Source: a virus (taxonomy: Duplodnaviria; Caudoviricetes). From it: a stretch of DNA of 64,000 nucleotides. Below are positions 1 through 64,000 of this stretch, piece by piece; positions within the stretch are counted from its first letter, which is position 1; each line of letters begins with the position of its first letter. The translations under genes were made by a program, and so were the position numbers. Location of the stretch: the IMG/VR virus record IMGVR_UViG_3300031088_000782, positions 128,001-192,000 of that record; one strand, given 5' to 3'. The notes beneath the pieces are model-generated. The model saw only the letters and a list, made by a program, of their open reading frames with translations. It was not told the DNA's origin and searched no databases.

Positions 1-1
1 T

Positions 2-361
2 GTTGAGCATGGAGAATTTGTTTTTTTCAAGAAACCTAAATCCTGGAGCGATTATGTTGATAGAGACACTACTTTGGTTAAGAGGATAACTGCTGTTCCT
101 AACGACACTCTTTCTTTTGACGGGAAATCGTTCAAAGTTAATGGGGAAGATGTTTATGATCTTTCAAAAAACGAATACGAATGTGCAAAAGGTCAAAAAG
201 GCTATGAGCACACATTAAGCAATAAAGAAATTTTTGTTATGGGTGACAATCCTAATCATAGTTTGGATTCGAGAAGAATTTTCTGTGATGGAAATGTTAA
301 TGAAATGTTCATTCCCAAATATTCTATTGTTGATTATGGTCAAATTGTTGTTAAATTTTGA
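2..361 (+). CDS. lepB: Signal peptidase I (S26), 5'-truncated by window edge
   Basis: Frame open from base 2; catalytic-Lys motif LVKRI and box E FVMGDNPNHSLDSR. Confidence 0.85.
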   Translation, partial: VEHGEFVFFKKPKSWSDYVDRDTTLVKRITAVPNDTLSFDGKSFKVNGEDVYDLSKNEYECAKGQKGYEHTLSNKEIFVMGDNPNHSLDSRRIFCDGNVNEMFIPKYSIVDYGQIVVKF

Positions 362-370
362 GAAAGGTGA

Positions 371-1321
371 ATGTATATGAAGATTGCTTTAATTGTTGAT
401 AAATCTCAACCTTACCTTGATTTTCAAAGAGATCGTATTTTTACTCAATGGAATGTAGAAGATTTTGATCATGTGAAAAGTTTTTCTGAAGTTGGAGAAG
501 CAACTATTTTTGGAGAGCCTCCTGCTTCTGCTATTTTTCTCAATGATATCAACAGTGTAAAAAAAATTTATGAGGATTTGGCACAAGCAAAAAAGTCAAA
601 CATTTTAGAATCTCGTTTGTCTCAGGGGTTAATCATAACAACGACAGTAGCAAGAGTATCTACTAAAAAACTTGAATCTTTCATTAAGGATAATAATGGA
701 ATTGTCGTTTTTGCAAAAGAGAACTCAAAAGACAAAACTAATGTCACTGATAAATTATTGAATGAAACTTCTTTGAACAGAGAGGTAAAGAAGTTTCTTT
801 CAGAATATATTGGAGATGATTATGAAACTCTTGTGTCATTGTTGAGAAATATTTCGGTTCTTTCCCCAAAACAGCAGAATAAGCTTGAAGTTGAGGATAT
901 GTTTATTCGCCTTCCACAGTCTCCTGGCTCTGTTGCTCCTTGGGAAATTGAGAAACCTTTAATGTCAGGTGATGCGAATTCAACCATTGAGCTTTACAGA
1001 AGAATTTCTCAACATAGTCATTACTTGGTTGTTTTATCTATCTTGAAAAATAAGATTCAACTGTCATGGAGAATTGCTTCTTTGTTAAGTATTGATTCAA
1101 GAATGAATTTAGCTGATTCCGCTTCTGCTTTGGGTGTTGCTAACAATTATCCTTTTAAATTAGCAACAGAAAATGCGAAAAAACTAGGTTTAAATAAACT
1201 TGAATATTGTTTAAGTGTTATAGCTGACACAGAAGCAGATGTAAAAGGTGGGTCAAGTGCTGATGGAAATGTTATAATGGAAATAACGTTAATGAAGATT
1301 TTAAATAAACTTAGGGGTTAA
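371..1321 (+). CDS. holA: DNA polymerase III delta subunit-like clamp-loader protein
   Basis: 316 aa; C-terminal NNYPFKLA...IADTEADVKGG...MEITL resembles the HolA collar; dnaX and dnaE are in the window. Confidence 0.75.
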   Translation: MYMKIALIVDKSQPYLDFQRDRIFTQWNVEDFDHVKSFSEVGEATIFGEPPASAIFLNDINSVKKIYEDLAQAKKSNILESRLSQGLIITTTVARVSTKKLESFIKDNNGIVVFAKENSKDKTNVTDKLLNETSLNREVKKFLSEYIGDDYETLVSLLRNISVLSPKQQNKLEVEDMFIRLPQSPGSVAPWEIEKPLMSGDANSTIELYRRISQHSHYLVVLSILKNKIQLSWRIASLLSIDSRMNLADSASALGVANNYPFKLATENAKKLGLNKLEYCLSVIADTEADVKGGSSADGNVIMEITLMKILNKLRG

Positions 1322-1323
1322 TT

Positions 1324-2898
1324 TTGAGAGCAAAGCATGATTATGAAGCAGAGAGTGCCGTTCGTAGGCAAACAAATTTAGATAGAATTGACACAGATCC
1401 TTTTATCGGTTATTCTACAGGGCTTGAAGCTGTTGAAGACTGTCAAATTTCCAGTCAGGTTGAGGTTTTAGCTCGGCTTCTTAATCGTGAAAATCTTTTT
1501 ATTTCTGGTCCCGCTGGCTCCGGAAAGACAACTATTATCAAAAGATTTATTGATCTTATTGATGGGCAATTTGAGGGAAGATTCAATGTTGAGGTTACTG
1601 CTTCAACTGGCCTTGCAGCGACTCTCATCAATGGACGAACAATTCATTCATGGTCTGGGCTAGGTGTTTACGACAAAGTTTATCAGCCAAAAAATAAAGA
1701 CGTTAATCTTTATACCGCTTGGGATAGAATCAAATATACTGACGTTTTGATTATTGATGAAATTTCTATGCTTCATGCTTATTATTTGGACAATATTGAT
1801 GCAGTATGCAAACAGGTCAGAAGAAACAAAAAGCCTTTTGGAGGAATTCAAGTGGTATTTCTTGGTGACTTCCTGCAACTTCCTCCGGTTGCACCGCGTG
1901 ATAAGAATGATGACATGAATTATGATTATGCGATTACTTCTGATGCATGGAAAAACGCTAACATCAAATATTGCTATATGGACAAAACACATAGAGCCTC
2001 CGACAAATATTTGCAATATATTCTTAAAAGTATTTCTGCAAATAAAGTGAATGATACTACTTTAAAAATCATCAATGCTTGCAGAAATAACAAAAAAGAT
2101 CCACAAGCAACTTATACTACTCTTTTTACAAAGAACAGAAATGTTGATCTTTACAATGATCAGCAACTAGCGAAGAATCCCAATCCTTTGAAAACTTTCA
2201 ATTTGGTAAAGTTTTCAGGAAGTGAAAAAAATATTGAAAAATTAGTAAAAAGCAGAAATGTTCCAGAAAAAATCAATCTTAAAATTGGAGCTACTGTTAT
2301 TGTGACAGCAAATTACTTTGATGAAAATTTGGGAAGAAACACAGCCGCTAACGGAACTGTGGGAAAGGTTGTTTCAATAGATAGGTATGGGATAGAGGTT
2401 CGTTTGAATGATGGCGAAATTATTCCAATTCAGCCAATGAACTACCTCTCTTCTAAAAAGGAAGTAGTAGAGAGCAAAATCACAGGTAAAATCACTGAAA
2501 TTGAAAAAGTTGAAGCAAGCGTCTCTCAACTTCCTGTAAAATTGGGTTATGCTATTACAGTACATAAATCTCAGGGGCAAACATTAGATGCTGTTGAAGT
2601 TGATTTATCAGAATGCTTTATTCCAGGATTGGGATATGTGGCACTGTCAAGAGTGCGAGATGCGAAAAATCTTATCATCAAAGACTTCAATGACAAAGCT
2701 CTGGAAGTTGATAAAAGATCGCTGAAGATTTCCACACTTGTTAAAAAGAAAGCTTTGGAAAATAGAAAAGAATTTATTGAAAAAATTGATGATTATTTAG
2801 GCTTAGTAGAAAACCCTTTATTACGCAATCTGACTTGGGATGATTCAAAAGCAGGCAACGTTCGTAAGGTAGAAAACAAGAAGAATAAGAAAAAATAG
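1324..2898 (+). CDS. Pif1/RecD-like SF1B DNA helicase
   Basis: Walker A GPAGSGKT, TIHSWSG, IIDEISM, FLGDFLQLPPV, YAITVHKSQGQTL, YVALSR. Confidence 0.92.
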   Translation: MRAKHDYEAESAVRRQTNLDRIDTDPFIGYSTGLEAVEDCQISSQVEVLARLLNRENLFISGPAGSGKTTIIKRFIDLIDGQFEGRFNVEVTASTGLAATLINGRTIHSWSGLGVYDKVYQPKNKDVNLYTAWDRIKYTDVLIIDEISMLHAYYLDNIDAVCKQVRRNKKPFGGIQVVFLGDFLQLPPVAPRDKNDDMNYDYAITSDAWKNANIKYCYMDKTHRASDKYLQYILKSISANKVNDTTLKIINACRNNKKDPQATYTTLFTKNRNVDLYNDQQLAKNPNPLKTFNLVKFSGSEKNIEKLVKSRNVPEKINLKIGATVIVTANYFDENLGRNTAANGTVGKVVSIDRYGIEVRLNDGEIIPIQPMNYLSSKKEVVESKITGKITEIEKVEASVSQLPVKLGYAITVHKSQGQTLDAVEVDLSECFIPGLGYVALSRVRDAKNLIIKDFNDKALEVDKRSLKISTLVKKKALENRKEFIEKIDDYLGLVENPLLRNLTWDDSKAGNVRKVENKKNKKK

Positions 2899-2989
2899 GA
2901 TTATTAAATAATATTTTCATATATTTTTGTTAGAATATTCAATGAACTATTTTTAAAAGTGAAGATTATGAGATTTAGGTAGTATAACT

Positions 2990-4273
2990 ATGAGCAAAGA
3001 AAACAAAGATTTACCAGAAAACGAAGATAAACATACATCAAATGATAGCATTAATAATGGCGCATCTGATGATCAAATGTTTGCAGATTTGATTTCTGAT
3101 GATGATAATAATGAATATACTCGTGATAAAGAATATGAAGAAGCACTTCCTGATCTTGATGAAAATCATTTTGCATCTGATAAAACATCAGAGACTTCAG
3201 TTATTGATTCAAATGAAACAGAAAGCGAAAACAAATCTCCAGTAATTCATTCTGAAGATGATAAAATTCAAAACACAAATATGAAAAATACTGTTGATGA
3301 TTCTGCTGTTCCTAAGAGCCGTGCAGAGATTAAGCGAGCAGAAAAGAAGAAGAAGAAAAAGAAAAAAATTATCGCAAGCTCTATTGCTGGAGCTGTTATT
3401 ATTGCAGGACTTGGCGGATTTTTCGGATTTCAAAAATATATGGACACACAGTCAACCACTGTTCCCCAAGCAGCAAAAACCATTAGTTATGATGAAGACA
3501 CCAAAAAAGTTTGTAAAGAATTTGTTTCTTCTGATCTAAAATGCGAAGTCAAGTGGGAAATCAATGACAATGTTGATCGCGGAGGGCTGTTGAGTCAATC
3601 CGTGGCAAGTGATGAAAAAGTCGACAATGGAACAAATGTTGTTCTCACATATTCCAATGGGCCTTCAACTTCTGAATTCCCTAACCTTAATGGTGTAAAT
3701 ATTGAGGAAGCCAAAAAATCTCTTTATAACATGAATATTGAAGTTTCCGAAGTTAAAGAAGTTGATGGAAATGGACTTGATAAAAACGAAATAGTCTCAA
3801 CAAGTATAGAACCTGGGACTAAGGTTAATAATGGTGATGCTGTCACCATTAATGTATCTAACGGAAATGTAAAACTTCCTGATTGGAGCGGCAAAACTAA
3901 GGAATATGTAGAAGCTGATGCTAAAAAATTGGGAATCAAGGTTAAATTCACAGAAGAAGAATCAGATAAAGCTTCAGGAATTGTCATTAGTCAAACCCCT
4001 AAAGCTGGTGAAACAACTACATCAACAGAAATAAATGTAGTTCTTTCGAAATCTTTTGAAGCCAAAGAAATTGAAATTCCTGATGTGATTGGGAAAACAG
4101 CAGAAGAAGCTCAAACAGAATTAGCTACAGCCGGATTCCGTCAAATTAAAACTGTCAAAGTAAAGAATGCGGAAGTTACTGAAACACAAGTTACACAAGT
4201 TGTCCCTGGCGTTGGACAAAAAGGAAACAGTGAAGAAAATATTGTCATTATTGTTTCTGAACCTATCAAGTAA
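2990..4273 (+). CDS. Membrane-anchored multi-PASTA-domain protein without kinase domain
   Basis: Acidic N-terminus, poly-K plus TM helix, then about 4 PASTA-like repeats (PNLNGVNIEEA, PDWSGKT, PDVIGKTAEEA). Confidence 0.85.
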   Translation: MSKENKDLPENEDKHTSNDSINNGASDDQMFADLISDDDNNEYTRDKEYEEALPDLDENHFASDKTSETSVIDSNETESENKSPVIHSEDDKIQNTNMKNTVDDSAVPKSRAEIKRAEKKKKKKKKIIASSIAGAVIIAGLGGFFGFQKYMDTQSTTVPQAAKTISYDEDTKKVCKEFVSSDLKCEVKWEINDNVDRGGLLSQSVASDEKVDNGTNVVLTYSNGPSTSEFPNLNGVNIEEAKKSLYNMNIEVSEVKEVDGNGLDKNEIVSTSIEPGTKVNNGDAVTINVSNGNVKLPDWSGKTKEYVEADAKKLGIKVKFTEEESDKASGIVISQTPKAGETTTSTEINVVLSKSFEAKEIEIPDVIGKTAEEAQTELATAGFRQIKTVKVKNAEVTETQVTQVVPGVGQKGNSEENIVIIVSEPIK

Positions 4274-4278
4274 AGCAT

Positions 4279-4340
4279 TTTCGGACGAAACTCACAATTG
4301 ACATAATTCTGATATTATTTAATTGTGAGTTTCGTCCGAC
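4279..4340. repeat. 19-bp perfect inverted repeat
   Basis: TCGGACGAAACTCACAATT - 21-nt spacer - AATTGTGAGTTTCGTCCGA. Confidence 0.85.
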
Positions 4341-4663
4341 AGGAATAAATTCATTAATTTTTTGATTCGTTAAACAATCAAAGGAAGTAAGGCATTGTTC
4401 TGAAAGTTTCGATATTGTCTGCTTCTGAATCAATAAAGGGTGATATGTCAATAACTTAAAATGGTGCAATAATATGGAGACAAAAGCGTTTGCCAAAATT
4501 TCTATATGATTGTACTATTTTTTTGACAATTACTACCCAATAAAGAAGAAGAGCAAACGAATCTGCTCTTTCATCTAGTTACTCAAAGCTAGGTGCCAAA
4601 CCGAAAATAGAGGAAGTGAGATATACCGACTGAGAACGGGAATCTCCCTAGTGGAAGAACAAT

Positions 4664-5806
4664 ATGAAAAATAAATTAAACTATATATTATCAGGATTTA
4701 CGTTAGCAATATGTGTTACCAGCATTACAGCTACAAGCGCAGTTGCTGCTCCAAATGAAATTCTAGACAAAGCTCCTGAAACAACAATAAACAATGATGA
4801 TAAAACGAACAATGAGTATAATTCAAAGATTATTCTCAATGATTCAGAGGGAACAGAAGTCATCAACATCAATACAGCTGACACCACACTTTCAGAAGCA
4901 CTTGCAGATAACGGCGATAAAATAACTGACTACAAAGATTCTAACTCTGAACCTGTGGACGAAAGCCAATCTCTTAAAAACGGAGAGGATATTTCTCTAT
5001 TCAAATCTGAAACATCTGGCGATTCTGATGTTATTAAACTCAAAGCTCCCACAATAAAAAAGAAAACTGATGATCTTTATGTTGGCGAAAAAGAAGTTAA
5101 AGAAAAAGGTAAAGATGGAGAAGCTCTGAAAACAACTCTTGTCACAAAAGATTTGGCATCTGATAAGAAAATAAACGATGAAGCTTCGGGTGATGACAAT
5201 GGGAAAACAGTTGAAGAAAAATTGACTGTCCTAAAAGCACCAAAAGCGAAAATCGTTCTTGTCGGAACAAAAGAACGACCAACACCTACTGCATCAGAAG
5301 AAGAGACTAATACTGATCCTGTATATGACGAGAATTCTTCCAATGCAAATTCTGCTTCAACAGAAAATAACTCAAACAACAGTTCATCCGCAAGCTCTGA
5401 ATCAACTTATGAAAATTCAAGCTCATCTAGCGCATCCAAAACCTCTTCAAAAGGATCTGAAAGCAACCGAAGTGATGTTGTTAGCTTAGTAAGAGCACAA
5501 TTAGGCAAACCTTATGTTTGGGGAGCTACTGGTCCTAACTCGTTTGATTGTTCAGGATTGGTTTATTATATTTACCACACTAAGAAAGGTATGAATATCC
5601 CACGAACATCAACTGCTCAAGGTATGGCATCTACTCCTGTTAGCTGGAGTGATATCCAGCCTGGAGATATTGTGTGGAGAACAGGCCATATTGGAATCTA
5701 TGTTGGCGGCGGAAAAGTAATTCACGCTCCAAGAGCAGGAAAGCCTGTTACTGAATTAAGCGTTGATTATTTTAAGAATAGCGGATTCAAACCAGGCAGA
5801 TTTTGA
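4664..5806 (+). CDS. Secreted G5-domain NlpC/P60 peptidoglycan endopeptidase
   Basis: Signal peptide, G5-like segment (KEKGKDG...VLVGTK), Ser-rich linker, GKPYVWGATGPNSFDCSGLV...GHIGIY. Confidence 0.92.
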   Translation: MKNKLNYILSGFTLAICVTSITATSAVAAPNEILDKAPETTINNDDKTNNEYNSKIILNDSEGTEVININTADTTLSEALADNGDKITDYKDSNSEPVDESQSLKNGEDISLFKSETSGDSDVIKLKAPTIKKKTDDLYVGEKEVKEKGKDGEALKTTLVTKDLASDKKINDEASGDDNGKTVEEKLTVLKAPKAKIVLVGTKERPTPTASEEETNTDPVYDENSSNANSASTENNSNNSSSASSESTYENSSSSSASKTSSKGSESNRSDVVSLVRAQLGKPYVWGATGPNSFDCSGLVYYIYHTKKGMNIPRTSTAQGMASTPVSWSDIQPGDIVWRTGHIGIYVGGGKVIHAPRAGKPVTELSVDYFKNSGFKPGRF

Positions 5807-5834
5807 TAAAAATTAATATTTATGCAATCTAGTA

Positions 5835-5875
5835 AAAGATACCTTCATTTTTGACAAAGAGTGAAGGTATCTTTT
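5835..5875 (+). terminator. Intrinsic terminator
   Basis: AAAGATACCTTCA/TGAAGGTATCTTTT hairpin plus T-run after the NlpC/P60 gene. Confidence 0.75.
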
Positions 5876-6044
5876 CTTCTGTATATAGGGTGATTTCTTT
5901 AAAAAGCACCCTATAAGCCCTTAACGAAACTTTTTGAATAAACTCTATGTTCCATATGTTAAAACGTCTTATAATCCAAATTTGACAAATCCCTTTCGCT
6001 ATAATATGATTAAACTATCAAATGAATTTACGAAAGGTTAAATA

Positions 6045-6620
6045 ATGTCTATTCGTCCATATCCGGTTGCTCTGGAAAATGAGAATTCCGCTAATGCTAA
6101 TGTTGCTGACATGTATAAGTCATGGACTCTCAATGAAATTCGCGCTGATCTCGACAAAAAGCGCACACCCCTTGTTTCTGTTTTTATGAATCTTACGCAT
6201 GAATTCAACAAAGCTTCTGGAATCAGGGCAAGCAATGCTTATCTTGGCGATCATGTCTATCTTGTTGGGCGAAGAAAGTACAATCGAAAGGGAACTGTTG
6301 GAACGCATCAGTATGAGCATGTTTCAAGTGCTGACACTCTTTCTGAAGTTGTTGAACTCCTTCATGAAAAGGGATACACTGTTTTTGCTGTAGATAACAT
6401 TGATTCGTATAATCCTAAAAACATTTGGGACGTAGACCTTCCGGAGAAGAGTGCTTTTGTCTATGGTGAGGAGATGAGAGGACTTCAGCCGGAAGAGATC
6501 GAGTTGTGCGATGATATGATTTTTTGTCAGATGTATGGAAGCGTGCGTTCTCTTAACGTAGCTCAGTGTAGTGCGGTTGTGATGAACGAATACTCAAAGC
6601 AGAATCGTCATCTTAGATAA
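6045..6620 (+). CDS. SpoU/TrmH-family (SPOUT) RNA 2'-O-methyltransferase
   Basis: SPOUT motifs YGEEMRGL and GSVRSLNVAQCSAVVMNE. Confidence 0.88.
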   Translation: MSIRPYPVALENENSANANVADMYKSWTLNEIRADLDKKRTPLVSVFMNLTHEFNKASGIRASNAYLGDHVYLVGRRKYNRKGTVGTHQYEHVSSADTLSEVVELLHEKGYTVFAVDNIDSYNPKNIWDVDLPEKSAFVYGEEMRGLQPEEIELCDDMIFCQMYGSVRSLNVAQCSAVVMNEYSKQNRHLR

Positions 6621-6647
6621 CAGAAAATCGTTTTGAGATAAATTATA

Positions 6648-6700
6648 TAAAAGCATGACAGGATTTTGAAACAATTAAATCCTGTCATGCTTTTTATTAT
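6648..6700 (+). terminator. Intrinsic terminator
   Basis: AAAAGCATGACAGGATTT/AAATCCTGTCATGCTTTTT. Confidence 0.8.
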
Positions 6701-6832
6701 TTTTTTCGCAAATTTCACCAATACACAATAATATTATGAAAAGCTGTGATAAAACAAAAGTTATTTTCAATTAATAATTAGGTAAAATACTAAGAATGAA
6801 TGAATATGATGAAAATATTGTAGGGAGAATGA

Positions 6833-8074
6833 ATGTTTAAACTAGCTCAATTAAGTGATCTACATGCTGGATATTCAGCTACAAGGTTACTTACAGCTCA
6901 AGGTCTTAACGTAAGAGAAGCTGATGGATATCTCGCTTTTTCTAAAATGGTAACGGAAATTATTGAGAATGAAGTAGATGCTGCTTTAGTATGTGGCGAC
7001 ACTTTTCATACCCCAAACCCTGATATTCGTACAATAGTTTTTGTTCAAAATCAATTTCGAAGATTATACGAAGCTGGAATTAAAGTCTATATTTTAGCCG
7101 GAAATCATGATGCTAATGACATTAAAGCAGACATTGCAGCATCAAGAGTACTTCATGACCCTTGGAAAAAAATCTATTCTCATGTTGAACCCTATGTTCA
7201 CTATGAAATAGCAGATGGAATAAATCTTCATCTTATTTCTCACCATATGTTCGAAGACCAATCATCAACAATGTCTAATGTTAAGCCGATAGATAATGAA
7301 ATTAATATTCTTGCCACTCACGGTAGTGTTTTTGATAAATATTTTCACGAAGTTCTTCATGCTGAAAAGTCTCCCCGCGAAATTGTTATCCCTGAACATT
7401 TGTTAGATGACTACAACTGGAGCTATTCTCTATTCGGACACATTCACGAAAGAGGATGGGTAGGTTCAGCAGACAAAAAAACAGACACAGCCGGATCTAA
7501 AATATACTACAATGGAAGCGCAATTCGTCGTGGATTTAGCGATGCAGATGTTCCTTTGGGTAGAGGATGGACACTATGGACGATAGATGATTTCGGAAAT
7601 TTTGAAGCTACTCCCAAAACTGTCATTCAAAGACCTCAATATGATTTTAAACAAATTGATGCAACCGGATTATCATCATCCGAAATAACAGACATGGTTA
7701 TCGAAAATCTTAAAGAAACACAAGTAAGTGGATTGGATCTCGAAGTATCAAATGCACCTATTCTCCGACAAAAGATTATAAATATCACTCCCGCAAAACA
7801 TTCTGCTTTGGATTTGAAAACTATTAGCCATAACGCTTCTCATGCTTTGTCATGGACTTTGGCGACAAAAACTGTTGCAGAAATACAGGCTGAGCAAGAA
7901 AGGCTCGATAAGAAAACAAACAGCGATAATTCAGATGTTGTCAAAGGCTACGATGAATGGATTGAAAACTCAAAATCTGTGCAAGGAGTTGAAGAACCCA
8001 TTAAAGATAAAGTTGTTCAAAACGCAAGAGACTATGTAAAACTTGGACAAGAGGAGGTACTTGATGCTGAATGA
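6833..8074 (+). CDS. SbcD/Mre11-family metallophosphoesterase nuclease
   Basis: SDLHAG, CGDTFH, AGNHD, THG, FGHIHE, YNGS motifs; no SbcC partner in the window. Confidence 0.88.
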   Translation: MFKLAQLSDLHAGYSATRLLTAQGLNVREADGYLAFSKMVTEIIENEVDAALVCGDTFHTPNPDIRTIVFVQNQFRRLYEAGIKVYILAGNHDANDIKADIAASRVLHDPWKKIYSHVEPYVHYEIADGINLHLISHHMFEDQSSTMSNVKPIDNEINILATHGSVFDKYFHEVLHAEKSPREIVIPEHLLDDYNWSYSLFGHIHERGWVGSADKKTDTAGSKIYYNGSAIRRGFSDADVPLGRGWTLWTIDDFGNFEATPKTVIQRPQYDFKQIDATGLSSSEITDMVIENLKETQVSGLDLEVSNAPILRQKIINITPAKHSALDLKTISHNASHALSWTLATKTVAEIQAEQERLDKKTNSDNSDVVKGYDEWIENSKSVQGVEEPIKDKVVQNARDYVKLGQEEVLDAE

Positions 8075-9020
8075 AGATGAGAACAAAGAGAAACCAGTAA
8101 ATGAAGAAGTAATGAAAGATTCCGCTGAAAAATCAACTGACAATAATGATGTTGTTGAAGATTCAGATAAAGATAATAATGAAACCATCAAAATAGATAG
8201 TGATGATGAAAAATCTTTCTGGACAAAGAAAAAGATTATTGCCATACTTGTTGTCATGTTGATTTTAGTTCCAGGTGTAGCAATTGGAAGCAGTTACCTC
8301 CTCTCACGATATCAATCAAATCAAACAGCTGAAACAGGACTGAAAAGCATTTCTTCTCAAAAAGGTGATATTAGAGTATCGAACACAAAACTTTCTACCT
8401 TCAAAGGGCAAAAAATATCTTCAGCAAACATTGATCAAAAATCTTTGACCAATGCATCAGGTATGGGTTCAGACTCTGCTGTTTTTGTCTTTTCGAACGG
8501 GAAAGAGAATAAAGATAAAAAGATTGTCGATGTATATTTAGATTTCAGTTCTCAAAAATCACGAGATTTCATATTACTTAATCAATCCTCACTCAAAAGG
8601 ATGGTCGAAAACAATCTAATAGAGTTAAGATTACATCCTGTACCTTCTGCTTCATCTTTTTCGATTTATGCAGCTGAAGCTATTTCTGAATCTATAGTAA
8701 CATCCCCTGACAAAACATGGGATTTTGTTATTGCGTTAATGAAGACTTCAGCAACGTTGAATACTGACAAAAATGATGATGTGATTAAAGCTGTTTTAGA
8801 TACAGTTAAAGAAGAGCGAATAGATGACGTTGATGCTGAATCAATCAAAAACGGAACATTCGCAAGCTGGATATTGGCTGTTGGTGATGATAACAAATTA
8901 AAAACAGGTTATTATCCTCCAATCATTTATTTGAATGACAAAGCCGTAGACCCTGATGATGTATTCTTGAATGACTCATCCGCTTTTCAGAAATATGTTT
9001 TAAATGAGGAGAAAAATTGA
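8064..9020 (+). CDS. Membrane-anchored DsbA/thioredoxin-fold protein lacking CXXC
   Basis: RBS GAGGAGG before ATG 8064; TM helix; VDVYLDFSSQKSRDF where actinobacterial DsbA-like proteins have DF-CP-C; PPIIYLN cis-Pro-like region. Confidence 0.6.
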   Translation: MLNEDENKEKPVNEEVMKDSAEKSTDNNDVVEDSDKDNNETIKIDSDDEKSFWTKKKIIAILVVMLILVPGVAIGSSYLLSRYQSNQTAETGLKSISSQKGDIRVSNTKLSTFKGQKISSANIDQKSLTNASGMGSDSAVFVFSNGKENKDKKIVDVYLDFSSQKSRDFILLNQSSLKRMVENNLIELRLHPVPSASSFSIYAAEAISESIVTSPDKTWDFVIALMKTSATLNTDKNDDVIKAVLDTVKEERIDDVDAESIKNGTFASWILAVGDDNKLKTGYYPPIIYLNDKAVDPDDVFLNDSSAFQKYVLNEEKN

Positions 9021-9925
9021 AAAAGGAATGGACAAAGAGAATAGTGTTGTTTGCTGCTTCACTGGCAATCGTTTCGTCATCAACAGTAGCACATGCTGAA
9101 ACAATCAATGAAACAGAAAAATCAACACAAAGCTCGGCAGTAAAAAATGAGAGTGCGACCAAATTAAAAACAGAACTAGTGAAATTCGATACCAGAATAA
9201 TCAAAGATAAAAATCTTCCAAAAGGTATTGAAGTAGTTGTTCAAAAAGGGACGAATGGAGAAAGAACATTCTATAAAACTTTTGACACAACAAAAGATGC
9301 AAATGGTCACATATCAGAATTTCCCGTATTCTATGATGAAATAACTACTCTCCCCACAGAAAAAGTTGTCAGACAAGGAACTAATAAAGAAATTATTGAA
9401 GGAATTTCTGACAAAACTAAAAAATTAGAAAAGAAGAAATCCGACGAAAAGAAAGCTGCAGCAAAGAGAAAAGCTGAAGAAAAAGCTCAGCAAGAGCAGG
9501 AAAGTTCAGATTCTCAATCTTCTTCAGATTCAGGAGAAAGTAATACGGTATCTCCTTTTAAAACAGAAACACAACCTGCGAAAAAACCGAATAGAAAAGT
9601 TGATGATAGTGCACCAGCAGGGCATGTGACAACACCTTCTGAAAACAGAGCATATGTTCAGTCTGTTCTTTCTCCATCTGAATTTTCTTGTGCTGACAAG
9701 CTTATTATGAGAGAATCAGGGTATCTCACAACAGCCGATAACCCTAATTCAAGCGCATATGGTGTCCCCCAAGCATTACCAGGCAGCAAAATGGCTTCTG
9801 CAGGTTCTGACTGGCGAACAAACGGAAAAACTCAGTTTAAATGGATGCAAGGTTATGTAAAAGAGCGTTATGGAAATAGCTTTTGTATAGCTCTAAACCA
9901 TAGCTATAATGTTGGATGGTACTGA
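9017..9925 (+). CDS. Secreted G5-domain lytic transglycosylase (SLT/Rpf-like fold)
   Basis: Signal peptide, G5 (VVQKGTNG...VVRQGT), MRESG catalytic Glu, SSAYGVPQALPGSKMASAGSDW. Confidence 0.88.
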   Translation: MKKEWTKRIVLFAASLAIVSSSTVAHAETINETEKSTQSSAVKNESATKLKTELVKFDTRIIKDKNLPKGIEVVVQKGTNGERTFYKTFDTTKDANGHISEFPVFYDEITTLPTEKVVRQGTNKEIIEGISDKTKKLEKKKSDEKKAAAKRKAEEKAQQEQESSDSQSSSDSGESNTVSPFKTETQPAKKPNRKVDDSAPAGHVTTPSENRAYVQSVLSPSEFSCADKLIMRESGYLTTADNPNSSAYGVPQALPGSKMASAGSDWRTNGKTQFKWMQGYVKERYGNSFCIALNHSYNVGWY

Positions 9926-10031
9926 TTTATATTTAACAATCGTTTCTGAATATTTTAGATATGATTGATATAATGAACAAGTGCAAATAAAATCAGCAAA
10001 GAACTAACTATCTAATTCACCGGAGGAAAAT

Positions 10032-10388
10032 ATGGAATTCAATATTTACGACATTTCAGATTTAAACGAAGATGAGCTTTATGAGCTGATAGAATCATCT
10101 GAGACAGGCGAGTTGAACGAACTTGAAATGGGTTTGTCCTCCGGTGAATTACGACAGGCTATTTTAGATAGGGTTCGTGAGGATCTAAGGCAAGATGAAT
10201 TGCATTACATTAACAAAACTCTTCAGCAATTCGATTTGAACATCAACAACGAACTTCTAGAAATGGAAGACGGGAAGAAAACCATACTTGATGATGTTGA
10301 TTATCTTATTTATGAACTTTCTGACGAAGAAATAGATTCAACAATTTGGGAATTTTCATCAGAAGTTATTTACATAGGAGAAATATGA
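10032..10388 (+). CDS. Acidic hypothetical protein
   Basis: 118-aa ORF with GGAGG RBS. Confidence 0.7.
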   Translation: MEFNIYDISDLNEDELYELIESSETGELNELEMGLSSGELRQAILDRVREDLRQDELHYINKTLQQFDLNINNELLEMEDGKKTILDDVDYLIYELSDEEIDSTIWEFSSEVIYIGEI

Positions 10389-10522
10389 TAACTATCAACA
10401 AAAAAAGCATTTTATCAATTATTGCTCTATCTCTTATTATTGCTGGTCTGGTTGTCGGAGCCTTAATTGGCGATAATCCAGAAACAACTATCCTGGCACC
10501 ATCATTTCTCCATATTAGATAA
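10385..10522 (+). CDS. Small membrane protein (45 aa)
   Basis: ATGA overlap with the upstream stop, GGAG RBS, hydrophobic stretch SILSIIALSLIIAGLVVGALIG. Confidence 0.6.
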   Translation: MITINKKSILSIIALSLIIAGLVVGALIGDNPETTILAPSFLHIR

Positions 10523-10601
10523 AATTCAACAAACTTGACTTTTTTCAATCTCCGTTATACAATATTTTTATTAAGTTTAAATATTGTAGATAGGAAAAAT
10601 C

Positions 10602-11284
10602 TTGAAAAAGTCTTTTGTTGTTATTGCTACCATTATCACAGCAGTCACTCTATCGCTTTCTGCTTGTGATTCTTCCTTTGAAAATTCTGATTCTCTCACG
10701 CAAAGCTCTGATGTTGAGGATTCAAAAAAGTTATTGAATCCTTGAATAAAGCCCACGATATTCGAGTCAAAAAAGAAGCGTTTTCTATTGGTGATTCTTG
10801 GGTTGTTTATGTAGATGATGAACAAATTGCTGAAATCAAGGGCGAAGTTTTCCCTGTTCTTGGTGATACTTATTCAATGTATTCGAATGCTGGAAATCTT
10901 GTTGGGGCCGAAACAGAAGATTTTCTTACTCTGACTCATGGTTCAAAAACTTATGACTATATGGGAGAACAGAGGGGGTATATTAAACAAAAAGCACTCA
11001 CCTTCGGATACGATTTTGATATTTATGAAAAATTCGAAAATGTAGGAAATGTTCGACAAAAGTTTTCTCTTGGACTTCAGGCTGATATCAAAGATTCTGA
11101 TGGAAAAGTCGAATATAATGTTGATAAAGAATTTTTCTCTTTCGGAAGTGATATAACAATTTCAAAAGTGAGCACTGAAAAAGAAACATCTGTTGATGCC
11201 ATTGATGCTGTTTGGGCTACAGTTATGATGAATGAGATTGATGAAGCACAAAATTCAGATAGCGGGAACAATAACAATAAATAA
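10602..11284 (+). CDS. LURP-one/scramblase-like lipoprotein, reading frame joined by a -1 shift at 10724-10730
   Basis: TTG 10602 gives MKKSFVV...LSLSAC lipobox and stops at 10742-10744; the -1 frame continues KKVIESLNKAHDIRVKKEAFSIGDSWVV. Confidence 0.65.
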
Positions 11285-11438
11285 CTTCTTCAAAGAGGGC
11301 AAGAGTATTTTCGTATATTTCTTGCCCTCTTTGAGCTTCATGGTTATTTTTAAATACACAAAAAATAACGATAAATCCTTACTTATTGATATTAGTATTA
11401 GAATATTTTGCTATAAAAAGAGTAAGGATAAACAAAGA

Positions 11439-13223
11439 ATGCTCTATACCTTAGATCTGCCGTGGGGAGTTAAACACCCTAATGTACAATACTGGAAAGA
11501 CCAAAAAATCCATGTTTATAAAGGATCCATTCTTCCTGCTGAACTACGTCCTTATGCCAGTGAAGATTTTTCCTATTCAAGATGGCGTGAAGATGAACTT
11601 AATGGAATGGTGATGCCGCCTGAAAAAAGCGGAACTAAATTTACTCCAAAACCACATCAGGAAGAAGCTGCTAAAAAGATTTATAAAGCCTACAATACCG
11701 GGCAAAGAGGACTTTTACTGGCAGACAAGACTGGAACTGGAAAAACATTGTCAGCGCTTGCCGGTGTTTCCGCAATGGCAAAACATGATGGTTTCGGAGC
11801 TAAGAACAAGGGTAAACTACTCGTTGTATGCCCTAAAGGTGTCATTCCGCAATGGCGACAGACTTTACATAATTATCCTGTCTCAACAGCTCTACTGAGA
11901 GTTATGATCATCAATTATCAACAATTAAACAAACTTCTCGAAGCTCCTGCTTCTGCACGAGTAGCGAAAAAACGACACACAAAGAATAAACAAACATCAG
12001 CTAAAGGAAAACCAACAATTGATTGGAATTATGTCATATTTGACGAAGCTCACTCGTTAAAAAATTTCCCTAAATCAACAACATCATTAGCTGCAACTAA
12101 TATTGCTAAACTTGAAAAAAAATACCGTAAAGGAATAGAACCTTTCACAATTTTCTCAACAGCAACACCAGGAGCATCACCATTGAATTTTGCTTGCATG
12201 GCAGGAATTGTTGCTCCTTTACTGTCTAATAAGGTCAGTGCAAAAGATGTTACGCCTTCAACTTGGGGAGAATTCCTCGCCCAAGAAGGATTCGCTATAT
12301 CAAAAACCAAAGCAGGGTATACTTGGGCAACAGTTCCTTGGTTCGGAAAAAACTCAGACGATCCCCGCGAAAAAAGAAAATATGATGTAGCAGTTGCAAA
12401 AGCAAAAGCGATCCAAAGAAAAGACGCACAACGAATAGGTAAAGCCTTAACAAAACCAGGTGCACCTTTCATTATGAGATCACCTAAAGATTTAGCTGGA
12501 TGGCCGGAACAGCAAGTTATACCTATGCCTATTCAGTTAACAACAAAACAAATACCCATTTATGAAGAAGCTTGGACAAGATTCAGAAACTTCCTTCGTT
12601 TGACTCCAGCTAAAAGTGATCCAAAAGGGGCATTAGTAGAAACATTGAGATATCGTCAAAAAGCTTCCTTACTGAAAGTTGACTCAATGGTTGACAACGT
12701 TGTGGAAATGGTTGAAGCAGGAAATCAAGTATATATTTCTGTTGAATTTATGGAAACAATCGACAGATACAAAGAATTACTCAACAAAAAGAAAATACTT
12801 GTTGCAGAAATGAGCGGAAGAAATGTTTCTGAAAGAGAACAAGAAAGAATTAAATTTCAAAAAGGTGAAGTTGATGTAGTTATTTGTACTGTTGTAGCTG
12901 GAATCTCTCTACATGCTGAAGAAATATTGCCTGGCGGAAATAAAGCAACTTCAACTAACAGAATAACAGTGTTGCATGATGTTCGACAAAACAATTTGGA
13001 TTCTGCACAAGCCCTCGGTAGGGCACATCGAGATGGAAAGAACAGTATTTCCTACATTCCTTTCATCGAAAAAACTGTTGAGGAAAATATTGTTCAAAGT
13101 TTTACTAACAAAACAGCTAATATGCAATCTATGACAGGATCTTCTATTGATGAGTCAGAATTAATGGAAAGACAATTTAGAGAAGCATCAGCGAAAAGCA
13201 CTCCCCCTAACAGATTCAGCTAA
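11439..13223 (+). CDS. SNF2-like SF2 helicase/ATPase
   Basis: LLADKTGTGKT, VIFDEAH, STATP, QALGRAHRDG; probable start ATG 11439. Confidence 0.88.
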   Translation: MLYTLDLPWGVKHPNVQYWKDQKIHVYKGSILPAELRPYASEDFSYSRWREDELNGMVMPPEKSGTKFTPKPHQEEAAKKIYKAYNTGQRGLLLADKTGTGKTLSALAGVSAMAKHDGFGAKNKGKLLVVCPKGVIPQWRQTLHNYPVSTALLRVMIINYQQLNKLLEAPASARVAKKRHTKNKQTSAKGKPTIDWNYVIFDEAHSLKNFPKSTTSLAATNIAKLEKKYRKGIEPFTIFSTATPGASPLNFACMAGIVAPLLSNKVSAKDVTPSTWGEFLAQEGFAISKTKAGYTWATVPWFGKNSDDPREKRKYDVAVAKAKAIQRKDAQRIGKALTKPGAPFIMRSPKDLAGWPEQQVIPMPIQLTTKQIPIYEEAWTRFRNFLRLTPAKSDPKGALVETLRYRQKASLLKVDSMVDNVVEMVEAGNQVYISVEFMETIDRYKELLNKKKILVAEMSGRNVSEREQERIKFQKGEVDVVICTVVAGISLHAEEILPGGNKATSTNRITVLHDVRQNNLDSAQALGRAHRDGKNSISYIPFIEKTVEENIVQSFTNKTANMQSMTGSSIDESELMERQFREASAKSTPPNRFS

Positions 13224-13301
13224 TTGTTTTCATTTGATTTGATAATTGGGTAAAATTGTTATAAGCAAAATCTATAAATAAGATTTTAAAGGGAGGGTGA
13301 A

Positions 13302-15437
13302 TTGATAATGAGAAAAAGAGTCCCAACAAAAGAACAATCTTTAGGAAATAAAATGACTCCTAAAATGTTCAATGAATGGGATTCCTCAAAAAATACAAAA
13401 TCTCCTTTTGAAATTTTTGCCGGTTCTCTTGATAAAACATATTGGATATGTTCTTATTGTGAAAATGAATGGGGAACTCCAGCAAGATCGATAAAAAATG
13501 GATCTGGATGCCCTATATGTTCTAAATACAAAAAAGGGGATATTACTAAAACCCATCCTGAACTTATGCCAGAATGGAATTCTGAAAATGGAAATCCAAG
13601 ACAGTATGGAAGCGGAAGTATGAAAATTGTAAAATGGGACTGTGTTGTGTGTTTAAATACATGGGAAGCAACCATTCCATACAAAACTCGTGGTGCCAAA
13701 TGCCCTTATTGTGAAAACAATAAAGCAATTAAAGGGTTTAATGACTTACAAACTACTCATCCTGATCTTTTAAAAGAATGGGATTATGATAAAAATATTA
13801 TCGATCCAAGTTCTCTAACTTTTAAAAACGTAACGAAAGTTTGGTGGAAGTGTGAAAAAGGGCACAATTGGGAAGCAACAATTAATCAAAGAATAATAAA
13901 AAAAACCAACTGTTCTTTTTGTAGCAATAGAAAAGTTTTGGAAGGTTTTAATGATTTAAAAAGTCAGTACCCTTTTTTGGAAAAAGAATGGGATTACAAA
14001 AAGAACAAAAATTTATTACCTTCAGAAATAGTTTTTGGATCTCATATAAAAGTTTGGTGGAAATGTAGCAAAGACCATAGTTGGAAAGCAACAATAAGCC
14101 ATAGATCTCTTGATAATTCAGGATGTCCTTATTGTTCAAAGCTGAGAACAGCAATTGGTGAAAATGATATAAAAACCATTAATCCAAACTATTTAACAGA
14201 ATGGGATTATGAAAAAAATAATATATTGCCATCAAGTGTAACTTTAAATTCGAGTAAAAAAATTTGGTGGAAGTGCAAAAAAGGACACTCTTGGCAAACA
14301 GCTGTATCAGAAAGAACAAGAGGCTATTCTTGCCCCTTTTGTAAGAATCAAAAAATACTAAAAGGATTTAATGATTTAAAAACATTGCAACCAAATCTTC
14401 TTAAAGAATGGGATTATGAAAAAAATAATGTTTTTCCTGATTGTGTTGGTCAAGGGGCGAAACAAAAAGCGCATTGGATTTGTAGTAAAAATCATGAATG
14501 GGAATCATCTATTTATCATAGAGTCTTTAATAAATCGGGCTGTCCAAATTGTTATCATTTTAACAGTACTTCAAAAAGAGAAAAAGAATTACTAAAATTT
14601 ATTCAAGAAAAACTAACTAAAAACAAAATAGTTATCTTCCCAAATGATAGAACTTTAATTCATCCTTATGAGTTGGATATTTATATTCCTGAAAAGAATA
14701 TTGCTATTGAGTTCAATGGGGTTTACTGGCATAGCGAAAAAGCCGGTAAGGATAATAGCTATCATTATAATAAATGGAAGCTATGTAAAGAAAAAGGAGT
14801 TCAACTCATCACTATTTGGGAAGACGATTGGATTAATAAACAAGACGTTATCAAGTCAATGTTAAGCCATAAATTAAACTCTTCTCAAAATGACAAAGTT
14901 TATGCCAGAAAAACAGAAATTTCAGAAATTGATTATATTACTGCAAGAAACTTTTTAGACAAAAACCATATTCAAGGATCCATGTCAGGGTCAAAATATA
15001 TTTCATTGAAACACGAAAATGAAATAGTTGCTGTATCGGTATGGAAAAAGAAAGATCCATTCACTGTATACTTAGAAAGGTATGCTACTTCAAAAATTGT
15101 TGTTGGCGGAATGGGAAAATTAATTTCTTATGTTCAAAACAATACATATGTAAATCAAAATATAGTCACTTTCGCATCCCATGAAGTTAGCAATGGAAAA
15201 CTTTATGAAGATTTAGGTTTTATTAAAGACAAAGAAATACCTCCAGATTATGCATATGTTGTCAACAGTGCAAGGAAACACAAGTTTGGATACAGAAAGT
15301 CTAAATTTGAGAAAGATCCTAATTTATTATTTGATAAGAATTTAACCGAAAAAGAATTGGCTGAATTAAATGGATTATATCGAACATGGGATTGCGGGAA
15401 AACTCGATATATCCTTCACCCTAACAGATTTAGTTAA
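13302..15437 (+). CDS. Free-standing endonuclease: tandem treble-clef zinc-ribbon repeats plus Vsr/DUF559-like PD-(D/E)XK domain
   Basis: About 6 repeats of EWDY..N...KVWWKC..GH.W...CPYC; ELDIYIPEKNIAIEFNGVYWH. Confidence 0.85.
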   Translation: MIMRKRVPTKEQSLGNKMTPKMFNEWDSSKNTKSPFEIFAGSLDKTYWICSYCENEWGTPARSIKNGSGCPICSKYKKGDITKTHPELMPEWNSENGNPRQYGSGSMKIVKWDCVVCLNTWEATIPYKTRGAKCPYCENNKAIKGFNDLQTTHPDLLKEWDYDKNIIDPSSLTFKNVTKVWWKCEKGHNWEATINQRIIKKTNCSFCSNRKVLEGFNDLKSQYPFLEKEWDYKKNKNLLPSEIVFGSHIKVWWKCSKDHSWKATISHRSLDNSGCPYCSKLRTAIGENDIKTINPNYLTEWDYEKNNILPSSVTLNSSKKIWWKCKKGHSWQTAVSERTRGYSCPFCKNQKILKGFNDLKTLQPNLLKEWDYEKNNVFPDCVGQGAKQKAHWICSKNHEWESSIYHRVFNKSGCPNCYHFNSTSKREKELLKFIQEKLTKNKIVIFPNDRTLIHPYELDIYIPEKNIAIEFNGVYWHSEKAGKDNSYHYNKWKLCKEKGVQLITIWEDDWINKQDVIKSMLSHKLNSSQNDKVYARKTEISEIDYITARNFLDKNHIQGSMSGSKYISLKHENEIVAVSVWKKKDPFTVYLERYATSKIVVGGMGKLISYVQNNTYVNQNIVTFASHEVSNGKLYEDLGFIKDKEIPPDYAYVVNSARKHKFGYRKSKFEKDPNLLFDKNLTEKELAELNGLYRTWDCGKTRYILHPNRFS

Positions 15438-15570
15438 AAATTATGTTAAAAAATGTGATTTTCGCAACATTTAAGCAATGAAGCGATAAAAACGGTTGAA
15501 AACATACCTAAACCTCTGATAATATTAATGTAAAGATAAAAATCATTAATAATCAGGGGTTTAGTGTGTA

Positions 15571-15996
15571 ATGACTGAAATAACAGCAACTAAAGAAAAT
15601 ATTTTAGAAGAAAATTCAAGTAAGATTTTTGACAACATCATGAGTATTATCAAAGATGTAAGCAAAGCAACTCGATCTTCTTATGTCAAAGAAAAAATTG
15701 TTGAACAAGAAAAATACATTTACGAAGCAAAAGTAGATAATGCTTTACATAGATTTATTCAAATTGATGAACTTTTGAAACATGCGAAACAGCCAAAATT
15801 TTATCATTCATCAGAAAAGAAACAGAAGATTGAAGAAAATTTAGCCTTTTGGGAAATTAAAAGAGAAGAAAGTATTCAGAATTTCAAGAAAATCGCTCTA
15901 TCCATTCCTGACAATATGAATAGAGATGAGATCAGCAGACTTGTTTCACTGTATTTTGAAAAGTTTGAAATTATTGCTGAAACCGAGATTATTTAA
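15571..15996 (+). CDS. Hypothetical protein
   Basis: 141-aa ORF with codon style like its neighbours. Confidence 0.65.
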   Translation: MTEITATKENILEENSSKIFDNIMSIIKDVSKATRSSYVKEKIVEQEKYIYEAKVDNALHRFIQIDELLKHAKQPKFYHSSEKKQKIEENLAFWEIKREESIQNFKKIALSIPDNMNRDEISRLVSLYFEKFEIIAETEII

Positions 15997-16280
15997 TTTT
16001 TTAAAAAATATTTAATAATGATCTTGCATTCTACGATTTTATTTGTTATAATGAATTTCACAAACATATTTTGAAAATATTTCGTCAATATTTAACAAGA
16101 AAAAGTACATGTTGATATTGTATTTTTGAAATTTGTTAGAAAAAGATTTCAGCTTTTGAGAAAGAATATTTTCGAATGTTGATATTATTGAAAGTTTCTT
16201 TGATAAGATGAACTTGTCGAAGAAAAAGACAAAACGATATTAATGAGCACCAACTAATTTTTAAGAAGGAGGAACAACTA

Positions 16281-16457
16281 ATGACTACGATGATTAATTC
16301 CGTAATTACCGCGACATCAGATCGCGATCAGTTGTTCGCTCCCTCACAGCTCCCGGTGGGAAACATGCTTAATAATGGCTTTAAGCAATCAGCCGGGAAT
16401 AAATGTGAGCATAGTTGGTGCGACAGAAAACATAGTTATCATAATTTGAATAAATAA
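16281..16457 (+). CDS. Small ORF (58 aa) below the ORF-track cutoff
   Basis: Perfect AAGGAGG RBS, then MTTMINSVITATSDRDQLFAPSQLPVG...CEHSWCDRKHSYHNLNK. Confidence 0.55.
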   Translation: MTTMINSVITATSDRDQLFAPSQLPVGNMLNNGFKQSAGNKCEHSWCDRKHSYHNLNK

Positions 16458-17133
16458 GTTTTCTACTCAGGTCATAAACGCACAAGACCTGCCACCAAAT
16501 AAAAATTCCCTTGGAAACAGGGTTGAAATGTGCAAATCCCTTAAAAAACAAAGTAAAAAGAAATAAATTTAATAATATTTTTGTTAAGGACTGTCCCAGA
16601 GTTGACACGAGAGAAAAATATGTTAAACTGATTTCTACAAAACTGAATAAAGGGAATTCTTAATACAAAGACTTTCCTTACAGCATTTGACTTGAAAGAG
16701 AAAAATGTGTTATAGTTACGAATAGCAATCAAATTATATAAAATATTGATGACTGACACAGAGTTGACACGAGATAATGAATGTGATAAGATTGAAAACG
16801 TAACAACGACAAATCAAAGCAATTTGGTTTTGTAAGGTTTAAAAATGAATAACAGGTTGGTGCACGAGCCAAGGAAGAAAAAGTGATGACGCAATCGGAC
16901 GTTACTCTAGAAAAGAAAATCCGTGATTGACACTGTTGAAAGTGTGAAAACTTTCTGAACATTGTTGAAGTAAGGCCGGGAGGCAAAATTTCAATGATTA
17001 GGATGTGGATCGCCGCTCATGCGGACAAAAATGATTTTGGTTAATCATTCGTTCATAGTATAAATAAGTAACGCTATGAAATTGACGAATGATTAAATCT
17101 TCGTCAATGTTGCTTATTTCAGCATTGATATAT

Positions 17134-17206
17134 TCCCCTGTAGCTCAATTGGCAGAGCATTCGGCTGTTAACCGGAGGGTTCTTGGTTCAAGTCCAAGTG
17201 GGGGAG
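17134..17206 (+). tRNA. tRNA-Asn(GTT)
   Basis: Cloverleaf; loop CTGTTAA. Confidence 0.92.
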
Positions 17207-17403
17207 CGCGGCTGAAAAATCATTTGGCCTTTATTAAATATATGCGAAATAATTGAAGCACCACGCAATGAAACTGTTCAAAATATTCCTTTTCGCAGGT
17301 TTATGATTTTGTTTTGAATAAGTCTTGTAAGATAATGATTTCTATGATTCAAGGTGGAACAAAGATAAATAATCTTTGCTTGATAATATTAATCATTATA
17401 TTT

Positions 17404-17475
17404 GCCCCTCTAGCTCAGAGGCAGAGCAACGGTCTTTTAAACCGTGGGTCGAGATTTCGAAATTCTCGGGGGGCA
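17404..17475 (+). tRNA. tRNA-Lys(TTT), copy 1
   Basis: Cloverleaf; loop CTTTTAA. Confidence 0.9.
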
Positions 17476-17478
17476 CAA

Positions 17479-17695
17479 TTGGGACTGCACACACTGTCGA
17501 TGTGAAGCGGTCCTGAGTTAAACCACTGATCTGCCATGTGTAGAATTCAGTATCTTTCTCCGTTGTATCGCAGTATGACGGAGAATGCTTATCGCTATCT
17601 GACAGTAGCGGTAATAGAAAACGAGTTATTGATGCACGTCTGTCAGCGTCATGGATAATCATTGCGACAATGACCGGCATGGATAGTCCGGTTAA
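17479..17695 (+). ncRNA. Candidate structured RNA (multi-hairpin, possible pseudoknot)
   Basis: GC-richer spacer with stems TTCTCCGTT/GACGGAGAA, TTATCGCTAT/GTAGCGGTAA, ACCGG/CCGGT; loop CTGACA complementary to downstream TGTCAG. Confidence 0.5.
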
Positions 17696-17709
17696 AAACG
17701 TTTTCATAT

Positions 17710-17782
17710 TCCCTTATAGCTCAGTTGGCAGAGCGTTTGACTGTTAATCAAAATGTCCCTGGTTCGAGTCCAGGTGGGGGAG
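17710..17782 (+). tRNA. tRNA-Asn(GTT)
   Basis: Cloverleaf; loop CTGTTAA. Confidence 0.92.
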
Positions 17783-17863
17783 CACAGTGACAAAAATTGC
17801 TGTAACAATGCTCTAGAAGCGTTACGTAAATAATTGATAAAATATTCATCAATTATTTAATGT

Positions 17864-17937
17864 AGCTGGGTGGGGAAGTTAGGTATCCCGTCGTGTTCAT
17901 AACTCGAAGATCGTTGGTTCAAATCCAACCCTAGCCA
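17864..17937 (+). tRNA. tRNA-Met(CAT), initiator-like (1:72 mismatch)
   Basis: Loop TTCATAA; A1:C72 mismatch. Confidence 0.8.
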
Positions 17938-17967
17938 CTATTTTTAACAAATATTGTTGAAAAATAT

Positions 17968-18042
17968 CCAGATATAGGAAAGTTTGGTCATTCCGCCTAG
18001 TTAGGGGCTAGGAGATCGCAGGTTCGAATCCTGCTATCTGGA
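17968..18042 (+). tRNA. tRNA-Pro(AGG)
   Basis: CCAGATA/TATCTGG acceptor; CCTAG-TTAGGGG-CTAGG. Confidence 0.88.
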
Positions 18043-18179
18043 CAAATGTTATAGAAGTATCATAAGCCATGAGAAAATATAACATTGATAAAAGTTGAAC
18101 ACCCTCGTAAAAATGTTTGCGAATATATTCTAGGCTAGTTTATATTGGGCTGAACGCGCATTTTCTTTTATCGCCTTAA

Positions 18180-18252
18180 TCCTCTATGGTGGAATGGTTT
18201 AACACTCTTGGCTCTTAACCTTGAGATCTAGGTTCGAATCCTAGTGGGGGAA
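18180..18252 (+). tRNA. tRNA with CTT (Lys) anticodon on a Gln-like body
   Basis: Loop CTCTTAA; weak anticodon stem; D and T arms resemble tRNA-Gln at 19643. Confidence 0.65.
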
Positions 18253-18254
18253 CT

Positions 18255-18327
18255 GTGGTCGTAGCTCAATTGGTAGAGCGTCTGCTTGTGGCGCAGATGG
18301 TTGGGGGTTCAAGTCCCCTCGATCACC
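18255..18327 (+). tRNA. tRNA-His(GTG)
   Basis: TCTGC-TTGTGGC-GCAGA; C73. Confidence 0.88.
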
Positions 18328-18411
18328 CTATGGGACGGCAATCCCTAGTGTTTTATCATCGGGTCTGTTTTGCCGAACAGAATAAGATGTAGCCAACACT
18401 TTAAACATGGC

Positions 18412-18485
18412 TCCCTAATGGTCTAGTTTGGTTAGGGCACATCCGCGTGGAGGGTGGGGCGTAGGTTCAAATCCTACTTAGGGAA
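18412..18485 (+). tRNA. Atypical tRNA, GTG in a non-canonical loop
   Basis: TCCCTAA/TTAGGGA acceptor and T arm intact; loop GCGTGGA lacks U33. Confidence 0.55.
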
Positions 18486-18616
18486 CGGTTTCGAAAGGAA
18501 CTACTGAAATGCGCAATTTCGAGTGGATAGTATCATTGGGTGCTGTTTATCTTAAATAGTTAAGCTGACTATGCAGGTGAGACAGTATAAGATGTAGTTA
18601 CCACTATAAACAAAAC

Positions 18617-18689
18617 TCCCTGATAAGTCTCAAGAGGTAGAGCTGGCAATACGCGTCCGGTTGTGGGTTCAAGTCCCACTCATAGGGAA
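18617..18689 (+). pseudogene. tRNA-like element with bulged acceptor and no clear anticodon loop
   Basis: TCCCTGA...TCATAGGGA; T arm GTGGG-TTCAAGT-CCCAC. Confidence 0.5.
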
Positions 18690-18707
18690 CAATTCTGAAA
18701 AGAATAT

Positions 18708-18780
<73 letters not shown>

Positions 18781-18803
18781 CTTGATTACAAAAGTAATCA
18801 TAT

Positions 18804-18874
18804 GCGGATATGGTGTAGTGGTAGCACAAGAGCTTCCAACCCTCTTGGTCAGAGTTCGATTCTTTGTGTCCGTG
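18804..18874 (+). tRNA. tRNA of ambiguous identity (Gly-like body; loop register CCA or TCC)
   Basis: AGAGC-TTCCAAC-CCTCT with a C:C closing mismatch; G73. Confidence 0.65.
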
Positions 18875-18967
18875 CTGAATATGCAAAAATATTCATAAAT
18901 TTTTAACAAATATAACCTTTGGGAAGTAATTAAGGTTCGATTCTGTCTGTTGTATTTGTTAAATTAT

Positions 18968-19040
18968 GGGGGTATGGCGCAATTGGTAGCGCATCTGCTT
19001 TGCAAGCAGAGGGTTACGGGTTCGAGTCCCGTTATCTCCA
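18968..19040 (+). tRNA. tRNA-Ala(TGC)
   Basis: G3-U70; loop TTTGCAA. Confidence 0.92.
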
Positions 19041-19041
19041 C

Positions 19042-19116
19042 AGCTGGGTAGAGAAGTTCGGTTATCTCGTCAGGTTCATATCCTGAAGATCGTGGGTTCA
19101 AATCCCACCCTAGCCA
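19042..19116 (+). tRNA. tRNA-Met(CAT), initiator-like
   Basis: TCAGG-TTCATAT-CCTGA; A1:C72; abuts tRNA-Ala. Confidence 0.85.
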
Positions 19117-19214
19117 CAATCTAAATCACAGGATGATTTAGCGGATTCCAGGGGTAATTCGTTAGCGTTCCATTGAAAAATGGTAGACAAGATTCTAAAA
19201 AGCAGACCCAATAT

Positions 19215-19287
19215 GGCGGCAGTGGCAGACTGGTAATGCGCTTGACTGTGGCTCAAGTATATGCGGGTTCAATTCCCGTCTGTCGCC
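19215..19287 (+). tRNA. tRNA-His(GTG)
   Basis: G-1, C73; loop CTGTGGC. Confidence 0.9.
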
Positions 19288-19326
19288 CAAATTTTTATTA
19301 ATATTATAAAATATGTTAATAAATTT

Positions 19327-19400
19327 GGTCCTATAGCTCAGTTGGTTAGAGCATTACCTCGACACGGTAAAGGTCACTGGTTCGAATCCAGTTAGGATCA
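19327..19400 (+). tRNA. tRNA-Val(GAC)
   Basis: TTACC-TCGACAC-GGTAA (C33 is unusual). Confidence 0.85.
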
Positions 19401-19442
19401 CGTATTGTTTAAATATTAATTAATATTTTAAATAATATCTAT

Positions 19443-19532
19443 GGAAGTGTGGTCGAGTCTGGCTTATGGCACCTGTTTTGAACACAGACGTAGCGTAAAA
19501 AACTACCGGGGGTTCGAATCCCTCCACTTCCG
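19443..19532 (+). tRNA. tRNA-Ser(TGA)
   Basis: Long variable arm; loop TTTGAAC; G73. Confidence 0.88.
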
Positions 19533-19642
19533 CTTTATACAAATAATAATTGTATAATTTTCACAATTTATTTGACAAAATAATTGACTAATGCTATATT
19601 TAAGTTAATAAATAAATTTGGTAATTAAATAGTGGAAAATAT

Positions 19643-19714
19643 TGTCCTATGGTGTAATCGGCAACACAATGGTTTCTGGTACCGTTATTCTAGGTTCGAG
19701 TCCTAGTAGGACAG
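19643..19714 (+). tRNA. tRNA-Gln(CTG)
   Basis: Loop TTCTGGT. Confidence 0.9.
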
Positions 19715-19748
19715 CTTAGAGGATAAAACCTCTTTAAAAATATTTTAT

Positions 19749-19820
19749 GCCTCTATAGCTCAAAGGAAGAGCATATGGTTTCTACCCATCAGGTTGGGGG
19801 TTCGAATCCCTCTAGAGGTG
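19749..19820 (+). tRNA. tRNA-Arg(TCT)
   Basis: Loop TTTCTAC. Confidence 0.88.
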
Positions 19821-19874
19821 CTGAGAATAAAATCTCAAAAATTCAATAATATTTTTATAATATTATTGAAATAT

Positions 19875-19946
19875 GGCGGTGTGTCCGAAAGGTTTAGGTA
19901 ACAGTCTGCAAAACTGTGTATGCCGGTTCGAGTCCGGTCACCGCTT
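19875..19946 (+). tRNA. tRNA-Cys(GCA)
   Basis: Loop CTGCAAA; U73. Confidence 0.9.
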
Positions 19947-20046
19947 CGAAGTTTGCCTGAAGCCAACTCAGCAAATGCTTGATAGGTAGCCCCTTGAATA
20001 GCGGCGGAATCGCGTTTTCGCTACTGAAGGATAACAAACTTCTCCA

Positions 20047-20119
20047 GCCTCCATATTTCTAATGGATAAGATACTCGGCTACGAACCGAATGATGTGGGT
20101 TCGAATCCCGCTGGAGGTA
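20047..20119 (+). tRNA. tRNA-Arg(ACG)
   Basis: Loop CTACGAA. Confidence 0.88.
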
Positions 20120-20239
20120 CTCACAGGCTGATTTTCCCAGCTTGTTAAAATAAATGGGATTAAGAAGGCGGGAACAAGATCTCCCGTTATGCTTATGATA
20201 AGGTCACTCGGACTTAATGCGCTGTTTGGCTTTATCTTT

Positions 20240-20313
20240 GGCTGTGTAGCTCAGTTGGTTAGAGCGTTGCCCTGTCACGGCAAAGGTCGCGGGTTCGAGT
20301 CCCGTCACGGTCG
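20240..20313 (+). tRNA. tRNA-Asp(GTC)
   Basis: Loop CTGTCAC. Confidence 0.92.
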
Positions 20314-20409
20314 CGTTTAAACAATATTTCCACAACATTGTTTAAATATTATTGAAATTTGACAAACATTTCATAAAATGCTATAATTTCAATATACAAC
20401 AAAATATAT

Positions 20410-20493
20410 GCATCAGTAAAGCGTAATTGGCAGCGCCGGTGACTGTAAATCATCTCTCTTCGGGGTCTGGGGGTTCAAGTCCCTCCTGATGCA
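20410..20493 (+). tRNA. tRNA-Tyr(GTA)
   Basis: Long variable arm; loop CTGTAAA. Confidence 0.88.
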
Positions 20494-20581
20494 CTTTGAT
20501 AAATGGTAAATAATATTTATCAAATCATTTGACAACATTAAACAAGTGTGATAGAATGAATAAAGAAAATTAAATAAATAT

Positions 20582-20656
20582 GGGGATGTAGTGTTTAACG
20601 GTTCAGCATATGAGTCTTCCAAACTTAGGGTGCGGGTTCGAATCCCGTCATCCCCT
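20582..20656 (+). tRNA. tRNA-Gly(TCC)
   Basis: Loop CTTCCAA; U73. Confidence 0.9.
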
Positions 20657-20739
20657 CGCTTAATTAAATTTGACAATTATTCTTCAATATGATAGAATAA
20701 TTATTGAAATTAGTTAGTTAAAGAAAAAATGAATAGTAT

Positions 20740-20812
20740 GCCCCATTGGAGTAGTGGTTATCTCACCTGACTTTCAATCAGGAGAAGGCCGGATCGTAAC
20801 CGGCATGGGGTA
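20740..20812 (+). tRNA. tRNA-Glu(TTC)
   Basis: Loop CTTTCAA; variant T loop ATCGTAA. Confidence 0.88.
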
Positions 20813-20949
20813 CTAAATCTTAGAGTAAAATCTAAGTATTGAATAAAATTATAGAATTTTATTCAATAGGCTTTAAATAGCCCAAGTTGATATAAGCAAA
20901 CTTGACTACCTCGGGTGTAACGACCTTGAAAAGAAACGGGCTTATAAAT

Positions 20950-21043
20950 GGAAGTGTGGCTGAGCTAGGTTTAAAGCATCTCACTGCTAATGAGACATAC
21001 CTCACAAAATGAGGTATCGCAGGTTCGAATCCTGTCACTTCCG
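20950..21043 (+). tRNA. tRNA-Ser(GCT)
   Basis: Long variable arm; loop CTGCTAA. Confidence 0.92.
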
Positions 21044-21209
21044 CTGAAATGTAGATTATTACTGAAATTAATTGAATAAGTCGACAATTCAATTAATAAA
21101 GGTTGATCACAATTTATTCATTTTGGTCGCTCCTTGATGAATTTGTGAAATAATAGATCGTCAGCTTAGGCGGCTGAAGGACTAGTGAGACCCTAGCATT
21201 TCAACATTT

Positions 21210-21282
21210 GCGAAAGTAACTCAATTGGTAGAGTTTCTGACTTCCAATCAGAATGTTGCGGGTTCAAGTCCCGTCTTTCGCT
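21210..21282 (+). tRNA. tRNA-Gly(TCC)
   Basis: Loop CTTCCAA; U73. Confidence 0.92.
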
Positions 21283-21373
21283 CAAAAATTTCATAATAAT
21301 TAAAATATTTTTATAAAACTTTAAAAATGAGTTGACAACGAAATTTAGTTGTGTTAGTATTATATATATAAGC

Positions 21374-21407
21374 AACACAGCGGATTGAAAAGTTAATAGT
21401 GGAAAAT
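21374..21407 (+). promoter_or_regulatory. Repeated leader motif, boxA-like (copies near 19617, 23906, 27489, 30766)
   Basis: AACACAGCGGATTGAAAAGTTAATAGTGGAA lies just downstream of a TTGACA promoter and upstream of tRNAs. Confidence 0.6.
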
Positions 21408-21410
21408 TTT

Positions 21411-21486
21411 AGGAATAATATGTTTTACTTTATATTTAAAAGTAAAGTATTAGGGTATATTTTAGGTTCGATTCCTATTATTCCTA
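21411..21486 (+). ncRNA. tRNA-like RNA with acceptor and T arm but an AT-rich hairpin replacing the D/anticodon arms
   Basis: AGGAATA/TATTCCT-A acceptor; TAGG-TTCGATT-CCTA; central TTTACTTT/AAAGTAAA hairpin. Confidence 0.6.
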
Positions 21487-21492
21487 CGAGGA

Positions 21493-21567
21493 TCGAAAAG
21501 TCATGGGTTCGATTCCCATATAGTCCACATATTCATGGGCTATTGATGAAATGGTATCATATTTTGA
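21493..21567 (+). ncRNA. Circularly permuted tRNA-like module A
   Basis: TCGAAA-AGTC-T arm ATGGG/CCCAT-ATAGTCC-[ACATATTCAT]-GGGCTAT-TG-D arm ATGA/TCAT-A-TTTTGA. Confidence 0.8.
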
Positions 21568-21628
21568 CAGGACCGTGAAACTCGGCAAACTTAGTGAGAG
21601 GCTAAGGAAATAGATGCAAATTCTTTAT

Positions 21629-21703
21629 GGGGGTATGGCGCAATCTGGTTAGCGCATTTCGCTGATAACGAAAAGGTTCCTGGTTCAAATCCAGGTGCCC
21701 CTA
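21629..21703 (+). tRNA. tRNA-Ile(GAT)
   Basis: Loop CTGATAA. Confidence 0.9.
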
Positions 21704-21823
21704 CGAAACAAAGCTTCGCAACTTTGTTTAAATATTGGCTAAATGGTGTACAACATTTAGTTCAAACTATCAAAATAGACAGATCATCTATAAATGGTAG
21801 AATAAGTTTTGACATTCCAGGAG

Positions 21824-21897
21824 TCAGGCGGTTGCAGGTTCGAGTCCTGTCAGTTAGCACACAAGTTAATTGTAACTCAATAGGTTAGAGTTCCTGA
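21824..21897 (+). ncRNA. Circularly permuted tRNA-like module B
   Basis: TCAGG-CGGTT-T arm GCAGG/CCTGT-CAGTTAG-[CACACAAG]-TTAATTG-TA-D arm ACTC/GAGT-T-CCTGA; the stem extends with CATTC/GAATG. Confidence 0.82.
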
Positions 21898-21920
21898 TGA
21901 ATGGTTTGTTTAGAACTTTT

Positions 21921-21994
21921 GGCTTGCTATCCCAATTGGTAGAGGAAACGGATTCAAAACCCGTTCAGTCTGAGTTCGAGTCTCAGGTAAGCTA
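21921..21994 (+). tRNA. tRNA-Leu(CAA), short variable arm type
   Basis: Loop TTCAAAA; A73; no long variable arm. Confidence 0.8.
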
Positions 21995-22072
21995 CTTTGG
22001 CTAAACACGGTACCATGTTTAGTTCAACCCATTGGTCTAGAACAATGGAAGATAGTTATTATTAGATAATTG

Positions 22073-22151
22073 ATTTTAGAGATCTGGGTTCAAGTCCCGG
22101 TGGCTCCCGCATGGGGGTTATGGAATAATTGGGAAATTCGCTTCATGAAAT
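22073..22151 (+). ncRNA. Circularly permuted tRNA-like module C (Pro-like arms)
   Basis: T arm CTGGG/CCCGG-TGGCTCC-[CGCATG]-GGGGTTA-TG-D arm GAAT/ATTC; irregular closing stem. Confidence 0.72.
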
Positions 22152-22169
22152 ATTTGATAATAATTATTA

Positions 22170-22243
22170 CAGGGCATAGGATAACTTGGCATTCCGTCTG
22201 GTTTGGGTCCAGAAGATTAGGGGTTCAAATCCCCTTGCCCTGA
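22170..22243 (+). tRNA. tRNA-Pro(TGG)
   Basis: C1-G72; loop TTTGGGT. Confidence 0.9.
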
Positions 22244-22347
22244 CGAAATTTTTTTGGAATTTTTTTAAAATCCTTGTATTTTAGGGATTTTTGAACGATC
22301 TTTTTGATAAAACAATTGTAAGAAGATTTATCGAAAAGGATTAAAAA

Positions 22348-23421
22348 ATGAAAAGTGAAATTGATTTTTCTTGGCAAGATTTAAGTGATGAAGAATTTAT
22401 AAATCATTCTAAAAATTTTACTTCTAAAGAAAAATTTGCTCAATCCTATGGTTACAAGAAATTGAGCAAAAAACTCAATAAAAGATTTAAAAAACTTGGA
22501 ATTGATTATAAAAAGATTATTGAACCTATCTCAAAAGAAGAGTTTAAAAAGATTACTGAAGAATCGAAGTCTATTACAGAAGTGATAGATAAAATGATAG
22601 ATAATACTTCAAGCCGTAGAGCATACTATAATTTTGTTAAAAAATTGTCGAGAGATTATAATATTCCTTTGCCAAAATTTAATTACACTGAATCTGCGCG
22701 TAGGGCGTTTAAAACAGTAACGATTCCCGATGAAGAATATTTTGCTAAAAACACTCTTCGACAAGGACCAGCGACACGAAGACGTCTTATTAGAATGGGC
22801 TGGGAATATAAATGCTCTATCCCCGAATGTTTTCTTTCGCAAGATGTAGAAATTGTTGGAGAACAAGTTTTTTGGGTTGGACAATTATTAACCTTACAGG
22901 TAGATCATATTGATGGTGATCATTTAAATAATGAGTTGTCTAATTTGAGATTTCTTTGTCCAAATTGTCATTCAGCTTCTTCTACTTATGCCGGAAGAAA
23001 TAAAGTTTTCAACAATTCTTCTAAAAAGACAGAGAAAACTAATTCGTTAAATGGAAAGATAAAGTATAAGAAGAAGCCTGACAATCTTTGCGAATGTGGA
23101 ACAAAAATTTCAAGAAAAAGTAATTCTTGTATAAAATGCGAAGCTTCTAATAGAACAGGTGTATATAAGACAGATTATCCTCCACTTTCTGAAATGATTG
23201 CTAAAATTAAAGAATTAGGATATAGTGCTTATGCTAAGGAATTGGGTGTTTCTGATAATGGTATTCGGAAACATTTAAGAAGAAATAATATAAATCCTTT
23301 GCCTAAGAAAATTCATGTTTTTATTGTTAAAACTTGTATTGATTGTAATAATGAGATAAGTAACAAAACTGCTGTTCGTTGTCCTAAATGTGCTGTTGAT
23401 TTCAGGTATTATAGACAATGA
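22348..23421 (+). CDS. HNH homing endonuclease within the tRNA array
   Basis: LTLQVDHIDGDHLNNELSNLRFLCPNCHS; extra Cys-rich C-terminal motifs. Confidence 0.9.
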   Translation: MKSEIDFSWQDLSDEEFINHSKNFTSKEKFAQSYGYKKLSKKLNKRFKKLGIDYKKIIEPISKEEFKKITEESKSITEVIDKMIDNTSSRRAYYNFVKKLSRDYNIPLPKFNYTESARRAFKTVTIPDEEYFAKNTLRQGPATRRRLIRMGWEYKCSIPECFLSQDVEIVGEQVFWVGQLLTLQVDHIDGDHLNNELSNLRFLCPNCHSASSTYAGRNKVFNNSSKKTEKTNSLNGKIKYKKKPDNLCECGTKISRKSNSCIKCEASNRTGVYKTDYPPLSEMIAKIKELGYSAYAKELGVSDNGIRKHLRRNNINPLPKKIHVFIVKTCIDCNNEISNKTAVRCPKCAVDFRYYRQ

Positions 23422-23425
23422 TTAT

Positions 23426-23499
23426 TCCCCGGTGCTATGCTGGCATTGGCGACTGAGCTTTGGACTCAGGAGGCGTAGGTTCGATTCCTACTCGGGGAG
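23426..23499 (+). tRNA. tRNA-Gln(TTG)
   Basis: CTGAG-CTTTGGA-CTCAG; G73. Confidence 0.82.
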
Positions 23500-23553
23500 C
23501 GTTATAAAAATGATCAACAAGTTTTAAAAAATTTTTATAATAAATAATTTTAC

Positions 23554-23638
23554 GCGCATGTGATGAAATTGGTAAACATGACGGTCTAAGAAGCCGTTGC
23601 TCGTAAAGAGTTTGGAGGTTCAAGTCCTCTCATGCGCA
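23554..23638 (+). tRNA. tRNA-Leu(AAG)
   Basis: ACGGT-CTAAGAA-GCCGT; long variable arm; A73. Confidence 0.9.
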
Positions 23639-23682
23639 CAAAATATTCTTGAAATATTTCATTAATATTTTTAAAATTTTTA

Positions 23683-23832
23683 AACAATCAGTGGCGAAAT
23701 ATATTGGGATACGCGGCTGTTTAGTAGCCTAAGTTTTTATAAATATGGCGAAACACGGCTATACGGTGAAACTTGCTGGGAAACTTTCAAGTGGCACTTA
23801 TGTGTGTAGGTTCGAGTCCTACCTGATTGTTT
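23683..23832 (+). ncRNA. About 150-nt Leu-like composite tRNA with two D-arm-like segments
   Basis: AACAATCAG/CTGATTGTT acceptor; TGGCGAAA..TACG occurs twice; variable arm and T arm GTAGG/CCTAC intact. Confidence 0.55.
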
Positions 23833-24059
23833 AATTGTTCCACAATGAACTTGACAAATAGTTGAATATGTTATATAATTATTTGTATAAGTTTGAATAA
23901 AACTTTTGTTGTTTGAAATTTGAATAGTGAAAAGTTTAGCATACCGGAATGATTGGTCCTGATAAATATTGTTACATGTAGTTAGTTTGTATAATATTTA
24001 TGGAAAGTGTAACAAATCCGAAGGGTAGGTTGGGAAACCTTTATGCGCACATCCCATTA

Positions 24060-24132
24060 GGCTCTGTAGCTCAGTTGGGAGAGCATTCGATTGAAGATCG
24101 AAGGGTCAGCGGTTCAATCCCGCTCGGAGCCA
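24060..24132 (+). tRNA. tRNA-Phe(GAA)
   Basis: Loop TTGAAGA. Confidence 0.92.
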
Positions 24133-24168
24133 CTTATACGCCTTTATAAGCGTATAAACATAAGATAT

Positions 24169-24243
24169 GGACCTATGGAGCAGTCTGGAGTGCTCGTTGC
24201 CCTGTCACGGCAAAGGTCGCGGGTTCAAGTCCCGTTAGGTCCG
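24169..24243 (+). tRNA. tRNA-Asp(GTC)
   Basis: Loop CTGTCAC. Confidence 0.92.
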
Positions 24244-24298
24244 CTGTGTTTAGTAGTTCGAAACGCTGAATACAAATGTTGATATATCACATTTATGC

Positions 24299-24374
24299 GG
24301 CTGTATAGCATAGCCTGGTCTAATGCGCCTTGCTCATAACGAGGAGATCGTTGGTTCGAATCCAACTACAGCTA
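24299..24374 (+). tRNA. tRNA-Met(CAT)
   Basis: CCTTG-CTCATAA-CGAGG; elongator-like. Confidence 0.85.
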
Positions 24375-24432
24375 CAAAAAATATTTAAAAGTTTTGAATA
24401 TTTTTGATACAATAATTTTATTAATAAATTAT

Positions 24433-24503
24433 TGCCCCATAGTGTAATGGCAACACCACGGTTTTTGGTACCGTTATTCTAGGTTCGAGTCCTAGTGGGG
24501 CAG
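24433..24503 (+). tRNA. tRNA-Gln(TTG)
   Basis: Loop TTTTGGT. Confidence 0.9.
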
Positions 24504-24672
24504 CTTGTTGAAAACAAACATACTTGTCAGTTGAAACACTAACTACAGACTGACAACTTACACTGTGTGGTGACAGTTGGTAAGTTAATTCTATTTAATC
24601 GTAAATCGAAAATAGACGTTAATAGGAATGGGATGTTTCTATGCGATTGAGTGCGTTAAACTTAATCACATT

Positions 24673-24745
24673 GCCACCTTAGCTCATCTGGTAGAGCAGC
24701 TGTCTTGTAAACAGCAGGTGATCGGTTCGAGTCCGATAGGTGGCT
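24673..24745 (+). tRNA. tRNA-Thr(TGT)
   Basis: Loop CTTGTAA. Confidence 0.92.
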
Positions 24746-24871
24746 CTTAAATAGGTCAAATTGCCTTTTGGTAATGAGATTTTTTAAAATATTCTAAGTA
24801 AAGAAAATATTGATGAACTATTCTGAATTACGTAATAAGTTTAGTTCTGATATATGAGTATTTATATGAAT

Positions 24872-24937
24872 TCTGTTGTAGCATAAATACTAATGCGCTG
24901 TTGAAAGGGTATTCAAGTGAAAATCTTGACAACAGAT
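24872..24937 (+). pseudogene. 66-nt tRNA-like element with a collapsed anticodon arm
   Basis: TCTGTTG/CAACAGA acceptor, D arm GCAT/ATGC, T-like TCAAG/CTTGA. Confidence 0.5.
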
Positions 24938-24964
24938 GAAAAAAGGGTTTGCGAAAGCTTCTCC

Positions 24965-25038
24965 TACTGTGTAGTTTAATGGCAAAACACTAGGCTCTTA
25001 AAGCTTAGCATATAAGGTTCGAATCCTAATCACAGTTG
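24965..25038 (+). pseudogene. Degenerate tRNA-Lys(CTT)-like gene with a 9-nt anticodon loop
   Basis: CTAGG-CTCTTAAAG-CTTAG; mismatched T stem. Confidence 0.55.
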
Positions 25039-25045
25039 AAAATAT

Positions 25046-25117
25046 GCCTCTCTAGCTCAGAGGAAGAGCAACGGTCTTTTAAACCGTGGGTCGAGATTTC
25101 GAAATTCTCGGGAGGCA
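25046..25117 (+). tRNA. tRNA-Lys(TTT), copy 2
   Basis: Near-identical to 17404 with compensatory acceptor changes. Confidence 0.9.
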
Positions 25118-25287
25118 CTTTAATTCATAAATTTTTAGCTAATATTTGTGAATTTTGATGTAGATAGTTGATGACTATTGGCATGAGTGAAAAGGTTGTT
25201 CATTATGGAACATTTTGAACGCGGTTCGAGTCCGATTAAGCTCAACACCTAATAACTGGTCTGATTTAATCACGGATAATCTTGGAT

Positions 25288-25356
25288 TAAGCTAACTACA
25301 ATGGAAACATGAGAATGGTAGGATAGCGATGGTAGGTTCAATTCCTACTGGCTTAA
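25288..25356 (+). pseudogene. tRNA-like element with scrambled central arms
   Basis: TAAGCTA/TGGCTTA-A acceptor; GTAGG-TTCAATT-CCTAC. Confidence 0.45.
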
Positions 25357-25388
25357 TGATTAGATGAAAAACTATTTTCGCTTTTAAT

Positions 25389-25461
25389 GCCACCTTAGCT
25401 CAGTCGGCAGAGCAGCTGTTTAGTAATCAGCAGGTCATCAGTTCAATTCTGATAGGTGGCT
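25389..25461 (+). tRNA. tRNA-Thr(AGT)
   Basis: Thr body as at 24673; loop TTAGTAA. Confidence 0.88.
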
Positions 25462-25542
25462 CTTGTGGATAAATTCATCAACTATTTTTTTGATAATCTA
25501 TTCATAAATTGTAAAACATTATGGATAAAGGAGGATAGAAAT

Positions 25543-26094
25543 ATGAGTATTGATTTTATAAGTGGAAATGTGAATTTAGAAGAAAAATATTTTAAAAATT
25601 ATTCTACAAGCGAAGATACTTATTATGTAATTACAAAAATCCTTTCTTTGAATAATGATGTTAAACTACCTCATCCTGTTAGCAAAAATGAAGATAACTA
25701 TGCTTATACTTTGTCATATCATTACAATGACAAAAAATCTATTCAAGGATTAGTTCGACATGACCCTGATTTAGTTGTATTTGAGTATACCTCTTATGTA
25801 TCTGTAACAGATCCTAAACTATGGACTGATTTCACAGTAACAGGACATGATGTTCTTGTTTCTTTACCTTTCAGAAGTTTGGACGATATTTCACAATTTA
25901 TTATCCAAAATGTTCAACAAGAAAAAACTTTGGATAATCTTATTGGAAATTTTTATGATCATATCAATTCAGTAGAAGTTTTTGATGGATTGTATTCACG
26001 AACATTTTTACCTACTGATAATACACGTCAACTACTTAGAGAAAATGGAACAGTTAGTGAAGTTTCTCATTCTTTTGCTGAAAAAATAAAGTAA
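25543..26094 (+). CDS. Hypothetical protein within the tRNA array
   Basis: AAGGAGG RBS before ATG 25543. Confidence 0.7.
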   Translation: MSIDFISGNVNLEEKYFKNYSTSEDTYYVITKILSLNNDVKLPHPVSKNEDNYAYTLSYHYNDKKSIQGLVRHDPDLVVFEYTSYVSVTDPKLWTDFTVTGHDVLVSLPFRSLDDISQFIIQNVQQEKTLDNLIGNFYDHINSVEVFDGLYSRTFLPTDNTRQLLRENGTVSEVSHSFAEKIK

Positions 26095-26347
26095 TTTTGT
26101 TGAAAGATTGGATAAAAATTATGAAAAAAATATTTGTCTTTATCAATGGATGAAATTGTATCATATGATGATGTTATTGAAGATTATAATTTTTCAAAAG
26201 AAAATGATTATATTGGCTCTTTAGAAGATTTTATTAATGATGAATATGAAGAAGTAGGGGATTAAATTTACCTATATTTAGTAATCTTTCATTCTAAATT
26301 TGATAAAATAACAAAAGGGTATTTTATTATTTGAAAGAATTATTGAT

Positions 26348-27187
26348 ATGAAAATTGACACAACTAGATATGGTTATATTTATCGCATAACAAACTTATT
26401 AGACGGAAAGACCTATATTGGAAAACATAAGATTAAGAAAAATGAAGAGTTTTTTGACTATATGGGATCAGGAAGATTAATTTGTTATGCGATAAATAAA
26501 TATGGAATAGAAAATTTTAAGAAAGAAATTATTTGCTATACAGATTTAGATGATTCTTTATCTATTTTAGAGTATAAATATATTGATATTGAACTTTCAA
26601 ATAATAAGTCAGAATATAATATACAAAGAAGCGAAAGTTCTTTAAAAACTGTTCTTGAAAACCTTGATTTTTCTGATGAAGATTTATTAAAATGGTACTT
26701 TGAAGATGAAATGTCATACAATGATATAGCAATAAAACTTAATTGTTCTATTCCTACTATATATAATTATATGGAAAAGTTTAGACAAATTGATGAAAGA
26801 TTTAAGAATATTAAACATGGTGATAATAGGGGAAAATCTACTTGGTCTCCAGAAGCAGCTCAAAAAGGACTTAGTATTTCTAATAGAAAAATTAAATGTG
26901 AAAATTGTTCTAGACAAATAAGTTTTGCAAATTATTCTAGACATTTAAAAGCATGTTTGAATGGAACGAGCCAACATGAATGTTATTATAATAATTGCGA
27001 ACAATTAATAGGATCAAAAAGCAAATTATGTAAAAAACATTTTTTAGAATCATTAAAAAATAATGATATTAACAATTCTAAAAATTTTGGCGACAGTGTT
27101 AAACAAGGTGGAATTACAGCATCTCATAATAGATGGCATGTTAAAAGAAATATAGTTAGTGATAAATGTTCTTTATGTAAAAGTTGA
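26348..27187 (+). CDS. GIY-YIG (Seg-like) homing endonuclease
   Basis: GYIYRITNLLDGKTYIGKH...YMGSG; HTH and Cys-rich tail. Confidence 0.9.
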   Translation: MKIDTTRYGYIYRITNLLDGKTYIGKHKIKKNEEFFDYMGSGRLICYAINKYGIENFKKEIICYTDLDDSLSILEYKYIDIELSNNKSEYNIQRSESSLKTVLENLDFSDEDLLKWYFEDEMSYNDIAIKLNCSIPTIYNYMEKFRQIDERFKNIKHGDNRGKSTWSPEAAQKGLSISNRKIKCENCSRQISFANYSRHLKACLNGTSQHECYYNNCEQLIGSKSKLCKKHFLESLKNNDINNSKNFGDSVKQGGITASHNRWHVKRNIVSDKCSLCKS

Positions 27188-27332
27188 CAACTGAATATTG
27201 ATTATGATATAATTAATTTGTTGTTAAAAAATGAATAAAATAAAATTTTGTTAAAGATTTTAATTATTGTCATAAATAAAGTTGCATAAGCGATTTAAGT
27301 GTGATATAGTTTAAATTGTAAAACAAAAGCAA

Positions 27333-27409
27333 GCCTCTGTAGCTCAGTTTGGTTTCAGAGCATCCGGCTCTTAACCGGAGGGTCGTGGGTTCGAATCCCA
27401 CCGGGGGCA
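27333..27409 (+). tRNA. tRNA-Lys(CTT)
   Basis: TCCGG-CTCTTAA-CCGGA. Confidence 0.92.
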
Positions 27410-27526
27410 CTTTATTAAATTAAGAAATTTAATAAAAGTTACGAAATGATTTGACAAGTTTGAAAAAATTTGTTAAGATTGTCAAAGTAACACAGCGGAT
27501 TGAAAAATTAATAGTGGAACATATAT

Positions 27527-27606
27527 GGCGGGTTCGCATAGCGGCAATTGCGGCTGACTGTAAATCAGCTCCTTCGGGTTCGTGGGTTCGAGTCCCTCAC
27601 TCGCCA
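27527..27606 (+). tRNA. tRNA-Tyr(GTA)
   Basis: Loop CTGTAAA. Confidence 0.9.
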
Positions 27607-27654
27607 CAAGGTTCGTTAGATGAAAAACACCAGCATTGTCAAAATCTAACATTT

Positions 27655-27727
27655 TCTCTTATAGCTCAATTGGCAGAGCATTCGACTGTTAATCGAATGG
27701 TTCCTGGTTCGAGTCCAGGTGGGAGAG
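27655..27727 (+). tRNA. tRNA-Asn(GTT)
   Basis: Loop CTGTTAA. Confidence 0.92.
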
Positions 27728-27936
27728 CTTGAATATTTGTTTGACTGGAGTGATAAAACCAAAAGGTTAAGGCAGATAAAATATTCAAAGGTTAATGAAA
27801 TATTTGAAACTTTTATGAAATGGTTATTCAATAAAGTTCCTAAAATGGATAAAACTATTAGGGTTCGATTCCCTTTCTCAACGTTTAACCAACAACGAGG
27901 CTGGTGCTAGTTTGAAGAAAATATTTTATTAATTTT

Positions 27937-28010
27937 TTCCTGAGACAGCATTGGAAACCAAAAGGCTTTGCGCAAGTCTGGCGGATTGGGTTCGAAACCC
28001 AACTAGGAAG
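27937..28010 (+). tRNA. Atypical tRNA with GCG (Arg) anticodon
   Basis: AGGCT-TTGCGCA-AGTCT; T arm TTGGG/CCCAA; aberrant D arm. Confidence 0.55.
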
Positions 28011-28011
28011 C

Positions 28012-28098
28012 TGGAGTAAGTCACACGGCTAGTGACAGCTATAGACCGTATGGATATAGTCAAGATCGCAACTTGAGAGGTTCGACTCCTCGCTCCTT
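28012..28098 (+). ncRNA. tRNA-like RNA with long D stem, long variable arm and 11-nt central loop
   Basis: GTCAC/GTGAC; CTATA-GACCGTATGGA-TATAG; CAAG/CTTG; GAGG-TTCGACT-CCTC. Confidence 0.45.
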
Positions 28099-28410
28099 AT
28101 TTTTAAAAACATTTTCGCAAGATAGATAAATTTCTCGTATCGGCAAAATATGTAAGTAATCAACATTGAGTCTCGAATGAAAATGAGCGGAAACTTTTCA
28201 ACCTACAATCGAACAAAAGGTTGATGGAGATTGTTAGTTTAATTGAAAAACAGTTCTTTAATGATTTGGCAAAAGTCACTTTATTAAAGAAAAGACGAGA
28301 ATATCATAATTTCTCACAATTACGGTTCTTGAAAAAGAATTAAAAATATTTGCGAAACAATTTGACATTGAGAAAATTTTTTGGTAAGATTATTGTTGTA
28401 ACAAGGAAAT

Positions 28411-28482
28411 GCCCCTCTAGCTCAGAGGCAGAGCAACGGTCTTTTAAACCGTGGGTCGAGATTTCGAAATTCTCGGGGGGCA
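28411..28482 (+). tRNA. tRNA-Lys(TTT), copy 3
   Basis: Identical by eye to 17404. Confidence 0.9.
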
Positions 28483-28551
28483 CAAGTATTCTACAATTTG
28501 ACAAACAATTGTGAAATATGGTAGAATATGATTAAAGAAAAGTTAATATAT

Positions 28552-28633
28552 GCCCTTGTGGTGGAATTGGTAGACACGCTTGACTCAAAATCAAGTTTCG
28601 CAAGAAGTGTGGGTTCAAGTCCCACCGGGGGCA
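28552..28633 (+). tRNA. tRNA-Leu(CAA)
   Basis: Loop CTCAAAA; long variable arm. Confidence 0.92.
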
Positions 28634-28753
28634 CCGTTCTTTTGTGGTGACGAATGGAAGTTTTAAGAAAGTGCAAAATTTTTAAAACACACTACACGAA
28701 CCAAAATTCTTTTCAAAGGAATTGCACTCTTGCGATTATGAATGTTTGGATAT

Positions 28754-28826
28754 TCCTCCGTAGCTCAGTTGGCAGAGCATTCGACTGTTAATCGAAGGGT
28801 CGCTGGTTCAAGCCCAGCCGGGGGAG
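28754..28826 (+). tRNA. tRNA-Asn(GTT)
   Basis: Loop CTGTTAA. Confidence 0.92.
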
Positions 28827-29021
28827 CGCAATATTTTATCAAATATTTCAGAAAATTATTTGATAAAATATTACAATAAGAGACAAAAGTTCCTTTCACC
28901 ATTAGGAACTTTTGGTTCAGATACGAAAAATCTGAATTAATGGAATGGTGATCAATATGGACTAACCACCATATTTAAAATCTTTGCTAATGACTTTGGT
29001 TAAGATATTAGCAAAGAACAT

Positions 29022-29094
29022 GCGCCTATAGCTCAGTTGGTAGAGCGCCTTCTTTACGCGGAGGATGTCAAAGGTTCGATTCCTTTTGGGCGCA
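29022..29094 (+). tRNA. tRNA-Val(TAC)
   Basis: Loop TTTACGC. Confidence 0.9.
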
Positions 29095-29176
29095 CAACTT
29101 GAAAGTGAGTTCGATACTCACCGTATGGATAATAACCCACCATACGAATAAGGATATTGAGTAGAGTTTACTTGTG
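29093..29176 (+). ncRNA. Circularly permuted tRNA-like module D
   Basis: T arm GTGAG-TTCGATA-CTCAC, then CGTATGG-[11 nt]-CCATACG 7-bp hairpin, weak D arm, CACAA/TTGTG closure. Confidence 0.6.
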
Positions 29177-29246
29177 GTAACGGTTCGATTCCGTTGTAAT
29201 AGTCTGGGTGGCTTTATCATAAATGGTATGAACATGAGTAATTTTG

Positions 29247-29319
29247 TTTGCTGTAACTCAGTTGGCAGAGTGCCCGGTTGAAAATCGGGAAGTCAATGGT
29301 TCGATTCCATTCAGCAACG
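29247..29319 (+). tRNA. tRNA-Phe(GAA), variant (1:72 mismatch, G73)
   Basis: CCCGG-TTGAAAA-TCGGG. Confidence 0.75.
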
Positions 29320-29484
29320 CTTTTGCGACAAAATTACACAAACTGAAAATTTGGTAATCGTTCTGGCTTGCTTTCACGCAGGTTCAGAACTTGGCAAAAC
29401 GGGCTGTGACCGCCTAGAATGATTTATGTATGGGATTATTCATTAATCATTAAAAAGTTCGCTTATGAATCCCCATAGGCGTTT

Positions 29485-29555
29485 GCAAGTGTAGTTTATT
29501 GGTAAAACACCTGCGCTCCAGCAGGAAAAGTAAGTTCGATTCTTACCGCTTTGCT
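29485..29555 (+). pseudogene. Degenerate tRNA-Gly-like gene
   Basis: 6-nt loop GCTCCA; extra T in the acceptor 3' strand. Confidence 0.55.
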
Positions 29556-29757
29556 CTTATAGTCTGAAACACACTATAATCCACAAGTGTTTAAAAATTT
29601 GAAGAAAGTTCGCCACTTGAAGCGAAATGAGCTATCCGTCATAAAGGTAGCAACCAGCAAACGGTTTTCAAATTATTCAAAGTTTGTAGTAACAGCTTGG
29701 ATAAACTGTTGCGGAATCTTTTGTAGCATTAGATTTACTAAACAAATGCTACTGTAA

Positions 29758-29830
29758 GTGGTAGTGGCCTAATTGGTAAGGCATCTCGTTGCCAACGAGA
29801 GGATTGCGGGTTCAAGTCCCGTCTGCCGCA
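29758..29830 (+). tRNA. tRNA-Gly(GCC)
   Basis: TCTCG-TTGCCAA-CGAGA; A73 instead of the usual U73. Confidence 0.85.
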
Positions 29831-29879
29831 CAAAACAGTGAAGTAGAGACATCTATGTTTCTGTTTTAGAATAAATTGA

Positions 29880-30038
29880 AGAATAGTGATCCATGTTGGT
29901 AGAGATAGGGCACTAATGACCTAAGTTTTGTATAAGATGTTATTCAAAATATGGCGTGAATGTCCTAAAAGATGTAAAATAAAATGAAAAGATTATGGAT
30001 GCAGTCTTATACACGCAGGTTCGATTCCTGTTATTCTT
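29880..30038 (+). ncRNA. tRNA-like RNA with about 100 nt replacing the anticodon arm
   Basis: AGAATAG/TTATTCT acceptor, D-like ATC..TTGGTAGAGAT, T arm GCAGG/CCTGT; internal TATAAGAT/GTCTTATA stem. Confidence 0.5.
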
Positions 30039-30048
30039 TAATTATTTT

Positions 30049-30133
30049 GGAAGTGTGGCTGAGCGGCTTAAGGCACTCGCTTGGAAAGCGAGCATAGGTA
30101 ACACTATCGCAGGTTCAAATCCTGTCACTTCCG
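30049..30133 (+). tRNA. tRNA-Ser(GGA)
   Basis: Loop TTGGAAA; long variable arm. Confidence 0.92.
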
Positions 30134-30183
30134 CGTTTATGAATATTTAAAATAATATTATTGAATATTTTCATAAATAATAT

Positions 30184-30257
30184 GGGGATGTTGCATAATG
30201 GTAGTGCCTCTGCCTTCCAAGCAGACGGTGCGGGTTCGATTCCCGTCATCCCCTCCA
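30184..30257 (+). tRNA. tRNA-Gly(TCC), with encoded CCA
   Basis: Loop CTTCCAA; ends TCCA. Confidence 0.93.
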
Positions 30258-30406
30258 GGGACGCGTGAACATTAAATTAAGTCCAAGTTGCGATGGATAC
30301 TGGTTTAGTGCTGTTACACTAATATTTTAGACCGCTAATCTAAAATTCGAAATTCAGGACAGAAATGTTGCTGATACTTGGGATTCGATACCCAAGCGTT
30401 CCACCA
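30258..30406 (+). ncRNA. 149-nt tRNA-Ala/tmRNA-like RNA with encoded CCA
   Basis: GGGACGC/GCGTTCC-ACCA with G3-U70; T arm CTTGGG-ATTCGAT-ACCCAAG; multibranch insert. Confidence 0.7.
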
Positions 30407-30468
30407 ATTTAAAACAATGAAATAATATTGTTAAAATTCTTGTTCATACATTTTACAAGAACAAATAT

Positions 30469-30541
30469 GGGGGTTTAGCTCATCCGGTAGAGCATCTGCT
30501 TTGCAAGCAGAAGGTGAGGGGTTCAAGTCCCCTAACCTCCA
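30469..30541 (+). tRNA. tRNA-Ala(TGC)
   Basis: G3-U70; loop TTTGCAA. Confidence 0.92.
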
Positions 30542-30542
30542 C

Positions 30543-30617
30543 AGCTGTGTAGAGAAGTTCGGTTATCTCGTCAGGTTCATATCCTGAAGATCGTGGGTTC
30601 AAATCCCACTCTAACCA
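30543..30617 (+). tRNA. tRNA-Met(CAT), acceptor-decayed duplicate of 19042
   Basis: Body matches 19042; acceptor AGCTGTG/TCTAACC has several mismatches. Confidence 0.6.
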
Positions 30618-30800
30618 CGATTGTCAAAAAATATTGAAAAATAATTTGACAATAATTATTAATTATGCTAAGATTAACTTGTTAAATCAAATTGAGGACT
30701 TATCAAGAAGATAACGAGATTATAGATTTGACAAGCGTTAAAAAATAGTTTATAATTAATAATATAAAGCGGTTTGGAAACTTAATAGTGGAAAATATAT

Positions 30801-30874
30801 AGGAGTGTAGCTCAGTTGGTTAGAGCGTTTCGCTGATAACGAAAAGGTCATGAGTTCAAGTCTCATCATTCCTA
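30801..30874 (+). tRNA. tRNA-Ile(GAT)
   Basis: Loop CTGATAA. Confidence 0.92.
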
Positions 30875-30928
30875 CGCAAAGCGGTTGTAAGTGACGCGGG
30901 TGCAATGTGTGCGGCGGAACTTTCGTAT

Positions 30929-31010
30929 GGCTCCTTGGCGAAATTGGTAGACGCGCCAGATTTAGGTTCTGGTATCTTAGGATGTGCGGGTTCAAATCCC
31001 GTGGGGGCTA
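30929..31010 (+). tRNA. tRNA-Leu(TAG)
   Basis: Loop TTTAGGT. Confidence 0.9.
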
Positions 31011-31204
31011 CGAAAAATGTTTGTTAAATAAATAAAGCTGGTTTTCTTGTTTTTAAATCAGTGAAAGATTTAACAAAGAAACCTTAGCGGGTGAATTTTT
31101 CCAAGAGGAAACAAGTGAGGAAAAGCATTTTTTATTATATATTAAATAATAACTAAGTTTAATATATGTTAAATTTTCAGTAATTTTTAAAATTATTGAA
31201 AAAT

Positions 31205-31277
31205 GGCTCTGTAGCTCAGTTGGAAGAGCATTCGATTGAAGATCGAAGGGTCGACGGATCGAAACCGTCCGGAGCCA
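31205..31277 (+). tRNA. tRNA-Phe(GAA)
   Basis: Loop TTGAAGA; T loop ATCGAAA. Confidence 0.9.
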
Positions 31278-31430
31278 CGGTGTGAGCAGATTGCAGTCTG
31301 ACTTAACACAAGAAAAAGAACATATCTCTTTCTCACACTAGAGGTTCTTTTTCGCTATCTTTCCTATCGACACTGCAATGTTGGTATAGTTATTTTATTG
31401 AATAAACTTGGGGAAAGGGTTTATTCTTAT

Positions 31431-31504
31431 GCCCCATTGGAGTAGCGGTTTATCTCGTCTCCCTCTCACGGAGAAGAACACCAGTTCGAATCTGGTATGG
31501 GGTG
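31431..31504 (+). tRNA. tRNA-Glu(CTC)
   Basis: Loop CTCTCAC. Confidence 0.9.
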
Positions 31505-31745
31505 CTTTTGTTCAAAGCGTAGTGTAAAGCAAGGAAGGTCCAATCGGACTGGAATGGGAACAGAGTTCTTGGAAGCACACTCAGTTATGGTTGAGAAGGC
31601 TTGTGTTAGTTGGTTGCACGCGAGTAAGCTTTGAACAGATATTATTGAATAAAGGTTGAAGCCAGCTAATAAAGCGGTTCTTTATATAAGATAAAGAATG
31701 AACGGTCTCACTGACAGATACCTATGGAAAGTCTGTCATCCTTAT

Positions 31746-31818
31746 GCCACCTTAGCTCATCAGGTAGAGCAGCGATTTTGTAAGTCGCAGGTGATCGGTT
31801 CGAGTCCGATAGGTGGCT
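31746..31818 (+). tRNA. tRNA-Thr(TGT)
   Basis: Loop TTTGTAA. Confidence 0.92.
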
Positions 31819-31892
31819 CAAATTAGTTTAAAAAATATTTGAATAATGATTTGACAATCAAAATAAAAGTATGTTAGACTAATAATGTCAAA

Positions 31893-31939
31893 GAGAGATT
31901 GAGGACTTGTTCAGAGAAACAACGAGATAAGGATTTGAC
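31893..31939 (+). repeat. About 45-bp inter-promoter repeat (copy at 35445-35490, degenerate copy at 30691-30731)
   Basis: GAGAGATTGAGGACTTGTT(C)AGAGAAACAACGAGATAA.GATTTGACA lies between tandem sigma70-type promoters. Confidence 0.75.
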
Positions 31940-32077
31940 AGAAAATAAAAAATATGTTAAACTTAAACAAGAAACACAGCAACAAAGTTTGATAAATGAA
32001 TAAAGAAAAAGTTAAACAATAAATTTGACAAGTTTGAAAAACTTTGATAAACTTATTGAGTAACAAAAACAAAATAT

Positions 32078-32161
32078 GGCTCTATGGTGGAATTGGTTTA
32101 CACAGCGCACTTAAAATGCGTCGCCCCTTGCGGCTTACGGGTTCGAGTCCCGTTGGAGCTA
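32078..32161 (+). tRNA. tRNA-Leu(TAA)
   Basis: Loop CTTAAAA. Confidence 0.92.
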
Positions 32162-32305
32162 CGATTTGACAAAACAATTTAACAATGATATGATAAAATT
32201 GTTGAAAGTTAGTCAAATTAACAAAAATAAATAATTGGCACTCGCTTAACCGTCCCGATAGTAAGAGCAAAGGTTGTAAATATTGCCGCCAATTATTTAA
32301 TATAT

Positions 32306-32378
32306 GCCCCTGTAGCTCAGTGGATAGAGCAATCGGTTTCTACCCGATTGGCCGGGAGTTCGAATCTCTCCAGGGGTG
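32306..32378 (+). tRNA. tRNA-Arg(TCT)
   Basis: Loop TTTCTAC. Confidence 0.92.
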
Positions 32379-32551
32379 CTTAGATGTAAATGCCGATTAG
32401 GTTAGTAACCTCCTGTGTGAGCACGACTTGGTAACGCCAAGATATTTACATCATTAAATTTTTGATAAGTTGAAAAACTTTGATAAAAAATTTGACAAAC
32501 GATATAAAAATTTGGTAAAATAAGTTTGTTAAAGAAAAAATAAAAGAATAT

Positions 32552-32625
32552 GGGGCTGTAGTCAAGTGGGTTAAGACATCTCACTCATAATGAGAGGATC
32601 GGGGGTTCAAGTCCCTCCAGCCCTA
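32552..32625 (+). tRNA. tRNA-Ile2(CAT), probable lysidine substrate
   Basis: CAT anticodon on an Ile-like body (GGGGCTG, paired 1:72, A73), directly upstream of tilS. Confidence 0.8.
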
Positions 32626-32639
32626 CCCATTAAATATTA

Positions 32640-32682
32640 AGCGGCAATCAGAATAATAAACGTTCTGATTGCCGCTTTTTTT
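32640..32682 (+). terminator. Intrinsic terminator
   Basis: AAGCGGCAATCAGAA/TTCTGATTGCCGCTTTTTTT. Confidence 0.85.
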
Positions 32683-32797
32683 GCTTCCTTTTTTACAATT
32701 GACAAATTTCTTCAAAAATGATAAAATATTAACAGATTAAGTAAGTATAAGAATAAATATAAGAAATTTTTGCAAAGGTTCGAAAAGGGGTTTTAAC

Positions 32798-33766
32798 GTG
32801 AGAAAAGATCATTACACTATGGTTGCTCGTAATTCAGTTAAAAACGCGCTACAAGACATTTCTGCGTCCTCTCACGTAGGTTTTGGTTGTTCTGGCGGCG
32901 CTGATAGTCTTGCTTTGATGTTTTCTCTTGCTACTCTTTACAAAAAGGACCGCGCTAAGCTGGTTCATGTGATTATTGTCGATCATCAACTTCAAGATAT
33001 TACTGCAGAAATTTCTCAAAAAACTGCTGATCTTGCAGAGTCTTTGGGATTCAATGCTCATATTATTCCTATTGAAATTGTTTCTACGAAAGAGGGCATG
33101 GAGAGCGATGCTCGTAAGGCTCGTTATGAAGCTTTTGAAAATGCTATTGGTGAATATAATCTTGAATCTTTTTTGATTGGTCATACTAAGACTGATCAGG
33201 CTGAGCAGGTTTTTCTTGGTATGCTTCGAGGTTCTGGGACAAAGAGCCTTTCTGGGATTCCTCAAAAGCGTGGAATTTTTGTTCGTCCTTTCTTAAATTC
33301 TCTTTCTCGTGAGGATACTCAAAAAGTTTGTGAAGAGAATAATTATGATTATTGGTGCGATCCTCATAATGACTCTACCGAATACCGTCGTGTTATTGTT
33401 CGCAAAATGATTAAAGATGTTCAAAAAGAAACTGGTCAAAGTATTGTAGATCCTCTTGTCAGAACTTCTCAAATGAATGCTGAAGATACAGAGGCTCTTG
33501 ATTTCTATGCTGATATGGCTTTTGATAATTTTGTCAAATCAAATTGGGACGTTAATGTTCTTGCTGATTCTCCTGCAGCTATTAGAAAACGAGCTTATCG
33601 TAAGATGATTATTGGGATTGGATCTGATAGTGATTCTGTTGATTTTGAATTGACTAATCGTGTGGATGATTTTGTTGTCAAGTGGAGGGGGCAAAAGGCT
33701 GTTTTCTTCTCTAATGGCGTTCGCGTTAAGAGGGACGATGGATGCTTAATTTTCTCTGTTGAATAA
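32798..33766 (+). CDS. tilS: tRNA(Ile)-lysidine synthase
   Basis: PP-loop GCSGGADS, DH, ARKARY, GHTKTDQAE, RPFL, DPHN. Confidence 0.93.
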   Translation: MRKDHYTMVARNSVKNALQDISASSHVGFGCSGGADSLALMFSLATLYKKDRAKLVHVIIVDHQLQDITAEISQKTADLAESLGFNAHIIPIEIVSTKEGMESDARKARYEAFENAIGEYNLESFLIGHTKTDQAEQVFLGMLRGSGTKSLSGIPQKRGIFVRPFLNSLSREDTQKVCEENNYDYWCDPHNDSTEYRRVIVRKMIKDVQKETGQSIVDPLVRTSQMNAEDTEALDFYADMAFDNFVKSNWDVNVLADSPAAIRKRAYRKMIIGIGSDSDSVDFELTNRVDDFVVKWRGQKAVFFSNGVRVKRDDGCLIFSVE

Positions 33767-33842
33767 TTGTTAAAATCATAATCCTCCGCGCTCAATTTGG
33801 TAAAATAATTGTAGTAAGTTATTAAATAAAAGAGCAGGAATT

Positions 33843-34704
33843 ATGGATATTGATTTTACAAAATATGGTTATATTTACCGAATGACTAATTTAGTAAATG
33901 GTAAAACCTATATTGGTCAACATAAAATCAAATCAAATGAAAAATTCCTCGATTATATGGGCAGTGGAAGAATCATTCGCCAAGCTATTCATAAATACGG
34001 TAAAGAAAATTTTTCAAAAGAAATTCTTGAATATGCTATAAACAAAGAAGAGTTAGACATCTTAGAGAAGAGTTATATTCATAAAGAAATTTTGAATAGT
34101 AAATCAGAATACAATATTGAATATAGTAGCTCTTCTTTACAATTTAAATTCAAAGAATTGTTAATAAACGATAATGATTTATTAAACTGGTATTTTGATA
34201 AAAATATGAGCTATAAAGACATTGCTTTAAAACTTGGTTGTTCTGAACCTTCTATTTATAGATATATGAACAAATTTCGTAAATCTGATGAAAGATTTAA
34301 AAATATTAAGCACGGAGATAACAGAGGAAAAAAGTGGATTTACTCCAGAAGAAAGAGAAAAAGCCATTAAGTCTGCTAAGGTAAAAGTTAAGTGCGAAAA
34401 TTGCGGACATCCAATTAGTAAATTTAATTATCCAAAGCATTATAATGTATGTATTGACGAAAACTTTACTTATGTTGATGGAATTAAGAAAAAGAAGTGT
34501 CCTGTAGATAACTGTGATACCTTAATCTACACTAAAAATAAAACTTGTAAAGAACATAGAACAGCAGGATCAAATTTGAATAATATAAAAACTCCTGAAA
34601 GTTTACGAAAAGCTGGACTTTCTTCAACGCATAAGAAATGGCACGTTAATAGAGATATAATTAATCCTAACTGTCCTTTATGCAATCCTGTTGACAAACC
34701 TTAA
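33843..34704 (+). pseudogene. Second GIY-YIG endonuclease, split by a +1 frameshift at the A6 run 34328-34333
   Basis: Paralog of 26348 across both ORFs (GDNRGK.. then KCENCG..KWHVNR); removing one A restores the frame. Confidence 0.8.
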
Positions 34705-34963
34705 TCAACTTTTTCAACAATCTTTCAACAACCTTTCAGAAACACAGAAATAGCCCGTATAGGCGATAGCTTGCTTAATTCGCACAGACTTACACAAATA
34801 TGTAAAACCCGCTTAAACAACCGTTTTTCAATGTTTCAACAAACGATTCATTAATCTATTTCAATACCCTCGAACGATGACAAAATTAATGAATATTGTT
34901 GAATAACATTGGTAAACTGCTATAGCAAGAAACTTTATCCATTAAGTATAGGAGAGGTAACAA

Positions 34964-35173
34964 ATGAGCGAAAATGCTGAAAATCTTAAAAAAGATATGG
35001 AAGACAATAAAGAGTTATTGAATTTAAGCGATAAAGAGAAAAAAGTATATGATGCTGCTTTCATTGCTATAGCGAATAAGCCAGTTCATAATTCTCCACC
35101 AATCATTCAGATAGCGCTTATGATTATTATTGCTATTGCTTTAATTATTGGAGTTGTTCAAATTGCAGGTTGA
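34964..35173 (+). CDS. Small membrane protein
   Basis: GGAGAGG RBS; C-terminal TM helix. Confidence 0.7.
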   Translation: MSENAENLKKDMEDNKELLNLSDKEKKVYDAAFIAIANKPVHNSPPIIQIALMIIIAIALIIGVVQIAG

Positions 35174-35384
35174 TGAAATTAATGAAGATGATGATTTTTT
35201 AATTTCAAAAGGTTTTATTATAACTATGTTAGCATTTATGTTTATTTTTATTGCTGTTATGATCCTTGCAGGAGTTATGGCAGTTAATAAGATATCTCCT
35301 AATAATCTTCTTGCTCATTTAATGCTTGTTGAAGATTTAGATTCTTGTAAACCAATTCTTAATGGTTTTTTGTTAAAATGCTAA
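35148..35384 (+). CDS. Small membrane protein (start uncertain)
   Basis: Hydrophobic GFIITMLAFMFIFIAVMILAGVMAV. Confidence 0.5.
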   Translation: MELFKLQVDEINEDDDFLISKGFIITMLAFMFIFIAVMILAGVMAVNKISPNNLLAHLMLVEDLDSCKPILNGFLLKC

Positions 35385-35617
35385 AAATATTTTGAAATGG
35401 ATTTGACTTTTTGAAATTAATTGTGTTAAGATAATATTGTCAAAGAGAGATTGAGGACTTGTTAGAGAAACAACGAGATAAAGATTTGACAAATAGTTTC
35501 AAAATGTGTTAGAATATTTTTTGTAAGACAGAAAAATTTTGATAAGTTAATAATGAAGCAAAGTTGATATTGTTAAAGTTATTTGATACAATATTAAAGT
35601 GATAAAAATTCACGTAT

Positions 35618-35691
35618 CGCGGGGTGGAGTAGTTAGGTAACTCGTATGGCTCATAACCATAAGATCGTAGGTTCAAATCCTACCCCCGCCA
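35618..35691 (+). tRNA. tRNA-fMet(CAT)
   Basis: CGCGGGG start, C1:C72 mismatch; loop CTCATAA. Confidence 0.9.
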
Positions 35692-35721
35692 CTAAATCTG
35701 ATTGAAAAATTGGATTTTATT

Positions 35722-35805
35722 GCCCTTGTGGTGGAATTGGTTTACACAGCGCACTTAAAATGCGTAACTCATAGCAGTTTGCGGGTTCGAGTCCCGCCAG
35801 GGGCA
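35722..35805 (+). tRNA. tRNA-Leu(TAA)
   Basis: Loop CTTAAAA. Confidence 0.92.
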
Positions 35806-35806
35806 C

Positions 35807-36382
35807 ATGATTAATTGGAATATGAGAACATATACAAAAGAAGATTTTATAAAAGCATGGAATTCTTCTGAATCAATAAGACAAGTATTGATTAAATTAG
35901 GGTTAAAGCCTATTGGTGGAAATTACCATACTGTAAAGAAAATGGCAAAAGAGCTAAATTTAAAAAATGATCATATGCTGGGGCAAGCTATAAATCGCGG
36001 AAAATCAATAGTTAATAGTAAATCTATTTATGATTACTTGACAAAAGACAGCCATATTTCTTCTTATCATTTAAAGAACAAACTCTTTAAAGCAGAAATT
36101 TTTAAAAAAGAATGTTCTATATGCTATAATAGTATGTGGATGGGCAAACCAATTCCACTTGAATTAGATCATAAGAACGGGGATCATTATGATAATCGTA
36201 TAGAAAATTTAAGAATTTTATGCGCTAATTGTCATGCTCAGACAAAAAATTATAGAGGTAAAAATAAAAAGATTCACAGGAATTTTAAAAACAATGCCAA
36301 CAAATGTTTAGTTTGCTCAAAAGAAATTTCAAGAAACGCCAAAAAATGCAGGAAATGCGAATCAAATTCAAGAAAAACATGA
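35807..36382 (+). CDS. HNH homing endonuclease
   Basis: PLELDHKNGDHYDNRIENLRILCANCH; ATG lies 2 nt after the tRNA-Leu discriminator. Confidence 0.9.
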   Translation: MINWNMRTYTKEDFIKAWNSSESIRQVLIKLGLKPIGGNYHTVKKMAKELNLKNDHMLGQAINRGKSIVNSKSIYDYLTKDSHISSYHLKNKLFKAEIFKKECSICYNSMWMGKPIPLELDHKNGDHYDNRIENLRILCANCHAQTKNYRGKNKKIHRNFKNNANKCLVCSKEISRNAKKCRKCESNSRKT

Positions 36383-36504
36383 ATAATTAATTTTAATCAA
36401 TGGGATATGGTATTTTTGCTGTATCCTATTTTTTTACTTCATTTAGAAAAATATTAAATATTATGACTTGATTGACATTAACTATGGCAAAAGGATTTTT
36501 AACA

Positions 36505-37473
36505 ATGAGCAAATTTCATATTTCAAAAGATGGGATAGCAAGACAGTGCCGTGCGCAAACACCTGATGCTTGCCGCGCCACAAAATCAGACCAAAAAGAA
36601 CACTATGAAACAAGAGAAGAAGCAGAAAAAGCTTACGAGAAAAAGAATACAACAGTAAAAAGTTTAAGTAAGAAAAATAAGAATGATTTTGTTACTAAAA
36701 AAGTTTCTTTAAAAGAACAACTTGCGAAAAGTGAAGAAAAAGTTAGGGAAAGTTTTTCTGAACATCAGCATCACAATGATCAACAATTAGATAAAATAGC
36801 TAAACGAAATCAAACAACAACAGTAGATCTTATCAATAATTATAATGATTCTACTGATAATTATAATAAGTTTCTCAATAATAGATACGAAAATTATAAA
36901 AATGATAGTAAAATTCCATTAGAAAAATTGTCAAATGAAGTAAAAGCCGGAGAAGACTTTATTTATCATAGCAGGAAAATAGCCAGCACATCTGACGAAA
37001 GAATGGAATCATATCTAAAAAATATTAGATTATACAAAAATAGTTTGAATTTGGAAAACAAGGCTTTGAGAAAAGAAATTGAAAAAGTTGAGAAATCTGG
37101 AAGAATTCGTAGTGCTTTTGATAATGATTTCAAAACTGAAAAAGAGAATAAATTAAATGAGCTTAATAATAGATTAAAAGATAACAGAAGTTCTATTGTA
37201 AAAGCAATAAATTCAGAAGAGTCAGTTGCTGCAGGATTACAAGCAAAAAGGATTAAAATTTTAGAATCCAAAGGTTATAAGCCTGTTACTGCATATAGTG
37301 GAATGAATATGTCTTTTCATCCACAAGGTCCAGAGTTTAGATATACTTGCCCAAATTGTGGAATTGAACATACTAATAGATTGAGAAGACTTCAGTATGT
37401 TCAAGAAGTTGGATATACAGATGCTTGTAGATCATGCCGTAAAAGAATGATTTTACCTGTTACACCTGAATAA
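36505..37473 (+). CDS. Hypothetical coiled-coil protein with N-terminal H-C-C-H leader and C-terminal Zn ribbon
   Basis: MSKFHISKDGIARQCRAQTPDAC...HYETREEA; CPNC...CRSC. Confidence 0.8.
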   Translation: MSKFHISKDGIARQCRAQTPDACRATKSDQKEHYETREEAEKAYEKKNTTVKSLSKKNKNDFVTKKVSLKEQLAKSEEKVRESFSEHQHHNDQQLDKIAKRNQTTTVDLINNYNDSTDNYNKFLNNRYENYKNDSKIPLEKLSNEVKAGEDFIYHSRKIASTSDERMESYLKNIRLYKNSLNLENKALRKEIEKVEKSGRIRSAFDNDFKTEKENKLNELNNRLKDNRSSIVKAINSEESVAAGLQAKRIKILESKGYKPVTAYSGMNMSFHPQGPEFRYTCPNCGIEHTNRLRRLQYVQEVGYTDACRSCRKRMILPVTPE

Positions 37474-37536
37474 TCTAATCTACTTTCACTATGGTGTTTA
37501 GCCCCATTTTACAATAATAATGATACTGACTCTCTA

Positions 37537-38097
37537 ATGGACAAGTATCAAAAAGAACATGGTAAATTAAAAGATCACGAAGATTTTGAAAAATATCGTG
37601 AATGGCGAGATGAATATGTTTATCAAGAATTAAAAAAGATCGAAGCATCTAAAGACAAAAATTATAATAATATAAGAAAAATGACAGCAGAGGGAGTAGA
37701 AGCACTTGATGACAAGCTAAGTGATTTAACATCTCGTGCTGTTGAATTTGAACAATCAGAATATGTTAATGAAGATGGCGAAAAAATTACTTATGATGTA
37801 ATTACTTTTAATGATTTGAGCGATATCAATTACAACATTTACAAAAAGAATGGACAATATTTTATTAAATCAGACTATCTTATGAAAAATAAAGATGGAT
37901 ATAAACCTATCACTAATGAGTTAGACACAGATAGACTATTCTCTAACAGCGAAGAATTTATGAACAATACTCATGGAGATGACTTCACTTACAACAAAAA
38001 TGAAGCTAATTCAAATAAATTATATATTAAAGATTTTGCAAACAAACATTTCTCTGAAGCTTCTGAAATATTAAAGAAAAGGTATAATATTGAGTAA
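37537..38097 (+). CDS. Hypothetical protein, in frame with the upstream ORF across a single TAA
   Basis: 186 aa; no clear RBS; frame open back to TAA 37471-37473. Confidence 0.7.
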   Translation: MDKYQKEHGKLKDHEDFEKYREWRDEYVYQELKKIEASKDKNYNNIRKMTAEGVEALDDKLSDLTSRAVEFEQSEYVNEDGEKITYDVITFNDLSDINYNIYKKNGQYFIKSDYLMKNKDGYKPITNELDTDRLFSNSEEFMNNTHGDDFTYNKNEANSNKLYIKDFANKHFSEASEILKKRYNIE

Positions 38098-38572
38098 ATA
38101 ACATTAATTAAAAAGAAAGAGAAGTCTTATGCATAAAAACAATATTCCTACAGTAAAAGAAGTTTTAAAAGATTTTAATAATGTTGTGGAACGATGGAAG
38201 AATCATGAAATGAATGATTCTGACATGGTTGATTTTATATTCGTCTAGAGGGTCGAAAATTGAACAAAGTTAATTCTGTTTGTTATTGTAATGAACCAGA
38301 TGTGTGTTGCGTTGCTCATAATAATCATAATTCAGAGATTCATAAAGGATGTATTTTAAGGTAATTTTGTTATTATTAATAAAATAAGTTATGGATATAT
38401 ATGTTAGAATTAAAATATTGGAAAAGTTCGACTAGTTTCAAAATAAGAAAGATAAGGTGACACAATTTTAAAGAATATTAGTTGTGTCACTTTATCTCTT
38501 TATCCTTGATCTTTTTGGAATAATTCATTAATTATATCAGTTAATAATTTTACTCTCAAAAGGACGGATAAA

Positions 38573-39163
38573 ATGGAACATCATAATAATAATTTTCAAC
38601 ATAATCATATTAACCACGAAGATCATTCTCATCATAGTGGTGGTCATGAAGGAATGGCTCTTTCAGCAACCCTCCATTGTTTAACGGGTTGCGCAATTGG
38701 CGAAATCTTAGGAATGATTATTGGGACTTCGCTTGGTCTTCATAATTTATCAACTGTTATTATTTCAATAGGATTAGCTTTTGTTTTTGGTTATGCTTTA
38801 TCAATGAAACCTTTATTGATAAATGGAATTAAATTAAACCAAGCTTTAAAACTTGTTCTGGTGGCTGACACTTTATCAATTCTCTCTATGGAAATTGCAG
38901 AAAATTTAATAATGCTTGTTATTCCTGGTGCAATGTCTGCAGGTGTTTCTAATCCTATGTTTTGGGTGTCTATGAGTATCGCTTTTCTTGTCGGTTTTGC
39001 AGTTGCTTATCCTGTTAATAAAGTTTTGCTTAAGAAAAATAAAGGACATGCTATTACTCATGAAGCCACTGGACATCATGAGATGAATAATGCTCCACTT
39101 ATCTTTGCTTTAGTATCATTTATGTTAGGTGGTTTAATTACATCACTTTTAGGAAATTTTTAA
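38573..39163 (+). CDS. DUF4396-like His-rich membrane protein (metal-related)
   Basis: His-rich N-terminus; ATLHCLTGCAIGE; AYPVNKVLL. Confidence 0.85.
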   Translation: MEHHNNNFQHNHINHEDHSHHSGGHEGMALSATLHCLTGCAIGEILGMIIGTSLGLHNLSTVIISIGLAFVFGYALSMKPLLINGIKLNQALKLVLVADTLSILSMEIAENLIMLVIPGAMSAGVSNPMFWVSMSIAFLVGFAVAYPVNKVLLKKNKGHAITHEATGHHEMNNAPLIFALVSFMLGGLITSLLGNF

Positions 39164-39217
39164 ATATTATTTAGAAAAATATAATATATTAATATTATTT
39201 AAATTAGGAAAAAGAAA

Positions 39218-40138
39218 ATGACTAAATATCACATAAATCCTGAAACAGAAAGAGTAAATATCTGTCGTGCTGAAAAGAAGTGCCAGTTTGCAGACGATCA
39301 AGGAAATGAACCACCACACTTTAACACTAAACAAGAAGCGCGCGCCTATAACGAAAATAATCTTAAAAAAGAATTAGGAACTTTCTCAACTATTTCAAAA
39401 ACAAAAAATAGTAAAAAGAAAATTAACACTTTGACAGAAAACGAAAATATTGAATTAACAAATAAAATGGTTAATGAATTTAATAAAATGTATAAATCTT
39501 TATCTAATACAGAACAAAGAGCAATTGATTATTACACTTTTTGTGGATCATCTTCAATGAATAGACTATTACATGGAACCCCAAGAGAAGATGAAGAAGC
39601 TTCAGTAGAATCCACTATGAAACATATTAAAAATCTTGATAATGTTATAAATAGACACTACGAGGAACACAAAGGAGAAAAGAAAACTTTGTATCGTTAT
39701 CTTTCATTAGACAAGAATACTGATGTTAATGAATTTATAAAAGAAAATTTTCAAGAAGGTAAAGAATATTCTGATACCGGGTTTATGAGCACTACTGAAG
39801 ATATTTCTTTTATTGCTGGATATGCTAAAAAGCACAGTAGAAACAGAAAGTTTGTTATTTTAGAGATGGAAACAGATAAAGGAATAAGTTGCCAAAAACA
39901 AGAAGAGCAAACTGGAACTATCCAAAGCTTTGAAAAAGAAAGATTATTACCACGAAATATGAAATTTAAAGTTGATGAAATTTTTGAATCAAATGTTAAA
40001 ATTGATAAATCAAGAGAAAAACTTCATAAACAATTTGGGGGAAATGGTTATATGTTAAGCGAACACATTAATTATATTCCATCTAAAAAATTCAATTTTA
40101 TCAAACTAATAGAACAAGAGGACAATAAAAGTGACTAA
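39218..40138 (+). CDS. VIP2/Alt-like mono-ADP-ribosyltransferase with H-C-C-H leader
   Basis: R-S-EXE signature: LYRY, GFMSTT, FEKERLLPRN. Confidence 0.88.
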   Translation: MTKYHINPETERVNICRAEKKCQFADDQGNEPPHFNTKQEARAYNENNLKKELGTFSTISKTKNSKKKINTLTENENIELTNKMVNEFNKMYKSLSNTEQRAIDYYTFCGSSSMNRLLHGTPREDEEASVESTMKHIKNLDNVINRHYEEHKGEKKTLYRYLSLDKNTDVNEFIKENFQEGKEYSDTGFMSTTEDISFIAGYAKKHSRNRKFVILEMETDKGISCQKQEEQTGTIQSFEKERLLPRNMKFKVDEIFESNVKIDKSREKLHKQFGGNGYMLSEHINYIPSKKFNFIKLIEQEDNKSD

Positions 40139-41567
40139 ATATCATATAAGCGATTCAGGTAAAGTAGTCATTTGTCGTGCAACTAAAACTGTTTGCCCAA
40201 AAGAAAATTTTGACAGTATTGAAGATGCTGAAAATTTTAAAGAAACTCTATACAATAATACTATTCCAACTATGTCTAAACAGTCCAATAAGGGACTTAG
40301 GGAAGCTGAAAAGTATTATGGCGGTAAGTTCCTCACTTATCATAATATATCGCTTGAAAAAGGCGTAGAAAGCGTTTTAGATGATTTGAAAAAGATAGGG
40401 AACCCATTAATTGTTGGCGGGGCTGTAAGAGATTCGTTTGTAGGATCAGAAAATAAAGATATAGATATCGAAGTTCATAAAACAGATATAGACACACTTG
40501 TTAAAACATTGAAAAATGATGGATATATAGTTGATGAAGTAGGAAAACAATTCGGTGTTCTCAAAGTTTCTAAAAAAGGTGTTGTGAATGACTTAGACAT
40601 ATCTGTTCCTCGTAAAGAAAATCGTTTAGGAGCAGGTCATCGATCTTTTAATGTTGAAATGGATGAAAATATGACCGTTCAAGAATCTGCGGAAAGAAGA
40701 GATTTCACTTTCAATGCTGTCATGTATGATCATACAAGAAAAGTTATCATCGATCCTTCTGGTGGAAAGAATGACTTAAACAATAAAGTCATTCGTCATG
40801 TTTCTGAGAAATTTTCTGAAGATCCTTTAAGAGCTTTGAGAGGATTTCAGTTTGCAGGTAGATTTGATATGACTGTTGCTCCTGAAACAGCAACTTTATG
40901 TAAAAAATTGAGAAATGAATATGAACACTTGTCAATAGAAAGGGTGCAAGAAGAGTGGGGTAAATTCTTCACTAAAAGCGCACACCCAGCAAAAGGAATT
41001 CAAGCTTTAAAAGATATGGGATGGAATGACACTATACCCGGACTTCAAAAAGCATTAGACAATTCTTTTACAAAAGAATCTCTGAATAATCTCCCTACTG
41101 TCAGCAAGCAGAATAAAATAATTTTCGGATCTGCTGCTATCGCTCGAAATATGAATAATAACGAAAGAAAAAGTTTTATCTCTTCAACAGTCATTGGAAA
41201 TAAAGAGCAATTAAAAACTTATACTCTTAGCAGTTTTGACAATAATGAAGCCAGAACTTCTTATGAAAGAAAAAAAATTGCTAAAAAACTTGAGAAAACA
41301 GGCTTTACCTTTAGAGATTATCATAATTTCTCTCAAATGAATAATGACAGCGAAGGTGTTAAATTAAGTGAGAAAGCTGTTGCTGAAGGTTTAGCGGATG
41401 GCCCTGAAAAAGATTTGATTGCTGGTAAAGATATTTTTTCTTTGACTGATAAAAAACCTGGTCCTTGGATGGGTAAATTATTGAATGAAATAAGAGACAA
41501 ACAGTATCAGGGTGCTTTTTTAAATAAAAATGAAGCAATGATGTTTGCAAAAAGTAGAATACAGTGA
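40131..41567 (+). CDS. cca: Class II tRNA nucleotidyltransferase (CCA-adding) with extra N-terminal leader
   Basis: VGGAVRD, DIDIEV, RRDFTFNA, EDPLRALR, ERVQEEW, PGPWMG. Confidence 0.9.
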   Translation: MTKYHISDSGKVVICRATKTVCPKENFDSIEDAENFKETLYNNTIPTMSKQSNKGLREAEKYYGGKFLTYHNISLEKGVESVLDDLKKIGNPLIVGGAVRDSFVGSENKDIDIEVHKTDIDTLVKTLKNDGYIVDEVGKQFGVLKVSKKGVVNDLDISVPRKENRLGAGHRSFNVEMDENMTVQESAERRDFTFNAVMYDHTRKVIIDPSGGKNDLNNKVIRHVSEKFSEDPLRALRGFQFAGRFDMTVAPETATLCKKLRNEYEHLSIERVQEEWGKFFTKSAHPAKGIQALKDMGWNDTIPGLQKALDNSFTKESLNNLPTVSKQNKIIFGSAAIARNMNNNERKSFISSTVIGNKEQLKTYTLSSFDNNEARTSYERKKIAKKLEKTGFTFRDYHNFSQMNNDSEGVKLSEKAVAEGLADGPEKDLIAGKDIFSLTDKKPGPWMGKLLNEIRDKQYQGAFLNKNEAMMFAKSRIQ

Positions 41568-41634
41568 TATAATAGTTTTAATCAACAATTGACGAATATA
41601 TTTAATAATATTTTTGAATAAATCGTCAATTTAT

Positions 41635-41721
41635 GGAAGTGTGGCTGAGTCCGGTTTAAGGCGTTCGTCTCGAAAGCGAAAGTAGGTAACACTACCGCAG
41701 GTTCAAATCCTGTCACTTCCG
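41635..41721 (+). tRNA. tRNA-Ser(CGA)
   Basis: Loop CTCGAAA. Confidence 0.92.
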
Positions 41722-41766
41722 CATAATTGTTGTTGATAAATGATTTTATAAAGTGAGGATCTAACT

Positions 41767-41961
41767 ATGATTAACAAAGATTATAGAAAAACTGTTTATT
41801 TGTCTTTGGAAGAAAGAAAATCTATTGCAGATGAAGCTTTAAGGAAAAGCGGGTTCTCTTTTGAAGAATTGAAAAATCAATCTAAAAACAGACGATTTGA
41901 AACATTGCAAGCTAAACTTTCTTGGATGGTTATTTCAGCATACAAAAAACAGTCAAGATGA
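41767..41961 (+). CDS. Small hypothetical protein
   Basis: GAGG RBS; 64 aa. Confidence 0.6.
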   Translation: MINKDYRKTVYLSLEERKSIADEALRKSGFSFEELKNQSKNRRFETLQAKLSWMVISAYKKQSR

Positions 41962-42045
41962 AAATTAAAAAAATAAGATATAATTTATTTAGTTTTATTT
42001 GACAAAATGTGATATAATTAAATAAAATGAATATAAATGTATTAA

Positions 42046-42118
42046 GCCCTTATAAGCTAATAGGATAAACTACCTCTCTCCTAAAGAGGATTTTTGGGTT
42101 CGAATCCCAATGAGGGCA
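42046..42118 (+). tRNA. tRNA-Arg(CCT)
   Basis: CCTCT-CTCCTAA-AGAGG. Confidence 0.9.
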
Positions 42119-42162
42119 CAATATGACAATTGCAATTTTTATTGGCGGGAGGTAAGATTATA

Positions 42163-42453
42163 ATGAAAAAAGTTCGAGAGGACATGAAGCCAATACCTTC
42201 GCCTTCTTTGCCGAAAATTTCTGAAATGACTAAAAATGATGCTAAAATAGCTATTGAAAAATTTTTAGTTGAATTCGAAAGTGTTATTGAAAAAAATCAC
42301 AAAAGAAACAAAAAGGCGCTCAAATATTGTATTCTTTGTGGAATTCGCAAAGGGTTTCTCATGTCTTGCGGAAGAAAAAATGTCAAATGTGCTTCATGGT
42401 GTCCAAGACCTTATTGGGAGATTGACAAAAGCGGAAATTATATTAAACAATAA
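42163..42453 (+). CDS. Hypothetical Cys-rich protein
   Basis: GGGAGG RBS before ATG 42163; CILC..C..C..C. Confidence 0.6.
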   Translation: MKKVREDMKPIPSPSLPKISEMTKNDAKIAIEKFLVEFESVIEKNHKRNKKALKYCILCGIRKGFLMSCGRKNVKCASWCPRPYWEIDKSGNYIKQ

Positions 42454-42586
42454 TTGATAAAAATTTTCAAAGAAACACCAGTTAAATAATGATTAATTTC
42501 AATAAAGTTTGATATACTTATTAAAATAAAACTAACAATTATTTTTTAAAGCAATATGTAATAGATTCATTTATAGAAAGGCTACA

Positions 42587-42793
42587 ATGATGGCAAAAGT
42601 AACTTTTTCCGAAACAGAAGGAAAGCAGCAGAAGTATTCTTATACAGTGGATTATACTCTTCCTAAAGGATCATGGGATGCACGAGAAGTGCCTTCTGAG
42701 GTAGTTCAAGAGCTTGAAGCTGTTGTTCAGTCAGCCGATTGCCCTGATTTCATGTATTCACCAAGTGGAAATGTTTTAGTAACAGTTAGCTAA
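42587..42793 (+). CDS. Small hypothetical protein
   Basis: GAAAGG RBS; 68 aa. Confidence 0.65.
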   Translation: MMAKVTFSETEGKQQKYSYTVDYTLPKGSWDAREVPSEVVQELEAVVQSADCPDFMYSPSGNVLVTVS

Positions 42794-42910
42794 AAACAAA
42801 ACAATTAAAATATTAAATTTCAGGATAGGGACATTAATAAGTTTTATGGCTTTGACTTATTAATGTCCCTATCCTGCTTCATCATATAATTAAATAATTG
42901 ATATAATTAT

Positions 42911-43378
42911 ATGTCGATGAAGATATCTTACAAAACAATTTTAAAGAAACAGGAGCAAATTTTGTCAATTTTCAAAAGAAAACACCAAGAAGTCAAATAT
43001 AAAGATAACCGTTTCATCAGGAAAGAAAGAAAACTTTTTTCTGCCTATATTGAAATCGAACCGAAAATAGAAAATGCAAAAACTGGATACACAGTGAGAT
43101 ATTTTGAAGACACCGTTACCAAAGGATGGGAATCTTGCTTATACCGTCAAGGAAGCGAACGAATTAAATTAGCTAATGACCAAATGGTTTATAAAGGAGT
43201 TATCGAAATAAGGGCAAAAGATAAAGAAACTCTTCACGAAAGAATAAATAAAGTTATGGCGAATTCGAGTGAAGAAGCAGAAGTATCTTATAATCCCAAT
43301 AAACAAACTTTTTTATCTCGCACAACTCAACGATTTATCAAAATATCCTCTCAAAAAGAAGCAAATACTCCAGTATAA
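42911..43378 (+). CDS. Hypothetical protein
   Basis: 155-aa basic ORF. Confidence 0.65.
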   Translation: MSMKISYKTILKKQEQILSIFKRKHQEVKYKDNRFIRKERKLFSAYIEIEPKIENAKTGYTVRYFEDTVTKGWESCLYRQGSERIKLANDQMVYKGVIEIRAKDKETLHERINKVMANSSEEAEVSYNPNKQTFLSRTTQRFIKISSQKEANTPV

Positions 43379-43472
43379 AAGCTCAATATTGATTTCATAA
43401 CAAATTTATGTTAAAATAATTGTGTAGTCATATTTCACAATGTTGATAAAATTTAATATATGTCTACATGAT

Positions 43473-43546
43473 GCCTCCATAGCTCAATTGGATAGAGCGT
43501 CTGACTTCGGATCAGAAGGTTGTGGGTTCGAATCCTACTGGAGGTG
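43473..43546 (+). tRNA. tRNA-Arg(TCG)
   Basis: Loop CTTCGGA. Confidence 0.92.
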
Positions 43547-43672
43547 CAATGAATTTAATCGAGAAAGAAAACAGAATCGCACTTTTATTAAAATTATATT
43601 AATTTCATTTTTGAAATAAAAGAATAAAAATAAATAATAAGTTCGACAAATAAATCCATACGGAGATGAAAT

Positions 43673-44302
43673 ATGGAACAAACGAAAAAAGAATCAATAA
43701 ATGCACGAAGAAAAGTATTAAACAAAAGAAGAGCAGAAGCATTCTATCCTACACTTACAAAAGGGAAACACAAAATTCTTACAGAAATTTTCGACATTCC
43801 TCTTTATTACACAAAACGAGATGAAGAAACAGACATCGTTCTTTATGGAGAGGGATACAACAGATTCCCCCTCACTGTTATACCTATCAAACAGGCGATT
43901 GCATCACATATTTGTACATACTTACAGAATTCTCATGAAAATGCCTTAGAAGGACTTCTGCAGTCTTTTATAGTCAGAGGGTATACAGATAATAACACAG
44001 ATTTGATGAACAGTTTAAACAAATTTTCAGAAAATATTTACAAGCCCTCTTCTTCTGAGAGTAGCGTTGAATCAAATCCTCTATTGCATTGGCAAGACGG
44101 ATTGAGAGTTTCATACAAACCAAGCAAAAACAGCGCTTATACCAATCGAAACATCAGTGCAGAACAATTTGTATTGTCTAAAATCGGGGAATACATTCTT
44201 CAAGAACGACCTGAACTTATGAAAGATATGTTCACTTCTGAAGAAGAAAACATTTTGACGATTTTCAAAGATTCATCAAGATACGATAAGATAGACAAAT
44301 AA
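43673..44302 (+). CDS. Hypothetical protein
   Basis: GGAG RBS; 209 aa. Confidence 0.7.
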   Translation: MEQTKKESINARRKVLNKRRAEAFYPTLTKGKHKILTEIFDIPLYYTKRDEETDIVLYGEGYNRFPLTVIPIKQAIASHICTYLQNSHENALEGLLQSFIVRGYTDNNTDLMNSLNKFSENIYKPSSSESSVESNPLLHWQDGLRVSYKPSKNSAYTNRNISAEQFVLSKIGEYILQERPELMKDMFTSEEENILTIFKDSSRYDKIDK

Positions 44303-44407
44303 TAATTCAAGTTTCACAAAAACGATATAATAAAAGGGCAGAATCGAAAATCTGTCCTTTTATTATGACAAAATTCAACAAAAAGCAAAAACAACAAAGG
44401 TAGGAAA

Positions 44408-45382
44408 ATGGTTAAAGAAATAGAAGAGAAGACTTTTGATTACAAAAACGTCAGGCTGTTAGCTAAAAAATGCATTATCGAATCTCGATCACAAGCAGAC
44501 GTAACTGTTAGATTAGGAAACAGAGTTTTCAATAGCCCAGCATTGCCTGCAAATATGTCTACAATTATTGATGAAACCCTTGCACAATGGTTAGCTGAAA
44601 ATAATTTTTTCTACGTGATGCATAGATTTGATGTAGATCCTGTTGAATTTGTCAAAAATTTCAACAGCAAAAAACTTTTCACATCTATTTCATTAGGGAT
44701 TAAAGAAATAGATTACACACATGTTGACAATCTTAAAAAAGAAAACCTATCTCCTGATTACATTACTATTGATGTTGCTCACGGACATTCTGATTATGTG
44801 ATCAAAATGATTAAATACGTTAAAAACCATCTTCCAAAATCTTATGTTATTGCGGGAAATGTGGGTACCGCAGAAGGTGCTCTTGAATTAGAAGAAGCGG
44901 GGGCAGATTGTTTGAAGATTGGGTTGGGACCTGGTTCAGCATGTTTAACTTCACCTAACACTGGTTTCGGAACACGAGATCATCAATTATCCTCTATACT
45001 TAAAATTTCTGAAGTTTTAAAAACCGCAGATTTGATCGCTGATGGCGGAATTAGAGAATATGGAGATATTGCCAAATCAATAGCTTTTGGTGCTGATATG
45101 GTGATGATCGGTGGTATGTTTGCAGGTCATGACGAAAACCCCGGAGATCTTATCGAAGATGAAAATGGTGAAAAGTTTAAAATATTCTTTGGTAGTGCAA
45201 GTGAGCACCAAAAAGGCGAATCAAAGCATGTCGAAGGAAAGAAGATGCTTGTTTCATACAAAGGATCTATCTCTTCAACTTTGCAAACAATTACAGAAAA
45301 CTTGCAATCATCTGTTTCTTATGCAGGAGGGAAAGAGCTTAAAGATTTAAGAAACGTAGACTATGTTTTAGTTGATATGTGA
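44408..45382 (+). CDS. guaC: GMP reductase
   Basis: [53 protein letters not shown]. Confidence 0.93.
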
Positions 45383-45483
45383 AAATTTTGACAAAATTGA
45401 TATAACTTAATAACAATTTTCAAAAAGGCTGGTGCAATTTAAATAAAATTTTGCACCAGCCTGAATTTATAAGGAGAGAAAAA

Positions 45484-46227
45484 ATGGACACTTCGAAAAT
45501 TGAAACTAAACCTGCTTTTGCCTATACAGAGACAGAAAACAAAACCAATACTTTCACTGGTGGAAAGCCATTCATCAATGATGATTTCAAATTTCCTTAT
45601 GATAAGGACGGTAATCCACTTGTGTTCTTCTGCCAATTAGATTTAAGTGAGGTGGATCAAAGAATAATCAATCATCTTCATCTCCCTGAAAGGGGATTTA
45701 TACAGTTCTATCATGGTGGAGACGATCTTATGGGAATGGACTTTGATTCAGACAATTATATGGACAATAGTGTTTCGAAAATATTATATCTTGATAAAGC
45801 GTTTGATGAAGATTTTGATATGCCAAAAGAATACAAAGAAGACATGACCGATTATTCTCCTTTGGAAAATTCTATCAACAGAGACAATAGAAGGATTTTT
45901 TATAAAGGCGAATATATTGATATGCTTCCTTTTCCAAATTCTAACGATAATCCAGCTATCACAGAAGAAGACAGCTACGGAGAAGAGTATATGGATTATT
46001 ATGAAAAATCTAACGAAAAATATTATGAATTGTATTTAGGAGGATATCCACATTTTGTTCAATGGGACTTTAGGAACAAAGATCGCGAAATGAGCCTTCT
46101 TCTTGGCTCTGAAAGCGGTAACACTATAATGTGGGGAGATACAGGGGCTGGAGGATTTTGGGTTCCTCAGAATAATCTTGAGGAGCAAGATTATTCGCAA
46201 TCTTTCATCTTCTGGGATTGTGGATGA
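45484..46227 (+). CDS. DUF1963/YwqG-like protein
   Basis: GGKP, PLVFFCQLDL, GGYPHFVQ, MWGDTG, WDCG. Confidence 0.85.
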   Translation: MDTSKIETKPAFAYTETENKTNTFTGGKPFINDDFKFPYDKDGNPLVFFCQLDLSEVDQRIINHLHLPERGFIQFYHGGDDLMGMDFDSDNYMDNSVSKILYLDKAFDEDFDMPKEYKEDMTDYSPLENSINRDNRRIFYKGEYIDMLPFPNSNDNPAITEEDSYGEEYMDYYEKSNEKYYELYLGGYPHFVQWDFRNKDREMSLLLGSESGNTIMWGDTGAGGFWVPQNNLEEQDYSQSFIFWDCG

Positions 46228-46398
46228 TTAATAATTTATTAATGAACAGGATAATAGTCGCTAATCTACTTAAAAGGTGCTATCCTGTTCATTAAGTAAA
46301 AAATATGACTTTTATTCAATCGCAGTAGTTCTACCAACTATATCTTTGTTTTAATTTGGTAGAATAAGAATTATCAAATAACTTCAAAACCAAGATAG

Positions 46399-47124
46399 GT
46401 GAATTTTATGAACATTTCTGAATCAAAACTTCCTGAATGGTTGAAAAAAGAACTTCCTGAACCTCAACTTCCATCAGTAATTTCATGGACAGAAGAAGAT
46501 GGATATATAGTTTTTGATGAAATTCATGAAGAAACAGACAATTTTGAAACTCTTGAAGAGGCATATGATTTTACTGAAAATTATCTTAAAACTGAAGTAA
46601 TTTTTGATGAATCAATTCCAGAATTAAACGAAGAAAATAATAATAATTTTTCAAGAATGCTATTTGGTACTCCTGATGATCGCGGAAATTCAAGATTGCT
46701 ATTTTCCTCACCAGATAAACAAAAAATTGAAGACCTTGAAGAAGTATACGAAAATTTTCTCAACCTCGCAGAAAAATATTATAACAACAAAAACGACTTC
46801 ATGACAGCTTATGATTTTGTTGATACACATCCTGCTTTTTGGGTAAAACTCTTAAAAGACAAAGAAAAAACATTTCTCTGGGAAACTGAATCTCATTGTA
46901 TAAAAATCTGGTCAATGCCGATTAAAAACGATGATAATATGTTTTGGGCTTTGGAAACAGGTATGCACATTGATCCAGATTATGTTGAACATTATCACGA
47001 CTGGCGAATTGATGCATCTGGTAGTACTATTGAAGAAGCTTATATAAATCTTGCTGCAAATATTGATAAATACTACAATCTTGATGGAACTGAAAAAGAA
47101 ATAGAGACAGATGACGAAGAATGA
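46399..47124 (+). CDS. Acidic hypothetical protein
   Basis: 241-aa ORF overlapping the deaminase start. Confidence 0.7.
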   Translation: MNFMNISESKLPEWLKKELPEPQLPSVISWTEEDGYIVFDEIHEETDNFETLEEAYDFTENYLKTEVIFDESIPELNEENNNNFSRMLFGTPDDRGNSRLLFSSPDKQKIEDLEEVYENFLNLAEKYYNNKNDFMTAYDFVDTHPAFWVKLLKDKEKTFLWETESHCIKIWSMPIKNDDNMFWALETGMHIDPDYVEHYHDWRIDASGSTIEEAYINLAANIDKYYNLDGTEKEIETDDEE

Positions 47125-47599
47125 CGAAAACTCAAAAAGGAATGACATTCTGACATGGGATGAAACTTTTATATCTATTGCACATGTTGTCAAACAACGT
47201 TCAAAAGATCCAGTTACTCAAGTAGGAGCATGTATTGTATCTTCGGATAACAGAATTTTGACGTTGGGATACAATGGTGCTCCCAACGGTTTTGATGATG
47301 ATGACTTTCCTTGGGGCAAAACAGGCGATGAAATTTCGACAAAATATCCTTATGTTGTTCACGCTGAAAGAAATGCCATTTTGAATTTCAGGGGTTCTTT
47401 AAGAGAATTCAATAACGCAACCATTTATGTTACTCTTTTTCCTTGCAATGAATGCGCAAAAGAAATCATTCAAACAGGAATAAAAGAGGTAGTTTATGAA
47501 AAAATGCCTGATAAAAGAAAAACATCAACAGAAGCGTCTATTATCATGTTCGAAAAAACAGGTGTGAAAATACGAGAAATTGGCAGTTATGAAATATAA
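47111..47599 (+). CDS. dCMP deaminase
   Basis: RSKDPVTQVGACIV, GYNG, HAERNA, PCNECAK. Confidence 0.9.
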   Translation: MTKNDENSKRNDILTWDETFISIAHVVKQRSKDPVTQVGACIVSSDNRILTLGYNGAPNGFDDDDFPWGKTGDEISTKYPYVVHAERNAILNFRGSLREFNNATIYVTLFPCNECAKEIIQTGIKEVVYEKMPDKRKTSTEASIIMFEKTGVKIREIGSYEI

Positions 47600-47688
47600 C
47601 AAACATTTTTAAAAATAATTTTGAAAAGTTTTTTAATTTTCGATCTTTTAAATAAAAATGTGGTATACTGATATTAGAAACTAAACAT

Positions 47689-47762
47689 CGCGGGATGGAG
47701 TAGTTAGGTAACTCGTGTGGCTCATAATCACAAGATCGGGGGTTCAAATCCCTCTCCCGCCA
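47689..47762 (+). tRNA. tRNA-fMet(CAT)
   Basis: CGCGGGA start, C1:C72 mismatch. Confidence 0.9.
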
Positions 47763-47771
47763 CAACAAAAA

Positions 47772-47804
47772 GAAGCTCTTTCGTAATGGAAGAGCTTCTT
47801 TTTT
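47772..47804 (+). terminator. Intrinsic terminator
   Basis: AGAAGCTCTTTC/GGAAGAGCTTCTTTTTT. Confidence 0.8.
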
Positions 47805-47895
47805 AATATTTTCAAAAAAACAGTTGACATGATGAACAAAAATGTGTTATTATATAGGTATTGAAAGAAACACTACTAACAGGAGTAAGATTAAA

Positions 47896-48885
47896 ATGTC
47901 ACAGTTTATCAAAATGGCTTGGATGTTCTTCTGGCGTATCAGTCTTGTTACCGCCATTCTCGGAGACCTCCATATCCTTGCCAATGCTTTTGTTTCACTT
48001 GCTCTTGCTGGTGTTATTCGATTTGTTTTCAAGAAGACGGTTCCCGTTTTCCCTATTATCAATCTGTTCAAGGGAAACAGTATTTTCAGGAATCATGATG
48101 GAAGTGTTTCTCAGACTAAGCAGAATGTTGATAACACTCCTTATGCCAACAAGACTATCGTTGAGCATCCTGTCTATAATGGACAATTCACAGGATACGA
48201 ACCTATGCCCCTGAGCAATGTTTCTGTCCCTAATCCTCAGCTTGTTGCAAGTATGCGAGGAGTCCCCGGATCTGGTCTTGATTCAGCTATGCATATGGGA
48301 GAAGCAAACATCAAGAGCGGACAGATTGGTGAGGCTAATTTCTCCAAAGCCCTCAGTATCACCAATGTGGGAGGATATAATCAGGGATTCATGGATAATA
48401 ATTCTATTATCAACAATGTCAATAGTTTCTGGTCTGTTGCTATGCCTACCAAAGAAAGTATTTCTGAGCGAGATAACAACAATACAGACATTGACTGTGT
48501 TCTCGTTTCAGGAGATGAAATTCTCCTTGTTGATACGAAGTTTTACAAGTCAGGTGATGTTACCTACAAGGCTCATGAAGATATGATTTACTGTGAGGAT
48601 AACTATAACGGAAACCTTGTCGGACAACCTCATCGCATGACTAAGAACATGCAAATGGCACAAGATCGATTCAAGAAGCATTTCCCGAATATGCGTGTTT
48701 CTTCTATTGTTGTTCTCATGCCTACTGATTCAGGAACGCCTAATATTAAAAACGTCTATTGGCCGGGAAATATCCAAGCTGTAAATGTTTATGATGCTCT
48801 TCGTAGGGCGGGGCAGATGTCTTACAATAAGGCATCCACTGACACTGAAGTTCTTTACAAGATTTCAATGCTCATTAAAAACTAA
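47896..48885 (+). CDS. Membrane-anchored NERD-like PD-(D/E)XK protein
   Basis: N-terminal TM helices; GQIGE...DIDCVLVSGDEILLVDTK. Confidence 0.75.
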   Translation: MSQFIKMAWMFFWRISLVTAILGDLHILANAFVSLALAGVIRFVFKKTVPVFPIINLFKGNSIFRNHDGSVSQTKQNVDNTPYANKTIVEHPVYNGQFTGYEPMPLSNVSVPNPQLVASMRGVPGSGLDSAMHMGEANIKSGQIGEANFSKALSITNVGGYNQGFMDNNSIINNVNSFWSVAMPTKESISERDNNNTDIDCVLVSGDEILLVDTKFYKSGDVTYKAHEDMIYCEDNYNGNLVGQPHRMTKNMQMAQDRFKKHFPNMRVSSIVVLMPTDSGTPNIKNVYWPGNIQAVNVYDALRRAGQMSYNKASTDTEVLYKISMLIKN

Positions 48886-48901
48886 AAATTGCTAAACCCA
48901 A

Positions 48902-48940
48902 AAAGCGGTGTCATCTAAAAATAGGTGGCACCGCTTTTTT
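48902..48940 (+). terminator. Intrinsic terminator
   Basis: AAAAGCGGTGTCATCT/AGGTGGCACCGCTTTTTT. Confidence 0.8.
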
Positions 48941-49001
48941 GATATGATAAATAAAGGTAATAAACATAGAAAAATAAACAACTTCAACAAAAGGAAAATA
49001 C

Positions 49002-49553
49002 ATGACTGACAATAGAACAGATTACGACAAAGTTCTAGAATTTTACACAGCATTCAAACAGGATGAATTCATTCCCTCAAAAGACAAAAAAGCCTCTTTG
49101 GATAAGGATACAATTTCAGAGGACAGATTGAGCCTTAAAATGGATTTGATTGCCGAAGAATTTATTGAACTTATTGAAGCTGTTTACGGACTCAAAGCCG
49201 CTCAAGAATTAGAAGAGGGATGGCTGAAAGCTAAGTCTTTAGATGACGGAACTCGTGACATCGTTGGTGCAGCAGACGCTTTAGGTGATATGAGATATGT
49301 CATTTCTGGTTTAGAAATCGAATCAAACATTCCCTCTACTCTAATTTTTGATGAAATTCATAAATCCAATCTTAGCAAATTAGATGATAACGGAGATCCG
49401 ATTCTTTCAGATGGAATTACACCTGCAGTGCATGATGGAAAAATTAAACCAAAAGGTAAAATTCTTAAAGGAGAAAACTATTTCGAACCAGATTTGCAGG
49501 CAATCATTGATGGACAAGAGCCAGATCGAACTCCTGAATTAAAAAATAAGTAA
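49002..49553 (+). CDS. MazG-like / PRA-PH all-alpha NTP pyrophosphohydrolase
   Basis: LIAEEFIEL, ADALGDMRYV, EIHKSNLSK, KILKGENY. Confidence 0.88.
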   Translation: MTDNRTDYDKVLEFYTAFKQDEFIPSKDKKASLDKDTISEDRLSLKMDLIAEEFIELIEAVYGLKAAQELEEGWLKAKSLDDGTRDIVGAADALGDMRYVISGLEIESNIPSTLIFDEIHKSNLSKLDDNGDPILSDGITPAVHDGKIKPKGKILKGENYFEPDLQAIIDGQEPDRTPELKNK

Positions 49554-49600
49554 TAATTATTTTTTCAAAATAGAATCTACATTAGGAGAGATCTAAAATT

Positions 49601-50296
49601 ATGAAAATAAAATATATTGGAAGGTTTGTTTCATCAACATTGATTGTAGGCTTGTTATTATCAGGATGCACAAGTAACAATACACCTGATGACGAACAAA
49701 CTGCTACCTCTGCACCAACTCAGCAGGAAACAACAGAACAGTCAATTAACAAATTCTTCACTGACTATTACACAACATGGATCAACAATCCTGATTCAGT
49801 AGAAGATTCTATTAAAGTTGACGAAGCTTTTATGGAAATTTTCGGGCCAGAAAATTATGAAGGTTTATATGATACTGCGAATGATCCAGAAAAATTATTT
49901 AAAAAATTAGATGATAAACAAATTAAGGAATTAGCAGATAAACTTGAAGAAATTAATAAAATTTCTAAATTTTATGATTTCCGTAAAACTTCTGATAAAG
50001 ATAGAGCTTATGTTAATTTAACGGCTATAACTTATTCTCAAATGCTTCAAGGAGCAAGCGGGAAAAAAGTTAATGTAACTGTTTCTTCAAATGATAATTT
50101 TGCAATAAAAGATAACTCAATAACAATTCAATCCTCTGATGTAATTTTTGAATTAGACGGAACAAGATTACCTAATAGCAATGAAGAATCAGGAATTGAA
50201 AAAACAAAACTTAATCGTGTTGATGGAAAATGGAAAATTGATGCGTCTGACATGATGAAACAAGTAAACAAAAAGCTCAAAGAAAATAAAAAGTAA
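49601..50296 (+). CDS. Lipoprotein
   Basis: Lipobox LLSGC. Confidence 0.8.
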   Translation: MKIKYIGRFVSSTLIVGLLLSGCTSNNTPDDEQTATSAPTQQETTEQSINKFFTDYYTTWINNPDSVEDSIKVDEAFMEIFGPENYEGLYDTANDPEKLFKKLDDKQIKELADKLEEINKISKFYDFRKTSDKDRAYVNLTAITYSQMLQGASGKKVNVTVSSNDNFAIKDNSITIQSSDVIFELDGTRLPNSNEESGIEKTKLNRVDGKWKIDASDMMKQVNKKLKENKK

Positions 50297-50334
50297 TTTT
50301 AATCTTTAAAAACTGTGGGTGAAGATTGATTAAG

Positions 50335-50363
50335 TTGATCTTCACCCACAGTTCTGATATAAT
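50335..50363 (+). promoter_or_regulatory. sigma70/SigA-type promoter for the ffs-ssrA pair
   Basis: TTGATC-17 nt-TATAAT, overlapping the 3' arm of an upstream hairpin. Confidence 0.75.
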
Positions 50364-50368
50364 GATAA

Positions 50369-50458
50369 TGTAAGAAGCTCAGGTGTGATTTTTTACTCAA
50401 CGGTTCAGGTTGGGAACAAAGCAGACCAAGTAGAATTGAACAGGTTGGACTTCTTACA
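50369..50458 (+). ncRNA. ffs: SRP RNA (4.5S type)
   Basis: Helix-8 signature GGTTCAGG-TTG-GGAA-CAA-AGCAGACCAAG (E. coli GGUCAGG-UCC-GGAA-GGA-AGCAGCCAAG); closing stem TGTAAGAAG/CTTCTTACA. Confidence 0.85.
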
Positions 50459-50463
50459 TATAA

Positions 50464-50813
50464 GGGGATGCATTAGGTTTCGACTTATGATCTGATTATT
50501 AAAAAGCAGGTAGCCATTAAGAAGTTGGCTTTAAAAAATCTTAAACAAATAATTGCAAACGCAAATAAAAACGCTTACGCACTAGCTGCCTGAGCCGTTC
50601 ATATTAGATATATTGTTCTCGATACTAATATGAACGTCATTTTAAGAGAACACTTTACCTGAACTAAGTTTCATAAGGATAAAGTAAAAGAAACTAAACT
50701 AAATATAATTTTTGGCAACAGTTGAAATATTTAGTTAATAAACAGTTGCGAAACCTGTAATTCTTTTTAATATGACAATCGTAAGGACAGGGGTTCGACT
50801 CCCCTCATCTCCA
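50464..50813 (+). ncRNA. ssrA: tmRNA; tag (A)NANKNAYALAA* at 50555-50593
   Basis: GGGGATG...GGTTTCGAC 5' end; GGGGTTCGACTCCCC T arm; CATCTCC-A with G3-U70; tag ends YALAA. Confidence 0.93.
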
Positions 50814-50848
50814 CGATTATTTTTATTTCAAAAACAAGGAGAGCTATT

Positions 50849-51571
50849 ATGAAAAACATAATTGATGAATCAGAAAAAATAGTTGTCCTCACTGGAGCAG
50901 GAGTTTCCACAGAATCAGGAATTCCAGATTTTCAACAAAGAGATGAAAACTGGGAACATGACGTTGATAGGGAAATAGCAACATCTATATGGTATTTCAA
51001 GCAAGAACCGCAAAAATTTTGGAATATTTATAAAGAAATTTTTGGCAGTAAAGCATATGCCAGACCTAACAGATTCCATTATTTTTTAGCCTCATTGCAA
51101 AACAATCATGATATCACTATTGTCACACAAAATGTTGATGGATTACATACAAAAGCCGGAAGCGAAAAAGTTATCGAATCTCATGGGAATCTCAATTATG
51201 TCATATGCTTAAATAAAAATTGTAGACGAAAATACCCTTATGAAAAGTTTTCGAATGATACTCTTCCTACATGCCCTTCTTGTGGAAATATCCTCAAACC
51301 CAATGTGTCTTTATTTGGGGAAGGGATTAATGGATTCTCCGAGGCTAGGGATCTGATCATTGATTCTGATTTGTTAATAATCGCTGGGACAAGCCTAAGA
51401 GTTGGGCCATTTAATGAGCTTCCTCTCTTGTCTCAATACTACTCTCCTCATACGAAAAGATTATGGATAAACAAAGAGACTCCTGAAGAGATAGGCTTAA
51501 TGGAAGAACTGACTTTTCATAAATCATTCAATGGAACCTTTGAAAATTTCATTGACACCTATCATCAATGA
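50849..51571 (+). CDS. Sir2/CobB NAD-dependent deacylase
   Basis: TGAGVSTESGIPDF, TQNVDGLH, SHG, Zn-binding Cys pairs, GTSL. Confidence 0.92.
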   Translation: MKNIIDESEKIVVLTGAGVSTESGIPDFQQRDENWEHDVDREIATSIWYFKQEPQKFWNIYKEIFGSKAYARPNRFHYFLASLQNNHDITIVTQNVDGLHTKAGSEKVIESHGNLNYVICLNKNCRRKYPYEKFSNDTLPTCPSCGNILKPNVSLFGEGINGFSEARDLIIDSDLLIIAGTSLRVGPFNELPLLSQYYSPHTKRLWINKETPEEIGLMEELTFHKSFNGTFENFIDTYHQ

Positions 51572-52839
51572 ATCAGCAAAATAAATTGTTAAACTGTATT
51601 TATGAAAAGTTTGACAAAAATAATGGAGGAAAAGTGCCTAAGCAAGAAAAAACCGGAAGTAGACCAGAATTTGTTGATTCAATTGTAGAAGTATTGAAAA
51701 CAAACGGAACACTTCTCACCGGAATAGCTGTAGTCCTAATCATTCTGACAGGTCTCACTCTTGTCAATAGTCCTGAACAGTGGTGGATAATCGGTGCAGC
51801 AGTCCTTCTTTTTGGCGCAATAATATTTCTTTTCATGAACGCAAGAGTAGTGATAAAAATTTTTGTTGTCTCTATTATAAATATTTTAATGGCTTCCGAA
51901 TCTTTTAAGTTTGGTAGTGCATTTGATCAATATAGCATAGGTGGTCTCATATGGATGTGCGGAACTTTCTTTACATTCTTTATTTTGATTGCTTATAGTT
52001 ACCTAACAAACAGCGGAGCAAGCCGATGGGGATCTATCGGAGTTTCAAGTGTGTTTGGATATGTTTCAACATTCTTACTATCTATGGTGTTTGAATTAGA
52101 TGTAAAAATATCTACTTGTATAGGAGTTCTTATCTCCGGTTTAATTTTCACTTACCTTTATAAAGGAACAAGAAAAACTCGATACTCTAAATTTCGTATG
52201 CCTGCCAATATATTTGATGAAAAAATTGAAGAAAAATTAGTTAAAAGCGCAGAAGAATCCGGGTGGAATATTACTCCATTACCTCATAAAAAAGATTCAA
52301 CATCAGGCGGATTTTTAATTTGGGATGAAAGAGCATACTACCTTTATCCTATTGATATGGATTCTCCGTTTAGCAATATTGGAAGAAAAACTTTTAGACT
52401 AGGGTATTCCAAAAAAGATATCAATCCTTGGCTTCTTAATTTAGCGTTCAAAGAGCCTCCACTATGGCGTTCAAGAGGGGCTAATATAAATGTTGTTCTT
52501 TTAGACATGAACAGTAAAAATGGCTTAGATCATAAAATTATCGGAGTAAGCCTCCCTGACTCAAAGAAAAAACTTCCCATAGGTATTTTCCCAGCAAAAA
52601 TAATTAAAACAGAAAAAGACAGCAAAGTCAGCAAACTTTTTGACAAAATTGATTTGGAAATGTCTCCCTTCACGACTGATCTTAATGAAAAACAGAAAGC
52701 TGCCCTTGGTAGAATAAATAAGACAGAAGAGGATGAAGAAACAGAAATTGTTGATGAAAACAAATCAACTTCTGAAGAAGAATCAAACTCAACCGCCGTA
52801 GAACAGAATCCCAAGGAGGATAACATCGAAAATGATTGA
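51568..52839 (+). CDS. Multi-pass membrane protein with soluble C-terminal domain
   Basis: About 6 hydrophobic segments; translationally coupled to Sir2 and dnaE-N. Confidence 0.75.
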   Translation: MNQQNKLLNCIYEKFDKNNGGKVPKQEKTGSRPEFVDSIVEVLKTNGTLLTGIAVVLIILTGLTLVNSPEQWWIIGAAVLLFGAIIFLFMNARVVIKIFVVSIINILMASESFKFGSAFDQYSIGGLIWMCGTFFTFFILIAYSYLTNSGASRWGSIGVSSVFGYVSTFLLSMVFELDVKISTCIGVLISGLIFTYLYKGTRKTRYSKFRMPANIFDEKIEEKLVKSAEESGWNITPLPHKKDSTSGGFLIWDERAYYLYPIDMDSPFSNIGRKTFRLGYSKKDINPWLLNLAFKEPPLWRSRGANINVVLLDMNSKNGLDHKIIGVSLPDSKKKLPIGIFPAKIIKTEKDSKVSKLFDKIDLEMSPFTTDLNEKQKAALGRINKTEEDEETEIVDENKSTSEEESNSTAVEQNPKEDNIEND

Positions 52840-54310
52840 TTTCGTATCTTTACACACTCACACTCACAGCTCACTGCTTGATGGGTTTTCAACAGAAGAT
52901 GACTATCTCACCAAAGCACAACAACTTGGGCAAAGAGGTTTAGGAGTTTCCGATCATGGAAATCTTCATACTATATACAGCTTTTTGAAAAAATCAAAAG
53001 ATATGGGAATGATAGGTGTTCCAGGATGCGAATTTTATGTTGCTCCAATCAATCCTGATGGAGCAAAAAGGAAATCTTCGGTATTCTATGGACCAGGCGG
53101 AAAAAAATCCGAAAAATACGATGTTTCTTCTAACGGAGCTTATCTTCACCTTACAGTGTGGGCATACAACAATGTAGGATTACACAATCTTTTTAAACTT
53201 TCTACAGCCTCAAACGACCCTACACGTTTTTATCAGAAACCAAGAATTGATTTTGATCTTCTTGTCGACCATTCAGAAGGTCTCATTGTTTCTACTGGAT
53301 GCCCAAGCTCTGAAATCAGCACACGTTTTCTTCTGGGACAAGACGATAAGGCTTATGAATACGCTGGAAGATTAAAAGAGGTCTTTAACGATAGATTATT
53401 TGTTGAGGTCATGGATCACAATATGCCCATTGATCTTGAAAAACAACTTCTCCCTAAGCAACTTGAGTTATCTAAAAAAATGGGAATCCCTCTTTTAGCA
53501 ACAAATGACTGCCATTATGCGGAAAAAGAAGATTACATTTCTCATGAAGAAATGCTTTGTGTTCAGTCAGGAGCAAAAATGAGTGACAGCACATATGATG
53601 AAGGTGGACCAAGATTTGCATTTACAGGTCACGAATACTATCTCAAATCTGCTGAAGAAATGGATAAACTATTTCCCCAGAAGGATTTTCCAGATGCTTT
53701 ATCAAACTCTGTTGCTATTACCGAAATGGCATCAGATATCAGTCTTGAATTCAACCCTAACTTAAAGCCTAAACCAGTCTTACCTCCTGAATTTTCAACA
53801 GAAGTAGAATATTATAAACATCTTATTCAAACAGGATTCAAAGAACGTTATGGAAATGCCCCAATCGAAGTAAAGAGAGAAGCTGTCAAAAGGAACAAAA
53901 AAGAATTCGACGTTATCTACTCATCTGATTTCATTGGGTATATGCTTGTTGTGCGAGATTACATTCAATTCGCACGAGATAATTTTTCAACAAAAAACGT
54001 GCAAGATGAAATAATTGCACTTGGCGTTGGCAGTGGGAGGGGATCAGTTGGTGGAAGTATTCACGCCTACGAATTAGGTATTTCTGAAGTCGATCCAATC
54101 AAGCATGATCTCATTTTTGAAAGATTCTTGTCAGCCGGTCGTGGAGCTACTTATTTGTTAGAATATGATGACGGAAGTACAGAAGAGATTATTGTATCTG
54201 ACAAAAAGAATGTTTTATCAGATGATAGCGAAGAAGCCTCTCGAAAATACATTCATCAACTTCAAGTGGGCGATAAAATAGTTGTAGATGATGATACTAA
54301 TAATGAGTAA
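52832..54310 (+). CDS. dnaE: DNA polymerase III alpha, N-terminal fragment (PHP and first palm part) plus 54-aa tail
   Basis: LHTHTHSSLLDG, SDHGNL, TNDCHY, GSGRGSVGGS, FERFL; ends before the PD.D motif. Confidence 0.93.
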   Translation: MIDFVSLHTHTHSSLLDGFSTEDDYLTKAQQLGQRGLGVSDHGNLHTIYSFLKKSKDMGMIGVPGCEFYVAPINPDGAKRKSSVFYGPGGKKSEKYDVSSNGAYLHLTVWAYNNVGLHNLFKLSTASNDPTRFYQKPRIDFDLLVDHSEGLIVSTGCPSSEISTRFLLGQDDKAYEYAGRLKEVFNDRLFVEVMDHNMPIDLEKQLLPKQLELSKKMGIPLLATNDCHYAEKEDYISHEEMLCVQSGAKMSDSTYDEGGPRFAFTGHEYYLKSAEEMDKLFPQKDFPDALSNSVAITEMASDISLEFNPNLKPKPVLPPEFSTEVEYYKHLIQTGFKERYGNAPIEVKREAVKRNKKEFDVIYSSDFIGYMLVVRDYIQFARDNFSTKNVQDEIIALGVGSGRGSVGGSIHAYELGISEVDPIKHDLIFERFLSAGRGATYLLEYDDGSTEEIIVSDKKNVLSDDSEEASRKYIHQLQVGDKIVVDDDTNNE

Positions 54311-54337
54311 TATAAACAACAAAGGAAGCAAGGTAAA

Positions 54338-55420
54338 ATGAGCGAAGAACAATATGTAGAGCTGTATAAAAAATACAAGCCTCAAACATGGGACGATCTT
54401 GTTGGACAAACGAAGACTGCTAGATCCCTACAGACAGCTGTGGTTAACAATAAAATTCCTACTGCTTTCCTATTTCTTGGTCCGAGAGGAACTGGAAAAA
54501 CTAGTTCCGCGTTTCTTTTAGCTAAATCACTCAATTGCCAAAATCCCATTAAAGGAGGGAATCCTTGCAATATTTGTGAAACATGCATAAGTATTGACGA
54601 AGGTTCACAAATTGGTATCAATTATGAATCAATGGCAAATCGTGGCTCTGTTGATGATGTAAGATCTATTGTACAGAAAGCAAAACTTAGTCAACCTGTG
54701 AAAAAACAAGTATGGATTCTTGATGAGATACATAATCTTTCCAAAGCAGCTTTTGACGCTCTTCTTATCCCTCTTGAAGATAAAAACATGCCATCTCTTT
54801 TCATTTTTTGTTCAACAGAAGCTGATAAAATTCCTGCGACAATTACCTCCAGAGTCCAACAGAGAAGGCTTGTATTGGTTTCGCCAGAAGATATGCTTCC
54901 CTATTTACAAAACATTAGAGACAAAGAAAATCTTGACTGCGGAGAAGAAGATCTGACAGAAGCAATCAGGCAGGGGAGAGGATCGGTTAGAGATACCCTG
55001 AGTGCCCTTGAATCGCTCTTATCAACCGGAGAAACCACTTCTTCGTTCGGTGGTGCCATGCTGGAATCTATCGCCTCACACAGCCTTCCAGACGCTCTCA
55101 AAGTCACTGCGGATGCTATTCACGAAGGATACGATGGAAGAGATTTGGCAGAACAACTTTTCTCTGATTTGAGGGATCTTCTATTACTTGTTTCAGGAGT
55201 TGACAAGTCAGTTGCAGGAACAATAAATGTTTCAGATGTGAGATCTGTTGCGAAAGGTTTAATAGGAAAAACAGGAATCGCAATAGTAGCAGAAGAAATA
55301 GCTGACGCAATAACACATATGACGCTTGGATCTGATTCAAGAATACATTTTGAAATTGCATTAGTTAAATCAATCACTAAATTAAATAAACTTCAAAAAG
55401 CAGTTGATGCTAAAAGTTAA
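54338..55420 (+). CDS. dnaX: DNA polymerase III gamma/tau clamp-loader ATPase (gamma-length)
   Basis: KYKPQTWDDLVGQ, GPRGTGKTS, Zn C4 motif, ILDEIH, TITSRVQ. Confidence 0.93.
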   Translation: MSEEQYVELYKKYKPQTWDDLVGQTKTARSLQTAVVNNKIPTAFLFLGPRGTGKTSSAFLLAKSLNCQNPIKGGNPCNICETCISIDEGSQIGINYESMANRGSVDDVRSIVQKAKLSQPVKKQVWILDEIHNLSKAAFDALLIPLEDKNMPSLFIFCSTEADKIPATITSRVQQRRLVLVSPEDMLPYLQNIRDKENLDCGEEDLTEAIRQGRGSVRDTLSALESLLSTGETTSSFGGAMLESIASHSLPDALKVTADAIHEGYDGRDLAEQLFSDLRDLLLLVSGVDKSVAGTINVSDVRSVAKGLIGKTGIAIVAEEIADAITHMTLGSDSRIHFEIALVKSITKLNKLQKAVDAKS

Positions 55421-55451
55421 ATTGTAACATAATATAAATTCATAACACTCA

Positions 55452-55497
55452 AATGCTAAGGAATACGGAAAATAAAACTTCTGTACCCTTAGCATTT
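55452..55497 (+). terminator. Hairpin/terminator between dnaX and dnaE-C
   Basis: AAATGCTAAGG/CCTTAGCATTT. Confidence 0.6.
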
Positions 55498-55591
55498 ATT
55501 GAATTCATGTGATATAAGATATTTAATCTGTTCATGAATTTTTTGATAAGATACTCATGTATAAAATATGTAATAAATAGGAGAGGTTACT

Positions 55592-64000: not shown

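Follow-up and report, generated by a model that had tools for sequence, protein, structure and literature searches.

A tandem pair of structured RNA motifs, each set before a putative tRNA mimic, in the tRNA array of a probable giant conjugative element

The Y RNAs YrlA, YrlB and Yrn1, which occur with Ro60/Rsr and are carried on mobile elements, join a helical handle to a non-decoding tRNA-like domain (Chen et al. 2014, PMC4201824; RF02553). In theta ribozymes, a small structured RNA sits at a fixed position beside a tRNA gene; these RNAs are found at tRNA 3' ends, fold as HDV-like nested double pseudoknots and use a catalytic C in J4/2 (Kienbeck et al. 2024, PMC10879173). Orphan structured RNAs that are not tRNAs also lie within the tRNA arrays of mobile elements, as with T4 RNA C and RNA D (PMC3014915) and GOLLD/ROOL (PMC12286853). 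The tRNA arrays of phages and megaplasmids have repeatedly yielded RNAs with new chemistry or partners, the Y RNAs, theta ribozymes and GOLLD/ROOL among them. In eukaryotes, the MALAT1 mascRNA and the NEAT1 menRNA (RF01684) are tRNA-like folds that do not decode and that come immediately after a conserved structured element, with a U-rich triple helix upstream. Here we describe a locus that shares features with each of these systems, a duplicated RNA motif inside a tRNA gene cluster, both copies of which are followed at short distance by a tRNA-like element.

The locus lies in a 64-kb window, the whole stretch of DNA that was analyzed, which spans bases 128001-192000 of a 309,534-base record. 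IMG/VR classifies this record as a virus and a complete provirus. Its helicase is also carried on 681-kb contigs, so the record amounts to less than half of the element; contigs of 570-830 kb are common among homologs of the helicase. The record encodes a VirB4-type ATPase of the kind used in conjugation, had no match to the one terminase family tested against it, and contains a helicase whose best plasmid matches (≤34% identity) are megaplasmids of Euzebya, Rhodococcus and Streptomyces. The best BLASTN matches of the tRNA array are megaplasmids of Micrococcales. Taken together, these features suggest that the record is a piece of a giant, plasmid-like conjugative element of about 680 kb, probably from Actinomycetota. 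A GTDB scan via the helicase returned no member of the element's clade. DNA runs with the region come from the phyllosphere, surfaces, food fermentation, plants and animals, and in RNA runs a fraction of 0.05-0.11 of the region's words was present. The window holds 66 tRNA calls, only three of which encode CCA, together with one tmRNA and one SRP RNA, and among its proteins are a CCA-type nucleotidyltransferase (40272-41567) and a PP-loop protein resembling TilS. The SRP RNA (42.7 bits in Rfam) is followed directly by the tmRNA, with tag ANANKNAYALAA, at 50369-50816 of this mobile element.

Both copies of the motif lie on the + strand, copy 1 at 18347-18400 and copy 2 at 18522-18605, and after each an 11-nt linker (18401-18411 and 18606-18616) leads to a tRNA-like element; the coordinates, sequences and spacing are as a sequence-only reading of this DNA had reported. 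Each of the 10-mers shared between the copies occurs exactly twice in the window (at 18354 and 18531, and at 18383 and 18588). In the common fold, a stem P1 (AGUG/CACU plus one or two pairs) is followed by an internal loop L1, a 4-bp P2 (CAUY/GAUG), a tandem G·A (GG/AA) and P3. Copy 1 forms P1 from 18347-52 and 18395-400, L1 from UAU facing UAG, P2 from CAUC/GAUG and L2 from GG/AA, and its P3 carries a short apical loop; L1 could alternatively contain two further pairs and a bulged U. Copy 2 has the same core, with a long P3 that includes an internal loop and an apical hairpin. The motif alone measures 54-84 nt, and the whole unit of motif, linker and tRNA-like part about 140-170 nt. Compared with shuffled sequences, the + strand folds have z-scores of -3.0 (copy 1) and -4.2 (copy 2). 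Because copy 2 shows no excess stability on the - strand (z +0.08), the motif is best placed as an RNA on the tRNA-sense strand. A covariance model of the motif (R1) matched at the two copies only, within the 309.5-kb record. The inner stems had been read as covarying between the copies, which overstated the case: CUGU/ACAG is identical in both, and the difference is an indel. A comparison of the copies shows compensation at a single pair, the fifth of P1 (U-A to G-C), and a single wobble change in P2 (C-G to U-G); the real evidence for covariation comes from relatives, described below.

Contigs from four studies aligned to the window at 80% likeness (X2, X3, X6 and X10), and each of the four carries the unit, in identical form in X2, within a single contig in X3, and as pieces in X6 and X10. 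Two further contigs with the unit (L199 and L200), 90-92% identical around it, were reached through a spurious gene call over tRNA-His. Another contig (L255, from SRR8867410) matches the window with 100% identity across a compared length of 1.8 kb; it probably comes from the source sample and was not counted as support. The homolog search that the sequence-only reading had proposed thus finds the motif outside the duplication, in X2, X3, X6, X10, L199 and L200.

The first tRNA-like element, TL1 (18412-18485, + strand), has a 7-bp acceptor stem (U1-A72, followed by A73) and an intact D arm, T arm and G15:C48 contact. Its anticodon loop, GCGUGGA, has C33 rather than U33, and it measures 7 nt in the window and 6 nt in L199. 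Both ARAGORN and Rfam call it tRNA-His(GTG), with an RF00005 score of 45.6 bits. The second, TL2 (18617-18689, + strand), is called by neither program; by inspection only, it has an acceptor with a 2-nt bulge, a canonical T arm, G18G19 and A15:U48. Its anticodon arm is weak, with a 3-bp stem and a 7-nt loop that differs in three alleles (AAUACGC in the window, AAUAAGC in L199 and GAUUGAC in X3). An earlier description of the two anticodon regions as non-functional agrees with these features, but its statement that TL2 has no loop was wrong. Since acceptor, T arm and elbow are kept while the anticodon loops drift, TL1 and TL2 are non-decoding tRNA mimics, which makes the annotation of 18412 as tRNA-His false. 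Of the tRNA fold, the mimics have the acceptor/T stack, the T-loop consensus, G18G19 and the 15:48 and 26:44 contacts. Although only 51/80 positions are identical between them overall, the two have in common the first five acceptor pairs, A73, a C at position -1 and the 11-nt distance to P1. Both linkers are A-rich and end in this C(-1); the length is the same in the two copies and in L199/L200, and linker 2 has one substitution in L199. At the same position, 52 of the 66 array tRNAs have U. We considered C(-1) as an RNase P block and rejected it, given that high-GC bacteria often have a C at this position (PMC10465520).

Variation among the relatives indicates which parts of the unit are held. 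The statistics for X3 cover 39 of its 42 substitutions and leave 34 gap letters outside; at least 32 substitutions fall in the unit, this being the number listed, with three more substitutions and the indels outside the list. Under null models that assume homogeneous mutation and ignore heterogeneity, the listed substitutions touch 11 predicted pairs and keep 10 of them, where random placement breaks 7.7 ± 2.0 (P = 0.0006), and three are double compensations (P = 0.005); under the same assumption, none of the nine listed in the motif and linkers falls in a 73-nt core that was defined from the two window copies alone (P = 0.003), and pooling X3 with L199 puts one of ten sites there (P = 0.018). 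In the alignments, TL1 has compensatory changes in its acceptor at 18414/18482 and in its T stem at 18462/18476 and a swap of the 26:44 purine pair (18439/18457), and among relatives its D stem and anticodon stem show wobble repairs. Copy 1 has an unchanged core in X3 (listed substitutions) and L199/L200, where changes are confined to the apical loop and one extra U in a U-run, and copy 2 has pair-preserving changes in X3 and L199. The allele of X6 and X10 matches over 18587-18638 (52 nt) with two differences, while the P3 strand just before is unalignable, and its apical hairpin loop is that of X3 and L199. The motifs of L199 are 4-5% diverged and the spacers after 18690 are 60-70% diverged, with one tRNA-Trp gene lost. 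Because an AT-rich spacer near the unit is also only 9% diverged, the similarity of L199 is weak evidence by itself, and part of it may reflect a shared recent block. The X3 substitution pattern and the replacement of P3 in X6/X10 argue that the core is kept in sequence, the stems in pairing, and that the apical part is exchangeable. The proposal of a conserved structured RNA tied to a tRNA mimic is therefore borne out by purifying selection on core sequence and pairing among the homologs, and we conclude from these patterns of substitution that the unit is a real, selected, two-part non-coding RNA.

Some neighboring hairpins do not appear to belong to this unit. The spacer between the units (18487-18521, + strand) forms two small hairpins, with GAAA and GCGCA loops and a compensatory change at 18488/18501 in X3; since many of the arrays' tRNAs have a trailer hairpin behind them, these are probably not unit-specific. 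A GAAA hairpin after each mimic was rejected as part of the unit because it is replaced after TL2 in L199. Directly 5' of copy 1 lies the trailer hairpin of tRNA-His (18328-18346, + strand), whose loop reads CGGCAA, CAGCAA or CAACAA among relatives, and this variation led us to reject a conserved GCAA loop before P1.

The motif looks restricted to close relatives of the element. Searches with R1, a model built from two sequences that could miss distant homologs, covered five IMG/VR relatives, four Micrococcales megaplasmids and, for two relatives of 727 kb and 437 kb, their array regions, and gave no match; nor was the motif found in relatives at ≤71% helicase identity (the array regions L125/L197, L128 and L130 and the whole records G001-G005). 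For relatives at 77-92% protein identity, the contigs end at the start of the array. Pattern scans of IMG/VR and metagenomes yielded chance matches only, none with the fold and a tRNA-like neighbor (for the metagenomes, among the matches listed), BLASTN against phages and plasmids found only tRNA arms or short chance matches, and a protein search with the antisense ORF found generic tRNA-Trp matches. No description of the motif was found in the literature searched, and the folded RNA is apparently undescribed.

No Rfam family matched over the motif at E ≤ 10. The Y RNAs are among the closest known systems. Like them, the unit combines a helical handle with a non-decoding tRNA-like domain on a mobile element, and distant relatives of the element carry Ro60 and Y-like RNAs in the same array. 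However, the 5' and 3' ends of the unit are unpaired, whereas those of YrlA pair into one stem, and the tRNA domain of the unit is a normal D-AC-T cloverleaf behind a separate hairpin, whereas that of YrlA is permuted (T-AS-D). Neither unit contains the YrlA pattern GNCGAAN0-1G, and the best RF02553 score, 22.6 bits against a gathering threshold of 69, falls over T-arm/tRNA sequence rather than the motif. Near the unit, CGGCAA is found only in the loop of the 4-bp trailer hairpin before copy 1, where X3 and X10 have CAACAA. No Ro60 gene was found in the 309.5-kb record, which covers under half of the ~681-kb element; a DUF2828 search near the array gave no match either, nor did it in the control genomes. 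By analogy, the unit may work like a Y RNA, but it is not one. In three related giant elements (G001, G004 and G005), a TROVE/Ro60 gene lies inside the tRNA array (L184:7795-9375, - strand; L190:13606-15195, + strand; L193:3539-5167, - strand). Each of these arrays has three copies of a Y-like RNA with an invariant GGUUACUUC loop, one G001 copy having a T arm, and the family is absent from the searched arrays without TROVE. A model of this family (R2, from six sequences, with L193:8654 and three weaker matches outside its training set) found no match in the window with filters off. The P1 of the motif, AGUG/CACU followed by (U)UAUC, also resembles the upper stem of vertebrate Y RNA and nematode sbRNA (A/GUG-CAC/U; PMC4726728). 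We regard this likeness as coincidence, as it was noticed post hoc, covers about 8 nt and lacks the lower Ro60 stem in a bacterial mobile-element context.

As in the theta ribozymes, a small structured RNA holds a fixed position beside a tRNA gene, but here this RNA is a hairpin without branches, and the tRNA on its 3' side is dead; with at least 19 nt to the upstream 3' end and no Rfam match, an HDV-like or theta ribozyme was rejected. The twister, twister-sister, pistol, hatchet, hammerhead and hairpin ribozymes had no match at E ≤ 10 over the unit. The apical loop is conserved in twister and pistol; it is free in the motif, and since the defining loops are also absent, a likeness to these two was rejected. 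The layout resembles that of the MALAT1 and NEAT1 tags, with no Rfam match over the unit. GOLLD and ROOL are multi-pseudoknot RNAs of several hundred nt and, with no Rfam match to the 54-84-nt motif, were rejected. By analogy, the unit would be grouped with other orphan RNAs encoded in tRNA clusters, for instance T4 RNA C and RNA D (PMC3014915; compared by description), from which it is set apart by being a tandem pair, each member with its own tRNA mimic.

Our best reading, at a probability of roughly 0.45, is a handle that binds protein and is coupled to a tRNA mimic, on the same logic as a Y RNA; protein binding was also among the roles raised by the sequence-only reading. In the element's tRNA operon, each unit would be the gene of a two-module non-coding RNA: a helical handle of specific sequence (P1, L1, P2 and the tandem G·A), with a free apical stem, and, at a distance of 11 nt, a tRNA mimic that does not decode. 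A consensus scan placed three sigma-70-like promoter matches ahead of the array (16602-16792, + strand) and the next strong match at 19572. Because the units lie between these and have no strong match themselves, they would be transcribed as part of a tRNA polycistron and excised from it together with the tRNAs. Protein-binding RNA elements typically present invariant non-Watson-Crick strands on an exchangeable stem, and the invariant non-canonical strands of the motif, on a swappable stem, suggest such a surface, through which the handle would bind a specific protein. The mimic would offer its acceptor/T/elbow surface to tRNA-recognizing factors, as a tether or decoy following the logic of Ro60 and Y RNA, with the modules remaining joined in the working RNA. 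The fixed 11-nt spacing and the shared acceptor end of mimics that are otherwise so diverged argue for this coupling, and with real tRNAs flanking the units, a dead tRNA would be unneeded as a mere cut signal. Ro60-type particles, judged by genes, occur in the element's lineage, as the relatives' arrays combine a Ro60 gene with three handle RNAs. Several points count against the handle-plus-mimic reading. TL1 has the look of a good substrate for RNase P and has C(-1), so the modules may be split, and the Ro60-linked RNA family of the relatives is not matched by the motif. Within the 309.5-kb record we found no TROVE/Ro60 match and no partner protein of the motif, and the predicted folds of two clade-restricted ORFs at the array (15571 and 25543), taken as partner candidates, were uninformative. 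If it is a true handle and mimic, the unit would follow the Y RNA design without depending on Ro60, and it may reveal a way in which giant plasmids protect the tRNA metabolism of their hosts or redirect it. Its narrow distribution limits this significance; it is small and easily synthesized, with a sharply defined core and natural variants.

The main rival, possible but doubtful, is a processing tag resembling mascRNA, in which RNase P would cut at +1 of the mimic and set the 3' end of a free small RNA of 65-130 nt; the freed core would then act by itself, as an antitoxin or a sponge for protein, for instance. RNase P reads the acceptor/T stack and the elbow and ignores the anticodon, and TL1 keeps a 12-bp acceptor/T stack, the D/T elbow and the 26:44 pair. 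The units, having no strong promoter match, would need processing, and RNase P cuts YrlA of M. smegmatis (PMC4201824). However, the neighboring real tRNAs could supply the same cuts, the acceptor of TL2 is bulged, and the two mimics, otherwise diverged, have their acceptor-end sequence in common. A protein-binding core is common to this reading and the preferred one. The units could also be neutral relics, either a degenerate tRNA that was duplicated with its structured leader and is decaying, or a structure that just protects the transcript. The 13 other T-arm relics in the array and the absence of the motif from relatives at ≤71% helicase identity fit this unlikely reading, which is largely refuted by the double compensations in TL1, by a core free of listed substitutions beside a replaced stem, with loops more conserved than stems, and by the persistence of the unit in L199 while the neighboring tRNA-Trp was lost and the spacers after 18690 diverged.

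The sequence-only reading had also raised a catalytic motif. As a small cis-acting ribozyme of a new class, the double-internal-loop core would span the -1/+1 junction with a short pseudoknot, dock in this way on its own mimic's acceptor end, and cleave or modify the 5' end of that tethered RNA, which we consider highly improbable. The two conserved internal loops would suit such a role, as would a candidate pairing, seen by eye, of the L1 3' strand with positions -2 to +1 (AGC/GCU in copy 1, AGU/ACU in copy 2), which with the A-rich linker takes an H-type pseudoknot shape; tRNA-linked ribozymes do exist (theta, PMC10879173). This pairing is nevertheless 3 bp long with one covarying pair, and a possible fourth is broken by T18599G in three runs. 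No ribozyme family matched at E ≤ 10, the defining residues of known families are absent, and the motif lies 5' of the mimic rather than at a tRNA 3' end; moreover, a 5'-OH would result from self-cleavage. A pairing between GGG in the core and CCC in the mimic had a predicted probability of 0 and was rejected. Least probable of all is a ligand- or protein-gated switch over maturation of the mimic or the downstream tRNAs. In unit 1, strands of the motif do pair with TL1 in alternative folds that compete with P1 (whose probability is 0.68 alone and 0.17 in the tandem fold), but unit 2 shows no such competition (0.99), there is no ORF or terminator downstream, and the cloverleaf is backed by compensatory changes.

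Other RNAs in these arrays also lie outside the standard tRNA calls. A second structured non-tRNA RNA follows tRNA-Pro at 18090-18172 in the window and recurs in L197 (~4005-4097), L130 (~16154-16245) and L199 (~1143-1236), and it is more widespread than the handle motif. It has 25 predicted pairs, six with double changes in four sequences, a possible pseudoknot of CACCC with a 3' GGG, and no Rfam match. Further RNAs resembling tRNA-Arg, apparently without a normal D arm and with a long variable arm, recur across relatives and are uncalled by ARAGORN (L197 at ~7727 and ~9028, L184 at ~8035 on the reverse strand and L187 at ~3627). T-arm motifs outside ARAGORN calls occur in the window at 18934, 21465, 21506, 21837, 22022, 22087, 23809, 25223, 25335, 27862, 27989, 28079, 29182 and 30018, and represent either degenerate tRNAs or further mimics. 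In L128, a long imperfect hairpin (~15890-16039) lies directly 5' of an aberrant tRNA with an 8-nt anticodon loop, a layout analogous to that of the unit in unrelated sequence.

A strongly folded, GC-richer spacer (-77 kcal/mol) occupies 17477-17709 of the window; in L199 its middle (~17525-17640) is nearly identical and its ends are replaced. At 24966-25037, a weak tRNA call (31 bits) has the anticodon TTA and is ochre suppressor-like. The tRNA-Pro(AGG) at 17968-18043 is tRNA-Pro(TGG) at the same place in L199 (1024-1099) and L200, which additionally insert a tRNA-Val(AAC), and the AGG/TGG difference is isoacceptor swapping at one position of the array.

Follow-up and report, generated by a model that had tools for sequence, protein, structure and literature searches.

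Circularly permuted tRNA-like modules without an anticodon loop in the tRNA array of a large mobile element

Organization of the locus

The window (the whole 64,000-nucleotide stretch of DNA analysed here) comprises bases 128001-192000 of a 309,534-bp IMG/VR record (G+C 35%), itself a 'provirus' excised from a 681,645-bp metagenome contig. All 66 tRNA genes of the record were found in the window, on the plus strand and mostly between positions 17134 and 32629, together with a standard one-piece tmRNA (50464-50814) and a small SRP RNA. The array also contains genes for HNH and GIY-YIG endonucleases, TilS and a CCA-adding enzyme. The latter, which is the element's own (40131-41567, plus strand; Pfam PolyA_pol head, PolyA_pol_RNAbd and tRNA_NucTran2_2), could add a tail to an acceptor end once this is opened. 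Also encoded in the element are a DNA polymerase III alpha subunit in split form and one subunit of the clamp loader; a search of the element for Terminase_6N found none.

Part of this array reads, on the plus strand, in the order element X, module A, a 60-nt tail, tRNA-Ile(gat) (21629-21704), unit B, tRNA-Leu(caa) (21921-21995), unit C and tRNA-Pro(tgg) (22170-22244), and the neighbouring ORF 22348-23421 is an HNH endonuclease. Element X (21411-21489), directly upstream of A, is by sequence and fold tRNA-like but degenerate: it has a T arm and an acceptor of 7 bp, and a long 8-bp hairpin replaces the D and anticodon arms; it scored 15.8 bits with the Rfam tRNA model, under the cut-off. A promoter-like site (21332-21360, plus strand; TTGACA, 17 nt, TAGTAT with TG), recognized as a consensus match only (10 of 12 positions), would start a transcript running through X, A, tRNA-Ile, B, tRNA-Leu, C and tRNA-Pro. 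None of the RNA runs searched contained this stretch, which says nothing against its transcription.

Structure of modules A, B and C

The three modules are tRNA-like folds with a sealed acceptor end and no encoded anticodon loop, as a sequence-only reading of this DNA had proposed. That reading had also given them a common order (anticodon 3' strand, variable loop, T arm, acceptor closed by a linker, D arm, anticodon 5' strand) and had every arm of A and B paired. Both statements hold for A and B at the positions given, and these two modules, when re-permuted and provided with an artificial 7-nt loop, were recognized as canonical tRNA cloverleaves by ARAGORN, while C was not.

Module A (21493-21567, plus strand), found by sequence inspection, by a descriptor scan and by ARAGORN, is a complete permuted cloverleaf. 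Its closing strands, TCGAAA (21493-98) and TTTTGA (21562-67), enclose a variable region (AGTC), a T arm (21503-19; ATGGG/TTCGATT/CCCAT), the 3' strand of the acceptor (ATAGTCC, 21520-26) with A73, a 9-nt linker (21528-36), the 5' strand of the acceptor (GGGCTAT, 21537-43), TG, and a D arm (21546-60; ATGA/AATGGTA/TCAT). The G3:U70 pair of this acceptor and A73 are alanine-type identity elements. A 3' extension with two small predicted hairpins (21568-21628) leads up to the 5' end of tRNA-Ile.

Module B (21824-21897, plus strand), supported by the same three approaches and by folding, has a permuted core that also forms a complete cloverleaf, closed by TCAGG (21824-28) and CCTGA (21893-97). It contains a T arm (21834-50), an acceptor made of CAGTTAG (21851-57), a linker and TTAATTG (21866-72), without G3:U70, and a D arm (21875-91). 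This core sits in a predicted Y-like RNA (21804-21918, plus strand) whose ends form a closing helix (21804-19/21902-18) and whose 3' end lies 2 nt before tRNA-Leu(caa). Upstream of the closing helix, a leader predicted to form three hairpins (21705-21803, plus strand) reaches back to the end of tRNA-Ile.

Module C (about 22084-22139, plus strand) keeps the T arm (22084-22100), the 7-bp acceptor hairpin (22101-22120; TGGCTCC 22101-07, a 6-nt linker and GGGGTTA 22114-20) and the D arm (22123-39) in the permuted order. Here the proposed order fails in one part, since there is no anticodon-type stem in the tRNA register; an 18-bp AU-rich closing helix (22051-68/22151-68) is found there instead. 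The acceptor hairpin has G3:U70 and C as discriminator. The corresponding Y-like RNA (22051-22169, plus strand) would consist of the closing helix around the T arm, acceptor hairpin and D arm; it is preceded by a leader with two predicted hairpins (21996-22050, plus strand), and its 3' end is at the first base of tRNA-Pro. Since unit B stops 2 nt short of the following tRNA and unit C right at it, RNase P cleavage of these tRNAs would generate the 3' ends of both.

The acceptor helix can grow to 8 bp in each of the three modules, by pairing of the discriminator with the base preceding +1. The second hairpin of unit B (21735-21765) and the first of unit C (21997-22027) are paralogues, with two covarying pairs between them. 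The unconstrained minimum free energy fold of 21705-21920 consisted of the three hairpins, the closing helix and the whole permuted cloverleaf (z = -4.0 versus shuffled sequences), and that of 21996-22169 of two hairpins and the 18-bp closing helix around the acceptor hairpin (z = -3.6). The A region folded no better than its shuffles (z = -0.7).

Departure from chance

We scanned both strands of the 309,534-bp record with a descriptor that combined a T arm (5-bp stem, TTCNA loop), an acceptor paired at 7/7 positions over a gap of 1-25 nt, and a D arm. It matched A, B, C and two weak other sites. All 71 strict T-arm motifs of the record are on the plus strand; 11 of them fall outside called tRNAs, and 10 of these 11 are in the array. 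In simulations, 7/7 acceptor pairing and a 4-bp D arm with GG came after a T arm with a probability of 1.2e-3, or of 4e-5 with a 5-bp closing stem as an additional requirement. Among 71 T arms this corresponds to about 0.09 expected modules, compared with three observed, and with the closing stem to about 0.003, compared with two. The view that the arrangement is no chance juxtaposition was thus borne out. The halves of the modules are only about 70% similar to any of the 66 tRNAs of the array, a level of generic tRNA similarity, which indicated that they are not recent debris of these tRNAs.

Conservation in related elements

The modules are kept in related elements of four other metagenome runs. 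The contigs compared came from runs X2 and X3 (both with coded organisms), X4 (farm), X5 (bovine), X9 (abattoir) and X13 (soil), and the counts of pairs given here are minimum figures, valid among the changes listed. Seven of the nine single stem changes listed keep their pair (21495, 21850, 21853, 21857, 22099, 22103 and 22106). In B, G.U pairs become Watson-Crick pairs at 21850 (T stem), 21853 and 21857; the closing stem of A has U-A instead of U.G in X3, X4 and X5 (21495 G>A); in C, 22099 G>A, 22103 G>A and 22106 C>T retain their pairs. The two listed changes that break a pair are 21852 A>T (X9) and 22101 T>C (X2, X9), and in X4 some changes in the outer closing helix are uncompensated.

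As to covariation in relatives, which the sequence-only reading had named as a check, the changes listed include two compensatory double changes in B and one in the unit C leader. Acceptor pair 4-69 of B goes from A-U to G-C in X4 and X9 (21854 T>C with 21869 A>G), and a pair of its closing helix from C-G to U-A in X4 (21813 C>T with 21908 G>A); in the leader hairpin of unit C, 22009 G>A is compensated by 22014 C>T in X9. Changes at unpaired sites concern D-loop positions 16/17 (21881, 21882), T-loop position 59 of C (22094, which is T, A or C depending on the relative) and the linkers (21863, 22110). None of the listed changes affects G18G19 or the T-loop core, and few or no differences were listed for the 3' extension of A (21568-21628). 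As far as can be judged from these sequences, the substitutions have the pattern of a working tRNA fold, the loop sites that change being ones that also vary in real tRNAs. The X5 relative is devoid of both B and tRNA-Leu(caa) (joint from 21755 to 22018), indicating that a given copy is dispensable and that copy number varies.

Other routes to relatives were unproductive. The 71 loci reached with ORF 22348-23421 are unrelated elements, and contig L087, reached through a cluster relative of ORF 15571-15996, stops short of the modules. Exact and gapped DNA patterns from A, B and the shared hairpin retrieved unrelated contigs only from viral and metagenome collections; five of the matches (L082-L086) were chance matches, and one contig (L077) bears an odd linear tRNA-like RNA. 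BLAST against cultured phages matched canonical tRNA genes only. A MAFFT alignment of A, B and C put the acceptor and D arms out of register, and a covariance model built on B alone (R1) was too specific, ranking tRNA 3' halves above A and C.

Comparison with YrlA RNAs

Chen et al. 2014 (PMC4201824) define YrlA RNAs by a tRNA-like domain, in which a capped stem resembling an acceptor separates the T arm from the D arm, by a GNCGAAN0-1G box on the 5' side of the helix that binds Ro60, and by a gene position less than 4 kb from a Ro60 gene. The modules share with this family (RF02553) a closing helix in which the two RNA ends pair, the T arm, the loop-capped acceptor-like stem and the D arm, in the same order; A and B agree in full, and C has a different junction to the closing helix. 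The bases that make tRNA tertiary contacts (U8, A14, G18G19, T-loop) are also kept. The acceptor helix has 7 bp in A, B and C, as in the YrlA of Mycobacterium smegmatis, whose 7-bp acceptor stem is cleaved by RNase P and CCA-tailed in vivo (PMC4201824). Unlike YrlA RNAs, A and B retain a full anticodon-type stem in the tRNA register, and three copies, two of them (A and C) with G3:U70, occur in one putative transcription unit.

The sequence-only reading had suggested a comparison with the Rfam YrlA and tRNA models, and matches to RF02553 were indeed obtained for two modules, though none attained the gathering threshold of 69 bits. B gave the best match in the record (31.4 bits, model positions 23-89, which is the tRNA-like part) and the A region (21465-21594) scored 20.2 bits; C was not matched. 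The GNCGAAN0-1G box is absent from A, B and C, the sequence in A being aTCGAAaaG. It had also been proposed that the flank of A, GGATCGAA...TTTGAC, resembles the Ro-binding stem. We had to abandon this idea: the flank is present, but it is the anticodon-like stem itself, lacks the box, and has A in place of G21495 in X3, X4 and X5. TROVE, DUF2828 and RlaP were not found in the 309,534-bp record (of the 681,645-bp contig), nor did the phage Ro60 protein described below, used as a query, match anything in it; accordingly, there is no Ro60/TROVE gene within 4 kb on the strand of the modules. The earlier observation that neither Rsr nor RtcB is encoded in the window thus extends to the whole 309-kb record. 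A, B and C are YrlA-like in build, but given the scores below 69 bits, the missing box and the lack of a Ro60 gene in the record, their membership of the YrlA family is not established.

Similar modules in other phage records

RF02553 was also run over 30 other IMG/VR records and the sub-threshold matches were inspected. Many of them were dimeric tRNAs, a known false positive of YrlA models (PMC4201824), and were discarded. Genuine modules that overlap no ARAGORN tRNA and lie in tRNA arrays were found in 5 of the 30 records (G002, G016, G006, G013 and G015). G002 and G016 are apparently the same phage type, and the other three contain one or two modules each.

The three copies in G002 covary in the outer stem, the 5' hairpin, the T arm and the acceptor helix. 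Like A, B and C, they have a permuted tRNA-like core within a closing stem, in a phage tRNA array; they contain ...CTAACAGCA... in the 5' strand and have no G3:U70. The G002 genome has a DUF2828 gene, in contrast with the record studied here. An ACAGCAA box is absent from A, B and C, and its sole plus-strand match in the array (31976) is in a spacer. In G015, a gene for a 520-aa TROVE/Ro60 protein is present inside the tRNA array and two RNAs of this kind are encoded just downstream on the same strand, interleaved with tRNAs, so that here, too, the modules lie among the tRNA genes of a large mobile element. These Ro60-adjacent RNAs reached only 36-40 bits with RF02553, which indicates that sub-threshold scores are normal for phage members. 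In G006, a complete record with direct terminal repeats, a module is present, and TROVE and DUF2828 were not found.

Alanine-type acceptors and resemblance to tmRNA

G3:U70 acceptors occur in A (GGGCTAT/ATAGTCC, with A73) and C (GGGGTTA/TGGCTCC). A 21-mer spanning the T arm and the acceptor 3' strand of A was found in linear order, with free ends, in four unrelated metagenome contigs (L078-L081). The 5' strand is GGGCTAT in three of the four and GGGCCTA in L080, and CCA is encoded in one; the short tRNA-like elements so formed matched no Rfam family. In their light, an opened form of A could be charged with alanine.

Two-piece tmRNAs share their gene order (T arm, acceptor 3' strand, linker, acceptor 5' strand) with the modules and their alanine-type G3:U70 acceptor with A and C, though not with B. 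A matched the Rfam models cyano_tmRNA and tmRNA_permuted with 21.1 and 14.6 bits, versus cut-offs of 70 and 47, and in its T arm and acceptor part only. In contrast with two-piece tmRNAs, the modules have a true D arm and neither a tag reading frame nor pseudoknots, and the element already has its standard one-piece tmRNA. No convincing tag frame was seen in 21568-21628, where the only frame starting with alanine, ANLVRG, is unlike known tags. SmpB was not found in the 309-kb record.

Discussion

A, B and C are probably genuine, selected genes for non-coding tRNA mimics of YrlA-like architecture, rather than tRNA genes or pseudogenes. They cannot be decoding tRNAs, since they have no anticodon loop and their flanks pair with each other. 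The suggestion of a Y-like, YrlA-type tRNA mimic made in the sequence-only reading fits their anatomy, the relatives, the local YrlA match of B and the modules of other phages. Its further idea, of decoys that anticodon nucleases could not cut, is a conjecture.

As to transcription, processing, partner and biological role, we infer the following. The modules would be co-transcribed with the neighbouring tRNAs from the promoter-like site, and processing of tRNA-Ile, tRNA-Leu and tRNA-Pro by RNase P and at their 3' ends would release RNAs of about 115-215 nt. Cleavage at the two ends of tRNA-Ile would define where the A RNA stops and unit B starts, and cleavage at the 5' end of tRNA-Pro where unit C stops. 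In each RNA, the two terminal parts would pair as a closing helix, at the position of the anticodon arm of a tRNA, and the middle would form a tRNA-shaped body made of the T arm, the D arm with G18G19, U8/A14 and a 7-8-bp acceptor capped by a loop of 4-9 nt. Such an RNA would offer a tRNA elbow and acceptor helix to tRNA-recognizing proteins while being incapable of decoding. By analogy with YrlA, it would most likely serve as a protein-binding scaffold or as a competitor, and its partner could be a Ro60-type ring, provided by the host or by the rest of the element, or another tRNA-binding factor. No function is so far known for the tRNA-like module that bacterial Y RNAs carry. Since the acceptor has 7 bp, as in the M. 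smegmatis RNA, the linker may also be nicked by RNase P and the resulting 3' end extended by a CCA-adding enzyme, which would yield a two-piece molecule.

This last possibility overlaps with a different reading, in which the opened and charged form is the active one: RNase P and RNase Z would remove the linker, CCA would be added, and A and C would be charged with alanine. These anticodon-less products would lure tRNA-targeting toxins as acceptor-end decoys, work in the manner of tmRNA, or be donors in non-ribosomal reactions. The 7-bp acceptor helices with their single-stranded linkers, G3:U70 in A and C, the CCA-adding enzyme and tmRNA encoded by the element, the weak matches of A to permuted tmRNA models and the A-type T arm and acceptor in linear form in four unrelated contigs, one with an encoded CCA, are all in its favour. 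We nevertheless hold it to be fairly unlikely: charging would not be class-wide, B and the G002 copies having no G3:U70, the pairing of the discriminator makes an 8-bp helix in all three modules, there is neither tag frame nor pseudoknot, the tmRNA scores (14-21 bits versus 47-70) are low, and SmpB is missing from the record. A cis-acting role, in which the tRNA shape would recruit RNase P or RNase Z or protect neighbours in the polycistron with no function in trans, appears quite improbable. tRNA-like punctuation is established in other polycistronic transcripts, and B and C, each preceded by conserved hairpins, do stop where the next tRNA begins; but the flanking canonical tRNAs already supply processing sites, and a conserved D arm, G18G19 and closing helix exceed what a processing signal needs.

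That the modules are non-functional remnants, each made of the 3' half of a tRNA and the 5' half of the next copy through tandem duplication, deletion or recombination in a fast-evolving array, seems to us very improbable. Duplicates and odd tRNA-like pieces do abound in the array (11 T arms lie outside called tRNAs), it contains HNH and GIY-YIG endonuclease genes, copy number differs between relatives, and dimeric tRNAs are known to mislead YrlA models (PMC4201824). Against this stand three independent cases in 660 bp, all with matching halves, none of which resembles the present tRNAs of the array, substitutions that preserve structure (compensatory pairs included), closing helices that reach past the tRNA part, and the same design in unrelated phages. 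The proposal that the modules are permuted pre-tRNAs matured by ligation, i.e. true circularly permuted tRNA genes of the Cyanidioschyzon or Thermofilum type, ligated and opened into decoding tRNAs, is one that we can hardly credit. The permuted genes of Cyanidioschyzon merolae and Thermofilum comprise a complete tRNA, anticodon loop included, and, like all known permuted tRNA systems, depend on the archaeal or eukaryal splicing endonuclease, which bacteria are not known to us to possess. A, B and C resemble them in that the 3' half is upstream of the 5' half and joined to it via the acceptor ends; A and B, once re-permuted, are perfect cloverleaves; and the record has a gene for an Rnl2-type RNA ligase (record positions 309013-309465). 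However, the DNA encodes neither an anticodon loop nor a bulge-helix-bulge junction, the flanks of B and C pair mutually into a long helix that continues their stems, C has no anticodon stem in the tRNA register, and RtcB and Rnl1 were not found in the 309-kb record. A permuted intron-exon arrangement of the group I type was also discarded, the flanks being too short and occupied by tRNAs.

What is new in the mimics that we favour is that RNAs of YrlA-like build occur without a detectable Ro60 gene or the known Ro60-binding box: three modules with a 7-bp acceptor in a giant element whose 309-kb record has no detectable Ro60, and likewise those of at least one further complete record, G006. One form that such Ro60-independent mimics could take, which we regard as unlikely, is that they are opened by RNase P, tailed with CCA by the element's own enzyme and, for A and C, charged by AlaRS, and that they soak up agents attacking acceptor ends or feed a non-ribosomal reaction. 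If so, the element would make anticodon-less, two-piece look-alikes of aminoacyl-tRNA that protect its translation, or supply that reaction. More generally, if the lack of Ro60 holds, the tRNA-mimic module would have a job that is independent of an element-encoded Ro60. The modules also show that a recurrent class of non-tRNA genes is being missed in the annotation of large tRNA arrays.

Genomic setting of the tRNA array

The 309-kb record, catalogued as a 'provirus', was found to be part of a 681,645-bp contig (ena:ERZ27247443:k141_1824489). No Terminase_6N was found in the whole 309-kb record, and the proteins encoded in the window include PASTA, G5 and NlpC/P60 types, which were seen in the contig of a relative (L087). 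The virus call for this record is uncertain. Within the mobile element, at 50369-50816, a small SRP RNA is followed immediately downstream by a one-piece tmRNA with the tag ANANKNAYALAA. A search of the record (309 kb) found no SmpB gene. The DNA polymerase III alpha subunit (52832-58366) is split in two ORFs, the first (52832-54310) encoding the PHP domain and the beginning of the NTPase domain, the second (55592-58366) the remainder of the protein; a clamp-loader (delta') gene sits between them. Elsewhere in the window (39218-41567), a gene for an ADP-ribosyltransferase of the ADPrib_exo_Tox family is found immediately upstream of the CCA-adding enzyme gene.

Y-like RNAs in other records

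Three copies of a Y-like RNA were found in the phage record G002 (L020:12310-12460, L020:12872-13022 and L094:1449-1599). They have an outer stem AAGACYCU/AGRGUCUU, the motif ACAGCA within a hairpin and a permuted, tRNA-like core, the T loop being TCCGACT in two of the three copies. The same genome encodes a DUF2828 protein (1165-1899). In a second phage record, G015, two YrlA-like RNAs accompany a TROVE/Ro60 gene on the minus strand (L108:389-497, 770-830 and 943-2505), inside the phage tRNA array and interleaved with tRNA-Thr and tRNA-Phe. Both RNAs scored 36-40 bits with the Rfam YrlA model RF02553, which is below the gathering score.

Linear elements sharing sequence with the modules, and module copy number

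Parts of the permuted modules A and B also occur in linear tRNA-like RNAs. Module B shares 24 identical bases (T arm and acceptor strand) with an RNA of an unrelated viral contig (L077:6136-6220); the anticodon loop of this RNA is oversized and its acceptor stem is 13 bp long. Short linear elements at L078:~300-395, L079:~1700-1795 and L080:~50-135 (minus strand), and in L081, where the element is the same as that of L079, are identical to module A in the T arm and the 3' strand of the acceptor (ATGGGTTCGATTCCCATATAGTCCA). These elements have a G3:U70 acceptor, its 5' sequence being GGGCTAT in three of the four and GGGCCTA in L080, and lack a normal D or anticodon arm. They matched no Rfam family.

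In the relative from the bovine metagenome run X5, module B and tRNA-Leu(caa) are missing together (window 21756-22017), and the joint shows a 10-base overlap. The Y-like units B and C therefore behave as a tandem duplication of variable copy number.

Non-canonical elements of the array

Directly upstream of module A lies element X (21411-21489), in which a T arm is combined with a 7-bp acceptor, and an 8-bp hairpin (7-nt loop) replaces the D and anticodon arms; it scored 15.8 bits with the Rfam tRNA model. ARAGORN called a tRNA with a two-base anticodon (29485-29554) and, at 24966-25037, one that would read the stop codon UAA through its anticodon TTA; the latter scored 31 bits with the Rfam tRNA model. 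Seven further strict T-arm motifs (18663, 23806, 25332, 27986, 29105, 29179 and 30015) are outside any called tRNA, all of them on the plus strand and within the array. The T arm at 29105 leads to a perfect 7-bp hairpin (CGTATGG/CCATACG) that lacks a D arm, after which comes the orphan T arm at 29179. The array is populated by non-canonical tRNA-like RNAs of many sorts.

Follow-up and report, generated by a model that had tools for sequence, protein, structure and literature searches.

Phage tRNA arrays are usually read as a codon supply or as spare parts against host defence. Stable RNAs found within such phage clusters have been proposed to act, for example, as protein sponges or scaffolds. 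In phage T4, two stable RNAs, rnaC (species 1, 139 nt) and rnaD (species 2, 119 nt), lie directly after tRNA-Arg in the tRNA cluster, and we know of no function for either. YrlA-type bacterial and phage Y RNAs are tRNA mimics bound by Ro60 (PMC4201824). For tmRNA, the tag-less, domain-only molecule of Mycobacterium phage DS6A (tmRNA Website ID 11587) is a published phage-borne precedent, and a molecule similar to it inhibits tmRNA, perhaps by titrating SmpB (PMC4131195). Finally, the bacterial alanine identity set comprises A73, G2-C71, G3.U70, G4-C69, and G20 (PMC9976931), and minihelices made of the acceptor and T stems are charged with alanine by alanyl-tRNA synthetase (AlaRS), according to a passage of the same source that cites Francklyn and Schimmel 1989.

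Here we describe E3, our name for a 149-nt tRNA-like RNA gene in the tRNA array of a giant phage-like element. E3 is one of three known members of a small RNA family, not described before, that occurs in the tRNA arrays of such elements (0.3-0.7 Mb). We compare its fold, its acceptor end, and its genomic setting with those of the systems above.

The E3 gene, its array, and its homologues

The stretch of DNA analysed (the window, 64,000 nt) corresponds to bases 128001-192000 of a 309,534-bp IMG/VR record (35% G+C). Proteins of this record are also on record on a 681,645-bp contig. The window carries 66 tRNA genes, a one-piece tmRNA (50464-50814), and an SRP RNA, as called by ARAGORN and Rfam, and encodes a TilS-like enzyme, a CCA-adding enzyme (40131-41567), and several homing endonucleases. 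Relatives of the TilS-like protein (49-89% identity) are encoded on contigs of up to 727 kb, which places the source within a clade of giant phage-like elements. Searches of the 309-kb record, possibly no more than a part of the 681-kb contig, revealed no SmpB, AlaRS, or Ro60/TROVE gene. Promoter-like blocks repeat among the array spacers (30626-30759, 31830-31966, and others), including TTGACA-17-TATAAT at 30728-30756, so the array seems to consist of many small transcription units.

E3 follows a tRNA-Gly(UCC) gene, and the original prediction that it starts at the base after the CCA of that tRNA was borne out, as was its acceptor stem GGGACGC/GCGTTCC with G3.U70, A73, and CCA (Table 1). The encoded CCA had also been described as rare in the array, and it is: across the array (17134-47763), nearly all tRNA genes encode a C after the discriminator and no further CCA letters, and just 2 of the 66 window tRNAs, the tRNA-Gly at 30184 and a tRNA-Met at 32551, encode the full triplet. 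G3.U70 is likewise restricted among these 66 tRNAs to two tRNA-Ala genes. The minimum free energy of E3 is -41 kcal/mol (z = -3.1), and we consider it very probable that E3 is a genuine structured RNA gene.

Table 1. Features of E3 and its upstream neighbour, homologous copies, and differences in related strains. Positions refer to the window unless a locus or E3 numbering is given.
Feature	Position	Strand	Basis or comment
tRNA-Gly(UCC), encoded CCA, fused upstream of E3	30184..30257	+	ARAGORN; Rfam tRNA 67.7 bits
E3, complete 149-nt gene	30258..30406	+	R2 187 bits, R3 150 bits
Acceptor stem, 5' strand (G1, G2, G3...); position 7 paired in window copy only	30258..30264	+	
Closing helix (E3 8-11/57-60) enclosing long hairpin I	30265..30317	+	9/15 pairs covary
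Hairpin II, 8 bp, 7-nt loop of unconserved sequence	30324..30346	+	8/8 pairs covary, 100% of cells paired
AAAU, invariant, single-stranded, 5' of hairpin III	30350..30353	+	Three-sequence alignment
Hairpin III, 8 bp	30354..30374	+	6/8 pairs covary, 100% of cells paired
T-arm, 5-6 bp stem, 8-nt loop (9 nt in L096)	30377..30396	+	Alignment
Acceptor stem, 3' strand; U70 at 30400	30396..30402	+	G.U in 3/3 members
Discriminator A73 (30403) and genome-encoded CCA (30404-30406)	30403..30406	+	ACCA invariant in 3/3
E3 homologue, 148 nt, 542-kb contig	L096:3595-3742		R2 61.3 bits, E = 2e-13
E3 homologue, 148 nt, 16-kb contig	L103:7703-7850		R2 35.5 bits, E = 4.5e-7
Strain difference A>G	E3 18		Pair kept as G.U (A-U to G.U)
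Strain differences U>A, G>A, A>U	E3 32, 35, 36		Loop of hairpin I
Strain difference U>C	E3 63		Junction; all four strains
Strain difference G>A	E3 113		Bulge of hairpin III
Strain difference U>C	E3 127 (30384)		T-loop; all four strains; TTCGA -> CTCGA

Homologues were sought with R2, a covariance model built from the E3 sequence alone, in the tRNA arrays of relatives, which were reached through exact TilS-protein look-ups in Logan and ENA contigs. Beyond E3 itself, R2 matched the L096 and L103 copies alone, with no false positives. With the three-sequence model, R3, the 256 kb of loci searched yielded these three copies and no others, and the 309-kb record yielded one. Pairwise identity among the members is 47-53%. 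Each copy lies 2-3 nt behind a tRNA (Gly, Pro, or Ser), and a tRNA-Ser directly follows the L096 copy. The contig of the closest relative (L013) begins about 600 nt too late to include the E3 gene.

Other searches added no members. TilS-guided searches returned no relatives in IMG/VR and only cellular TilS (at most 43% identity) in JGI metagenomes; blastn of the region against phage GenBank matched the flanking tRNAs and nothing else; and exact or degenerate DNA patterns in IMG/VR and GTDB contigs gave either nothing or unsupported matches (L100, L109, L110). Rfam 15 had no family for E3 or the L096 copy, either at the gathering threshold or at E <= 10. Complementary 11-13-mers that might mark an antisense partner occur in the genome at about the number expected by chance, with none beside the gene.

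Three covarying hairpins in place of the decoding arms

In the structural alignment of the three members, 95.4% of cells formed standard pairs and 29 of 47 pairs had changed on both sides, values to be read with the alignment having been fitted to the model structure, which favours that structure. Sliding the partner columns by 1-3 lowered pairing to 35-42%, and none of 500 shuffles reached the observed values. The L096 copy folded independently into the same layout. From 5' to 3', this layout consists of the acceptor strand, the closing helix with hairpin I, hairpin II, the AAAU segment, and hairpin III, followed by UA and one further base, the T-arm, the acceptor 3' strand, and ACCA. Three covarying local hairpins thus stand in for the D, anticodon, and variable regions of a tRNA.

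Hairpin I is built from E3 13-22/44-53 and 24-28/37-41, with an invariant U15.G51 and a variable 8-nt loop. Hairpin III contains an invariant G.U (E3 101-112) and a bulged purine at 113, and ends in a GAAA loop in two of the three members. The T-arm stem, TTGGG/CCCAA, adjoins the acceptor stem and closes a loop of 8 nt rather than 7, in which only UCRA is conserved; the position equivalent to U54 is U, C, or G across members. Pair 7-66 forms in the window copy but in neither homologue, and position 66 covaries with the base just 5' of the T-stem (C-G, C-G, G-C). The consensus is therefore 6+6 bp rather than 7+5, and the acceptor/T-arm stack of the family is 12 bp long.

The anatomy originally drawn from the single sequence was right at the ends and for one internal hairpin, and largely wrong in the core. 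TTTTAGA/TCTAAAA (E3 68-74/82-88) forms 7/7 pairs in all three members and covaries. The long-range stem that had been proposed to close the core did not hold up: its GTCC/GGAC half retains 1/4 and 0/4 pairs in the homologues, and its AACATT/AATGTT half competes with hairpin III (E3 97-117), which forms 8/8 pairs in all three members, six of them covarying. A second small hairpin, TTAGTG/CACTAA (E3 48-53/60-65), keeps 2/6 and 1/6 pairs in the homologues and is also broken in all four related strains by U>C at E3 63. The absence of an anticodon arm was supported, since no loop sequence is conserved, the Rfam tRNA model (RF00005) did not match E3 at E <= 10, and ARAGORN called no tRNA at E3 either without introns or with introns of 0-400 nt.

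Variation among close relatives was examined on contigs from four runs belonging to four studies, in which E3 is about 96-97% identical. All seven differences listed within E3 fall at unpaired positions or keep the pair, and among the differences listed, the 62-nt spacer 3' of E3 and the neighbouring 161-nt element change at about twice the rate of E3. The change to CTCGA in all four strains indicates that the 'T54' position is free of tRNA-like constraint. The loop of hairpin I (30286-30293) reads A-G-U-UGC-G-A, which resembles an alanine anticodon loop, and reads A-G-U-AGC-A-U, also alanine, in two strains; because this string is missing from L096 and L103, we treat it as a relic or a chance occurrence.

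Alanine-charging marks and a proposed role

All three members share G1-C72, G3.U70, A73, and the encoded CCA without change, while pairs 2-71, 4-69, 5-68, and 7-66 vary. That a wobble pair persists among changing neighbours points to selection for the wobble. At the level of sequence, these marks, kept at 47-53% identity among covarying neighbours, support the original description of E3 as aminoacylatable. E3 thus resembles tRNA-Ala and its minihelices in presenting G1-C72, G3.U70, A73, and CCA on a 12-bp coaxial acceptor/T stack of the kind read by AlaRS (PMC9976931). Unlike tRNA-Ala, it lacks both a D arm and a 7-nt loop presenting a conserved anticodon. The remaining identity elements are also incomplete: G2-C71 is present in two of three members (G.U in L103), G4-C69 in two of three (A-U in the window), so that each is absent from one member, and E3 has no equivalent of the D-loop G20 and no G18G19 partner for the T-loop. 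We give the charging of E3 with alanine in vivo about an even chance.

We propose that E3 is an RNase P-released, AlaRS-chargeable, non-decoding tRNA mimic, a reading to which we assign roughly balanced odds. The upstream tRNA and E3 would be transcribed together, and host RNase P would cut at G1 of E3, which in the window would also leave tRNA-Gly with a finished CCA end. Given the 2-3 nt that separate each copy from the tRNA before it, a single RNase P cut at each junction would free both neighbours with finished ends. The mature 3' end would come from the templated CCA, without RNase Z or the CCA-adding enzyme, and E3 would then be alanylated by host AlaRS, which reads G3.U70 and A73 within the acceptor helix. 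With neither an anticodon nor a tag frame, E3 would be unable to decode or to serve as a messenger. Its acceptor end, charged or uncharged, would most likely engage, as a decoy or handle, some factor that recognises the acceptor ends of tRNAs. A specific partner would probably bind the conserved 3' module, which consists of AAAU, hairpin III (including the G.U and the bulged purine), and UA. This role outside translation is less certain than charging.

The elbow of tRNA is touched by RNase P, EF-Tu, and the CCA-adding enzyme. Given its non-canonical 8-9-nt T-loop and the missing G18G19 partner, the elbow of E3 may differ from that of a tRNA. The encoded CCA could also be kept for RNase P to recognise or to stabilise the 3' end, and not for charging, and G3.U70 could descend from an ancestral tRNA-Ala.

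These last points lead to the strongest alternative, in which the tRNA-like end is no more than a processing and stability handle. E3 would then never carry an amino acid and would act through its three hairpins, perhaps as a sponge or scaffold for proteins. The 3' CCA is read by bacterial RNase P, and under this explanation, it is templated because an odd substrate needs it for RNase P, while G3.U70 is a relic or the site of another factor. Many other non-tRNA structured RNAs lie between the tRNAs of the array, T4 rnaC and rnaD occupy a like position after tRNA-Arg, and rnaC likewise combines a T-arm with an imperfect acceptor-like stem. Furthermore, the most conserved unpaired bases of E3 lie in the 3' module by hairpin III and not only at the acceptor end, and the T-loop is non-canonical. 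However, a handle alone requires neither a G.U at exactly 3-70 nor A73, both of which are invariant while 4-69, 5-68, and 7-66 change, and the hairpin loops, where contacts are usually made, show no conservation. We regard an uncharged processing handle as possible, if doubtful.

E3 compared with tmRNA and other tRNA-like RNAs

The acceptor stem with G3.U70, A73, and CCA in all three members is common to E3 and tmRNA, and E3 would work partly like the tRNA-like domain of tmRNA. The original prediction went further and suggested a tmRNA tRNA-like domain without a tag frame, separate from the real ssrA gene. The separation stood, given the complete one-piece tmRNA at 50464-50814, whereas membership in the tmRNA family was not supported. 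The tmRNA models include a D-loop analogue, the helix P2a, and a canonical T-arm. No tmRNA-clan covariance model matched the window copy or the L096 copy at E <= 10, while the same Rfam library scored the domain-only tmRNA of DS6A (L107:28478-28560), included as a positive control, at 43.2 bits (E = 6.5e-14). ARAGORN called no tmRNA at E3. The element's own tmRNA contains GGUUUCGAC near its 5' end and GGAC before the T-arm, and neither string is present in E3. Because the tmRNA models recognise DS6A but miss E3, and because the strings of the element's own tmRNA are absent, we do not file E3 as a tmRNA. A candidate tag frame, running from GCG at E3 33 to UAA at 63, was rejected, as its sole stop is lost in all four related strains; the frame is not conserved in the E3 homologues.

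DS6A nevertheless offers the nearest likeness in design, being phage-encoded, with G3.U70, A73, and a T-arm, with neither an anticodon arm nor a tag frame, and presumably an AlaRS substrate. The DS6A gene is 83 nt long and recognised by Rfam, whereas E3 is 149 nt long, goes unrecognised at E <= 10, and differs in its three covarying hairpins, its 8-9-nt T-loop, and its 6+6 bp acceptor/T stack. Also unlike that of DS6A, it shares its genome with a complete tmRNA. A second alternative would make E3 a domain-only derivative of tmRNA with SmpB as its ligand, tuning or blocking trans-translation in the host, the role suggested for DS6A. The alanine acceptor marks, the T-arm, the CCA, and the missing tag frame speak for this explanation. 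Against it stand the failure of every tmRNA-clan model at a threshold that DS6A clears at 43.2 bits, the missing GGUUUCGAC and GGAC strings, and the lack of an SmpB gene among those found in the 309-kb record, and the complete tmRNA at 50464-50814 fits poorly with a block of that pathway. We judge this explanation to be quite improbable.

The weakest alternative, that E3 is a tRNA-Ala gene broken by decay or insertion (a pseudogene, or a tRNA that becomes normal once its intron is spliced out), could draw on the alanine-anticodon-like loop of hairpin I (U-UGC-G, or U-AGC-A in two related strains) and on a relative's tRNA-Thr-like gene with an insertion of about 50 nt in its anticodon loop (L097:12278-12402), but it is extremely improbable, since covariation in three distant homologues points to selection on a non-tRNA fold, the 8-nt loop sits on an arm of about 20 bp with no alanine anticodon in L096 or L103, D-arm remnants are lacking, ARAGORN is negative even with introns allowed, and ARAGORN calls two normal tRNA-Ala(UGC) genes in the window. 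The L097 gene itself has a normal acceptor, D arm, and T arm, with an anticodon stem that encloses about 53 nt; it reads like a tRNA-Thr(UGU) with an insertion of about 50 nt after the anticodon, possibly a small intron.

The T4 RNAs share with E3 the genomic setting alone; they have neither homology nor identity marks in common with it, and their internal folds differ. The end of rnaC has a canonical T-arm next to the imperfect acceptor-like stem, with no regular 7-bp acceptor stem seen, hence no clear G3.U70, and with no encoded CCA. Run with filters off, R2 scored 11.4 bits on rnaC, mostly from the T-arm, which does not indicate homology. The likeness to YrlA lies in an anticodon-less tRNA mimic encoded among tRNA genes. 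YrlA RNAs have a sealed acceptor end, with their free ends placed in the stem that binds Ro. E3 has the opposite topology, with free ends that form the acceptor stem and ACCA, and the TROVE/Ro60 domain (PF05731) is absent from the 309-kb record. A TROVE/Ro60 protein is encoded inside the tRNA array of a related element (L098:14919-16487).

Several other unusual RNAs were observed in these arrays. Two long tRNA-like genes in the window, at 23685-23830 (146 nt) and 29879-30039 (161 nt), have a perfect 7-bp acceptor stem, a canonical T-arm, a D-arm-like region, and roughly 70-90 nt of extra folded RNA, and share the motif CCTAAGTTTT...ATATGGCG. Neither has G3.U70, and Rfam 15 gave no family for these neighbouring long elements at the gathering threshold or at E <= 10. 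Canonical T-arm motifs also occur in ARAGORN-negative spacers at 18663, 25288-25356, 27986, 29105, and 29179, some with matching acceptor strands, and 25288-25356 is a 69-nt tRNA-like element. At 24966-25037, ARAGORN calls a tRNA with the anticodon TTA, which would read the UAA stop, although its Rfam score is weak (31 bits) and its acceptor is paired at 6/7 positions; the 146-nt element at 23685 also shows a UUA-like loop.

In related elements, L015:547-669 and L098:6729-6851 represent another, distinct RNA family, 123 nt long, that has G3.U70 and A73 but lacks an encoded CCA. Its fold includes a canonical T-arm and four internal hairpins, and six pairs are compensatory between the two copies. 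This family has no Rfam match, and its model, R1, finds no copy in the genome studied here. R1 does not detect E3, and a place for E3 in this family was rejected. The array that contains the L096 homologue also holds a 63-nt mini tRNA-like gene (L096:2723-2785) with G3.U70, A73, a T-arm, and a core of about 20 nt.

Standard tools (tRNAscan-type models, ARAGORN, and Rfam 15) miss the class to which E3 belongs, and the R3 model provides a handle for finding more members and for testing partners. A broader and unlikely extension of our proposal is that giant phage-like elements carry dedicated alanine-accepting, non-decoding RNAs, either as bait for host defence enzymes that attack acceptor ends or as an alanine donor or tag-less adaptor for ribosome rescue. 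If so, bait or donor RNAs would make up a new class of viral RNA effectors that exploit the G3.U70 rule. Inside a phage tRNA array, E3 retains alanine-charging features and a pre-made CCA and drops the parts needed for decoding. If it is charged, E3 would be a natural, selectable example of a virus using the acceptor-helix rule, the 'second genetic code', outside translation.

What the first reader, a model, noticed from the sequence alone, without database searches (positions are those of the whole stretch)
36505..40250. Shared N-terminal H-C-C-H leader on an ADP-ribosyltransferase, the CCA-adding enzyme and a third protein
Three otherwise unrelated proteins begin with the same roughly 40-aa motif: MSKFHISKDGIARQCRAQTPDAC..HYETREEA (36505), MTKYHINPETERVNICRAEKKC..HFNTKQEA (39218) and MTKYHISDSGKVVICRATKTVCP..NFDSIEDA (40131). 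The consensus is M(T/S)K(Y/F)HI-x8-9-CRA-x3-5-C-...(H)(F/Y)-x-(T/S)-x2-(E/D)A. Ordinary CCA enzymes lack such a leader. Inference: a modular Zn-binding address tag that sorts enzymes for virion packaging/injection or secretion, by analogy to the T4 capsid-targeting sequence on Alt and the internal proteins. Early delivery of a tRNA 3'-end repair enzyme with an Arg-specific ART would be a new type of host-takeover or anti-defence payload.
Basis: partly seen in the sequence, partly recalled or inferred. Interest (0 to 1): 0.85.

Follow-up and report, generated by a model that had tools for sequence, protein, structure and literature searches.

The report
Shared zinc-type tag on cargo enzymes
Eleven otherwise unrelated proteins of a giant uncultured mobile element, including all four of its ADP-ribosyltransferases and its tRNA CCA-adding enzyme, start with the same ~50-residue His-Cys-Cys-His domain; no domain database describes it, it heads thousands of metagenomic proteins, and it is probably a common docking or delivery handle whose partner is still unknown.

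Summary
The motif heads 11 ORFs of the 309.5-kb record (profile E 1e-18 to 1e-26), three of them in the window. Their C-terminal parts are mutually unrelated.

A profile of the motif finds 5,086 protein clusters in metagenomes. In 144 of the best 150 it starts within residue 9. No Pfam, NCBIfam or PHROG model covers it, and it has no solved fold relative.

AlphaFold models it confidently (pLDDT 86.5) as a beta-hairpin plus helix. A disordered basic linker separates it from the cargo.

The tagged genes share an upstream motif, T[TA]TAGAAA[AG], in 7 of 10 cases against 4 of 307 other ORFs (p = 6e-10). Related elements keep this motif, and there it also precedes the VirB6-like transfer gene.

The virion-packaging reading is not supported. 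I found no capsid, portal or terminase family in the 309 kb. The element carries a conjugation-type secretion system and belongs to a syntenic clade of 0.3-0.83 Mb contigs.

The CCA enzyme has an ordinary role, because none of the 66 tRNA genes encodes CCA.

My best reading is a protein-docking handle for a co-regulated, polymorphic enzyme set, possibly for transfer with the DNA. The partner is unproven.

The parts
36442..36450 (+). Shared upstream motif TTTAGAAAA, about 55 nt before the ATG of the 36505 gene. Probably part of a promoter or operator.
   Evidence: T[TA]TAGAAA[AG] lies at -80..-15 of 7 of 10 leader genes against 4 of 307 other ORFs (Fisher p = 6e-10).
36505..36660 (+). H-C-C-H leader domain (residues 1-52) of the third protein.
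   Evidence: Profile match E 5.5e-21; alignment.
36505..37473 (+). Leader protein of 322 aa. The cargo is unknown: a helical, low-complexity middle and a C-terminal CxxC...CxxC zinc-ribbon-like end.
   Evidence: ORF; no Pfam or NCBIfam family; only a weak PHROG hit at residues 279-292. ATG 36505 is chosen as the start because the family begins at residue 1-6.
39170..39178 (+). Shared upstream motif TTTAGAAAA, 48 nt before the ATG of the ART gene.
39218..39373 (+). H-C-C-H leader domain (residues 1-52) of the ART: beta-hairpin 3-6/13-16, short strand 34-35, helix 38-52.
   Evidence: AF2 pLDDT 86.5 for the domain alone; the same fold appears in the full-length model.
39374..39436 (+). Flexible basic linker between leader and cargo.
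   Evidence: pLDDT < 50 for residues 53-65. Only a weak 'G-x-F-S..KK' conservation, with no clear cleavage motif.
39437..40138 (+). R-S-ExE ADP-ribosyltransferase cargo domain.
   Evidence: PF03496 E 2e-12. The YRY, STT and EKE motifs are conserved. Foldseek hits Vis, C2-I, VIP2, CDTa and iota toxin at E 1e-9 to 1e-7.
40131..40280 (+). Degenerate leader of the CCA enzyme: H-C-C-N with a shortened loop.
   Evidence: Lowest profile score of the 11 copies, E 2.3e-18; alignment.
40131..41567 (+). CCA-adding tRNA nucleotidyltransferase with leader. Its GTG start overlaps the ART stop.
   Evidence: PF01743 (residues 94-222), PF12627 and PF13735. NCBIfam PRK13299 E 1e-42 over residues 81-470. phrog_2244 E 5e-59.

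Best explanation
The leader is an autonomous N-terminal domain of about 50 residues. It folds as a beta-hairpin, a loop and an alpha-helix, with His, Cys, Cys and His placed to hold one metal ion, probably zinc. It works as a common protein-protein docking handle on a co-regulated, fast-diversifying set of enzymes made by a clade of giant mobile elements.

A flexible basic linker of 13-20 residues joins it to interchangeable cargo. The cargo includes four ARTs, a CCA-adding enzyme and six unknown domains in this element. Elsewhere it includes YqaJ exonuclease, Zeta-type kinase, Fic, 2H phosphoesterase, HNH and GNAT.

The most likely role of the handle is to couple these enzymes to the element's own DNA-transfer machinery, a Gram-positive-type type IV secretion system. 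They would then reach a newly entered cell together with the DNA.

Shown: the domain, its modularity, its strict N-terminal position, its spread, the shared promoter motif, and the T4SS context.

Inferred: metal binding, docking, the identity of the partner, and transfer.
For: - 11 copies with unrelated cargo in one element. All four ART domains of the 309 kb carry the leader.
- 5,086 protein clusters at E <= 1e-3. In 144 of the best 150 it starts at residue 9 or earlier. H, C, C, H and A are invariant in those 150.
- The cargo repertoire is typical of conflict enzymes: ART x4, 2H x2, Zeta toxin, Fic, HNH, GNAT and LPD29.
- Leader genes come in dense arrays on related giant contigs: about 10 in 20 kb of an 828-kb contig, 9 in 21 kb, and 5 in 13 kb.
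- The domain is confidently folded and a disordered linker separates it from the cargo. Its mean net charge is -0.5, which argues for protein binding rather than nucleic-acid binding.
- The shared upstream motif is found in 7 of 10 leader genes against 4 of 307 other ORFs, p = 6e-10. The same motif precedes leader genes in related elements L044, L031, L041 and L038. It also precedes the VirB6/TrbL-like gene in this element and in L044.
- The element encodes a T4SS coupling protein, TcpC, a VirB6-like protein, a VirB4-like AAA_10 protein, a cell-wall hydrolase and Tad genes.
- The coupling-protein clade and the leader co-occur on every related contig I could inspect: own, the 828-kb JGI contig, L041, L044 and L045.
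Against: - No experiment and no prediction links the leader to any partner. The one complex prediction, against the coupling protein, gave no answer.
- Known T4SS signals are C-terminal or internal, and substrates must unfold. A metal-stabilised fold is an odd signal.
- The leader also sits on enzymes with plain in-cell jobs. One is the CCA enzyme, in an element whose 66 tRNA genes all lack CCA. Another is a YqaJ exonuclease at a conserved position in the replication module.
- Some family members carry two or three tandem copies or a C-terminal copy.
- Single divergent copies occur in Actinomycetota MAG chromosomes on small membrane proteins, away from any T4SS.
- About 372 kb of the 681,645-bp contig that holds this DNA could not be read.
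Confidence: 0.35

Rival explanations
1. Intracellular hub or adaptor domain. The leader docks the enzymes to one shared cytoplasmic partner inside the cell that carries the element. Candidates are a host machine such as the ribosome, RNA polymerase or division apparatus, an element-encoded scaffold or unfoldase, or other copies of itself. In this reading the proteins are never exported.
For: - It is a folded domain, not a peptide signal.
- Tandem and C-terminal copies exist.
- It occurs on housekeeping-type enzymes: the CCA enzyme that serves CCA-less tRNA genes and a syntenic YqaJ exonuclease in the replication module.
- Cellular single-copy relatives are N-terminal cytoplasmic parts of small membrane or SPOR-type proteins of Actinomycetota.
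- Its charge is near neutral.
Against: - The nearly absolute N-terminal position (144 of the best 150) is not required for a plain docking domain.
- Arrays of rapidly diversifying, toxin-like cargo fit delivered effectors better.
- No hub protein carrying the same domain was found in the element; the only extra hit has E 0.5.
Confidence: 0.3
2. Capsid-targeting tag. The leader loads the enzymes into a phage head for injection, as the T4 CTS does for Alt and the internal proteins.
For: - IMG/VR files the record as a (pro)virus.
- ESM-Atlas clusters with the same N-terminal fold are labelled Viruses/Uroviricota.
- Gene content is phage-like: a tRNA array, homing endonucleases, a UvsX-like gene, rIIB in relatives, and PhoH.
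- The unread ~372 kb of the parent contig could still hold virion genes.
Against: - No capsid, portal or terminase family at E <= 1 in six frames of the 309 kb.
- No virion family among ORFs of 280 aa or more.
- The only 'terminase' hit is an intein region shared by three unrelated proteins.
- No prohead protease was seen and no conserved cleavage motif follows the leader.
- The leader is absent from 50,697 GenBank phage records by tblastn.
Confidence: 0.1
3. Nucleic-acid-binding zinc knuckle. The leader tethers RNA- and DNA-acting enzymes (CCA enzyme, exonuclease, HNH, 2H, possibly nucleic-acid ARTs) to tRNA, ssDNA or the transferred strand.
For: - Several cargo types act on nucleic acids.
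- Tandem zinc-knuckle-like repeats occur.
- There is a weak shape resemblance to the Tn916 integrase N-terminal DNA-binding domain, TM about 0.5.
Against: - The domain is on average slightly acidic (mean -0.5, range -7 to +4), with conserved Glu and Asp.
- No significant fold match to any nucleic-acid-binding zinc finger.
- Most cargo is unknown or protein-modifying.
Confidence: 0.08
4. Regulatory or stability module. The leader acts as a metal- or redox-sensing switch, a degron or a chaperone tag, recognised for example by the element's ClpB-like or Lon-like proteins. It would time the activity or turnover of dangerous enzymes.
For: - The element encodes a ClpB-type AAA_2 ATPase, a Lon_C protein and a MoxR AAA+/DUF2201 pair, which relatives conserve.
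- The position at the exact N-terminus suits a degron.
- Toxin-like cargo needs control, and only one ADP-ribosylglycohydrolase was found for four ARTs.
Against: There is no direct evidence. A 50-residue conserved fold is more than a degron needs.
Confidence: 0.07

Closest known systems
Phage T4 capsid-targeting sequence on Alt and internal proteins IPI-III (own knowledge; ARTs of T4 cited in PMC7824862)
   Same: A constant N-terminal element sits on unrelated proteins of a large mobile element, including an R-S-ExE ADP-ribosyltransferase. The logic is to send enzymes along with the DNA.
   Different: The T4 CTS is a short peptide of about 10-19 residues that the prohead protease removes inside a capsid. 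Here the element is a folded ~50-residue H-C-C-H domain. No cleavage motif, no protease and no capsid genes were found. The element carries a T4SS instead.
Polymorphic toxin and effector systems with constant N-terminal trafficking domains: LXG/WXG for type VII, PAAR/MIX for type VI, MuF-domain toxins of temperate phages (PMC3482391; MuF toxins from own knowledge)
   Same: A constant N-terminal module plus swappable C-terminal enzyme or toxin domains (ART, Fic, nucleases). The genes occur in arrays and the cargo turns over quickly.
   Different: None of those trafficking domains resembles this one in sequence or fold. The export route here is unknown. Some cargo (CCA enzyme, YqaJ exonuclease) is not toxin-like, and no adjacent immunity genes were recognised.
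Polyvalent proteins of phages and conjugative elements (Iyer et al. 2017, PMC5512222)
   Same: The domain vocabulary is the same (ART, Zeta toxin, 2H, HNH, one LPD29 hit). So is the proposed purpose: enzymes delivered with invading DNA to counter host defence.
   Different: Polyvalent proteins string many domains in one giant polypeptide. Here each enzyme is a separate small protein that carries the same handle.
XVIPCD, the VirD4-interacting conserved domain of Xanthomonas T4SS effectors (own knowledge)
   Same: A folded, conserved recognition domain, rather than a short peptide, marks diverse effectors for a T4SS coupling protein.
   Different: XVIPCD has about 120 residues, is C-terminal and belongs to Gram-negative systems. 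Binding of the present leader to the coupling protein is not shown (one search gave no answer).
Giant plasmid-like elements such as the Inocles of oral Streptococcus (PMC12340149)
   Same: The carrier is of the same kind: roughly 0.3-0.4 Mb or larger, about 32-34% GC, VirB4 and VirD4 present, tRNAs present, no capsid genes reported, and known only from metagenomes.
   Different: Relatedness was not tested. This element comes from a phyllosphere metagenome and has actinobacterial-type neighbours (LGFP, G5, PASTA). Its clade spans 33-64% GC.

Membership tests
T4-type capsid-targeting sequence (CTS) | The element builds capsids (major capsid protein, portal, terminase, prohead protease). | tested here: not met
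   PF05065, PF04860, PF03237 and PF03354 give no match at E <= 1. No virion family among ORFs of 280 aa or more. Caveat: about 372 kb of the parent contig is unread.
T4-type capsid-targeting sequence (CTS) | A short N-terminal peptide that ends in a conserved protease cleavage motif. | tested here: not met
   It is a folded 50-residue domain. Column conservation decays after the helix with no fixed motif.
T4-type capsid-targeting sequence (CTS) | Tagged proteins are present in virions. | not testable with these tools
   No cultured relative exists; the family is absent from GenBank phages.
Structural zinc-binding mini-domain | Four conserved metal ligands at fixed spacing. | tested here: met
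   His, Cys and Cys are invariant and the second His is present in 149 of 150 aligned members. The CCA enzyme copy has Asn at that position.
Structural zinc-binding mini-domain | The ligands converge on one site and the metal is bound. | not testable with these tools
   Model coordinates are not readable here, and no metal assay is possible.
T4SS substrate-recognition domain | The element encodes a T4SS with a coupling protein. | tested here: met
   TrwB_AAD_bind/TraG-D_C protein, TcpC, TrbL-like protein, AAA_10 (E 8e-52) and a hydrolase.
T4SS substrate-recognition domain | The domain binds the coupling protein or an adaptor. | tested here: inconclusive
   Complex prediction scored 0.00 and gave no verdict.
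T4SS substrate-recognition domain | The signal is C-terminal or internal, as in known systems. | tested here: not met
   The leader starts at residue 1-9 in 144 of the best 150.
R-S-E ADP-ribosyltransferases (PF03496, C2/VIP2/iota-like), for the 39218 cargo | Profile match above the curated cut-off, the R / S-T-S / E-x-E motifs, and the fold. | tested here: met
   47.2 bits against a cut-off of 23.4. YRY, STT and EKE are conserved. Foldseek E 1.5e-9 to Vis toxin and E 1e-8 to C2-I, VIP2 and CDTa.
Class II CCA-adding enzyme, for the 40131 cargo | PolyA_pol head, RNA-binding neck and the tRNA_NucTran2_2 tail. | tested here: met
   PF01743 E 2e-19, PF12627 and PF13735. PRK13299 E 1e-42 but below its equivalog cut-off. 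Whether it adds CCA or only A is not testable here.
Any curated domain family (Pfam, NCBIfam, PHROGs) covering the leader | A profile match over residues 1-55. | tested here: not met
   No family covers the leader in the 10 paralogues scanned, in the 150 best relatives or in GC-rich members. The PDB profile search gave nothing better than E 7.5.

The most novel reading that the evidence does not exclude
The H-C-C-H domain is a new kind of N-terminal translocation handle. It would be recognised by the Gram-positive-type secretion or transfer machinery of a so far undescribed, syntenic clade of 0.3-0.83 Mb mobile elements. These elements combine phage-like replication genes, tRNA arrays and conjugation genes. 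The leader profile alone would then list the whole delivered effector repertoire of these elements: thousands of proteins, mostly of unknown fold.
Probability: 0.25. Interest if true: 0.8.

Novelty: new variant of a known kind. Interest (0 to 1): 0.62.

Why it matters
A single short profile marks thousands of uncharacterised proteins of giant uncultured elements as one functional class. If the handle is a delivery or docking signal, the profile gives a sequence-only way to list the enzymes these elements deploy: ARTs, Fic, kinases, nucleases and many unknown folds. It also gives a defined bait for finding the partner.

The work also shows that a record filed as a provirus is more likely part of a conjugation-capable giant element. 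That element belongs to a widespread, syntenic clade. This changes how 'virus-labelled' jumbo contigs with tRNA arrays should be read.

Tried and rejected
- **Complex prediction.** Leader against the T4SS coupling protein (residues 100-811), each with its own alignment: score 0.00, no verdict. This is evidence neither for nor against binding.
- **tblastn in phage and plasmid records.** I used an AT-rich leader (from the 340-aa ART-like paralogue) and a GC-rich one (P0029) against 50,697 phage and 72,556 plasmid records. There was no match at E <= 1 or E <= 0.1.
- **Fold searches.** PDB by Foldseek, best E 0.66. A wide PDB search by VIA-align, best Z 3.9 to Kunitz-like chains, which reflects a generic hairpin-plus-helix shape. 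AFDB clusters, best E 0.47. The ESM Atlas returned only the leader's own family.
- **PDB profile search.** Nothing better than E 7.5.
- **The search for related loci with the 10-paralogue alignment.** A narrower alignment found only four Actinomycetota MAG loci.
- **The genome search 'relatives'.** Not available for a virus record. The metagenome contigs are not held as whole records.
- **The search for homologous proteins restricted to the leader region.** Found only 9 close ART relatives, so it was useless as a cargo census.
- **A 'terminase large subunit' PHROG hit (phrog_36964).** It turned out to be the intein region shared by three unrelated proteins.
- **Literature searches.** None found a description of this domain or of this element clade.
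- **Cleavage site.** I considered that the weak 'G-x-F-S..KK' stretch after the helix is a cleavage site. Conservation is too low to say.

Full report
**1. The observation**

The three ORFs are present as described, all on the + strand: 36505-37473 (322 aa), 39218-40138 (306 aa) and 40131-41567 (478 aa, GTG start).
- The ART is the 39218 protein (PF03496, E 2e-12).
- The CCA-adding enzyme is 40131 (PF01743, PF12627, PF13735).
- The 36505 protein has no family.
- The ART stop overlaps the CCA start by 8 nt, so the two are one operon.

A regular-expression scan and then a profile of the whole 309,534-bp record (the window is bases 128001-192000 of it) found the motif at the very start of eleven ORFs, with E 1e-18 to 1e-26. 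The C-terminal parts of ten of them share no BLAST similarity at E 0.01.

The eleventh copy lies at the start of the record. A frameshift separates it from an ART ORF that is 42% identical to the window's ART. An independently assembled Logan contig shows the same frameshift.

His5, Cys16, Ala18, Cys22 and Ala41 are invariant. His34 is present in every copy except the CCA enzyme, which has Asn and a shorter loop. Two other first-stage notes on this genome had seen four and five of these copies; my count includes them.

**2. The domain**

A profile search of 1.84 billion representative proteins gave 5,086 clusters at E <= 1e-3 and 708 at E <= 1e-10.
- In 144 of the best 150 the match starts at residue 9 or earlier.
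- A few proteins carry two or three tandem copies, or a C-terminal copy.
- Pfam, NCBIfam and PHROGs have no model for it.

AlphaFold2 on a 150-sequence alignment gives a confident model, mean pLDDT 86.5. It has a beta-hairpin (residues 3-6 and 13-16), a long loop with a short strand (34-35) and a helix (38-53).

No solved or predicted structure outside the family matches it significantly. The Kunitz-like hits at Z <= 3.9 reflect only a generic hairpin-plus-helix shape.

In the full-length ART model the leader keeps this fold. Residues 53-65 are disordered (pLDDT < 50). The ART domain (residues 74-300) is well modelled and matches Vis, C2-I, VIP2, CDTa and iota toxins at E 1e-9 to 1e-7, with the R, S-T-T and E-x-E motifs present.

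The domain is on average slightly acidic, with a mean net charge of -0.5, and the linker is mildly basic. Conservation fades after the helix, with no fixed motif that could serve as a cleavage site.

**3. The cargo**

Among the 150 best relatives, Pfam recognises ADP-ribosyltransferase (4), 2H phosphoesterase (2), Zeta toxin/AAA_33, Fic, HNH, GNAT, LPD29, SPOR and a few others. Most cargo has no family.

In this record all four PF03496 domains sit behind a leader. A single ADP-ribosylglycohydrolase, without a leader, lies at record bases 205397-206185.

On related contigs the tagged genes form dense arrays: about ten in 20 kb of an 828-kb contig, nine in 21 kb, and five in 13 kb.

**4. Co-regulation**

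Seven of ten leader genes have T[TA]TAGAAA[AG] between -80 and -15 of the start codon, usually followed after 4-7 nt by a TATAAT-like hexamer. Only 4 of 307 other ORFs have it (Fisher p = 6e-10).
- Two of the three leader genes without it are explained. One is the CCA gene, which is second in the ART operon. Another has a variant, ATAGAAAAA.
- The same core precedes leader genes in four other contigs: L044, L031, L041 and L038.
- Among the few non-leader genes with the motif are the VirB6/TrbL-like gene, in this element and in L044, and a TadE-like gene.

The tagged genes therefore look like one regulon that overlaps with transfer genes.

**5. The carrier**

IMG/VR labels the record a provirus. 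I found no capsid, portal or terminase family, even at E <= 1 in six frames. ORFs of 280 aa or more show no virion family. The one 'terminase' PHROG hit is an intein region.

The record does encode:
- a T4SS coupling protein, TcpC, a VirB6-like protein, a VirB4-like AAA_10 ATPase and cell-wall hydrolases;
- Tad-type ATPase and platform genes;
- an RHS protein;
- phage-like replication and nucleotide genes;
- 66 tRNA genes and a tmRNA.

It has no ribosomal protein L2.

The same DNA lies on a 681,645-bp ENA contig. About 372 kb of that contig could not be read here.

The coupling protein has 159 close relatives (40-71% identity). They sit on contigs of 300, 437, 494, 573, 671, 674, 683, 698, 728 and 828 kb.

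Four elements share the gene order rIIB - thymidylate synthase - VKOR - leader gene - RNase T - glutaredoxin - DnaG - x - coupling protein - TcpC ... TadE - PIN/PhoH - VirB6-like. They span 35 to 57% GC.
- In L041 and L044 the syntenic leader gene carries a YqaJ exonuclease.
- In L045 the protein at that position (358 aa) has the leader but no YqaJ match.
- In this record the protein at that position is 196 aa.

The leader was not found in GenBank phages or PLSDB plasmids. Four Actinomycetota MAGs each carry one divergent copy, on a 182-185-aa membrane protein in an ordinary chromosomal context. The source sample is a phyllosphere metagenome.

**6. The CCA enzyme**

None of the 66 tRNA genes in the window is followed by CCA. 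The enzyme lies inside the tRNA array. Its simplest role is maturation of the element's own tRNAs, as already noted for jumbo phages (PMC7824862). Nothing supports the idea that it is delivered early as a repair payload.

**7. Interpretation**

The data establish:
- a real, autonomous, probably metal-binding N-terminal domain;
- interchangeable cargo attached through a flexible linker;
- co-regulated genes;
- expansion in a clade of giant T4SS-bearing elements.

I read it as a protein-docking handle. Several features are the signature of delivered polymorphic effectors: the strict N-terminal position, toxin-like and rapidly varying cargo, gene arrays, and a promoter motif shared with transfer genes. 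I therefore rank coupling to the element's transfer machinery first (0.35).

Other features keep an intracellular hub or adaptor role close behind (0.30): the folded nature of the domain, tandem copies, cellular membrane-protein relatives, and housekeeping-type cargo (CCA enzyme, YqaJ).

Capsid targeting (0.10) needs virion genes that were not found. Nucleic-acid binding (0.08) fits the charge poorly. A regulatory or degron role (0.07) has no direct support.

The single complex prediction, against the coupling protein, gave no verdict.

**8. Novelty**

The principle of a constant N-terminal handle plus variable enzymes is known. Examples are the T4 CTS, polymorphic toxins, and polyvalent-protein logic (PMC3482391, PMC5512222). 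This particular domain, its size and fold, its scale (more than 5,000 clusters) and its carrier clade are undescribed in the libraries and papers I could search. I class it as a new variant of a known kind.

This scan has noted analogous but unrelated shared leaders on other large elements.

Noticed in passing
whole record; loci L039, L041, L044, L045, L028: The 309.5-kb 'provirus' is part of a 681,645-bp ENA contig. It belongs to a syntenic clade of giant contigs (0.3-0.83 Mb, 33-64% GC) that share a T4SS coupling protein at 40-71% identity. The shared backbone is rIIB-Thy-VKOR-leader gene-RNaseT-Grx-DnaG-T4CP-TcpC...TadE-PIN/PhoH-VirB6-like. No capsid, portal or terminase was found in the 309 kb, so the virus label is doubtful.
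   Followed up: partly
record bases 22-976 (outside the window, 128 kb upstream); L038:851-1805: An eleventh leader is separated by a frameshift from an ART ORF that is 42% identical to the window's ART. An independent Logan assembly shows the same break. It may be a pseudogene, a programmed frameshift or a shared read error.
   Followed up: partly
window 17134-47763: None of the 66 tRNA genes encodes its 3' CCA, so all depend on a CCA-adding enzyme. The element's own enzyme sits inside the array.
   Followed up: yes
record bases 205397-206185 (window 77397-78185, beyond the window end): An ADP-ribosylglycohydrolase (PF03747, E 2e-61) without a leader, in an element with four tagged ARTs. It may be an ART-ARH effector-immunity or reversal pair like the Listeria pair in PDB 8za7, which appeared among the ART fold matches.
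   Followed up: no
window 36442-36450 and 39170-39178; record 25759, 93205, 198854, 250265, 281540; also 45661 and 42693: A conserved upstream motif, T[TA]TAGAAA[AG] followed after a short gap by a TATAAT-like hexamer, marks leader genes, the VirB6-like gene and a TadE-like gene. It is kept in related elements. It is probably a class-specific promoter, perhaps read by one of the element's own sigma factors.
   Followed up: partly
record 61461-64274, 104925-107225, 239796-243005: phrog_36964, annotated 'terminase large subunit', matches only the intein portions of three unrelated proteins (a T2SSE ATPase, DnaB and a 1069-aa protein). This is a trap for automatic virus calling.
   Followed up: yes
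record 281586-282608 (L007): This tagged ART-like protein has F-S-G where the catalytic Y-R-G is expected, but it keeps the S-T-S and E-x-E motifs. It may be inactive or have altered specificity.
   Followed up: no
record 226568-232939: A 2,123-aa RHS-repeat protein (PF05593 E 2e-76, DUF6531) followed by a small gene whose upstream region contains the same TTTAGAAAA motif. This is a second, classical polymorphic-toxin locus on the element.
   Followed up: no
L032-L035 (Actinomycetota MAGs), e.g. L035:5986-6534: Single divergent chromosomal copies of the leader sit on 182-185-aa proteins with C-terminal transmembrane helices. Some relatives carry SPOR domains. This may be the cellular ancestor of the handle.
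   Followed up: partly
record 34346-36781 (coupling protein), alignment A8: The variable C-terminal tail of the coupling protein ends in a nearly invariant L-P-D-L motif across 57 relatives. It is a candidate docking site for relaxosome or substrates.
   Followed up: no

Follow-up and report, generated by a model that had tools for sequence, protein, structure and literature searches.

The locus described here lies in a 64-kb window, the whole stretch of DNA that was analysed, which corresponds to bases 128001-192000 of a 309,534-bp IMG/VR record. Two RNA genes follow each other closely on the + strand: a predicted SRP RNA of the small bacterial type (ffs/4.5S-like; 50369..50461), assigned by RF00169, its fold, an orthologue in a relative termed L087 and a consensus with ffs genes, and a tmRNA (ssrA; 50464..50816). 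Directly upstream of this RNA unit the list of open reading frames holds a 231-aa lipoprotein gene (49601..50296, +), which encodes a signal peptide with an LSGC lipobox whose G22-C23 is invariant in the alignment of lipoprotein homologues. Directly downstream, outside the RNA unit, lies a Sir2-family gene (50849..51571, +; PF02146, E 7e-40). Behind the lipoprotein gene a 14-bp inverted repeat (CTGTGGGTGAAGAT ... ATCTTCACCCACAG; 50313..50351, +) can be read from the sequence; its loop and 3′ arm overlap the -35 box of the promoter that follows, and it is kept in L087 with one G.U change. This repeat may be the terminator of the upstream lipoprotein gene, a candidate that the terminator scan did not call because it has no T run.

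The RNA unit is preceded by a sigma-70-type promoter (50335..50363, +), found by scan with 10 of 12 matches and a TG, and ranking first among the 10 promoter-like sites detected in 1.5 kb. An earlier reading made from the sequence only had placed a TTGATC-17-TATAAT promoter about 6 nt before the SRP hairpin, and it was located there, comprising the -35 box TTGATC (50335-50340), a 17-nt spacer, an additional TG (50355-50356) and the -10 box TATAAT (50358-50363). The SRP hairpin starts 6 nt past the -10 box, and the predicted transcription start is near G50370. From its last paired base to the start of the tmRNA there are 5 nt, just as had been claimed, and this single-stranded linker UAUAA (50459..50463, +) between hairpin and tmRNA +1 is a putative RNase P leader as well as the putative 3′ trailer of the SRP RNA. 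The tmRNA itself scores 133.4 bits with RF00023 (cut-off 47) and is also called by ARAGORN, which gives the tag ANANKNAYALAA; its acceptor pairing, read from the sequence, is GGGGAUG/CAUCUCC with a G3:U70 acceptor pair, and CCA is not encoded. Between the -10 box and the tmRNA, the promoter/terminator scan of this strand found no terminator-like and no further promoter-like site, which bears out the proposal that both RNAs share one promoter, and this single-promoter reading is reinforced because in relatives the same promoter drives the tmRNA directly.

Identity and fold of the SRP RNA

The Rfam search that had been suggested as a check, with Bacteria_small_SRP (RF00169), matched 50369-50461 (+) over the full model (positions 1-97 of 97) at 42.7 bits, a small margin above the gathering cut-off of 40, with E-values of 8e-6 for the whole window and 8e-8 for a local 651 nt. 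That the cut-off is cleared only narrowly is due to AU-rich, irregular stems and to 11 non-canonical pairs in the alignment to the model. The 93-nt stretch folds into a single long hairpin (50369-50458) whose minimum-energy structure has -24.4 kcal/mol (z = -3.1), a folding energy reached by none of 200 dinucleotide shuffles. All parts of the helix-8 signature recognised earlier by eye recur in both the sequence and the model alignment on the + strand, namely the GGAA tetraloop (50413-50416) closed by UUG/CAA, the symmetric loop formed by 5′-CAGG (50406-50409) and 3′-AGCA (50420-50423), and the asymmetric loop formed by 5′-CAAC (50398-50401) and 3′-A (50428); the helix GGUU/GACC is present in the apex as well. 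When the RNA was folded together with three genuine bacterial ffs genes, obtained as by-catch of other searches, 20 consensus pairs emerged, and 14 of these carry compensatory changes on both sides. Judged by family model, loops and fold, 50369-50461 is a genuine member of the small SRP RNA family. A motif scan found no second SRP-type motif elsewhere in the 64-kb window.

With bacterial 4.5S RNA (RF00169) the window RNA thus has in common the single hairpin of ~93 nt, the GGAA loop, the CAGG/AGCA loop and the A-rich 5′/single-A 3′ loop. It differs from bacterial ffs in its distal stem, which is AU-rich, irregular and, outside the apex, unlike host ffs genes; in having no terminator of its own and lying 5 nt upstream of a tmRNA with which it shares a promoter; and in residing on a mobile element without Ffh or FtsY, in only one sub-lineage of the element family. 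The hairpin counts about 40 stacked layers and is long enough to include the distal site.

The carrier element and its relatives

IMG/VR labels the record 'provirus', and the SRP RNA lies about 131 kb from its nearer end. Upstream in the window, ARAGORN and Rfam identify 66 tRNA genes in one array on one strand (17134..47763, +), a near-complete set with many duplicates. The other 245 kb of the record gave no Rfam family match, hence neither rRNA nor RNase P RNA is present there, and in the whole 309-kb element Rfam recognises no RNA genes beyond the 66 tRNAs, the SRP RNA and the tmRNA. Ffh/FtsY (PF00448), SmpB, SecY and YidC were absent from the record in six-frame searches. The G+C content is about 35% and uniform along the record, in which no terminal repeats were found. 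Genes of large-phage type include rIIA, primase, DnaB with inteins, ribonucleotide reductase, topoisomerase II and NAD ligase; the record is rich in homing nucleases and inteins, and DnaE is split around a clamp-loader gene. Conjugation genes encode a T4SS coupling protein (TrwB_AAD_bind and TraG-D_C), TcpC and two T2SSE ATPases (Tad/PilT), alongside a weak TrbL/VirB6 match (VirB6-like protein) and a Replic_Relax match of 22.1 bits, below its cut-off. Capsid, terminase and portal families (PF05065, PF03237 and PF04860) had no match in six frames, no virion gene appeared among the 40 of 57 ORFs of at least 450 aa scanned with PHROGs or Pfam, and the 'terminase' PHROG matches sit on intein parts of helicase and ATPase genes.

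The sequence-only reading had taken the carrier for a mobile element and not host chromosome, and this view stands, given that rRNA, Ffh/FtsY, SmpB, SecY and YidC are missing and mobile-element genes are present. As for its nature, left earlier as phage or plasmid, a phage is now less likely than a conjugative plasmid-like element, since T4SS and other conjugation genes are present and capsid, terminase and portal genes were not found. To judge from its gene content, the record, although filed as a virus, most likely represents a giant conjugative plasmid-like element from a Gram-positive host; it could also be a phage with divergent, unrecognisable virion genes. The host signals conflict with each other: DnaE is nearest to Streptomyces plasmids and phages (34-39%), the penicillin-binding protein to those of Arthrobacter megaplasmids (32%), and the coupling protein has weak Firmicutes matches. 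G5, PASTA and TcpC domains suggest a Gram-positive host and nothing finer. The samples in which the element occurs come from the phyllosphere, plants and surfaces. Among the proteins destined for or acting at the cell surface, the signal peptidase I noted before at the window start was recovered as a Peptidase_S26 match (E 4e-14), and the element also encodes a class A penicillin-binding protein and, as exported proteins, a PASTA protein and two G5-domain proteins, one with an NlpC/P60 hydrolase domain.

Relatives of the element were reached through DnaE and through the upstream lipoprotein. All relatives found have the order lipoprotein-promoter-tmRNA in common, with the tmRNA at the same place, and every relative aligned shows the -10 box TGATATAAT unchanged. 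In L087, the nearest (lipoprotein identity 94%), the SRP RNA is present in the same place with 43.7 bits (RF00169). It is absent from L088 and L090 (56-57%) and from L331, L332 and L333 (32-36%), and absent anywhere in the records of L010 and L011 (31%, measured for L010); in L088, L090 and L010/L011 the TGATATAAT box is followed by the tmRNA within about 20 nt. A further relative, L089 (59%), is uninformative on the SRP RNA because its contig ends just past the -10 box. One 345-kb relative record has inverted terminal repeats and no SRP RNA, a protein-guided orthologue scan yielded three distant relatives, all without SRP RNA, and a distal-stem pattern search for orthologues in JGI metagenomes gave 0 matches. 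In total, the carriers found are the window, L087 and variants in two further public runs. Because only L087 and the two run variants share it, a single recent gain is indicated, and the parsimonious reading is that the SRP RNA arose by one recent insertion of ~95 nt into the tmRNA leader of a young sub-lineage.

An exact 20-nt apex pattern searched in 185,579 species genomes matched more than 120 of them, mostly Lachnospiraceae with a few other groups, and no near-identical cellular donor was found among GTDB species representatives; the similarity to cellular ffs stops after the ~40-nt apex and so singles out no donor. We also considered a remnant of an attachment site and rejected it: the SRP gene is present in full, at a site deep in the record, and neither an integrase nor an att-like duplication was found next to it. 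A case in which ffs does serve as prophage attachment site is the Enterococcus phage phiEf11 (PMC12540744). Both phiEf11 and the window element physically tie a mobile element to SRP RNA sequence; however, in phiEf11 the gene is the host's and the phage holds a short att core, whereas the window element holds a complete gene with promoter, deep inside and without integrase.

Comparison with L087 gives an indication of constraint. The SRP RNA differs at 4 of 93 positions (4.3%) and the tmRNA at 4.2%, against 77 of 471 third codon positions (16%) in two flanking genes (Fisher p = 0.002), so that the SRP RNA diverges 3-4 times less than the flanking third codon positions, statistics that are only indicative because the region is a mosaic in which divergence varies widely from gene to gene. 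Relative to the upstream intergenic region the SRP RNA is not significantly more conserved (p = 0.22). The constraint signal comes down to four substitutions because the lineage is shallow (two assemblies and two run variants). Three of the four lie in stems, where pairing is kept or improved: C10U, seen again in two other public runs, replaces a C.A mismatch by U-A, U11C makes a C-G pair out of U.G, and A27G leaves G.U in place of A-U. The fourth changes the near-invariant CAGG of the Ffh-binding loop into CAGA. These comparisons are indicative of an SRP RNA that is constrained and diverges as slowly as the tmRNA. Read-through of the SRP hairpin is expected because the tmRNA is conserved in every relative and there is no other promoter here, which means that the hairpin would have to be transcribed as the leader of the tmRNA; the public runs matched in searches for the locus included no RNA library.

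Helix-8 hairpins in phage tRNA arrays

We scanned 2.9 million IMG/VR contigs with two spellings of the helix-8 motif. Most of the well-paired matches listed represent a single family of host ffs located where proviruses of 35-41 kb end, a position that fits because ffs is a known attachment site (PMC12540744). The scan also returned at least nine phage contigs with 40-50-nt helix-8 hairpins on the tRNA strand inside tRNA arrays, examples being L033:1686-1727 and L235:3007-3058. In six of these (L033, L045, L235, L243, L295 and L326) the hairpin lies 6-16 nt upstream of a tRNA, in L018 it lies 88 nt upstream, and in L315 and L256 it follows a tRNA by 18 and 103 nt, respectively. Those of L018, L033 and L326 stand directly behind TTGACA-17-TAnnAT promoters. 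The genes neighbouring the phage hairpins are of phage type (RNA ligase, NadR/PnuC).

Apical pairing was complete, among the 182 matches listed, in all nine hairpins within 110 nt of a tRNA versus 62 of the 173 others (p = 1.5e-4). The closing helices, which lie outside the search pattern, are longer in the nine tRNA-linked hairpins than in chance-like matches, again among the matches listed (p = 1.5e-5). When three phage hairpins were compared with Rfam, SRP-clan models scored below cut-off at 33-38 bits (E 1e-3 to 2e-5), and a BLAST of two phage mini-hairpins against GenBank phages gave no match. These phage contigs resemble the window in design, which consists of a promoter, an SRP module, a short spacer and an RNA cut by RNase P, and the layout is recurrent in that at least nine of them carry helix-8 mini-hairpins beside tRNAs. 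From this we draw a wider proposal that we hold to be possible, though somewhat short of probable: unrelated mobile elements (plasmid-like elements, huge phages and tRNA-bearing phages) may place SRP modules, ranging from full-length 4.5S-type to 40-50-nt helix-8-only forms, in operons of RNase P-processed RNAs, mostly directly upstream, as an undescribed class that would release Ffh-binding RNAs or mimics to take over, tune or back up membrane targeting.

Possible function and significance

Large mobile elements that carry a tRNA array together with tmRNA have been described for the Bifidobacterium megaplasmid pMP7017 (PMC10832533), for huge phages (PMC7162821) and for mycobacterial giant linear plasmids (PMC12803027, PMC5966550). 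The window element resembles these giant plasmids and huge phages in its large size, tRNA array, tmRNA of expressed type and lack of SmpB, and the plasmids also in having a conjugation apparatus; it differs from their cargo by adding an SRP RNA, which none of these four papers mentions, to the tmRNA transcription unit. In term searches, 'signal recognition' and '4.5S' have 0 occurrences in PMC7162821, PMC7824862 and PMC10832533, and 'SRP' has 0 in the first two. Full-text literature searches returned no report of a phage- or plasmid-encoded SRP RNA, an absence that is not proof of novelty, and BLAST of the 93-nt SRP RNA gave no match against PLSDB and, against GenBank phages, no more than 31 nt of the apex, which fits the earlier remark that an SRP RNA on a mobile element is rarely if ever reported. 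As far as the literature was searched, the RNA is familiar but its genomic role and its operon have not been reported.

We regard it as moderately probable that the window RNA is an element-borne ffs paralogue which is co-transcribed with tmRNA, released by RNase P, bound by host Ffh and fed into the SRP pool. The proposed course begins with an ffs of ~95 nt that would have been inserted, in one sub-lineage, between the -10 box and the +1 of the conserved tmRNA of the element. Transcription from the single sigma-70-type promoter would start near G50370, at the hairpin base, and continue into the tmRNA, and because of this predicted start at the hairpin base the SRP RNA would need no 5′ processing. 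Both 4.5S RNA and tmRNA are classical non-tRNA substrates or partners of RNase P, and in E. coli the enzyme trims the 5′ leader of 4.5S RNA. Host RNase P would cut at 50463/50464, and while this matures the tmRNA, the same cut would free the SRP RNA with a 5-nt trailer, so that RNase P, which in E. coli sets the 5′ side of 4.5S RNA, would here set the 3′ side of an RNA with a primary 5′ end. The freed hairpin would then bind Ffh of the host, the expected partner because the element has no Ffh or FtsY, with compatibility assumed from the universality of helix 8. It would finally add to, or replace, the host SRP RNA pool while exported and membrane proteins of the element are expressed; the cargo served may include the signal peptidase I, the lipoprotein, penicillin-binding proteins, cell-wall hydrolases and type IV secretion and Tad parts. 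The earlier sequence-only reading had proposed that the element may supply or redirect co-translational secretion, and the most likely benefit would be extra or replacement SRP capacity for the exported proteins of the element.

The selective reason could be a different one even if the molecular steps are the same (an RNA that is expressed, released and bound by Ffh). The SRP RNA might be a spare part or anti-defence cargo, replacing host RNA that is depleted or cleaved in conflict, with no boost to secretion, a purpose that we consider unlikely. Its position speaks for such a purpose, in the only RNA-gene region of the element beside a near-complete tRNA set and tmRNA, and the phage mini-hairpins likewise lie inside tRNA arrays; yet the relatives of the element manage without SRP RNA. 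Defence systems or toxins that target SRP RNA are not known to us, and our literature searches brought none to light. For tRNA arrays on phages and giant plasmids, a role as counter-defence against tRNA-targeting nucleases is discussed in the abstracts of two papers (PMC10264068, PMC12803027).

Secretion support, our preferred reading, also has to be weighed against interference with the host SRP, in which an altered SRP RNA would sequester Ffh or shift the timing of its GTPase and so damp the host or favour element proteins. That the element supplies an SRP RNA but no Ffh or FtsY is consistent with such a decoy, as are the AU-rich, irregular distal hairpin, unlike host ffs outside the apex, and the at least nine phage hairpins of only about 40-50 nt with helix 8 alone. 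Truncated E. coli 4.5S RNAs do bind Ffh and lack the distal site that triggers GTP hydrolysis. The window RNA, however, is full length by the model, and its roughly 40 stacked layers leave room for the distal site. The SRP is essential, and a conjugative element that dwells in its host gains little by harming it, which leaves the decoy quite improbable in our judgement.

A more neutral view sees the RNA as a passenger, a piece of cellular ffs that landed in the tmRNA leader by illegitimate recombination, is transcribed as no more than a leader, is thrown away once RNase P has cut and has so far escaped decay. The recent, lineage-restricted acquisition would agree with this view, as would the marginal Rfam score and the G-to-A change of L087 in a conserved loop, and mobile elements do pick up ffs sequence, because ffs is a phage attachment site (PMC12540744) and most of the SRP motifs listed from IMG/VR are found where proviruses end. 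Against it, the insert is complete from the first to the last model position and reaches from the predicted transcription start to 5 nt before the tmRNA, its divergence is 3-4 times lower than that of synonymous sites in the flanks, and the substitutions in its stems keep pairing. Neither an adjoining integrase or att-like duplication nor a near-identical donor among GTDB species representatives points to such an accident, and independent elements share the layout of promoter, SRP module and RNA; we therefore find the passenger view rather doubtful. Finally, we hold it highly improbable that the DNA of the record comes from a cell, be it from a reduced genome or from a chromosome piece binned wrongly, with the organism's own ffs beside ssrA, as the 'provirus' label and the missing capsid, Terminase_6N and portal Pfam matches might suggest, given 309 kb without rRNA, RNase P RNA, Ffh, FtsY, SmpB, SecY and YidC, 66 tRNAs with many duplicates in one array, uniform composition, abundant inteins and homing nucleases, a split DnaE, rIIA and T4SS genes, and a 345-kb relative record that bears inverted terminal repeats and lacks an SRP RNA.

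By the usual view, SRP RNA is a housekeeping RNA that is universal, chromosomal and present in a single copy. The known cargo of mobile elements includes tRNAs, tmRNA, ribosomal proteins and translation factors; SRP RNA is not known to be part of it. With an element-borne ffs, the core functions that such elements provide or manipulate would reach beyond translation to the targeting of membrane proteins. Because catalogues of phages and plasmids are usually annotated for tRNA and tmRNA but for no other RNA families, element-borne SRP RNA genes may have been missed, and the recurrence of SRP modules in at least nine unrelated phage contigs suggests a general strategy that has been overlooked. 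Should the short hairpins bind Ffh, they would represent natural minimal SRP RNAs or inhibitors, and they would bear on an old question, the contribution of the distal part of 4.5S RNA.

Helix-8 hairpins and related motifs in viral contigs

Hairpins of 40-50 nt resembling helix 8, the Ffh-binding apex of SRP RNA, were found by motif scans of IMG/VR within the tRNA arrays of at least nine phage contigs, at L033:1686-1727, L045:642-685, L018:607-700 (minus strand), L235:3021-3044, L243:10635-10658, L256:681-704, L295:1161-1184, L315:79-102 (minus strand) and L326:9161-9184. Among the matches listed, the hairpin lies on the same strand as the tRNAs in all nine contigs, a tRNA follows 6-16 nt downstream in six of the nine, and a sigma-70-type promoter is located immediately 5′ of the hairpin in three of the nine. 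The three hairpins checked against SRP-clan models scored 33-38 bits, which is below the Rfam cut-off, and at such a length these phage hairpins are too short for a normal SRP RNA.

Another helix-8-like motif, the well-paired GGCTCAGGAAGGCAAyTTAGCAGGCC with a GCAA loop, is common to a family of small viral contigs among the matches listed (L254, L264, L287, L300, L306, L309, L311 and L328 of IMG/VR; mostly 4-6 kb). No tRNA was found near the motif in this family, and it may represent either a coincidence within coding sequence or a further SRP-like hairpin of small phages.

Nature and gene organization of the element

IMG/VR lists the 309,534-bp record that contains the window as a complete provirus. 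Among its genes are those for a T4SS coupling protein, TcpC, a VirB6-like protein and ATPases of the Tad/PilT type; capsid, terminase and portal genes were not detectable in it. The element is likely a conjugative plasmid-like element of giant size. Its relative G001 (344,889 bp) carries inverted terminal repeats.

A 14-bp inverted repeat (window 50313-50351) lies 3′ of the lipoprotein gene and overlaps the -35 element of the promoter shared by SRP RNA and tmRNA, thus the end of transcription of the upstream gene may be structurally coupled to the start of transcription of the RNA operon. Within the 66-tRNA array, ARAGORN reported a suppressor-type tRNA with anticodon UUA, reading UAA, and a tRNA-like gene whose "anticodon" is 2 nt long (window 24966-25037 and 29485-29554). 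DnaE is encoded by two genes, PHP/N-terminal and C-terminal, with a clamp-loader gene between them (window 52832-58366). As called, the C-terminal gene encodes 924 aa in the window versus 1282 aa, including Hint/intein domains, in the nearest (94%) relative (L087:11992 onward); thus, close relatives differ by the gain or loss of an intein.

ffs copies at provirus ends and a possible ffs in run X15

One identical ffs (SRP RNA gene) sequence, GGTCAGGGGAGGAATCCAGCAGCC, accounts for 32 of the 62 first-scan matches in IMG/VR (L012-L073). Many of these copies are within about 70 nt of the end of a provirus contig, which indicates a widespread prophage family integrating into ffs.

The 33-nt SRP apex of window 50396-50428 also occurs, with 2 differences, in a 403-nt contig of the public sequencing run X15, whose sample also contains the element. 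The flanks of the apex in this contig are G+C-rich and dissimilar to the element. The contig may represent the ffs of an organism of high G+C content in the same sample, and this organism is possibly the host of the element.
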